From the NCBI GenBank assembly GCA_943789275.1, contig CALSTM010000003.1, positions 120,001 to 152,000 on the forward strand: 32,000 bases of DNA, read 5' to 3'. Below the pieces are notes generated by a model, which saw nothing but the letters and a program-made list of their open reading frames with translations, had not been told where the DNA came from and made no database searches. Source of the stretch: Candidatus Poseidoniaceae archaeon. Lineage in GTDB: Archaea; Thermoplasmatota; Poseidoniia; Poseidoniales; Poseidoniaceae. The translations under genes and the position numbers were made by a program. Below, piece by piece: positions 1 to 32,000 of this stretch; position 1 is the first letter of the stretch, and every line of letters starts with the position of its first letter.

Positions 1-2
1 TC

Positions 3-314
3 TTACAATTGAGATTCAACTTCGTTCTTTCGAACGCGATAGACGCCGAGAATGACGGCACCGATGACCGTTAGGGTCATGATGTTCGCAGCAATCATGG
101 CAAATGAATCCACGAGGACACCATAGAGTAACCACAGCCCCAGTGCAAACGATACCACGCCAAATGTTGCCAGCGAAATACCGTCATGGCGCTTGTGAAC
201 CCAGACTTGGATGATTTGCGGAATCCAAGCAATGATTCCGATGACGCCTGCGAGCAAGCCAATCGCCTCAATCCATGCCTCTGCCATATCCATTGCCGTC
301 GAAGCAACCTTCAT
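3..314 (-). CDS. SemiSWEET / PQ-loop family small membrane transporter (3 TM)
   Basis: ORF 3..395. The C-terminal ~95 aa resemble bacterial SemiSWEETs (AWIPQIIQVWVHKRHDGIS, LWLLYGVL, IAANIMTL; PQ motif in TM1). Start placed at ATG 314 because GAGGT lies ~4 nt upstream and the upstream gene stops at 332. ATGs at 293 and 287 are alternatives. Confidence 0.65.
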   Translation of the reverse strand: MKVASTAMDMAEAWIEAIGLLAGVIGIIAWIPQIIQVWVHKRHDGISLATFGVVSFALGLWLLYGVLVDSFAMIAANIMTLTVIGAVILGVYRVRKNEVESQL

Positions 315-331
315 CAAACCTCGTGACAATG

Positions 332-1264
332 TTAGACATTCTTTGCCCACGGAGCGGGTGGCTTTGAGATGTTGATGTGAGTGATGTTCGCCCAATCGAC
401 TTTGCGTGGAGACTTTTCGCCGACGACGTGCATTTCGAGTTTCAAATCATAGGGGATTTTGGCCACGATGTTCTTGCCGCCTGTTTTGAGCGTCACCTCA
501 CTTGGGTTGTTTGAAAACAGTGACAAGAGAGAGCGATGGTGGACGGTTGTTGCTTCAACCCCTTCACTTCGAGTGGCGAACCAAGAACGCAATTGGTCCC
601 CTAATCCCAGCGCATAAACATCACCTTTGAGCATCAATCCCCCGTGCAAATGAACTTCGTCCCAAGTATTGAACCCCTCCAAAGTTTCGACTAAGTCCGG
701 GTTTATCTCACCTGGAGCCGTTGTTTCCAGTATCTTGATGAAACCGGCTTCATCCACCATTTTCGCAGCTAAATCCTCTGGTATTTCAGGCCAGTCAAGC
801 CGTTGATGCGTCATGGCTACAATGACGTCAACCTCCAACGGGTCTTGTTGGTGTGGAGTCGCAGGAGGTTCCAACCGTTTGTTATGCAGCGCGGTGAGGA
901 TCTTTGCTTTGCGTGCGATTCTATCAGCAACGCCATCGTGATTGTGCTGCGTACCGTTGTTTCTGTTTTGGACGAAGTGATGTTCCTTGGTAATGATGAA
1001 TGAGCCAGCCCAGTGCTTCTGTTCAACCACCAGCATTGTGTTTCCACCAATGACAACCATGTCAATTTCACGTCGTCCACCGTCAGGGTCGGGTATTCGT
1101 ACAGATTCGTAAATGCTCCATCCGTTTTCTCGTCCAGCAGCTCTGGAAAGTTTACACAAGCGCATTTCAGCCAAATCGCCCGCGCGGTGTATGTCGTCAG
1201 GTGGGTGTTTCAAACGTCGTGAACGCCACCAATTCCACCGAACCTTGAACGACATAAGCCACAT
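332..1264 (-). CDS. NERD (nuclease-related domain) protein with uncharacterised ~180-aa C-terminal region
   Basis: The N-terminal half carries the NERD-like pattern AGDLAEMRLCKL...GWSIYESVRIP...REIDMVVIGGNTMLVVEQKHWAGS (D/E..EID..hhhhE.K). The ATG at 1262-1264 overlaps the upstream TGA by 1 nt (TGATG), which indicates translational coupling. The ORF track starts one codon earlier at a GTG (1267). Confidence 0.55.
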   Translation of the reverse strand: MWLMSFKVRWNWWRSRRLKHPPDDIHRAGDLAEMRLCKLSRAAGRENGWSIYESVRIPDPDGGRREIDMVVIGGNTMLVVEQKHWAGSFIITKEHHFVQNRNNGTQHNHDGVADRIARKAKILTALHNKRLEPPATPHQQDPLEVDVIVAMTHQRLDWPEIPEDLAAKMVDEAGFIKILETTAPGEINPDLVETLEGFNTWDEVHLHGGLMLKGDVYALGLGDQLRSWFATRSEGVEATTVHHRSLLSLFSNNPSEVTLKTGGKNIVAKIPYDLKLEMHVVGEKSPRKVDWANITHINISKPPAPWAKNV

Positions 1265-2052
1265 CACCGTAACAATTCGTCCACGCTCTTGACGATGACG
1301 GTTGGCTGCTGTTCTGCACCGTCTGGGAGTTCGTTGACATCGTCCATGGTCGCTTCACCTGAGAGGACCAGTACGCCAACACAACCCGCACGGCTCGCCA
1401 TGGCGAGGTCGGTGTACAAACGGTCGCCAACCATGGCGCAACGGGCAGGGTCGAGGCCTAAGGCTTCGATTTTGTGAAGAATCATTCCAGCGTTGGGCTT
1501 TCCAGAAATGTGAACAGGGTCAACTCCAGTTGTTGCTTTGAGCATGGCTAAGTACGCTCCAACATCCGGCAATCCTCCATCAGGAGATGGGCAGACCATA
1601 TCCGGGTGACTTGCCACTAAGGGTACGCCAGAGTGCATGAATATGCTGGCTTGAGATATTTTTTCATACGAAATTTCAGTATCGTATCCAAGTACAACGT
1701 ATTGGGGCTCTTGACTTTGGGTTTCTATGCCCTTTTCTTCAAGCATTTCTCTCATGCCTTCAGTTCCGATTAACCATGTTTTTGTGATGCCGTTTGAGTC
1801 GAGCCAAGAGAGCAAGTCATGCGTCGATAGCAAAACATCGTCGGCTTCTGCAGGTATTCCAAACGCTTGCAACTTCTTCACATATTGCTTGACTGAACGG
1901 CTTGAATTGTTTGAAAGAAAGTATCGTTTCACGCCCTTTTCATCGCAGCGGGCGAGGAAGTCAAGCGCGCCCTCAATGAGGTTTCCACCCAAATAAATCG
2001 TTCCGTCTAAATCAAGAAATACAGCGTCAATTTCATTGAGTTGAGCATCCAT
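1264..2052 (-). CDS. HAD superfamily hydrolase, subfamily IIA (NagD-like sugar/nucleotide phosphatase)
   Basis: Motif I FLDLDGTIY, then FLSNNSS, a lysine in SGKPN, and motif IV MVGDRLYTDL. Length is 262 aa. Confidence 0.8.
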   Translation of the reverse strand: MDAQLNEIDAVFLDLDGTIYLGGNLIEGALDFLARCDEKGVKRYFLSNNSSRSVKQYVKKLQAFGIPAEADDVLLSTHDLLSWLDSNGITKTWLIGTEGMREMLEEKGIETQSQEPQYVVLGYDTEISYEKISQASIFMHSGVPLVASHPDMVCPSPDGGLPDVGAYLAMLKATTGVDPVHISGKPNAGMILHKIEALGLDPARCAMVGDRLYTDLAMASRAGCVGVLVLSGEATMDDVNELPDGAEQQPTVIVKSVDELLR

Positions 2053-2061
2053 ACTATCGCC

Positions 2062-3459
2062 TCAGAAAAGCAGTGTTTTCATCATAAACCAAGGGGAATG
2101 AAGGTTTTCTTGCGCCTCTTTACTGGCAATCATTTCCGTCATCATTTCTTGCAGTGCAGGCTTCTTCTCAGCCTTGCCGACAAACCAGTTGAGTAGCCAT
2201 GAACGCCGACTTAACTTCTGCATCCGGAATGAGTTTTTCAATTCTGGGCCAAGGACTTTCCAAACTTCATCTTGATAGTCTAAAAAGGGTAATTTTTCTT
2301 GGATATGCCGTGCTGCCATTTCGCCAGTGACCAGTGCGTTCCCGACGCCTTCTCCTGAAAACGGGTCGACCAAGGATGCAGCATCTCCTACCAACCGAAT
2401 TCCGTTCATGCTGGAACGACGAGGCTGGCGGTCTGCTTTTTTGCGTGGAGAGCCGAACGGCAATTGCCACCCTTTGGCCGAGCCAGGTACCATTTCCGCA
2501 TCAGCAAATCGTTCTTTGAACATCGGATGATTGGCAATAACATCTGCTTGGAGTGCTTTGAGTTTTTTCTTCTGCTTATCCATCAACCCCATCACCATGC
2601 CGATGCCGACGTTGACCACGTTTTCTGAAACGGGGAACAACCAGAAATAACCAGGAATCACGGTGTCAACAAAGTGAATTTCAATATCTCCAGAACTTTC
2701 TTCGCAGCCCTTAACATTACTCCAATATTCGCGGTATCCACCGCAGTAGTGATCTCTGTCCACCATTGCTTCACCGTACGATGATTCGACGACGGAACGA
2801 GCAACGGGACACCTGTATCCTCCAGCGCCAACCAGTTCGCGAGAGTGGAACGTGCGTTCCTCTCCACCTCTTCCACCGATTCGAAGAACAAGTCCAGAGG
2901 CATGGCGAGCATCACCACTGCCTTCGCCAGGGTCTTCACCTCCCTTACCATCATCGAACAAAACGGTACGAACTTCGCCACCCTGAATTACAGAACCCCC
3001 CGCATCTCGAACCAGCTTCTGGCAACGGTTGAACAGGAGGGAATCGAATTGAGCCCGGGGCAATGCATAGCCCGCCTCAAGTCGCTGAACATCTTCCTCA
3101 GGCAACGGCACCCGCACTGAATTCCCCTTTGGGGAGGAGAACATTATTCCAGTAACCCGAAAATGGGGCGTTGATTCTAAGTCGGCCTTAACTCCAAGTT
3201 CTTGGACGTGTGAAAGGGATTTTCCTCCAACTGCATCTCCACAGATTTTATCGCGAGGCCAAACCTCTTTTTCGATGAGCAATACCTTGGCGCCCGCTTT
3301 AGCGAGATATCCGGCAGCAGATGAGCCACCAGGGCCCCCACCGACGACGATAGCGTCGAATTCAGCACCACTTTCTGGCATTTCCCCAGTCTCAATTGGC
3401 TGCTCCCACGAGCGCACACCTTGTGCTCCTTTCGTCGTCATGGTGTTCACACAACGCAT
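2062..3459 (-). CDS. Geranylgeranyl reductase family flavoprotein (archaeal lipid/isoprenoid saturase family)
   Basis: FAD dinucleotide motif FDAIVVGGGPGGSSAAGYLAKAGAKVLLIEK followed by KICGDAVGG, and a C-terminal GDAASLVDPFSGEGVGNAL. The start is uncertain: 3459 has GGGGTGA immediately upstream, and 3441 and 3381 are in-frame ATGs. A Gly/acidic-rich insertion (DDGKGGEDPGEGSGD...GGRGGEE) sits mid-protein. Confidence 0.8.
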   Translation of the reverse strand: MRCVNTMTTKGAQGVRSWEQPIETGEMPESGAEFDAIVVGGGPGGSSAAGYLAKAGAKVLLIEKEVWPRDKICGDAVGGKSLSHVQELGVKADLESTPHFRVTGIMFSSPKGNSVRVPLPEEDVQRLEAGYALPRAQFDSLLFNRCQKLVRDAGGSVIQGGEVRTVLFDDGKGGEDPGEGSGDARHASGLVLRIGGRGGEERTFHSRELVGAGGYRCPVARSVVESSYGEAMVDRDHYCGGYREYWSNVKGCEESSGDIEIHFVDTVIPGYFWLFPVSENVVNVGIGMVMGLMDKQKKKLKALQADVIANHPMFKERFADAEMVPGSAKGWQLPFGSPRKKADRQPRRSSMNGIRLVGDAASLVDPFSGEGVGNALVTGEMAARHIQEKLPFLDYQDEVWKVLGPELKNSFRMQKLSRRSWLLNWFVGKAEKKPALQEMMTEMIASKEAQENLHSPWFMMKTLLF

Positions 3460-3545
3460 TCACCCCTTGAGTCTTAGCGTTCAAGCGGTTGTAAATCATC
3501 CATCTCTACCGTCATACTCATTGGGCGACGCTTCTGCCAAGAAAC

Positions 3546-4520
3546 ATGGGGGAGCAAGTTACGACAGCATCGTCGTCGTTCGACGCAATGGCTTTACCTC
3601 CTTCCGAACGAAGGAAGGCATTGTTCGCCCTTCTTGTTGTAACATCGGTATGGGGTGCCACTTTCATTTGGATGAAGCAGGCCCTCAACACGCTCGAACC
3701 AGAAATACAATCTCAAGGGCGTTTCCAAATCGTTGCTCTTTTGGTTGCCGCACGTTTTATCGTCGCCGCTGTTGTTATGTTCGCTGCTTTTTCGAAAGCA
3801 AGAACAGCTCTTCGCCAATCAGAACAATGGAAAGGTGGGCTGATTCTTGGAAGCATCATGTTGGTCGGCTTTGTGACGCAGATGATTGGTCTTGACGACA
3901 TCACACCTTCAGTGTCTGCATTCTTAACGTCTCTGTACGTCGTATTTACTGCCTTAATCACCATTGTTTTTAGCAAATCAAAACCAACCAGAACCCTTCT
4001 TTTTGGCGTTCTTTTGGCAACCTTTGGCGCAGGTTTCATCCAAGGCCCACCGCATCTCACGTGGGGGCTTGGTGAAGTTTTGACCGTTGTATGCGCGGTG
4101 TTTTTCGCACTTCACATCATCTATACTCAAAAAATAACTCAGGAAGTCGATCCAATTGGAGTTACACTTACATCGTTCCTCGTCATTGCTTTGGGTTCAA
4201 TTCTCTTGCTGTTTGCTTTTGGAGGGGGTCGGACTTTGGACCAGTGGGGCTTGATTTTCCAAGACGGCGTATTTTTACAAGTTCTTTGCCTTGGCATTGG
4301 TGGTTCTTTCTTTTGTCTGCTTTTACTCAATCTCTACCAGCGATATTTGAATCCGATTCAAGCAGCCATCATTTACGCCCTAGAACCCGTATGGGCGACG
4401 ATTTATGGCCTAAGTTTAGGCTTAGACCAGTGGACTGGATGGATACTTTTGGGCGGCGGAGCCTTGTTCATGGGGAACATCGTCGTTGAATTATTTTCAT
4501 CCGGCCATGAGGAAGAGTAA
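3546..4520 (+). CDS. EamA/DMT-superfamily transporter (10 TM)
   Basis: Two-fold repeated 5-TM hydrophobic architecture with an N-terminus (ALLVVTSVWGATFIWMKQAL) typical of EamA-domain proteins. An alternative ATG lies at 3588. Confidence 0.7.
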   Translation: MGEQVTTASSSFDAMALPPSERRKALFALLVVTSVWGATFIWMKQALNTLEPEIQSQGRFQIVALLVAARFIVAAVVMFAAFSKARTALRQSEQWKGGLILGSIMLVGFVTQMIGLDDITPSVSAFLTSLYVVFTALITIVFSKSKPTRTLLFGVLLATFGAGFIQGPPHLTWGLGEVLTVVCAVFFALHIIYTQKITQEVDPIGVTLTSFLVIALGSILLLFAFGGGRTLDQWGLIFQDGVFLQVLCLGIGGSFFCLLLLNLYQRYLNPIQAAIIYALEPVWATIYGLSLGLDQWTGWILLGGGALFMGNIVVELFSSGHEEE

Positions 4521-5741
4521 ATGGCGGGCGGCGACTCGCATACATTGAGGGATACTATGGCGGCTGACAAGAAAGACAATCTCAATGGTTTTGGGAGCAA
4601 GGCAGTTCACAGCGGAACCAACCATATTGGCGATGCCGTTAACACTCCAATCTTCCAATCTTCAACCTACAAACTAACCGATGAACGGTATGCTGGGTGG
4701 GCTGCTGGAGCACAACACACCCTCCTTTATGCACGCCTCTCTACGGTAAATTCCGACGCTGTCGCCCAAAAGTTAACGGCCCTGGAAGACGGCGAAGATG
4801 CTGAGGTTTTCGCCTCGGGAATGGCAGCTATTTCAACCACGCTCTTGACGTTCCTTTCTGCTGGCGACCACATCGTGGCATCTCCTGACGTGTACGGTGG
4901 AACCTACGGTTTATTGACCGAAGAACTACCTCGTTTTGGCATCGAAGTTACGATGGCAGATATGCGAGACCCAGCATCCTACGAGGCGGCCATTCAACCG
5001 AACACCAAGATTCTCTACATTGAAACGCTCACAAATCCTGTTCTCAAGGTGTGCGACATTCCCGCAATGGTTGAAATCGCTCAGCGCCACAACCTCTTGT
5101 GCATTATCGACAACACCTTCGCCTCGCCTTGGTCGTGCCAACCGCTTTCGATGGGAGTGGATTTGGTCATACATTCGACCACAAAATACCTCGGTGGCCA
5201 CTCCGATATTATCGGCGGTGCAGTGGTTGGAAACAGAGAACACATTTCACAAATTTTTGCTCGTAAAATTCATTTCGGCGGTAGCCCCGATCCACACAAT
5301 TGCTATCTTCTTGAACGAGGTATGCGAACCCTCCACGTTCGAATGCCACTGTTGAGTGCGAACGCTATGGAAATCTCAAAACGACTTGAATCCCATCCAC
5401 TGATTGAGAAGGTAAACTATCCGGGTCTTGAATCCCATGACGATTATGAAGTCGCTCAAAGAGTCATGCCCCGTGGTTCTGGAATGGTTGCTTTTGTCGT
5501 TAAAGGCGGTGATGCTGCAGCACTCAAGTTCATGCGTGGTCTCGAAATCATCTACGAAGCAACCAGCCTCGGCGGCGTTGAATCACTCATCGAATGCCCA
5601 TTCAACTCCAGTCACATGATGATTCCAGAGGAGGTTCGTCATGCTGCAGGCCTCGTACCAGGCTTCGTTCGAATGAGCATCGGTATCGAAGACCTTGAGG
5701 ACCTTTGGAACGATATCAGCGCGGCCTTATCGACTCTTTGA
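4521..5741 (+). CDS. Cys/Met-metabolism PLP-dependent enzyme (cystathionine gamma-synthase/beta-lyase / methionine gamma-lyase family)
   Basis: Family hallmarks: NTPIFQSSTY, FASGMAAIS, IDNTFASP, the PLP lysine in HSTTKYLGGHSD, SLGGVESLI, and VRMSIGIEDLEDL at the C-terminus. The ATG directly follows the EamA stop codon. Confidence 0.85.
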   Translation: MAGGDSHTLRDTMAADKKDNLNGFGSKAVHSGTNHIGDAVNTPIFQSSTYKLTDERYAGWAAGAQHTLLYARLSTVNSDAVAQKLTALEDGEDAEVFASGMAAISTTLLTFLSAGDHIVASPDVYGGTYGLLTEELPRFGIEVTMADMRDPASYEAAIQPNTKILYIETLTNPVLKVCDIPAMVEIAQRHNLLCIIDNTFASPWSCQPLSMGVDLVIHSTTKYLGGHSDIIGGAVVGNREHISQIFARKIHFGGSPDPHNCYLLERGMRTLHVRMPLLSANAMEISKRLESHPLIEKVNYPGLESHDDYEVAQRVMPRGSGMVAFVVKGGDAAALKFMRGLEIIYEATSLGGVESLIECPFNSSHMMIPEEVRHAAGLVPGFVRMSIGIEDLEDLWNDISAALSTL

Positions 5742-5763
5742 ACCGATTGACGGGGGCTTTGCG

Positions 5764-6366
5764 ATGGACCAGACTGCTTTCATAGCCTTGCTCGTTTTCA
5801 TTGTACCAATGTGCTTTACCCCCGGGCCAAACAACATGTTGTGCGCTGCACACGGTTCACAGCATGGCTTCCGAGCAACGGTGCCGCTTACCCTTGGAAT
5901 GTTGGTGGGTTGGTCGGTGCTTGGACTTGCAGTAGGGTCTGCAACCCTGGCTATCGAGTCGAATATTGCTGTTTTTGAAGCGTTGACGTATGTGGGCGCA
6001 ACATACATCGCATATCTTGGGGTTTCACTTGCTCGTAGCCCGGTTAAACCGGCTGGAGAAGCGTCGGAGACAGAACGCCTCGGGTTTTTCACCGGAGCAA
6101 TGCTCCAACTTGTCAACGGCAAAGCATGGGTTCACTTTCTTGTCCTCATGGCTACATGGGGGACATTGTTTGGAACCGGCTTCATCAGCAAGGCACTCCT
6201 TGTTGCCGTTAACGCAGCAGCAGGGTATCCAGCCGTCCTCACATGGTCCTTATTTGGCTCGATTCTTAGTAAGATACTGACTTCTCCAGAAAACGGTAAG
6301 CGCCTCAATATTGCACTGGGTATATCGCTTGTTGGGGTTGCCATTTGGGTTGCCATGCCGCACTGA
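5764..6366 (+). CDS. LysE/RhtB family amino-acid efflux protein
   Basis: N-terminal FTPGPNNMLCAAHGSQHGF motif and about 6 TM segments in ~200 aa. Start moved to ATG 5764 (MDQTAF) because the ORF-track start 5695 overlaps the preceding gene. Confidence 0.7.
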   Translation: MDQTAFIALLVFIVPMCFTPGPNNMLCAAHGSQHGFRATVPLTLGMLVGWSVLGLAVGSATLAIESNIAVFEALTYVGATYIAYLGVSLARSPVKPAGEASETERLGFFTGAMLQLVNGKAWVHFLVLMATWGTLFGTGFISKALLVAVNAAAGYPAVLTWSLFGSILSKILTSPENGKRLNIALGISLVGVAIWVAMPH

Positions 6367-8121
6367 TCAATTTGATTCACCGGTGACGGTTTTCAGTGCG
6401 GAGAACGCTTCCATCCATTCTGATTGTGACTTTTCAACTTCATCTGAATCGCAATCAAACAACCTCTGTCCGGCATCCAAGAGTTGTTTTGTAGCGGCGA
6501 GCCAAGCACCACCTCGGTCTCGAGCATTGATTTCAAAGTGCCATTCTTGACCTGTTGCGCGATTTGCTGCAAGCAACCATGCCCACGCAGCAGCAGCTGA
6601 ATCAATTGAATCGTGGCGTTGTGTAGCGGTACGCTCGGCTTTACCAGCTCCTTCGAGCAATCCTTGCAGGATAAGGCCGTGAACAGCGCCTGTTGCTCCG
6701 GTAACTCCGCTGTCACGGGTAGGGAAACGCGCTACTTTTTGTGCGGTTTCACGAGCAGAATCTAGACCTTTGAGAAACGTCCCGAACGGTTTTGGTTTTT
6801 TGTGTTGTTTTTTCCAAATTTCTTCCGCCTCGATGCCGGCAATCCCTAATCCGGCCAAACCATCCATTCCCCATTTTTCCCAAAGAGCGGCAAGAATATT
6901 ACCACAACTCGTACCGGTCATGACTTCAAGAGCAGCAGCCTTTCTATCGGAAACATCTCCCTTCGCGGTAATCCGAAGGCCTTCGCCATCGGTCGACCCT
7001 TCTTTCATTGAAGCAAACAACATGAGAGCAGCCAAGTGCCTTTCGTCCTTTGAACCGGGGTGTGCTTGGAGCGCGTTTTCGATGTCGGCCAGATTGTCGC
7101 CAGCAACCCATGAATCTCCGACGACTAAACCAGAGTTAATGGAGTCGAGAACGGCCCTTTGAATGGCTAAAGAAATCACTCCTTCGTTCATGGTTAGTCC
7201 TTGCCAAGCGTCGATTATTTTATTCATGCCTTCGCTTGCAGTATCTGGTAGTGGTGTATCTTCATCCCACCCATTCGGAGCCCAATTGGCATCGATGGTA
7301 AGGATAGAGGGTAAGAATGGAGGTAACATAGAGAGCGCCATGTGGTGAATAAAAGACGATTCTTTCTTCGTCGTTTTTGACAACACATCAAAACCAATGG
7401 CAAGAACAGGGCCGTGTTTGAGTGTGAATCGCAAATAGCCTTCACCGCTTGGTTTGAAATCAAGAACCGATTGCGCATCAATGCCTTCAGTGACCCATAT
7501 AGTCTGCGACAAATCTTCCACTTTGGAAAAATCAAATCTAGAGCGGCCTAAAACATCATCAAGCCATTCATCGGGCGGTGCTGGTTTCGGCCCCGTGCAT
7601 ACAAATCCGCCCTTCCAGGTGAAGAAATACATGCCTCTCTTGGCATGGTCTTCCCACGGCAGCATGCGCAATGTGAGGTTGGAATAGTTTTGCAAACCGG
7701 CGAGGTAGCCTTGTTTTCCATCGCCTCGTCGAATGAACGATGCTGAGCCGAATGAACCGGATGTGAAATTGCCAACCAGTGTGATGTCTTGGTCATGTGC
7801 AGCGTGAAGTGAACCGGCGAATGCTTTGGCCACTTGGTCACCTCTTTTCGACATCATGCGCTTGCCGAGCCAAGCCACGTTGTCTTTCTTGCGAATGATG
7901 GTTTCCAACTCTTTCATGGTTTTCGTGACAGGATCGGTCCTTCCCCAGCTGATTTTTCCTTTCCACGTCATCACAGGTAGGTGCGCTCGTGGATTTTCGA
8001 GGAGACTTGCTAATTCTCTCTTGAGTTTATTTGCAGTCGCTTCGTTGGCATGTTTGGTGCCGCGCATCCTTACACGCTGCTTTTTTTGACCGGGGAATTC
8101 AACTTTCGACGGACCAGCCAT
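6367..8121 (-). CDS. Hypothetical soluble protein, 584 aa, no family recognised (orphan)
   Basis: Long uninterrupted ORF with coding-like composition and no TM segments. Only weak motif-level resemblance to ADP-ribosylglycohydrolase-fold proteins, in residues ~320-490 (see findings). Its stop abuts the LysE stop within the palindrome TGATCA (6364-6369). Confidence 0.6.
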   Translation of the reverse strand: MAGPSKVEFPGQKKQRVRMRGTKHANEATANKLKRELASLLENPRAHLPVMTWKGKISWGRTDPVTKTMKELETIIRKKDNVAWLGKRMMSKRGDQVAKAFAGSLHAAHDQDITLVGNFTSGSFGSASFIRRGDGKQGYLAGLQNYSNLTLRMLPWEDHAKRGMYFFTWKGGFVCTGPKPAPPDEWLDDVLGRSRFDFSKVEDLSQTIWVTEGIDAQSVLDFKPSGEGYLRFTLKHGPVLAIGFDVLSKTTKKESSFIHHMALSMLPPFLPSILTIDANWAPNGWDEDTPLPDTASEGMNKIIDAWQGLTMNEGVISLAIQRAVLDSINSGLVVGDSWVAGDNLADIENALQAHPGSKDERHLAALMLFASMKEGSTDGEGLRITAKGDVSDRKAAALEVMTGTSCGNILAALWEKWGMDGLAGLGIAGIEAEEIWKKQHKKPKPFGTFLKGLDSARETAQKVARFPTRDSGVTGATGAVHGLILQGLLEGAGKAERTATQRHDSIDSAAAAWAWLLAANRATGQEWHFEINARDRGGAWLAATKQLLDAGQRLFDCDSDEVEKSQSEWMEAFSALKTVTGESN

Positions 8122-8262
8122 ATATTCCCCTCAGTACACCCCACGAACCCCTCTCGTTTGACTCCTTCGCGCCTTCATATACTCTTGACTTGTTAGCATT
8201 GTGCGACGGAAGACGCCTCATTGAGCACACAATAAGGCATTCCGTTTGACTGAGGAATAACT

Positions 8263-9726
8263 ATGGCTGACGACTTTCAATACGATGAAGAATATACAAT
8301 GGAACAACATTACGAGCAAGAAACTGGACAGGGTAGCCCAGAGGTTGACCCCGCCAGCATGGTCGTCGACATTCAAACTCCAATGGGCCCTATTACAGTG
8401 GATATGAAACAACTTGAAGATGCAAAAAAAGCCGTTGCTGCAACTCGCGTAAAGGAACCATCACTCCCTCTCGGAGACCGAATGATGAACGATTTTATCG
8501 GTGCAAAGCACAAGCGCGATTCTCGATACTGGAGGGGAAAACTTGGTGTTTTGATGAAAATGCATTTCGATAAGTACCTCGCCGAAGAGTTTGATGTCGT
8601 TGAAGAATTCATGATTGACCAAGGAAAAATAAGAGCAGCCATCCATGAAAGCATCGAATTACAAGATGGGCAGCGCCAACGATTCCTTGCCGCAGGGACC
8701 CGCTTTTACCAATCCAAAACATTGATTGGCCACCACCTTATTACCGTCTCAAGCGTTGACCACGATGGCGACCAACGACTCTCTGTTTACACCAGTACTT
8801 TGCCACTTGTCAAGGTCCATGGCAAGAGCGCAGAAGACCTCATCAGCGATGTAGAAGCCGATTTTTACCAGAAAGGTGTTTTGAAGGGGGCTTTCTTTGA
8901 TTTACAGTACAACTTCATTACTCGAGACAAGCAGATTGATGATTTAATCGCCTGGGATGAGGATGTCAAAGAAGCTCTTTGGCGAGACATCATCAGTTTC
9001 CAGAAAGCCATGCCAAAATTGAGGGCATCAGGCGTTCCCAATTCACGAGGCGTCATTCTTGCAGGGCCACCAGGCACTGGAAAGACCATGATTGCAAAGT
9101 GGCTTGCTGCCCATTCAGACATCACATGTGTACTGATTTCTGCTGAAATGATTACAGGACGAAGCGACATCAAGTCCTGTTTTGAAATGGCTCGAAAACT
9201 CTCTCCAACGCTCCTCATTATCGAGGACATTGATACTGCAGGCGCTCTTGACCGTCGTGCTTCTGACCACCCTTTGCTGGGCGAGTTCCTACAATCCATG
9301 GACGGCATTGTCCCTAACCACGGAGTCATTACTCTTGCAACCACCAACCACTCCAACAAAATTGACCCAGCCATTGCCGACCGTCCCGGTCGCTTTGACC
9401 GCATCATTGAGGTTGGTTTGCCAGGTAAAGACCAGCGCTTCCATATCTTCCACCACCTGCTCAAGAAGCTTGACCTGTCCCGCAACGTTACTCTGGAGGT
9501 CAAAGAGAAATTGGCTAAGATGACAGAAGGCTTGACCGGCGCTTGGATTCGTGCCGTGGTCCAAGACAGTTTGATTCTGGCTTTGAGCAAGGACAAGAAC
9601 AAGATTGCCAAGGAACACCTGTTTGCTGCTCTCAAGGACGTCATGGAACGTCGAGGTATGGCTTACCGAGTTGCACCTTACGCTCCTCCACAAGTCAAAG
9701 CCAAGGCAGATGTCTATGTCCAATGA
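8263..9726 (+). CDS. Classical-clade AAA ATPase (single AAA module) with unrecognised ~250-aa N-terminal domain
   Basis: Walker A GPPGTGKT (nt ~9061-9090), Walker B LLIIEDID (~9211-9234), the second region of homology NKIDPAIADRPGRFDRIIEVGLP, and a C-terminal helical lid LTGAWIRAV. Confidence 0.85.
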   Translation: MADDFQYDEEYTMEQHYEQETGQGSPEVDPASMVVDIQTPMGPITVDMKQLEDAKKAVAATRVKEPSLPLGDRMMNDFIGAKHKRDSRYWRGKLGVLMKMHFDKYLAEEFDVVEEFMIDQGKIRAAIHESIELQDGQRQRFLAAGTRFYQSKTLIGHHLITVSSVDHDGDQRLSVYTSTLPLVKVHGKSAEDLISDVEADFYQKGVLKGAFFDLQYNFITRDKQIDDLIAWDEDVKEALWRDIISFQKAMPKLRASGVPNSRGVILAGPPGTGKTMIAKWLAAHSDITCVLISAEMITGRSDIKSCFEMARKLSPTLLIIEDIDTAGALDRRASDHPLLGEFLQSMDGIVPNHGVITLATTNHSNKIDPAIADRPGRFDRIIEVGLPGKDQRFHIFHHLLKKLDLSRNVTLEVKEKLAKMTEGLTGAWIRAVVQDSLILALSKDKNKIAKEHLFAALKDVMERRGMAYRVAPYAPPQVKAKADVYVQ

Positions 9727-9768
9727 ATGAACTGATGGATTGATGATACCCGCCGCATTGGGGCATTC

Positions 9769-10614
9769 ATGGTCGAAGTGACGGTGCTCGGAGTCGCCCA
9801 AGACGGCGGCCACCCCCAGCCTGGCTGTTTGAGGCCATGCTGTGCTAATGTGGCTGAACAACACTATCCAGTTTCACTGGGCCTTCGTAGCGATGAGGGC
9901 ACCAATATCCTCATCGAAGCGACCCGTCACTTAGGCGATCAATTCACCTTGTGGGGTCAAACCGAAGTTCACCATTTGTTGTTGACCCACGCACATTTTG
10001 GCCACATCGATGGTCTTGGATTGTTCGGCCGTGAAACGCTTGCCTCACGCGGCATCAATTTACATGTCTCTGATGCGATGCATCAACTTGTCAATCAAAC
10101 ACCGCAGTGGAACCTCATGGTTCAGCAAGGCGTTTTCGATGTCTCCACCTTCGTACATGGTGGGCAACTGTTCAACGCTGAAAACCTCGTGATTGAAGCC
10201 GTCCAAATTCCACACCGAGATGAATTGTCAGACATGCATGCTTTCATTGTTCGTGGCCCAAACAAGTCCCTGTTGTTCCTACCTGACCACGATACGTGGG
10301 AGGAAACGCTCGCAGTTCACTCTGCCTCATCGATACGCGAGTGGCTTTCAAGTTTACAAATTGATATTGCCTTACTCGATGGAACATTTTGGTCCGAGGA
10401 TGAACTCGGTGGGCGAGACCAGTCGAAAGTGCCTCACCCTCCTGTCCTTCAAACGCTGAACATGCTTGGAAACCGTGAAGATGGCGACCCTGATGTGTAT
10501 TTCACCCATCTCAATCATACCAATCCGTTGTACGATGCAGAAGGTGAACAGATGAAGCAAGTGCTTTCACTTGGCTGGAAGGTCGCTCAACAAGGCCAGC
10601 GCTTCACTCTTTAA
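9769..10614 (+). CDS. PqqB-like metallo-beta-lactamase-fold protein
   Basis: The N-terminus VLGVAQDGGHPQPGCLRPCC resembles the PqqB signature (LGSAAGGGFPQWNC.C..C). An MBL His motif follows (LLLTHAHFGHIDGL). No pqqA, pqqC, pqqD or pqqE gene is present in the window. Confidence 0.65.
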   Translation: MVEVTVLGVAQDGGHPQPGCLRPCCANVAEQHYPVSLGLRSDEGTNILIEATRHLGDQFTLWGQTEVHHLLLTHAHFGHIDGLGLFGRETLASRGINLHVSDAMHQLVNQTPQWNLMVQQGVFDVSTFVHGGQLFNAENLVIEAVQIPHRDELSDMHAFIVRGPNKSLLFLPDHDTWEETLAVHSASSIREWLSSLQIDIALLDGTFWSEDELGGRDQSKVPHPPVLQTLNMLGNREDGDPDVYFTHLNHTNPLYDAEGEQMKQVLSLGWKVAQQGQRFTL

Positions 10615-10972
10615 TTTCGACGACTGTGTATTCAAGAGCAATGAGTTCGATGACATAGTCGACGTTTTCGCCGTTGTCTTCGTGGACGCAGCCATTTCCA
10701 CCGCCCGTACTAACATCGACTGAAATTTCGAACGAGTAGGCGCCAAGACCAGCACCGTTTGCGTTGAGCCCAGCCTCAATATCTGCCATGGATACACCGG
10801 TGACGTTTCCAATCAGAGATACGTCGTACCATACAATCTCCGTTTCATGCGATGTGGGGCCAGCATCTTGGTTTTGTCCGGTTGCTGAGCCGTTGTAATG
10901 CTGTGCGAGAGAACACCAGTTATCGTGTCCGCACCGGAAGTATCGTCCGTTACTGCGCAACGCGCAGTCCAC
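10604..10972 (-). pseudogene. Frame-shifted continuation of the symporter C-terminal extracytoplasmic domain, or an independent small GTG-initiated ORF
   Basis: The ORF begins at a GTG with no SD and overlaps the symporter stop by 23 nt in another frame. This frame is open from nt ~10996. Its composition (acidic, Gly/Ser/Thr/Asn-rich, 4 Cys) matches the tail of the upstream protein. Its 3' end overlaps the convergent PqqB-like gene by 11 nt. Confidence 0.4.
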
Positions 10973-12731
10973 TTCGCGTTTCGTCTTCTGAATACGTCAT
11001 TATAATCCGGGCGCCAACGATGTTCTTTGAATCGTCACTCAGTGAATCCGTTGATAGATTGAGAGCGAATGTGCCACCGTCTTCGATGTATTCGCCTCCA
11101 TTGTCAAGTTCAATAAATTCGAATTCTGCATTTACTTCGTACGAACCCGGAGTGGTTGAAATGGATTCCGAAGCCTCTGGTTCAAGTACGAGGTACGATG
11201 CTTCAACGCTCGCAGCGAGGAGGAGTATGACAACGGCTCCGATGCCCATCGGCTTTGGAGCGGGGACTGCATAACGGCCAAATGGATTGTCTGCTGAACT
11301 GTCTCGGAACGCACACAAGAGGAAGTGGGTTGCAAATGCTGCCCCCATCGCTGGAACCGATGGAAATACATCGTCGCCGTAGCCAAGAATTGTCCAAACA
11401 ATAACACCAGACAATGCGGCTATCATCATGGCGATGGTGTGTTGTGAATCGGGTTCATAACCCGTCATGCGTACCAAGAGCAGTGGGACAAATATTCCTC
11501 CAAGGCCGTAGACAGCGAGAACGACAAGTTGGAACACCGAGTCACCAAAACCGGGCAGTTGCTGCCCGACCAATGAGATGAGGGTTGCAAAGACAGCGAC
11601 TCCCAAGGTCACTCTTTTTGTCGTTTTGTGATCTTGACTCCATTCGGGCTTCACGTCATCTGTGATGGCGGCAGTACAGGCGAGAACTTGGCTGTCAGCA
11701 GTCGACATTGTCGCAGCAAAAATGGATGCGAGAATCAAACCACCAAGGAAAGGATTCAGTTGCTCCATAGCGAGTTTTGGCAATCCAGTTTCAGCCCCAT
11801 CGACCCCAAGTTCAGGTAACAGGACTCGACAGGCCAATCCGATGAGGAACATGAGTGCAATGAACGGCGTTTGCCAAACGAAGAACCAAACCATTGCTTG
11901 TTTACGATCGTTATCGTCTTTCAAGGTCATGACGCGTGAGACCACTTGGGGTTGTCCAGCAACGCCGAGGCCACCGAGGAAGAACGCAGCAATCCAAAGC
12001 GTAGCGCCGAATTTCAGTCCAGATGGGAAGATGCTTACCATGGCAGGATCGATACCTTCGAGTTGATTATGCAGGCCGGATAATCCCCCAGATTCTCCTA
12101 TCGCCACGAGGCAGAGTATCGTGGAGCCGACAATCATAACGCATGATTGGGCCGCATCGGTCCATATTGAGGCACGGATTCCGCCAGCGTAGCAGTAAGC
12201 AACAACGAGAACGAAACCGATGAGAATACCTATCGTTGGAGCCCAGTCGAGCATAACTTCGAGGGCGACTCCACCAGCAGTGAGTTGTGCTGCCGCATAA
12301 ATGGACAAGAAAACAACTGAAAGAACAGCGGCCACTTTGGCTTCAGGTGAGCCAGTGGTACTGGACACCAGTGAAGAGAGCGAGCGTATTCCACGCTGTT
12401 CACCTTCTTTTTGGATGTACTTGTACAGCCAAATCCATGCGACAAGTTGTCCTATTGTTGAGACAAGAGCAATCCAGATCGCTGAATATCCGTTGAGGAA
12501 AATAAATCCAATAAATCCGATGAACATGTAACCGGAGTTCCACGTGCTGACTGCTGAAAGTGCAGCTAAGGCTGGATGCATTCCTCTTCCAGCGACGAGG
12601 TAATCGTCTGTTGTATCTTCTTTAACCATCATCGATGCTAAACCTACGCCGGCAAAAAAGAACATGAACAGAAGGAATGAAGCCAAAAGAAGAACGCCGC
12701 TTGCCATGTTATCACTTACTCCAGTTTCCAA
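10950..12731 (-). CDS. Sodium:solute symporter (SSS/SSF) family transporter with extra C-terminal TM helix plus soluble extension
   Basis: N-terminal DYLVAGRGMHPALAALSAVSTWNSGYMFIG and about 13 TM segments are typical of the SSS family. An additional TM (MGIGAVVILLLAASV) is followed by an acidic ~85-aa tail. ATG 12707 is an alternative start that avoids overlap with dph5. Confidence 0.75.
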   Translation of the reverse strand: METGVSDNMASGVLLLASFLLFMFFFAGVGLASMMVKEDTTDDYLVAGRGMHPALAALSAVSTWNSGYMFIGFIGFIFLNGYSAIWIALVSTIGQLVAWIWLYKYIQKEGEQRGIRSLSSLVSSTTGSPEAKVAAVLSVVFLSIYAAAQLTAGGVALEVMLDWAPTIGILIGFVLVVAYCYAGGIRASIWTDAAQSCVMIVGSTILCLVAIGESGGLSGLHNQLEGIDPAMVSIFPSGLKFGATLWIAAFFLGGLGVAGQPQVVSRVMTLKDDNDRKQAMVWFFVWQTPFIALMFLIGLACRVLLPELGVDGAETGLPKLAMEQLNPFLGGLILASIFAATMSTADSQVLACTAAITDDVKPEWSQDHKTTKRVTLGVAVFATLISLVGQQLPGFGDSVFQLVVLAVYGLGGIFVPLLLVRMTGYEPDSQHTIAMMIAALSGVIVWTILGYGDDVFPSVPAMGAAFATHFLLCAFRDSSADNPFGRYAVPAPKPMGIGAVVILLLAASVEASYLVLEPEASESISTTPGSYEVNAEFEFIELDNGGEYIEDGGTFALNLSTDSLSDDSKNIVGARIIMTYSEDETRSGLRVAQ

Positions 12732-13606
12732 CGAAGAAGGGCTTTCTCTTCAACTTCACTCGTCCATGCTGGGACAAGGAGACAATTTAACCTGCCACCC
12801 TCAAGATGTTCCATTTCACCGACCGTTGTGAACACAATGTTTTGTTCGGCAGTGCCCATGTCGGAGCACAGCACCACAGGTAAATCATCCATATTTTCGT
12901 TGAGAAGAGCTTTGAACATCGCTTCTTGGACGGCAATGAGTATCGTATCCGATTCTTTTTCAAATTGATTCAAATGCTCATCGAGTTTATTCCACATCAA
13001 TTCGAACGAGTGCTTTGCATCTCGAGGTTTCATCGGTCGTTGCTCACCAGTGCCTTGGCCGGTTGGGTCAAGATCAAAGAGCACTAAGGAGTGAAGGCCA
13101 CGGGCTTTGTTGACAGCAATCATTTCCAACGGAGAAGTCGCAATCCATCCCCCGTATGGGTATGTTAACGTCGTTTGACGCCCAAATCTGTAATTCGACA
13201 AACCTACTGCACCGGTGACGATGGTCGTAATGGAGACGCCGTGAAACACACGGCATTCGATGTTGTGTTCAAGAGCTTGAAGTTGCAGGTCAACATGCGT
13301 TGTCGCTTGAAGTGGGTCGCCAACGACAAGCAAGGCAACAAGTGAGGTTTTGGCCAAAGCAAACAACTCGTCGGGTTGTTCAACTTCTGGGCGCATGACT
13401 TTCTGGATACTTCCTATGCGCTGTTCCAGTAAATCGAGTTCAGAGTCGGGCCATAGCGCAGTATAGGCTTCATATCTTCGATGCGTTGCTTGCGAAGCCG
13501 CTTGGATCGCTTCAAGCGTCATTCCAGCCACCGTGCCCGGGCCCATGCCAATTAACAACAGGCCAGTTTCAGGGAGGTTTTCCAAAACAACAGTATCTTC
13601 CGCCAT
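12716..13606 (-). CDS. dph5: Diphthine synthase (diphthamide biosynthesis methyltransferase)
   Basis: Tetrapyrrole-methylase-fold motifs in Dph5 order: LLLIGMGPG, YEAYTALW, LLVVGDPLQATTH, HGVSI, and SLVLFDL. Start placed at ATG 13606 because GGAGGT lies 8 nt upstream; the ORF-track start is 13645. Confidence 0.8.
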   Translation of the reverse strand: MAEDTVVLENLPETGLLLIGMGPGTVAGMTLEAIQAASQATHRRYEAYTALWPDSELDLLEQRIGSIQKVMRPEVEQPDELFALAKTSLVALLVVGDPLQATTHVDLQLQALEHNIECRVFHGVSITTIVTGAVGLSNYRFGRQTTLTYPYGGWIATSPLEMIAVNKARGLHSLVLFDLDPTGQGTGEQRPMKPRDAKHSFELMWNKLDEHLNQFEKESDTILIAVQEAMFKALLNENMDDLPVVLCSDMGTAEQNIVFTTVGEMEHLEGGRLNCLLVPAWTSEVEEKALLRWKLE

Positions 13607-13643
13607 ACTCAAACCTCCGACTCGCTTGGATAGAGCGAGTGCC

Positions 13644-14762
13644 ATGCGTCATTTGAGTGTGCCGAGCGCGCAAACCCAACACTGGTTGGAATTGTGCAGG
13701 GCCAATCATTGGAACAGCAACCAAGCCGGCGTCACTCGTTTGGAAGATGGACGTAGCGCTATACCACTCCTTGAATCAGCACCGCCTCAATCGGATTTGA
13801 TTTGGGACGGTAATCACCATCTTGAAATTGCAGTTCAAACCAAAGCCCCAACCCACTGGCTCGAACATTTTGATTCAGATTTGGCCGAAAAATACGAACA
13901 TGAACTTCCACGTTCTTATGAAATTCAGGGCGATGTTTTGATTGTTAAACTTGAAGAATCGGTGTTCCACTACGGTGAGATGATTGCAGATGCCATGTTG
14001 ACTCAACTTCCAAACATCCGTCTGGTTTGTGCAGATTTGGGGGTCAAAGGCGAGTACAGAGTTCGAGAGTTGGAACCACTTGCGAGCCGAGATGGAACGG
14101 TGACGACACGAACTCGAATCAAAGAAAACGGATATTTGCTTTGGGTCGATTCATCAAGCGTGTATTTCTCGTCGCGTTTATCCAACGAGCGGGTCGAAAC
14201 ACTTGCGTCTGCAAACAAACTCCGGGCCCACCTCGAACGACCACTGGTTGTCTGCGACCCGTATGCAGGGGTTGGCCCAAGCATGGGCGCATTGTTGAGT
14301 GAAGCCGACCTTGTATCCGGTTGCTTGGTTGGTGATTTGAATCCTGAAGCATTCACGTTGCTTGAATTGAACATGATTCATCTCTCCGGGCGCAGAAAAG
14401 ACAGCAATGGCAACCCGCCCCCACCACTCTTGCCGATGGAAGTGGCATGCTGCGATGCCAAGGCATGGCCATTAGAGGTGAAGAATATTGGAACAGTTGA
14501 CTTGTTGTTGGTCAACCTTCCACACCACAGCATCGAGCACATTCCGACACTGCTCCCCTTGTTGAAAACCAATCAAACCTCGGTTCTTCGAGGATGGGCA
14601 ATCGTTGACAGAGCGGCCATTTCCGAGAAAGAATTGGAGATTCAGAACTGCATTTTATCGCTTGGCGGAACGGTTGAAAAATTTGCATTCTCCGAAGTCA
14701 AAGGCTTTTCAACGACAAAGAGTTTCATGTGTTTCGAAGTGTGGATGAACCTGCCTGCCTAA
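13644..14762 (+). CDS. Trm5/Taw2 (Met-10+ like) tRNA methyltransferase family protein
   Basis: SAM motifs VCDPYAGVGPSMGAL, VGDLNPEAF and LLLVNLPHHSIEH, preceded by YEIQGDVLIVKL, which is typical of Trm5/TYW2 N-terminal domains. Start moved to the first ATG after the divergent dph5 start. I cannot separate Trm5 from Taw2. Confidence 0.7.
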   Translation: MRHLSVPSAQTQHWLELCRANHWNSNQAGVTRLEDGRSAIPLLESAPPQSDLIWDGNHHLEIAVQTKAPTHWLEHFDSDLAEKYEHELPRSYEIQGDVLIVKLEESVFHYGEMIADAMLTQLPNIRLVCADLGVKGEYRVRELEPLASRDGTVTTRTRIKENGYLLWVDSSSVYFSSRLSNERVETLASANKLRAHLERPLVVCDPYAGVGPSMGALLSEADLVSGCLVGDLNPEAFTLLELNMIHLSGRRKDSNGNPPPPLLPMEVACCDAKAWPLEVKNIGTVDLLLVNLPHHSIEHIPTLLPLLKTNQTSVLRGWAIVDRAAISEKELEIQNCILSLGGTVEKFAFSEVKGFSTTKSFMCFEVWMNLPA

Positions 14763-14800
14763 GCGTTGAGTTCATCAAGCCGAACCTTGTCCGGTGAAAC

Positions 14801-14926
14801 ATGGAGAACACCGTTACCTGTGTTTGCGGCGTAAAAATCGATGTTGCTGGAGCAACACCTCGCAAAGACGGAACTAAAGTTTGGTGCAAAGTCTGTGGAG
14901 CAGTATCCATTCATCACCGCAAGTGA
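14801..14926 (+). CDS. Unannotated 41-aa zinc-ribbon-like small protein (CxC-x19-CxxC)
   Basis: My translation is MENTVTCVCGVKIDVAGATPRKDGTKVWCKVCGAVSIHHRK*. GGTGA lies 3 nt upstream of the ATG. It sits in an otherwise unexplained 185-nt convergent gap and is below the ORF-track length cut-off. Confidence 0.4.
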   Translation: MENTVTCVCGVKIDVAGATPRKDGTKVWCKVCGAVSIHHRK

Positions 14927-14947
14927 TTTCCACTCAAAACGGCTTGA

Positions 14948-15868
14948 CTAGTTTTCAAGTCCCATTCCCGCACGCATTCGTTCAAGGTGAGCATGCGCAT
15001 GTTCAACAAAGAATCCGTGCATCAAGAAGCGGTACGATAATCCGGTTGGCCCAACTAAAATCATAGGGAATCGATTGTATGCAAGGTCAGCAAAGTTCGC
15101 TGCACCGATGATTTCATCCATTCGCAGTCCAACAGAATGGTCAAATTGGAAGGAATTGATGGCAGCCTCGTATTCTTTGGCGGTGAGCCAGAAACAGAAC
15201 GTTGTCTTGAACAGTTCATGAGCCGTTTCAAAATCAAGGAATTGCGTCCACTTCTTTTTTACTGGTGCGTAGTCCAAACGAATCGGATTCCAATTTTCCC
15301 AAGATAAATCCTTTTCAGCAATTGGCCAATTCTCGCCGTCCATTTTTCCAAGGTCTCGCATGGTCATGAGGATGCCTTGGTCGTGGTGGACGAATGTTTG
15401 AACCATAAGGTCTTGAATTTCTTTCGGATAGATGTTTACAGCGTCAACCCCTTCTTTCCCAGAATTATCAATAACAAAGTTCAGGAGATTACTTTCGGTT
15501 TGAAAGTGACGTAGAATCAAAATATTTGCTTCAGGGCGAACGAAGTGTTTCATGAAAAAACAAATCTGCCACTGCAAAAAGCGATGCGCCCTCCATTGAA
15601 TAGGGGAGAGTCGTTTGAGATAGTATGTGATGTGAAGTGTAGCGCTTAGGAGAATTTTCAGAGTTGGAAGAACGACAACGCGCAATGGATTTTGCAAATC
15701 CTTCAACCAGTATTCTTTGGCCGCCGAATCCAGTGGAAGGCTGTCATCACCGCTCAACGCATCGCTAAGAGATGCAGGCATCCGTCCGTGGTTTTTTTGG
15801 AGCGCCTTTTCGAGCCGACGCTGGGCTTTCCGCTCCTTTCGTGAAAGTGTTGTTTCAGTTGAGGTCAT
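14948..15868 (-). CDS. Hypothetical protein, 306 aa (last gene of the KAS III / di-iron cassette)
   Basis: Basic N-terminus (RKERKAQRRLEKALQK), one hydrophobic segment (VVVLPTLKILLSATLHI), and a C-terminal HGFFVEHAHAHLERM. GGAGGA lies ~9 nt upstream of the ATG. The start overlaps the upstream gene by 14 nt. No family recognised. Confidence 0.55.
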   Translation of the reverse strand: MTSTETTLSRKERKAQRRLEKALQKNHGRMPASLSDALSGDDSLPLDSAAKEYWLKDLQNPLRVVVLPTLKILLSATLHITYYLKRLSPIQWRAHRFLQWQICFFMKHFVRPEANILILRHFQTESNLLNFVIDNSGKEGVDAVNIYPKEIQDLMVQTFVHHDQGILMTMRDLGKMDGENWPIAEKDLSWENWNPIRLDYAPVKKKWTQFLDFETAHELFKTTFCFWLTAKEYEAAINSFQFDHSVGLRMDEIIGAANFADLAYNRFPMILVGPTGLSYRFLMHGFFVEHAHAHLERMRAGMGLEN

Positions 15869-16604
15869 GTTCCATTTCCTCCAATTGCAATCGATAAAGT
15901 CGAGCGACGACCTTTGCGGTTTTCACAATGCGCTTGGTGGCAATATCATTCACGCAAACGCTATCAAGTGTTGCATAGAACCTCTCCATGTGTTCGCTGT
16001 CGTTGTGTCCGTGATAGGCCATGAAACGAGTTGAATCTTCTCCCAGGCCAGTCAATTCTTGAATCCGCTCGGACCATGACGTAGCCATTTTTTCGCCCAG
16101 GCCTTCAATAATCCACATTGCTCCTAACAAATCGATAGGATTTGGTTGAGAGGATTGGTGCATGAGGAACCCGTGCAGGGCCTCAGAACCAATGTTTTTC
16201 TCCATAGCGAGGATATCTTCAAGCACGCCGCCGGATGCAACATAGTCTTTCTCAAGCATTTCGTAATCTCGATGTTCATCGACGGCATGGCTGATGATTG
16301 TTGAACGGATTTCACCGTGATTTCGGTCAAAGCTGCTCGCCGTTCTTGTGATCCATCGTGAACCTTCGATGACTTGTTGGCGAATATTACGGAGAAAGAC
16401 TTGGTGGTCTTCTGCAGTGTATGTTCCAAGGTCAATACGGCGAAGAAGAGGGACCTTGGAAAGGTCTCGTTCGAATCCAAGCCATACACGAAGCAGCTGC
16501 TGGAGGCATACCTGAGCATGCTCATTCAAGACGATACCTTCAGGGATACTCTCTTCATCGGTTCCGTTCGAACCACCTTCAATTGCAATATTTCCGTTGT
16601 TCAT
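15855..16604 (-). CDS. Heme-oxygenase-like fold, putative di-iron oxidase/oxygenase (iron-containing redox enzyme family)
   Basis: About 250 aa and predicted all-helical. Carboxylate/His candidates are spaced on successive helices (HAVDEHRDYE, WIIEGLGE, YHGHNDSEHMERF), as in the HDO / CADD / PqqC-TenA-like superfamily. The start overlaps the KAS III stop (ATGA). Confidence 0.5.
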   Translation of the reverse strand: MNNGNIAIEGGSNGTDEESIPEGIVLNEHAQVCLQQLLRVWLGFERDLSKVPLLRRIDLGTYTAEDHQVFLRNIRQQVIEGSRWITRTASSFDRNHGEIRSTIISHAVDEHRDYEMLEKDYVASGGVLEDILAMEKNIGSEALHGFLMHQSSQPNPIDLLGAMWIIEGLGEKMATSWSERIQELTGLGEDSTRFMAYHGHNDSEHMERFYATLDSVCVNDIATKRIVKTAKVVARLYRLQLEEMEHDLN

Positions 16605-17737
16605 TGACTCACCACTGTGAAATGCAGGTATGTTGTGTTGAAGCGACCACTCTCCGGAACAAAGCAGAGCACCCTGTCCCCTTCATTGACCGATATTTCA
16701 TCGGTTCGTAAAAACTCATCCAACATAATGAACAGTGACGCACACCCGGTATTTCCTCGCGTGTAGAGATTCGTCCACCATTTTTCTTCGGGTATTCCAA
16801 CGCCGGCCTTGTTGAGCATCTCAAGAATTTTATTTCGGAAATGATGGCTGGAATAATGGCAGAGGAAATGGTCGACATCGCCCGGTTTACTCACGCCTTC
16901 CTCGACCAATCGGAGGTAACCATCGACGCCCATTCGCATCAAGTTATCCAGTAGCCGCACATCTTGACGAAGGAGCAGCGCCCCATCCTGTTCCGCCTCA
17001 GCATACGTGTCGTAGTCTTGCCAAGTCCGGGTATCTTCCGGTCGTCCAGCGGACCCGACGCTCATGCAAGTGGGAAGTGCGTGTGCGTGTGAAAAACCTC
17101 GAATCCAATCAATTCTCAGACTCAGGCCTTTAGGCGCGGGCTTGTTTTGCAGCAACAATGCACCAGCACCGTCGGAAAGCATCCAGCGAAGGAACTCCGT
17201 ACTGAAATCGATGCGTTTTGCAGCAAAAGTAGAGGTTGTTGCTGCTTCATACCGCTGTTTCTTCAGCAGACGGCTTGCCAATTCACTTGACAACACCAAG
17301 GCCGCTTCATGCTCATCCAGACGCATACTGTTCCATGCCGCTTTCAATGCCATAATGGAGGAGGAACAGATTCCGTGCGTCGTCAGGATTTCAATCCCTG
17401 GTAAATCGAGTTCGGCTTGAACCATACTTGCCATGCCTGGTGCCGGCAAATCGCCTTGCGTAGATGCCACTGCTAGCATGCCGACTTTTTCTCTCCCAAC
17501 AAAAGCTCTGTCAAGGCATTCTTCGGCAGCCTTAGCAGCCATCTCCGTATTGCTGTGGGTGGTCTGCTGTTGTTCATCGATAGCATAGTGCCGTGTCTGT
17601 ATCTTGTTGGCCTTTTGTATCTGAACGCGTAATGAAGAAGGCTTTCCATGGACGGCCCCAAGAACCTTTTCCACTTCATCAACAGGTATGGCTGGCCCAG
17701 GAAGGAATCTTCCAGTGCTGGTGATGTAGACACTCAT
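16601..17737 (-). CDS. KAS III (FabH)-like thiolase-fold condensing enzyme
   Basis: N-terminus YITSTGRFLPG. Candidate Cys-His-Asn triad in canonical order: HGICSSSIMAL, FLCHYSSHHF, and RGNTGCASL. Also LSDGAGALLL. At 378 aa it is longer than housekeeping FabH. The start overlaps the upstream stop (ATGA). Confidence 0.7.
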   Translation of the reverse strand: MSVYITSTGRFLPGPAIPVDEVEKVLGAVHGKPSSLRVQIQKANKIQTRHYAIDEQQQTTHSNTEMAAKAAEECLDRAFVGREKVGMLAVASTQGDLPAPGMASMVQAELDLPGIEILTTHGICSSSIMALKAAWNSMRLDEHEAALVLSSELASRLLKKQRYEAATTSTFAAKRIDFSTEFLRWMLSDGAGALLLQNKPAPKGLSLRIDWIRGFSHAHALPTCMSVGSAGRPEDTRTWQDYDTYAEAEQDGALLLRQDVRLLDNLMRMGVDGYLRLVEEGVSKPGDVDHFLCHYSSHHFRNKILEMLNKAGVGIPEEKWWTNLYTRGNTGCASLFIMLDEFLRTDEISVNEGDRVLCFVPESGRFNTTYLHFTVVSQ

Positions 17738-18309
17738 TCGATGACCTCTTGCTTATGTGAGCGCTGATACGTCCAGCAACGCCACCATTCCTGAAAGTAT
17801 GGTAAAACGACGAGAATCGCCATTGAGAACATGTATACTGCGGCGTAATTTCCAGTCGCCCCAAGCGGCTCTTTTCTCCACTCAAGTCCAAAACCGCCGC
17901 CCCAATCCAAGGTGATCATATCAACGAAAACTTCCCACTTTCGAACGATGATCAACAGGAACAAAAAGAACGGGAGTGTAGAGAGGTAATTGTGGGCATG
18001 GATCTCCCAAATGCTGATTTCACGTTTATCAGTGGTATAGTGGACGTCGTAATGGGCAATGAATTCGTGAGCAACCAGTGCAGCTAAGCACAGGAGCAGA
18101 ACGAGTACATTCACTTCAAACACAAGAGAAAGCACCAATGGTATAGCAATTTGGAACCCCATGAGGCAATGAATATTTGCCTCACGAAGTCCAGAAGTGG
18201 ATTCTATTGATGTCTGTTTATGGCACCACCAGTCAAGCATACTGGCAAGACCCCATAGCGGCAAGAGCACGTAGAGAATAACATACAACACCAGCGTCGC
18301 TTCATCCAT
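17734..18309 (-). CDS. His-rich integral membrane protein (~5 TM), function unknown
   Basis: Hydrophobic segments with clustered histidines at the predicted membrane boundaries (DWWCHK, AHEFIAHYDVHY, EIHAHNY). GAGGGG lies ~7 nt upstream of the ATG. First gene of the cassette. Confidence 0.6.
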   Translation of the reverse strand: MDEATLVLYVILYVLLPLWGLASMLDWWCHKQTSIESTSGLREANIHCLMGFQIAIPLVLSLVFEVNVLVLLLCLAALVAHEFIAHYDVHYTTDKREISIWEIHAHNYLSTLPFFLFLLIIVRKWEVFVDMITLDWGGGFGLEWRKEPLGATGNYAAVYMFSMAILVVLPYFQEWWRCWTYQRSHKQEVIE

Positions 18310-18340
18310 TGGTTTCCCCTCAGCCAGTTTGAGACCCTCA

Positions 18341-18352
18341 TTTGATAAAAAG
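18341..18352 (-). promoter_or_regulatory. TATA-like box (CTTTTTATCAAA on the minus strand) for the four-gene cassette
   Basis: This is the only AT-rich element in the 81-nt gap between the DP2 stop (18391) and the membrane-protein ATG (18309). It lies ~32-45 nt upstream of the ATG. Confidence 0.3.
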
Positions 18353-18390
18353 CCAATTCCGGTTACGCTGTCTTTGAAAACGGAAAATGT

Positions 18391-21300
18391 TCACAGAAAA
18401 TCAGCAAGTGAGAGTTGTTTTGCTCGGTCGTTATTGAACAGAGAGTCTGCACTATCGGCCAACCATTCGACGTTCTGTTTGGTGTAGGTATCGACGCCGT
18501 ATGTCGCCATAACGTGCTTTGTGACTTTGATGTACTTGCGTACAGCCCCTTCAGAAACCGTGAGTGCAAGATTCCCACCGCACAAACCTCCTTCAGATTT
18601 GGCAACTCCGACGCTGGACAAACCTCTTCCAGTCTCCTTCTTTGGCTGAATACAGTTCCCCGCCACCGGCATACGCCGATACGAATGAGCACACTTGAGG
18701 CAGCGAATTTTCTGGCGAGCATAGGCGTTAAGGTTGCCACGTAAATCCGGTAAGAAGTGTGAGCGAACCACACTTGATGCCACGGTACGAACATCGACCC
18801 CACGCAACCGATGTCCGAGATCGAGTTGCCCGTTCATCTTGTCAATCATGGTGTCGAGGGTTTTGTATGCAGAAAGAGCTGGACCTTGGTCCAATGCGTA
18901 GCAATCGTGCGTGTAGCCATAGCCCCGAACAGCAGCAACAGAGCCCAACCTACGTTCAACAAAATCCATCCGTTCTGCGCATTCCTTCGGGTGCGGCTGG
19001 GACAACGTCGTTTCGTAAAAGTCGCGACTGTAAAACCATCCCGAGTCGACATTCAACGCTTCTTTATCCACTTCAGTAGGGTTGAGTCTCGTCGTTAAGA
19101 CCAGCGGGGCATCCATGAGGCCGCCACGGTTCGCGGGGAGGATTTCTCTACTGAAGTTCAACAATCCATCCATGAGGAGCATGATTGCATCTTCATCCCC
19201 GTCACAGTTTCGTCGTTTAGCTGCATGGAACAAGGGGTGAGCATAGCCACCAGAACAATCGGCCCATCCGATGATTCTGCTGAGCACTCCTCCTGAGGTG
19301 TGCGGCGCAAGTGCACAGATGAGATGACCAACCAAGTCATCAGGGGTGTTGACATTGTAGTACGGTTCAAGGCCATAATAGCGTACCAGTAACTCATCGA
19401 TAAATTGAGCGGTTCGGACAAAGAATTCACCGGCGTTTTTGCTGACGATGAAATCTTGCGGAAAAATTTCCAACATTTGTTCATCTCCTGTAAGCGGCTC
19501 ACCTTCAGAATCATGCGTGTAGCCCAGCGAATGAAGCGTTTGCCAGGAAACATCGATTTCTCTGGGGGTGAAATGTGTTACTGGGACGTCGCTCATGTCG
19601 AAGCGGACGGTACCGTCACGAAACACGGGGAGTTGATATTTTGCGCGCAGCAATCCCTTTTCAATGGCTTCAGGAGTTTGATCCCGACTGGCAATTTTCT
19701 TCATGCATTTGACCTGCCGAGGTATTCTGTCAATACCCAGTCGTATACGTGCATCTTCGATCATCGTGTCGAGACGAACCGTTTGAATCTCTCCTCTACG
19801 GCGCCGTTTGGTGTTTTCATTTTCACGCATTGCGGTTCGCCCCCCGCAAGTTTCCCCGACGCGTTCCATGCCATCGGCATCAACTAAACGATGGTGGCAA
19901 AGGATGAATGGAGATTCTTTTCCACACTTTTTGCACGTCCGGCGACCCATTTGTACACGTATGCTCTGTTTCTCTGCAGCGTTAGCCAAGAGGCGCTGAT
20001 TACCACCGTTCAAGTCGATTGGGAAAAGAGCGTGCGTCATTGGATTCATGATACGAGGGGCCGCTTTCTCAGGGCGACCCATGCGGCATCCGATGCGAAC
20101 AGGTGCGGCGTGAACCCATCGAAGGTCCGAAATCTTTCGAACTTGCAACATGATTCCATCAACGGCATGGTCGTCCTCATGGATTTGTGCAGCAAGATAT
20201 TTCTTCGGGTCCGCTGGACCGGGGTCTTCGACCTTCGAAGCGGCTTGCCGGCCAACCTCATCGGTTTCTGTAATCCCCAAGCCTCGTTGTCTTGCGTCCG
20301 TTTCGGCAGCAATACGTACAGTCGCACGAGCCTGTCGAAGTTCTGAAAGTCTTTTTCGCTCTTCAGTCAAGGTTTCATGACAATCTTTCAGTTGCTCAAT
20401 CCGTTGTTCAAATCTTGATTTAGCATCCACGATTCGGAGCGGCTTCTTCCCCTCATCACTGAATCCAAATCCTTCCAGCACAGCTGGCCAGCCCGCGGTA
20501 ATGACCAGGTCATCCCCATCGTGGTGGTGACGAAGTCCGAGAATCATAGCGGCGGCTTTGGCTAGACCGTGCTGAATATATGCCCAAATTTCAGGTATTT
20601 CCTGGTTGAAAATAGATTCCAGTGGGGCGACTTTCGGCCCCGGAATCTCATAGTCATCCAAGTGTTCAAAGGATTCAGGCCGCAAAATTTCCATGGATTT
20701 GGCGGACCAATTTTGCACACCGCCCCGAATACGTAACTGCCTCTGTTCGTTTACTGGATACGCAGTGAGGTTTTCCTCTGGAGCAATAACGTCCGAATGT
20801 GAAGTGCCCAACGCTTCAATTTCCGCCTCTTCTAACAGGTCCAATACTGCTGGTACCCATTCGATAGGAAGGTCGAGGAACCACGGGTTGTGAGGGTTTG
20901 GAATGGCTGTTTTGAAACGTTTTGACACGCCTTTAACTTGGTTCCAGTCCAGCGAGCAAGCGGCTAAGAACACGTGCCATTTTCTGCGTATATGGAACTG
21001 AGAATGGGGGTCTTCTGCGTCTTCAGGGTGGATGCCAGGTATACCTGCAGGAAATTGACTTCGCATTATACCGGCCAATTCGGAGAAATCGTCGAGTGAT
21101 TCGGATGAGTTCAACTCCTCAATCAAGTCACTCGCCCACCAATCGTTGGTATAACCTGCAGGTACCAATTTCTTGTTGTTCTCCATAAATTCCCCATAAC
21201 CAATAACCAACTCGCCGTTGTCCCAAACCGAGCGGACTTTGGAACTGATTGCCGTGTAGCTTTTCGCATCGTCCAAACGTAAGAATCGGCCGTCAGCGAG

Positions 21301-22512
21301 TACAACCCACGGCCCGTCGGTGTCGTCTGAAGGAGTGATTGCGCATGCTTTCCCAGGCCGTTCGATTTTCATTTGAGTTCCAATGGTGATGAAATCATCC
21401 ATGGCTAGCATTGAAGCAGTATTTGTGGAGGCCGCTGCCAAACCTGAGGGGCGTGCTCGACCATACCTTAGGCGAAATCCACCGGGTTGGAGCGGTGCAC
21501 CAAAGACCGGCCGTCCAGCGATAATGTCGCGCATGAATTTCGAAATGGTGGGCACTTTGCGGGATTTGAATTGTGGGCCATCGCCCTTGTATTCGTCCGA
21601 TTTCCCTTTCGATGCAAATTTGGAAATGAAATCCCATCCAGGGACTTTTAATCGCTCGGTGTGTTTCTGAATCTTCGGTGCTTTCAGACACATACCTTCG
21701 CCAATAACCAGCAGCACACCGCCTCGAATCCGTGCCTCGTCGATGTTACGCACACGCCCATATCCTGCACATTCGATTCGTTCGGTGGACTCGCCGTTGA
21801 TCATGATGGGACATGCTCGAACGATTTCCTCAATTTCTGCCGGGGAAGGACGGTATTGCAGGTTTCCACGGTACAAACCAAATTCTTCCTTCACTCGCTC
21901 GACTTCTGGGTCTGTTGGTTGATAGTGCCCGATATTCAATTCTCGTCGAATCATATCTGCAATGAGAACGGCCAGTGCCTGAGCAGTACCGCCTGCGGCA
22001 CGAATTGGTCCTGCAAAGTGGACAGAGACAAATTGTGAACCATCGACGTTGTTCAAAAGTCGAACTTCACTGATCCCTTCGAGAGGAGCGACCAAAACGG
22101 CTTCTGTCAACACTGCAAGGCCAACGCGAAGCCCAACATCGATTGCCGTGATGAGGTCGTATCCTTGTTCTCGAAAACCTCTTGCCACGCTCTGGGCCAT
22201 CATGATGGAGGTCGTTTCTCGATCGTGTTCAGCCAAGAGTTTTCGAATATCATCAGCAACCTCGTACCCTTCGAGGTATTCAATCAGCAGTTTTTCAGTT
22301 CGCCCAGCCAAGTCAGCGGCCCGTGGAATTTCCACGAATTCCTTGTGATCAAAGCCAAGCTTACGGGCTTGTTCTGCTACGATGTATGCTTCATCTGCAT
22401 GCTCATCAAGCCAATGATGGTACCGCTCCATTTCCGCTTCCAATCGTTCGATATCTAAGCCAATGAGGGGGTTGTGTCCCCTTTTTTGACCCGTACCACT
22501 CGATGCAGACAT
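18391..22512 (-). CDS. polC: DNA polymerase D (Pol II) large catalytic subunit DP2
   Basis: Conserved DP2 N-terminus (LVAPLEGISEV...HFAGPIRAAGGTAQA), central blocks (RPEKAAPR, CKKCGK zinc module), C-terminal blocks (GHLICALAPHTSGG, NCDGDEDA, LMDAPLV), and a terminal Cys cluster (CLKCAHSYRR...GGLCGGNL). AGGAG lies 5 nt upstream of the ATG. No DP1 gene is adjacent. Confidence 0.95.
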   Translation of the reverse strand: MSASSGTGQKRGHNPLIGLDIERLEAEMERYHHWLDEHADEAYIVAEQARKLGFDHKEFVEIPRAADLAGRTEKLLIEYLEGYEVADDIRKLLAEHDRETTSIMMAQSVARGFREQGYDLITAIDVGLRVGLAVLTEAVLVAPLEGISEVRLLNNVDGSQFVSVHFAGPIRAAGGTAQALAVLIADMIRRELNIGHYQPTDPEVERVKEEFGLYRGNLQYRPSPAEIEEIVRACPIMINGESTERIECAGYGRVRNIDEARIRGGVLLVIGEGMCLKAPKIQKHTERLKVPGWDFISKFASKGKSDEYKGDGPQFKSRKVPTISKFMRDIIAGRPVFGAPLQPGGFRLRYGRARPSGLAAASTNTASMLAMDDFITIGTQMKIERPGKACAITPSDDTDGPWVVLADGRFLRLDDAKSYTAISSKVRSVWDNGELVIGYGEFMENNKKLVPAGYTNDWWASDLIEELNSSESLDDFSELAGIMRSQFPAGIPGIHPEDAEDPHSQFHIRRKWHVFLAACSLDWNQVKGVSKRFKTAIPNPHNPWFLDLPIEWVPAVLDLLEEAEIEALGTSHSDVIAPEENLTAYPVNEQRQLRIRGGVQNWSAKSMEILRPESFEHLDDYEIPGPKVAPLESIFNQEIPEIWAYIQHGLAKAAAMILGLRHHHDGDDLVITAGWPAVLEGFGFSDEGKKPLRIVDAKSRFEQRIEQLKDCHETLTEERKRLSELRQARATVRIAAETDARQRGLGITETDEVGRQAASKVEDPGPADPKKYLAAQIHEDDHAVDGIMLQVRKISDLRWVHAAPVRIGCRMGRPEKAAPRIMNPMTHALFPIDLNGGNQRLLANAAEKQSIRVQMGRRTCKKCGKESPFILCHHRLVDADGMERVGETCGGRTAMRENENTKRRRRGEIQTVRLDTMIEDARIRLGIDRIPRQVKCMKKIASRDQTPEAIEKGLLRAKYQLPVFRDGTVRFDMSDVPVTHFTPREIDVSWQTLHSLGYTHDSEGEPLTGDEQMLEIFPQDFIVSKNAGEFFVRTAQFIDELLVRYYGLEPYYNVNTPDDLVGHLICALAPHTSGGVLSRIIGWADCSGGYAHPLFHAAKRRNCDGDEDAIMLLMDGLLNFSREILPANRGGLMDAPLVLTTRLNPTEVDKEALNVDSGWFYSRDFYETTLSQPHPKECAERMDFVERRLGSVAAVRGYGYTHDCYALDQGPALSAYKTLDTMIDKMNGQLDLGHRLRGVDVRTVASSVVRSHFLPDLRGNLNAYARQKIRCLKCAHSYRRMPVAGNCIQPKKETGRGLSSVGVAKSEGGLCGGNLALTVSEGAVRKYIKVTKHVMATYGVDTYTKQNVEWLADSADSLFNNDRAKQLSLADFL

Positions 22513-22627
22513 GTGACTCCTTGATGTCTTAGAGGCGACCGTTTATCAGTGCCGCGCTCGATTTGCATGAAGTCCTACAGCGATACGGGAGACAAAGTTC
22601 ATTGATGCGAGGCACGACCATGGAACA

Positions 22628-23227
22628 ATGTCCGTTCATAGCAGTGTCCGCGAACACCCGAGTTGGCCCCGCCTCGTTGAATTGGTGCGCGAATTCGCTT
22701 TCATCGACGGAGGTTCTGATGACGCATTCACCCTTGCCAGCGGCCGTCAATCGCGATGGTTTTTTGATACAAAACCCGTCATGATGCACCCGGAATCTAC
22801 ACACTTGCTTGGCCAATTATTCAACCTTCGGATGGATGCTATGAAAGCTGATTTTGTCGGTGGCCTCGAACTTGGAGCAGTACCCCTTACGGCCATTGCC
22901 GTGGCTACTTCTCAGGCCACCTCCCCCCGACTCGGGTTTATGGTGCGAAAGGAAGCAAAAGGGCGAGGCGGTCGTAAGACCAACAATCCGCCTGGCATCG
23001 AAGGTTCTTCTCTTGGTAACGGGGGAGATATTGTCATCGTCGAAGACGTCACGACAACCGGGGGCTCGGCTATCAAAGCAGTTGAGCGCATCCAAAACGA
23101 TACGACATGCAAGGTTGTTGCCGTAATCAGCATTGTTGACCGAGAAGAAGGGGCGAAAGAAGCGTTTGCAGCTGCGAATATTCATTTTGAGAGCATCATG
23201 ACCCGTACTGATGTTGCCGGGCAATGA
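22628..23227 (+). CDS. pyrE: Orotate phosphoribosyltransferase
   Basis: FTLASGRQSRWFFD, an RKEAKGRG-type flexible loop, and the PRPP-binding motif IVIVEDVTTTGGS. Confidence 0.8.
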   Translation: MSVHSSVREHPSWPRLVELVREFAFIDGGSDDAFTLASGRQSRWFFDTKPVMMHPESTHLLGQLFNLRMDAMKADFVGGLELGAVPLTAIAVATSQATSPRLGFMVRKEAKGRGGRKTNNPPGIEGSSLGNGGDIVIVEDVTTTGGSAIKAVERIQNDTTCKVVAVISIVDREEGAKEAFAAANIHFESIMTRTDVAGQ

Positions 23228-23236
23228 GGCGAATGT

Positions 23237-24532
23237 ATGGTTGAAATCTTCAATCCCGCCACGACCAGCACGAAAGGCTTGTCCGAGTTTGCCCCCGACT
23301 CAACTGCTGGACGCAAATTGGTTTTTTATCACGCCAGTGAAGGCAAACCCCTCGCAACCCCTTGGCAAGTTGCCTTAACCCGTTCGAAATTACTGACAGA
23401 ACTGAATCTCCCAGAAGGATACATCCTCGACTGCGCTTGCGGAAGTGGGATTCAATTGGGCGCACACATGGCGATTTTACAACGGCCAGGGATTGGTGTC
23501 GAGTTGGATCCATTACGTGCTCAAGCAAGTGCCGTCAATCTCCAATCGATTGCCACCTATCGGAATGAAACAGATGCCGAACGGATGCAGCAAACCAGAA
23601 TTTTTGCGAGCGACGGACGCGACGGAGCAGTTGTCTGCGCCGCTCTCGCTGACCACTTTTCTTTGGATACCTTCCCCAATATTGCACTGCTCCACCTCGA
23701 CCCAGCACGTCCTCGCAACAGTAGAACGCATGGCCTTGAAGAAATGGCACCGCGGCTTGATGAAGTGTTCAACGGCTGGGCACCGTATCTGTCAGAAGGC
23801 CTTCATGGGCCAGCAATGATATTGGATTTATCTCCTCGATTGACCCACGAACAACGGCTTGAAGTCGAGTCTCTGGTTGATGCGGTATGGAAAGACATCG
23901 CTCGAACATGGGTTTGGACTTCACGCGGCAGAGGTCGCGTGGACCGTCTGGCCTTGTGGCTTGGCGATGCAGCAACTAAGGGCATTGCCCGCCGCTTTGT
24001 GCGTATACCTCCATCGATTGCGGAAGACGCACACGTCGTTTCTGGCGGGCGGCAACTTGGGGCAGGCGACGGTTTGCCAAAGTCGACCCGCCAACCACCG
24101 CGTCGCGGTGAACGCGTCAGCATTTTGGATGCAGCACTGGTTGAAAGCGGATTAGCGGAAACATGGCTTGCTTCAGTGTCGAAATCAGAAGTATTCACTT
24201 GGGGTGTTGTCGAAGGCCGCCGACCACAAATCCACCACGCCCATCCACTGCGTCTTGACAACCCAATGGACAGGATGCTCGTTCAAGCAACCGGTCGAGT
24301 CGTTGCTCTTGCTCGGATGGAACTACGTATCGAAACAGTGGACCAATTGGTCGAACTGTTCTTGGAACACGATATCGGGAAAATGACCGTTCGCGTCCCA
24401 CTCTCTCCAGAGATTCAACCCAAAGTCCAAGGGGCAATCGACCGTCAACTTTCGAGAAGACACGGCCGGAGAAACGCTTTCTTGGCCCAACAACCTGGCG
24501 ACGACATGCTCTTGGTTTGCATCACGGAATAA
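23237..24532 (+). CDS. Class I SAM-dependent methyltransferase, probably RNA-modifying, with uncharacterised C-terminal domain
   Basis: Motif I ILDCACGSGIQ, motif II GVELD, and a motif IV-like LLHLDPARP resembling N-methyltransferase DPPx/DPAR motifs. The ~200-aa C-terminal domain is unrecognised. Confidence 0.6.
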   Translation: MVEIFNPATTSTKGLSEFAPDSTAGRKLVFYHASEGKPLATPWQVALTRSKLLTELNLPEGYILDCACGSGIQLGAHMAILQRPGIGVELDPLRAQASAVNLQSIATYRNETDAERMQQTRIFASDGRDGAVVCAALADHFSLDTFPNIALLHLDPARPRNSRTHGLEEMAPRLDEVFNGWAPYLSEGLHGPAMILDLSPRLTHEQRLEVESLVDAVWKDIARTWVWTSRGRGRVDRLALWLGDAATKGIARRFVRIPPSIAEDAHVVSGGRQLGAGDGLPKSTRQPPRRGERVSILDAALVESGLAETWLASVSKSEVFTWGVVEGRRPQIHHAHPLRLDNPMDRMLVQATGRVVALARMELRIETVDQLVELFLEHDIGKMTVRVPLSPEIQPKVQGAIDRQLSRRHGRRNAFLAQQPGDDMLLVCITE

Positions 24533-24538
24533 TCACCG

Positions 24539-24575
24539 CCTTTTCGCACCCCGTTTCAACGGCTTTTTCCCGTTT
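24539..24575 (+). terminator. Oligo-T tracts (TTTT, TTTTT, TTT), putative archaeal intrinsic terminator after the methyltransferase gene
   Basis: The sequence ccttttcgcaccccgtttcaacggctttttcccgttt lies immediately downstream of stop 24532. Archaeal RNAP terminates at T-runs. Confidence 0.3.
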
Positions 24576-24598
24576 ACATGCCGATGTTTTCGCTCCTC

Positions 24599-24631
24599 AG
24601 TATCGCGAAGAAGTATCGCGGTCTTGATATA
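24599..24631 (+). promoter_or_regulatory. Ribosomal-protein operon promoter region: tandem AGTATCGCG repeat followed by TATA-like TTGATATA
   Basis: AGTATCGCG occurs at 24599-24607 and 24612-24620, a 13-bp period. TTGATATA at 24624-24631 lies ~57 nt upstream of the S13 ATG. The SD AGGAGAGGTGA lies at ~24671-24681. Confidence 0.4.
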
Positions 24632-24687
24632 GGGGAGGTTGGTCGGGAACCTGCTTGACACTGCGTGTTAAGGAGAGGTGAAACACA

Positions 24688-25155
24688 ATGGCACGACCTA
24701 AGGAAGAAGAATTGGGAGACGATTTCTCGTATATCCTGCGAATGGCAGATACGGATATGGACGGACAGAAGACCCTTGCAACCGCTTTAACGGCTGTTCG
24801 GGGCGTTGGTCCACGAACCGCAATTCAAATCTGTAAGAACACTGGATTCGACCCTGCTTCACTCGCCGGCCACCTCTCGGCGGAAGAACAGGAAAGCCTC
24901 CGTGTTGCTATCGAAGGTTATGCAGAAACAGTCCCACTCTGGATGCTGAACCGCCAACGAGACCTTGAGACCGGAGATGAGCTTCATCTGACAGGACAAC
25001 AAGTCTCCCTTACTCTTGAAGACGATATTAACCGGCTTCGTACAATGAAGTGCTACCGTGGTGTTCGCCACGCAAGCGGAAACAAAGTACGTGGACAACG
25101 CGGTCGCTCAAATGGCCGTGGCGGACTCACCCTTGGTGTGAGCCGAAAGAAGTGA
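24688..25155 (+). CDS. rps13: 30S ribosomal protein uS13
   Basis: FSYILRMADTDMDGQK, LTAVRGVGPRTA, YRGVRHASGNKVRGQRGRSNGR, with a strong SD upstream. Confidence 0.95.
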   Translation: MARPKEEELGDDFSYILRMADTDMDGQKTLATALTAVRGVGPRTAIQICKNTGFDPASLAGHLSAEEQESLRVAIEGYAETVPLWMLNRQRDLETGDELHLTGQQVSLTLEDDINRLRTMKCYRGVRHASGNKVRGQRGRSNGRGGLTLGVSRKK

Positions 25156-25170
25156 TTGGAGGGATGATGA

Positions 25171-25833
25171 ATGGGAGAACCAAAGTTTGCACGACCTAAA
25201 TTTGACACACCTTCTCACCCGTGGAAGGCTGCCCGTATCGAAGAAGAACACGCTATCCAAGCCAATCATGGCTTGAAGAACATGCGTGAAATCTGGAAGG
25301 CTAAGTCCCAACTCCGACGACATCGACGCCAAGCTATGCGTTTGATCGGTATGGTTGATACCAGTGAAGCCCACGGTAAGAGAGAGATGGAAGACCTTCT
25401 TCGTTCTCTTCACAACAAAGGACTGATTTCCTCCGACGCAAGCCTTGACGATATTCTATTGTTGAGCACTGAAGACATCCTCAACCGCCGATTGCAAGCT
25501 CAAGTCTACTACAAGGGACTTGCAATCTCGATGAAGCAAGCACGCCAATTCGTCACCCACGGCAAGATTGTCATCGGCGACCAAAAAGTAACCATCCCTT
25601 CGTACCAAATTTCCCGTGATGAAGAAGAAAGCCTCACATGGCACCCTTCTTGCCCTTGGGCCAACAATTCCGAGCACCCAATCCGAAAGGCAATCGACGG
25701 ACGTGCATCTTCTGCTGAATACGGTGTTGAAGAAGAAGAAGTCGACCCAGAAGCAACCACAGAGTTCGCTACTGAAGTCAAGGATGCTGCTGCTGAAGCA
25801 CCTTCCGCAGACAATGTCGGAGGTGACCAGTGA
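25171..25833 (+). CDS. rps4: 30S ribosomal protein uS4 with ~40-aa acidic C-terminal extension
   Basis: [41 protein letters not shown], and an S4 RNA-binding domain ([31 protein letters not shown]). GGAGGG lies upstream. Confidence 0.95.
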
Positions 25834-26216
25834 TGAGTCGACGAGCAATTGTAAATATTTTCAGTTCTTACAACAACATCTTGATGACAGCTACCGATTT
25901 AACCGGTGCTGAAACCATTACGACCTGCTCCGGCGGTCAAGTGGTCAAGTCTTCGAAAGACAGCGGCGGACAATTCGCTGCAACACGAGCTGCTGAAAAG
26001 ATGGCTGACGACCTCAAAGACAAGGAATTCACTCAACTCATTATCAAGTACCGAGCACCAGGTGGTAACCTTTCAAACAACACCGGTCCAGGCGCACAAG
26101 CAGCAATCCGAGCACTAACTCGTGCTGGAATGACAATCACTCGTATTGAAGACGTGACGCCAATCGCTCACGACGGTACCAAAAAGAAGGGTGGCCGACG
26201 TGGCCGCCGTGTTTGA
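25833..26216 (+). CDS. rps11: 30S ribosomal protein uS11
   Basis: [33 protein letters not shown], and [25 protein letters not shown] 25833 is preceded by GGAGGTGA at 25819-25826; the ORF track uses GTG 25830. Confidence 0.95.
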
Positions 26217-26233
26217 TTTTTGAGGTGGAAAAA

Positions 26234-27166
26234 ATGGATGTACAAATCGTTGATGGATGGCCGCGTGGCAATGAAATTCGAATTCTTTTGACTGACACAG
26301 ATGCTGCACAAGTGAACGCTGTTCGGCGTGCACTCATTGCAGATGTGCCAAAACTAGCAATTGACAAAGTGAACTTCACCCAAGGTGTAAACCAAGACAA
26401 CAAAGGAGAAGTTTTCGAATCCGTCAACGTTCTTCCAGATGAAACAATCGCCCACCGTTTGGCAATGATCCCAGTCCCGACATTTCCAGACGAAGGAATC
26501 ACATTCCCGGAAGATTGTCCAAACTGCAAAGACCTTGCAGAAGAATCCAAGGGCTGTTTGACCTGTCAAGTACTTTACCACATTCGAAAGGATGGGCCAT
26601 CAGAGGATTCCGATGAAGAATACCGTACAGTCTATGCCGGTGACCTCACCAACATTTCTGACCAAATGTTCGATATCCGTGAAGAACACAAGCGAATCCC
26701 TCTTACCATTCTTTCAAAGGGTCAATTCCTCGAATTGTACGCTTTCGCTACGCTTGGCCGTGGCCGAGATCACGCAAAGTGGTCTCCTGTTGCTGCAGTC
26801 GGTTTCCGACAACACCACATCGCTAAACTCAACAAGCCAAAGAAAGCGAATGTTTTGTTTGACCTTGATCTGAAAACTTCCGACGGAAAGCCAATCGATG
26901 CCAAACTTTTCGGAAAAGACAAGACAATGACCGATATTAACCACCTCATGGACCTCGAAAAAGCCCTCCACCAAGTCGGCCCTGGAACCAACAGAGACGG
27001 CGACTTTGATGATGCAATCACCCTCGAACCAGTCGAAGGCGCATACATCTTCTCTTACGAGACCGATGGAAGTCTTACCCCTGAGCAAGCATTCAACGGA
27101 GCCATGGATGAACTGCAAGGGCGTTTCGACAACCTCGCTATCGAAATCGAACGTGCTTTCGCTTGA
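26234..27166 (+). CDS. rpoD: DNA-directed RNA polymerase subunit D (Rpo3)
   Basis: NAVRRALIADVPKLAID, PDETIAHRLAMIPVP, and a four-Cys loop CPNC-x10-CLTC. ATG 26234 is preceded by GAGGTGG; the ORF-track start 26213 is a TTG overlapping the S11 stop. Confidence 0.9.
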   Translation: MDVQIVDGWPRGNEIRILLTDTDAAQVNAVRRALIADVPKLAIDKVNFTQGVNQDNKGEVFESVNVLPDETIAHRLAMIPVPTFPDEGITFPEDCPNCKDLAEESKGCLTCQVLYHIRKDGPSEDSDEEYRTVYAGDLTNISDQMFDIREEHKRIPLTILSKGQFLELYAFATLGRGRDHAKWSPVAAVGFRQHHIAKLNKPKKANVLFDLDLKTSDGKPIDAKLFGKDKTMTDINHLMDLEKALHQVGPGTNRDGDFDDAITLEPVEGAYIFSYETDGSLTPEQAFNGAMDELQGRFDNLAIEIERAFA

Positions 27167-27175
27167 AACTCTCTT

Positions 27176-27189
27176 GACTTTCGTTTTTC
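27176..27189 (+). terminator. T-rich tract (gactttcgttttt) after rpoD, putative terminator
   Basis: A T5 run at 27184-27188 lies ~20 nt after the rpoD stop and precedes the surface-protein start region. Confidence 0.25.
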
Positions 27190-27242
27190 ACACCATTGGC
27201 TCTAAGCCGAGGTTTGATAACGGAGTAATCTTAGCGATTTCT

Positions 27243-30200
27243 ATGCAGAACGACCGCAGAATGGCACTTTCCCTTGTTGCATTGTTTGTACTCTCGACAA
27301 TGATGCCCCTTGTCTCCGCCGGTGAAGAGAACGATATCATCACTTCCTCACCCAGTGACGACTATTCCGTCTCCATTTCTCGAGACCTACCGTTAACGGA
27401 ACTTTTGTACAAAGATTCTACTCAGAAGTCCAGTACCGGTGGCCGCGCAGCATGCGTTACCCAGACTGATGCGGGCATACCTGGTGATGCTGGAAACAAT
27501 TCTGCAACTTCACGCAGTCTTGGAAACGATCCGAACAGCGGCCAAACCGGCAATCAAGGCTGTGTCGACTCAACCGATACCGAAGATTGGTATGAAATTA
27601 CAACAACTGCAGGCAAGGATGTTGACATTGAACTGGTCGTCCCGAGCGGAGCAGACTTCGACCTCTATCTCATCGACTCATCCGGAACATACCTTGACAG
27701 TTCTGAATCCGTTACATCCCTCGAAAAGGTGACGACCCAGTCAACATCCCTTTCCGGCGTCTCAAGTACATTTTACGTTGAAGTGTTTGTTTACAGTGGT
27801 GACGGACAATACTCCTTGCGTACATGGACAAACAATACGCCCCCGCGACCGGATCTAACCATCAGCTCAGTCACCGAACCTGCATCGGGACAAGCAGGTT
27901 CTACGGTGAGTGTGGAATATGTTGTCGAGAACATCTACAATACCACCTCAGACGCCTTCGAGGTTCAATTTGTCTTGTCTACAGACCAAACCTACGACTT
28001 TGGAGACGAACTCATTGACGCATCAGAACCGGAGGCGGCTCTTGCAGAGAACACCAGCCGCACCACTACAGCGCAAGTACTTCTCCCGACAGGCCTTTCC
28101 AACGGCACATACTATTGGCTTCTGTTTGCTGATGGTTATGATAACCTCACTGAGCAGAACGAATCAAACAATTTCCTTTGGTCTTCGGGAGTGATGTTAG
28201 TGGGAGATTCATGCGACGACCTCCACCCGAACGGCAAAGATGACGCTGGACTCGGAGGAGACGCGCCTTCGGAGGAAGCCAATGTTACTGCACCACTCGG
28301 TACCAACGTTACCGCCACCTATACCGGTTGTATTGACGGTGTTGAAGCCAACGATGTGTTCTCCTTTGATGTGCCAGCAAACCACACGATTGACGTGACG
28401 CTGAGTTTAGAGGAATCCGTCGTCGTTTCTCTTGATTTGACCGACAGTAATTCAGCGGAAGTCGACTCTTCGACTGCGTTTTTCGGCGGCGATGCGACCG
28501 TCACTTCTTCGGAAGGGGCCTTCGACGGTATCGGCGGAACGTATTACATCAATTTATCACGGTCAGGTACGGGAGTCAACTGGACTTTGGAGGTTTGGAC
28601 GAATTATTCGACACCGAAAGCCAATCTTGTTATTGAAAATTCTTCTTCACCCCTTCAGGCCAGCGCAGGCGATACCATCGACATCGATGTGGAAGTTCTC
28701 AACTCTGGAACGATTCCAGCCCCTGCCTCGATACTCACGGCTTGGCTTTCAGTTGATATTGGTCTTGCAGACCATGATGTAGAGTTGGGCAACTTAACTC
28801 TCCCGTCTATCGATGTAAATGTTTCAGACATGTATCAGCTATCGGTGACCGTGCCTGCAAGTACCACTGGCGGCAATTATTCAATCATCGTCATGGTCGA
28901 CTCTGATGAACAGATCGACGAGAAAATCGAAGACGATAACATGGTTTTAACTCCAGATGAAATTCTCATCGATACCAAAGAAGTATCCTGTGCATCACAG
29001 GATGACGCTGCCTCAGGCGGCGATGCTGGCGAGGACGAGTCAACCGCAATCGTGCTTGGATTGGACGTATCAATGACGCTTACCGGGTGCATTCACAAGG
29101 ATGTTGATGATGATGATTGGTACGAGATTGAAGTATCGCCCGGCCTCAACGTGACGGCAACACTGATCAATTCTGCAGATCAAGATGCGGACCTGGTCCT
29201 TCGAAATAACGCCGGCAATGCCATTGACAGCAGCTACCTTTCGGCATCAAACGACGAATTCGTATCCACTTCCAGCACCACCTCCTACGCCGGCACGGGC
29301 GGAACATTCTACCTCAGCGTACAAAGCTGGTTGAGCCTTGGCGTTTACACACTCGTTATCGAGACTGAAGGCGTGGATCCGAACAATTTCAACTGCGGCC
29401 AGCCCGATGATGTCGGGCTTGGCCAAGACGCTCCAGCCGGCTCAGGGATTAACATCGGTCAAAATCCAACTGTATCTGGGCAAGGATGTTTCAGTGGCGT
29501 CGATGAATTGGACGTTTTTGCATTCACCGTTAACGATGGAAAGAACTTCGAAATTGAATTTGATGCGGACACAGTAACTGCCATGACTGCCACTTTGGAA
29601 GATACCAATGGAAACTTCATTGCTGAAGTCGATAACACTTCGTTTGGTCTCTTGTTCAATTCGTACGGCACTGATTATGAAGGTAAATCAACAGATTTGA
29701 TACTCACAGTTCGCTCCGGTGGCAGTGCGGGATTCTACAATCTTACAGTCACTCCTCTTGATCCGGCTCCTGCAGATATTGCGGTCTCATCTCTTGTGTG
29801 TCCGACAAACCACACATCGGGCTCTGAAGTCCAAATCACGTGGGAACTGGTGAGTCTTCGAGGTGATGCAGAATCGACTTCCATTCTCGTGCACCTCGAT
29901 TTACTCGATGAAACCGGAACTAAAATCGATCTCATCGCAGAAGAAACGATTGTCGTCAATGGTGTTTACAATACCACCTTCGGCTCCAAACTCGTGTACT
30001 ACACAACAAACGACGAACAGGCAAGTGGAACATACTCATGCCGCCTAACCATCGATGTTGACGATTCCTTGTTTGAGTCGAATGAAACGAACAATGAATT
30101 CCTTGGCGATTCCTTCTTCATTCAAAATGAACAAGAATTGTGGGCCAACGATGTTGACCGCGATGGCTTCAATACGACCGATACAGGAGATGGAATCATC

Positions 30201-30968
30201 GACGATTGCCCCACAACGTATGGAAACTCAACCATTGACCGTGTCGGCTGTGCCGACTTGGACGGCGACGGCGTCTCAAACCTGAACGACCTATGGCCGT
30301 TTGATTCCAGTCAAGCCTTGGATTCAGACGGAGACTCATACGGTGACAATACCAGTGGAATTGATGGCGATGCCTGTCCAGAAGTTGCAGGTGTGGCCAA
30401 TGGAGTTGGTGGCGCAGGATGCCCTCCAGAGTCAACCGGAACGGATGCAGACAACGATGGCGTTGACGATTCAATTGACGATTGCCCTTCAACCCCTGCC
30501 GGTACAATTGTAGGCGAGGATGGATGTGAGGTTGATGACAACAGCAATGTTGGAGAACCTATCGACCCAGTTGACAACACCTCGACAAATACCAACCAAA
30601 CGGTGGACGATGATAACAGCAACTCCAGCAGCACAGACGATGGAACTGTCGATACCGATGACACACAATCTGATTCCACCGTACTTGGAATGGATCCATT
30701 GACGCTTGGATTGGTAGGTGCAGCACTCTTGATTTTGGTTCTTGCAGTCCTTGCGTTTACTCGCCGCCGCAGCTCTCCAAAAGAAGATAAGATGTTTGAA
30801 CAACAGCAAGCAGCGTTCGCCAACGTCGGAAACGTCCCACTGCAAGCAGATCCGACAATAACGGCGGAACAACTTGCTTACGAACAGCAACTCATTGCTT
30901 CAGGATACCCAGCAGATTACGCCCGAGCATACGCAGACCAGCACTTCCGACCTTGGTTGAAGAACTAA
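27243..30968 (+). CDS. Giant modular surface glycoprotein: signal peptide, 4 PPC-like modules interleaved with 3 CARDB-like modules, TSP3-like Ca-binding repeats, Thr/Asn/Asp linker, C-terminal TM anchor and ~65-aa cytoplasmic tail
   Basis: Signal-like N-terminus MQNDRRMALSLVALFVLSTMMPLVSAGEEN, with ATG at 27243 or 27261. The first 79 codons of the ORF-track entry (from 27006) overlap rpoD and are rejected. Domain motifs are described in the findings. TM helix LTLGLVGAALLILVLAVLAF followed by TRRRS lies at ~30697-30775. Confidence 0.8.
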   Translation: MQNDRRMALSLVALFVLSTMMPLVSAGEENDIITSSPSDDYSVSISRDLPLTELLYKDSTQKSSTGGRAACVTQTDAGIPGDAGNNSATSRSLGNDPNSGQTGNQGCVDSTDTEDWYEITTTAGKDVDIELVVPSGADFDLYLIDSSGTYLDSSESVTSLEKVTTQSTSLSGVSSTFYVEVFVYSGDGQYSLRTWTNNTPPRPDLTISSVTEPASGQAGSTVSVEYVVENIYNTTSDAFEVQFVLSTDQTYDFGDELIDASEPEAALAENTSRTTTAQVLLPTGLSNGTYYWLLFADGYDNLTEQNESNNFLWSSGVMLVGDSCDDLHPNGKDDAGLGGDAPSEEANVTAPLGTNVTATYTGCIDGVEANDVFSFDVPANHTIDVTLSLEESVVVSLDLTDSNSAEVDSSTAFFGGDATVTSSEGAFDGIGGTYYINLSRSGTGVNWTLEVWTNYSTPKANLVIENSSSPLQASAGDTIDIDVEVLNSGTIPAPASILTAWLSVDIGLADHDVELGNLTLPSIDVNVSDMYQLSVTVPASTTGGNYSIIVMVDSDEQIDEKIEDDNMVLTPDEILIDTKEVSCASQDDAASGGDAGEDESTAIVLGLDVSMTLTGCIHKDVDDDDWYEIEVSPGLNVTATLINSADQDADLVLRNNAGNAIDSSYLSASNDEFVSTSSTTSYAGTGGTFYLSVQSWLSLGVYTLVIETEGVDPNNFNCGQPDDVGLGQDAPAGSGINIGQNPTVSGQGCFSGVDELDVFAFTVNDGKNFEIEFDADTVTAMTATLEDTNGNFIAEVDNTSFGLLFNSYGTDYEGKSTDLILTVRSGGSAGFYNLTVTPLDPAPADIAVSSLVCPTNHTSGSEVQITWELVSLRGDAESTSILVHLDLLDETGTKIDLIAEETIVVNGVYNTTFGSKLVYYTTNDEQASGTYSCRLTIDVDDSLFESNETNNEFLGDSFFIQNEQELWANDVDRDGFNTTDTGDGIIDDCPTTYGNSTIDRVGCADLDGDGVSNLNDLWPFDSSQALDSDGDSYGDNTSGIDGDACPEVAGVANGVGGAGCPPESTGTDADNDGVDDSIDDCPSTPAGTIVGEDGCEVDDNSNVGEPIDPVDNTSTNTNQTVDDDNSNSSSTDDGTVDTDDTQSDSTVLGMDPLTLGLVGAALLILVLAVLAFTRRRSSPKEDKMFEQQQAAFANVGNVPLQADPTITAEQLAYEQQLIASGYPADYARAYADQHFRPWLKN

Positions 30969-31035
30969 GCCTGACATAACTTCCGCCTTAGTGGGGAATG
31001 CGAATGCTCTTGACCTTCCTCTCCGTGGGAGTGCC

Positions 31036-31515
31036 ATGCAAGCACTCATGGAGACCAGCGCAGGGAACATTACAATTCAGTTGTACAACGAAGAAGCACC
31101 AGACACCGTAGCCAACTTCGTTCGCTTGGTTGAAAGTGGACATTACGACGGTCTTCACTTTCACCGTGTTATCGAGGACTTCATGATTCAAGGCGGATGC
31201 CCGCACTCAGCAGACCCAATGGCCCGTAATGCAGGAACAGGCGGACCAGGTTGGAAAATCCCCTGCGAAGCATCTGCTTTACGACTCAAGCACGACAAGC
31301 CAGGAATTTTCTCGATGGCCAATGCAGGACGCAATACGGGCGGTTCGCAATTCTTCCTTACGACTGTACCAACACCTTGGTTGAACGGTAATCACGCCGT
31401 TTTCGGCGAAGTTGTCGAAGGCATGGATGTTGTGAAGGCCATTGAGCGTTGCGACAAATTACCTGGTGATCGACCCCGAACCCCACAAAAAATCATTCGC
31501 GTAAGCCTTCAGTAA
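31036..31515 (+). CDS. Cyclophilin-type peptidyl-prolyl cis-trans isomerase
   Basis: ETSAGNITIQLYNEEAPDTVANFV, FHRVIEDFMIQGG, GIFSMANAGRNTGGSQFF, and HAVFGEVVEGMDVV. Start placed at the first ATG (31036); the ORF track begins at GTG 30991. Confidence 0.9.
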   Translation: MQALMETSAGNITIQLYNEEAPDTVANFVRLVESGHYDGLHFHRVIEDFMIQGGCPHSADPMARNAGTGGPGWKIPCEASALRLKHDKPGIFSMANAGRNTGGSQFFLTTVPTPWLNGNHAVFGEVVEGMDVVKAIERCDKLPGDRPRTPQKIIRVSLQ

Positions 31516-31710
31516 CCGTCTTTACAGTTGCGAACAGCCATCATAACACCTTTTATGCAAACTGGGTCTTTTATGACCCGTGACGCATAAATGCTGCCTT
31601 ACCTGTATCCAAGAGGCCTATTGGGCTTGACATGCCACGCCTGTTCCAAATCAGCATTGAACCGGGTTATCTGTGCGAACTGTGAAGAAGTTCAGCCCCA
31701 AGGGTTGTTC

Positions 31711-32000
31711 ATGACCGATGTCCGTATTGAAGCCGACACGATGGGCGAACTTGAAGTTCCAGCCGACAAATACTACGGTTGCCAGACGGCCCGGTCTTTG
31801 ATCAATTTTGATATCGGAGAGGATACGATGCCGAGCGGTGTTATTCGAGCGTTTGGAGTTTTGAAGCAGGCCGCAGCAAAAACGAACGTAGCACTCAAAC
31901 AACTCGACCCGGAAGTTGGAGATTTGATCATTGCAGCATCACAGGAAGTCCTCGATAATTGCCTGGATGAACATTTTCCGTTGCGTGTATGGCAAACTGG
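31711..32000 (+). CDS. fumC: Class II fumarate hydratase (fumarase/aspartase superfamily), 5' part only, runs off the window
   Basis: My translation is [66 protein letters not shown]...[13 protein letters not shown], which matches the canonical FumC N-terminus. It is not in the ORF track because no stop falls in the window. The frame stays open upstream to ATG 31591 (see findings). Confidence 0.85.

Follow-up and report, generated by a model that had tools for sequence, protein, structure and literature searches.

A conserved four-gene cassette of Poseidoniales and bacteria that may join two fatty-acyl chains into a ring-containing lipid and oxidise it

The closest described relatives of the locus analysed here are the DarABC and StlCD systems of Pseudomonas, Chitinophaga and Photorhabdus, compact operons working on fatty-acyl precursors and yielding dialkylresorcinols, cyclohexanediones and stilbenes; besides the ketosynthase, they embed a DarA/StlC aromatase and the ACP DarC. 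A further point of comparison is the superfamily of heme-oxygenase-like (HDO-type) oxidases, such as UndA, BesC, MboA/VarO, SznF and CADD, whose members desaturate carboxylate substrates or decarboxylate them oxidatively (PMC13185094, PMC13108848). Neither our literature search nor a review of 2026 (PMC13108848) and a paper on MboA (PMC13185094) yielded a characterised HDO that pairs with a ketosynthase or is fused to one. In this work we analysed a stretch of 32,000 nucleotides from a Candidatus Poseidoniaceae archaeon (hereinafter, the window), which harbors four genes, g1 to g4; no joint pathway has been described for the four proteins, which, judging from their sequences, most likely join two fatty-acyl chains into a ring-containing lipid and oxidise it. 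The literature search did not retrieve any paper describing this cassette.

The ORF listing and the direct reading of the minus strand revealed that the four genes overlap in series (Table 1). Both g1/g2 and g2/g3 share an ATGA (17734-17737 and 16601-16604, respectively), and g3 and g4 overlap by 14 nt (15855-15868); all three overlaps are those reported by a first-pass annotation of this DNA, and identical offsets were found again in most Poseidoniales loci. The same annotation had described an 81-nt gap after DP2 with its own TATA-like box, and a convergent gap at the end of the cassette. Both are present: the DP2 stop is at 18391, 81 nt from the g1 ATG, and the convergent gap measures 185 nt. 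As for the range that it had given to the cassette (14948-18352), the limit at 18352 falls inside the promoter-like element and outside g1.

Table 1. Coordinates of the cassette genes and of the flanking elements (positions counted from the first letter of the window).
Feature	Position	Strand	Length	Remarks
g1	17734..18309	(-)	191 aa	
g2	16601..17737	(-)	378 aa	
g3	15855..16604	(-)	249 aa	
g4	14948..15868	(-)	306 aa	
Promoter-like element	18345..18362	(-)		CCGG-N6-CTTTTTAT, read directly as CCGGAATTGGCTTTTTAT within the DP2-g1 gap; 36-53 nt before the g1 ATG; TATA-like box plus conserved upstream CCGG
Terminator-like hairpin, then T run	14830..14859	(-)		Inside the convergent gap, ~90 nt beyond the stop of g4; consensus match only

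In 25 out of 49 Poseidoniales upstream regions (shuffle mean 0.09), the exact CTTTTTAT precedes the g1 ATG by 41-45 nt, whichever gene lies upstream. Of these 25 regions, 23 also have CCGG at a distance of exactly 10 nt on its upstream side, and the composite motif has a single occurrence in the window. The element probably works as a promoter. The terminator-like hairpin with its T run was read at 14859-14840 (-); sites of this kind are no commoner in this region than in shuffled sequences.

The g2 protein aligns over its full length (residues 2-376) with StlD (PDB 5gk0, E=7.8e-70), with an identity of 37.5%. It scores 374 bits (E=8e-112) against the StlD/DarB model NF005293 of NCBIfam and 322 bits against the DarB exception model NF053539, in both cases below the cut-off (450, curated, and 550, respectively); FabH models gave 79.5 bits versus a cut-off of 249 and 61.5 versus 292, with E=1e-17 to 1e-22. 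A canonical Burkholderia DarB reaches 600 bits, and a Streptomyces ketosynthase adjoining a DarA homologue likewise obtains just 374; thus, the sub-threshold score of g2 is no argument against a DarB-type chemistry. Residues C124, H294, N329 and E152 align to C126, H302, N337 and E154 of StlD, and the alignment of the cassette ketosynthases revealed that the triad and the base E152 are invariant (77/77). By homology, g2 is a full-length StlD/DarB-type beta-ketosynthase and not a generic FabH. This identity, in turn, would imply a ring-forming condensation of two acyl chains, over chain initiation or olefin synthesis. In the phylogenetic tree, g2 is placed on a long branch apart from StlD; together with the sub-threshold score, this makes another condensation outcome possible. 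The thiolase-fold condensing enzyme with Cys/His/Asn, distinct from a housekeeping FabH, that the first-pass annotation had recognised is therefore upheld, and its "KAS III-like" label needs the sharper naming of the StlD/DarB family. The absence of ACP and FAS II genes that it had noted also agrees with our search, which did not retrieve any Fab or ACP gene from the window.

PF14518 is the sole Pfam match of g3 at E<=1 (31.3 bits, gathering cut-off 28.9). Its profile retrieved PDB 3dde with E=4.9e-10 and the HDO MboA with E=0.03; 3dde, the nearest PDB entry, is an uncharacterised HO-fold protein labelled TENA/THI-4 that shares the HxxxDxxH residues with g3. In alignment A3 the candidate ligands are E110 (plus H106, H111 or D113), E167, H198, D202 and H205: E110 in helix 1, E167 in helix 2 and H198-x3-D202-x2-H205 in helix 3 are invariant and aligned to the MboA ligands as listed in PMC13185094. 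The helix-1 His of MboA (His89) aligns to the invariant D113 of g3, with the invariant H106 and H111 adjacent; given an Asp at this position, the metal site may be atypical. Overall, g3 is predicted to be a heme-oxygenase-like (HDO-type) metal oxidase, as had been proposed for it; the PF14518 score above the cut-off and the HxxxDxxH helix agree with this proposal. An identity as TenA/thiaminase or PqqC was rejected, since only PF14518 was matched and the ligand-type residues are conserved.

The g4 protein, formerly considered an unrecognisable orphan, belongs to a catalogued family, the small Pfam family DUF6999 (PF22523; 298.8 bits, profile positions 5-275 of 275). It is an all-alpha protein in which a single helix, at residues 62-80, is marginally hydrophobic, and H121, P148, H162, D163, D212, D243, H284 and E289 are invariant among 33 sequences, down to 22% identity; these residues suggest a putative metal site. 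The AF2 model (pLDDT 89.7) retrieved nothing from the PDB by Foldseek at E<1, and the sequence and profile searches gave no PDB match. Kinship to DarA or g3 was not detected by hhalign (DUF6999 versus DarA, probability ~1%).

The hydrophobicity scan gave 4-5 hydrophobic helices for g1, which is thus a polytopic membrane protein. Alignments A4 and A5 revealed the invariant residues D26, W27, C29, H30, E36, E43, H47, H81, E82, H86, D88, E102, H104, H106, E174, R177 and C178, six of them His, which would be consistent with a putative metal or heme site on one membrane face. Neither Pfam (E<=1) nor NCBIfam gave a match; the AF2 model (pLDDT 88.7) had nothing in the PDB by Foldseek at E<1, and the best hit of the PDB profile search, the ADP/ATP carrier 9j3n (E=0.001), covers only a hydrophobic stretch and is not meaningful. 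The His-box enzymes of the FA_desaturase and FA_hydroxylase families resemble g1 in the lipid context and in the clusters of invariant His placed where transmembrane helices end at one face of the membrane; however, they have eight to nine His, and the g1 motifs (DWxCH, HExxAHxD, ExHxH) are unlike their boxes. With no profile match and differing motifs, a membrane desaturase/hydroxylase was discarded; the earlier description of a His-rich membrane protein not matching the desaturase His boxes fits the lack of a Pfam hit and the hhalign probability below 1% against the two desaturase families neighbouring the cassette.

About 75 of the 80 best species genomes (Poseidoniales, Gammaproteobacteria and Myxococcota) retain the order g1-g2-g3-g4; they span three phyla and one archaeal order. 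Complete genomes of Halomonas and Pseudoalteromonas retain it as well. This conservation across archaea and bacteria bears out the suggestion of a single co-inherited unit. The cassette is common to hundreds of bacterial species, and its common presence in cultured Halomonas, Pseudoalteromonas and Rheinheimera rules out an archaeon-specific cassette. A distant soil clade, whose DUF6999 identity is only 25-30%, keeps g2-g3-g4 and lacks g1; in 51 out of 52 soil loci the ketosynthase and the HDO are one ORF, and the fusion protein matches PF14518 with 43.1 bits. The conserved core is g2-g3-g4, and g1, missing from the soil clade, is thus not essential to the core chemistry. Furthermore, the bacterial diversity is far wider, and the archaeal ketosynthases form a single clade (100% bootstrap); an exchange of the cassette with bacteria, for which a bacterial acquisition had been put forward, appears likely.

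Genes of two kinds of Pfam FA_desaturase directly adjoin the cassette in 32 out of 50 archaeal-type loci, and in Myxococcota too, whose loci additionally have an MMPL transporter gene; the lineage to which the window belongs is without the desaturase gene. Genes for a DUF5931 histidine kinase and a LuxR-type response regulator often come after the soil-clade loci, a two-component pair lies near Myxococcota loci, and in Rheinheimera a gene of the penicillin-amidase family (which includes AHL acylases) directly follows the cassette; no linked regulator was found in Poseidoniales or in most Gammaproteobacteria loci. Probing by tblastn with the DarA family, defined from loci L170 and L167 and including the canonical darA-darB-darC locus, did not retrieve any homologue from the 166 cassette-type loci (L001-L166) or from the window; likewise, the ACP (DarC) was absent from the window and from the annotated cassette loci.

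The explanation that we favour, at somewhat less than an even chance as a whole, is that the window carries the archaeal version of a cassette that is widespread in bacteria and uncharacterised, that the four genes make up a single operon under a promoter of their own, and that they encode a DarA-independent variant of the dialkyl-cyclohexanedione/resorcinol pathway, with a di-iron oxidase taking over the oxidation of the ring. By homology to StlD/DarB, g2 would load a beta-ketoacyl thioester on Cys124, add the loaded chain to a 2-enoyl thioester by Michael addition with Glu152 as the base, and close the ring by a Claisen reaction, giving a 2,5-dialkyl-cyclohexane-1,3-dione carboxylate. In an archaeon lacking an ACP, the substrates would be CoA esters, e.g., intermediates of beta-oxidation, a supply that we presume on the basis of MGII beta-oxidation. 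The g3 oxidase would act with O2 directly on the g2 product, replacing the absent DarA aromatase, and the most economical route would be a desaturation or an oxidative decarboxylation of the ring carboxylate to a dialkylresorcinol. In several HDOs the substrate carboxylate binds Fe1; UndA couples desaturation to CO2 loss, and the reaction of MboA and VarO is a plain desaturation (PMC13185094, PMC13108848). Since both g1 and g4 carry invariant His/Asp/Glu sets of the metal-site kind, a step might be assigned to them as well, speculatively a further oxidation of the ring (e.g., to a hydroxyquinol or quinone lipid) or, alternatively, electron supply at the membrane. The pathway would end in an alkyl-ring lipid residing in the membrane, with desaturated chains in those lineages carrying the neighbouring desaturase gene; we infer both the identity of this product and the roles of g1 and g4.

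The products imagined by the first-pass annotation (an olefin, an alkyl ketone or a signalling lipid) rank below an oxidised dialkyl-cyclohexanedione or resorcinol in support. An olefin or ketone would result if g2 made the ring and the HDO, in place of aromatising it, cleaved a C-C bond, as in BesC, FlcD and UndA, the end product being an acyclic long-chain ketone, diketone or olefin. C-C cleavage and decarboxylation are known for HDOs (PMC13108848), the desaturase and MMPL neighbours suit a hydrocarbon-like lipid, and g2 branches far from StlD; however, neither Glu152, the base specific to StlD, nor any residue of the triad varies, which favours ring formation, and no OleB, OleC, OleD, CER1-type or aldehyde decarbonylase gene lies nearby, so that we regard this outcome as unlikely.

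We consider it still less probable that the product is a diffusible signal belonging to the cyclohexanedione/dialkylresorcinol class, with g1 and g4 serving the maturation or export of the signal and not the synthesis of a membrane lipid. Dialkylresorcinols and cyclohexanediones reportedly act as quorum signals in Photorhabdus asymbiotica, and the kinase-regulator pairs of the soil clade and of Myxococcota, as well as the penicillin-amidase gene of Rheinheimera, point in this direction; yet a linked regulator is missing from the cassette loci of Poseidoniales and of most Gammaproteobacteria, and the desaturase neighbours and the membrane protein suit a bulk lipid better. Finally, g2 might be the FabH starting a bacterial-type fatty-acid synthesis in the archaeon, next to three unrelated genes. 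Public annotations do name it beta-ketoacyl-ACP synthase III, a name that JGI puts even on g3 homologues; however, the FabH models (61-80 bits) fall short of their cut-offs of 249-292, in contrast to the 322-374 bits of the StlD/DarB models, the four genes stay linked in archaea and bacteria alike, in part as a fusion, and the window is without ACP or Fab genes, making this the most improbable reading by far.

If the DarA-independent pathway is correct, the DarB/StlD ring chemistry has a second, widespread enzymatic context without DarA or ACP, and a heme-oxygenase-like oxidase is physically coupled to a ketosynthase, being fused to it in soil bacteria; polyketide-like rings would join amino acids and fatty acids among the substrates of HDO chemistry. 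There would also be first functional handles on DUF6999 and on the g1 family, both lacking a PDB match by Foldseek and by sequence/profile search. Moreover, uncultured marine group II archaea would make a fatty-acyl-derived ring lipid with genes shared with bacteria, and this lipid could be a biomarker, an antioxidant, a signal or a redox lipid. In its most far-reaching form, which we hold to be rather unlikely, the cassette would represent a hitherto unknown route to a non-isoprenoid, fatty-acid-derived dialkyl-resorcinol/quinone membrane lipid, combining a DarB-type ketosynthase with three metalloenzymes, among them the first HDO in the oxidation of a polyketide-like ring, and DUF6999 and g1 with unseen folds and metal sites. 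As regards annotation, the g2 ketosynthase should not be counted as evidence of FabH-type fatty-acid synthesis in these archaea. The cultured carriers Halomonas, Pseudoalteromonas and Rheinheimera make the question accessible to a direct test.

Compared to DarABC/StlCD, the cassette has in common a full-length homologous ketosynthase with the Cys-His-Asn triad and the Glu base, and the compact organization around fatty-acyl precursors. Unlike in those systems, the places of the aromatase and the ACP, which no cassette locus has, are occupied by a predicted HDO-type oxidase, a DUF6999 protein and a His-rich membrane protein, and g2 scores under the cut-off of the curated StlD/DarB family. With the HDOs, g3 shares the PF14518 match, the HxxxDxxH helix, the helix-2 core Glu and the helix-1 Glu; it differs from MboA in having Asp113 in place of the helix-1 His. 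The alkylresorcinol-to-quinone pathways of Sorghum (sorgoleone) and Streptomyces (SrsABC) follow the same logic, with an acyl chain prepared by desaturases, a resorcinol ring made from it by a condensing enzyme, and oxygenases that turn the ring into a hydroxyquinone lipid. The enzymes that they employ, namely type III polyketide synthases, methyltransferases and hydroxylases of the P450 or flavin type, are not homologous to the cassette proteins.

The cassette comprises four minus-strand genes, coding for a His-rich membrane protein (g1), a ketosynthase (g2), an oxidase of the heme-oxygenase-like dimetal oxidase (HDO) type (g3), and a member of DUF6999 (g4). From the listed ORFs and a direct reading of the minus strand, the overlaps on which the first-pass annotation had based a translational coupling are all present, that is, ATGA at 17734-17737, ATGA at 16601-16604, and 14 nt at 15855-15868.

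Features of the cassette and of its upstream gap
Feature	Coordinates	Strand	Length	Source or location
g1	17734..18309	minus	191 aa	ORF list and minus-strand sequence
g2	16601..17737	minus	378 aa	ORF list and minus-strand sequence
g3	15855..16604	minus	249 aa	ORF list and minus-strand sequence
g4	14948..15868	minus	306 aa	ORF list and minus-strand sequence
Promoter-like element CCGGAATTGGCTTTTTAT	18345-18362	minus		within the 81-nt DP2-g1 gap

The enzymes of the DarB/StlD family join a beta-ketoacyl thioester and an alpha,beta-unsaturated acyl thioester into 2,5-dialkyl-cyclohexane-1,3-diones, which are then oxidised to resorcinols by a DarA-type aromatase; the mechanism of the condensation is reportedly the subject of Fuchs et al. 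2013 and Mori et al. 2016. The g2 protein matched the NCBIfam model of the StlD/DarB family ketosynthases with E=8e-112 and 374 bits, a score below the curated cut-off of 450, and the DarB model with 322 bits. It aligned end to end with StlD, for which a crystal structure exists (5gk0; E=7.8e-70, 37.5% identity), its C124, H294, N329, and E152 corresponding to Cys126, His302, Asn337, and the base Glu154 of StlD, and these four residues were invariant in 77 out of the 77 cassette ketosynthases collected. Homology shows g2 to be of the DarB/StlD type, a predicted ring-forming ketosynthase with an intact active site.

DarB is canonically paired with DarA (PMC13192835). We searched for the latter with the DarA from the canonical darA-darB-darC locus of a Burkholderia pseudomallei plasmid, whose ketosynthase scored 600 bits; this DarA is 35% identical to a protein encoded beside a Streptomyces DarB-like ketosynthase. 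No DarA homologue was retrieved from any of the 166 cassette-type loci or from the window. By contrast, the cassette has a gene for a membrane fatty-acid desaturase as its direct neighbour in 32 of the 50 archaeal-type loci, the adjoining desaturases representing two unrelated subtypes that both belong to Pfam FA_desaturase. In Myxococcota, the cassette is likewise adjoined by a desaturase gene, and an MMPL transporter gene is also found there. The lineage of the window has no desaturase gene within its 32 kb.

With 31.3 bits, the g3 protein exceeded the gathering score (28.9) of Pfam PF14518, "iron-containing redox enzyme". Its family profile matched 3dde, a protein with the heme-oxygenase fold (E=4.9e-10), and gave a weak match to MboA, an HDO acetylenase (E=0.03). 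The invariant residues of the family include H106, E110, H111, D113, E141, E167, H198, D202, and H205. The ligands of MboA are Glu86, His89, Glu143, His172, Asp176, and His181 (PMC13185094); from the sequence comparison, E110, E167, and the H198-x3-D202-x2-H205 helix correspond to MboA ligands and represent candidate ligands in g3. The position of the helix-1 His of MboA is occupied by the invariant Asp113, with two invariant His adjacent, which suggests an HDO-like family with a possibly atypical site 1.

The conservation scan was carried out on one genome per GTDB species with the g3 alignment as the query, and a g3 relative was found in at least 597 genomes. Among the best 80 of these, the g1-g2-g3-g4 genes are collinear in essentially every complete locus, although the loci share ancestry and such counts are not phylogenetically independent. 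The neighbourhood check proposed in the first-pass annotation, performed on the same best 80, returned a co-conserved order of the four families in both archaea and bacteria. The carriers in this set are Poseidoniales, many Gammaproteobacteria (including Rheinheimera, Endozoicomonas, Nitrincola, Salinispirillum, Cellvibrio, and Woeseiaceae), Myxococcota, and Burkholderiales. The g3 homologues of Cellvibrionaceae and Myxococcales, with about 60% identity, are embedded in the identical four-gene order with overlapping ends; in the cultured Halomonas beimenensis (CP021435, 535333-538523) and Pseudoalteromonas (e.g., THAF3, NZ_CP045419, 702872-706049), the cassette stands alone in unrelated surroundings and without an ACP.

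Furthermore, a distant DUF6999 subfamily, sharing 25-30% identity with g4, was found in 321 metagenome loci (median G+C 0.69), which we took, from their accession names, to be soil-type JGI samples. In this soil clade g2-g3-g4 are still collinear and g1 is absent. The ketosynthase and the HDO share a single reading frame in 51 of the 52 assessable soil loci vs none of the 81 loci of the marine set, and this fusion is strong evidence that both enzymes act on the same intermediate. A triple fusion, the 868-aa metagenome protein P0380 (one ORF running from the ketosynthase through the HDO to the middle of DUF6999), was not counted as evidence because its HDO/DUF6999 junction departs from the family sequence; the junction probably arose by a frameshift where the genes naturally overlap by 14 nt, and the ketosynthase-HDO link looks genuine.

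Some further neighbours and remnants were observed. In the soil clade, the cassette is often followed or preceded by genes for a histidine kinase, whose membrane domain is DUF5931, and for a response regulator of the LuxR/NarL type, as noted for L111 (6986-8968), L088 (2243-3364), and 12 soil loci. In the Rheinheimera locus L065 (9664-12099), as well as in L070 and L083, the cassette is directly followed by a gene (811 aa) of the penicillin-amidase family, which includes acyl-homoserine-lactone acylases. The Nostoc flagelliforme plasmid pNFSY08 (locus L169) harbors at 6001-8584 a ketosynthase of the cassette type (45% identity) and, behind it, fragments matching the HDO and DUF6999, in a stretch with no genes listed; this may be a decaying cyanobacterial copy or a gap in the plasmid gene table.

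The g1 and DUF6999 proteins represent two families without known function and without a match in the PDB. The g4 protein matches Pfam DUF6999 over the full length (299 bits); the family is small, 1.84 billion proteins yielding 198 representatives when clustered at 50%. H121, P148, H162, D163, D212, D243, H284, and E289 are invariant in 33 members, down to 22% identity. In the confident, all-helical AlphaFold model (pLDDT 89.7), each of them is placed within, or at the beginning of, a long helix of its own. Foldseek gave no PDB match with E<1 for g4, and profile and sequence searches retrieved nothing. The possibilities that DUF6999 is a hidden HDO or a DarA were both rejected (hhalign probability about 1% or less in each case). 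The g1 protein has no match in Pfam or NCBIfam; it comprises 4-5 hydrophobic helices, and its invariant residues, which include six His (30, 47, 81, 86, 104, and 106), two Cys, and several acidic ones, are located at helix ends. Its structure model, built with database homologues (pLDDT 88.7), has no fold match in the PDB, and the only PDB profile match, to the ADP/ATP carrier 9j3n (E=0.001), was discarded as a hydrophobic stretch. A truncated desaturase was also rejected, as hhalign gave about 1% or less against the desaturases adjoining the cassette elsewhere.

As for public annotation, g1 homologues of 185-190 aa (P0394, P0399, P0420, and others) are named 'diguanylate cyclase' by NCBI without having a GGDEF domain, and the HDO-like g3 homologues P0129, P0190, and P0210 (234-249 aa) are named '3-oxoacyl-ACP synthase-3' by JGI. 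These names look wrong and, taken at face value, could lead reconstructions of metabolism in marine group II archaea astray.

In several HDOs, the substrate carboxylate is bound at Fe1, and the reaction can be an oxidative decarboxylation (UndA) or a plain desaturation (MboA, VarO) (PMC13185094, PMC13108848). We infer that g3 would act in place of DarA: the DarB-type intermediate is a ring beta-keto-carboxylate, and its oxidative decarboxylation by g3 would yield the aromatic resorcinol in one step. A direct hand-over from the ketosynthase to the HDO fits the fusion of the two. An HDO acting instead by ring or C-C cleavage, with ketones or olefins as products, is rated lower. The same holds for g2 being a plain FabH, the FabH models having scored only 61-80 bits with it.

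Both the membrane association and the neighbouring desaturases speak for a product that has long chains and resides in the membrane, and a diffusible signal is rated lower. Speculatively, g4 and g1 would be metal-dependent, and their role would be either a further oxidation of the ring, in the direction of a hydroxyquinol or quinone lipid, or the supply of electrons from the membrane.

Upstream of the cassette lies the gene for DP2, the PolD large subunit (18391..22512; identified by Pfam), at a distance of 81 nt. The exact TATA-like box CTTTTTAT is found 41-45 nt before the g1 ATG in 25 of 49 Poseidoniales upstream regions (base-shuffle mean 0.09), and CCGG precedes the box by exactly 10 nt in 23 of these 25, both being counts over mutually related and hence not independent loci. 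The position is kept whether the upstream gene codes for DP2, ribonucleotide reductase, or an epimerase, and the composite motif of CCGG and box occurs a single time in the window. Despite the kinship of the loci, the conservation of the element behind different upstream genes speaks for a promoter of the cassette's own. At the other end, a TYW2/Trm5-type gene faces g4 across 185 nt, in agreement with the convergent gap reported earlier; a hairpin with a T run in this gap (14859-14840) is statistically unremarkable.

The closest homologues of all four proteins belong to Candidatus Poseidoniaceae, marine group IIa archaea. The flanks are housekeeping genes, coding for a sodium:solute symporter, a protein of the TP_methylase family (taken to be diphthine synthase), TYW2, DP2, ribosomal protein S13, a protein with an S4 domain (probably ribosomal protein S4), and an RNA polymerase subunit of the Rpb3/RpoA type (taken to be subunit D). 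An island-like composition was rejected, since the cassette (45-51% G+C) resembles the neighbouring housekeeping genes and the region is uniform; therefore, the cassette is chromosomal and no recent island.

Other ORFs of the window deserve mention. The 1320-aa ORF at 27006..30968 (+), with CARDB repeats as its only Pfam match, probably encodes a large cell-surface protein; its TTG start gives a predicted overlap of about 160 nt with the preceding RNA polymerase subunit D-like gene, so that translation likely begins further downstream. The ORF at 23237..24532 (+), of 431 aa and with no match in Pfam, is kept two genes from DP2, beside a phosphoribosyltransferase gene, in 13 related Poseidoniales loci. 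The divergent ORFs 12716..13645 (-) and 13533..14762 (+) overlap by 113 nt at their listed 5' ends, and, as the homologue in the cassette-type locus L005 starts MPINKRPVSG, the true start probably lies downstream of the GTG at 13533.

In a neighbour-joining tree rooted on StlD (200 bootstraps), the cassette ketosynthases form a long-branched clade, in which the archaeal ones are monophyletic in 100% of the replicates. They lie beside Myxococcota with weak support, and with a bootstrap of only 31% this phylum was not accepted as the donor lineage. The much greater diversity in bacteria makes one ancient transfer into Poseidoniales the simplest interpretation. Three bacterial-labelled metagenome-assembled genomes, L028 (NZEQ01000089.1, 'Verrucomicrobiales'), L031 ('uncultured bacterium'), and L047 ('Salinimicrobium sp.'), harbor cassettes that share 75-81% identity with the archaeal one; in the tree, L028 and L031 fall within Poseidoniales (L047, with a partial ketosynthase, was left out of the tree), and the flanks of L028 are of the Poseidoniales type (ribonucleotide reductase). 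These are probably mis-binned archaeal contigs rather than a recent transfer.

Compared with the DarAB/StlCD pathway, the first step of the cassette would work alike; the cassette differs from the DarAB/StlCD clusters in lacking DarA and the ACP DarC, and in a g2 that scores under the curated cut-off. The g3 protein belongs to the HDO type, but an HDO linked to a ketosynthase was not found among the characterised HDOs, nor is one mentioned in a 2026 review of the family (PMC13108848). Our literature search found no paper that deals with this gene set, with DUF6999, or with archaeal DarB-type genes.
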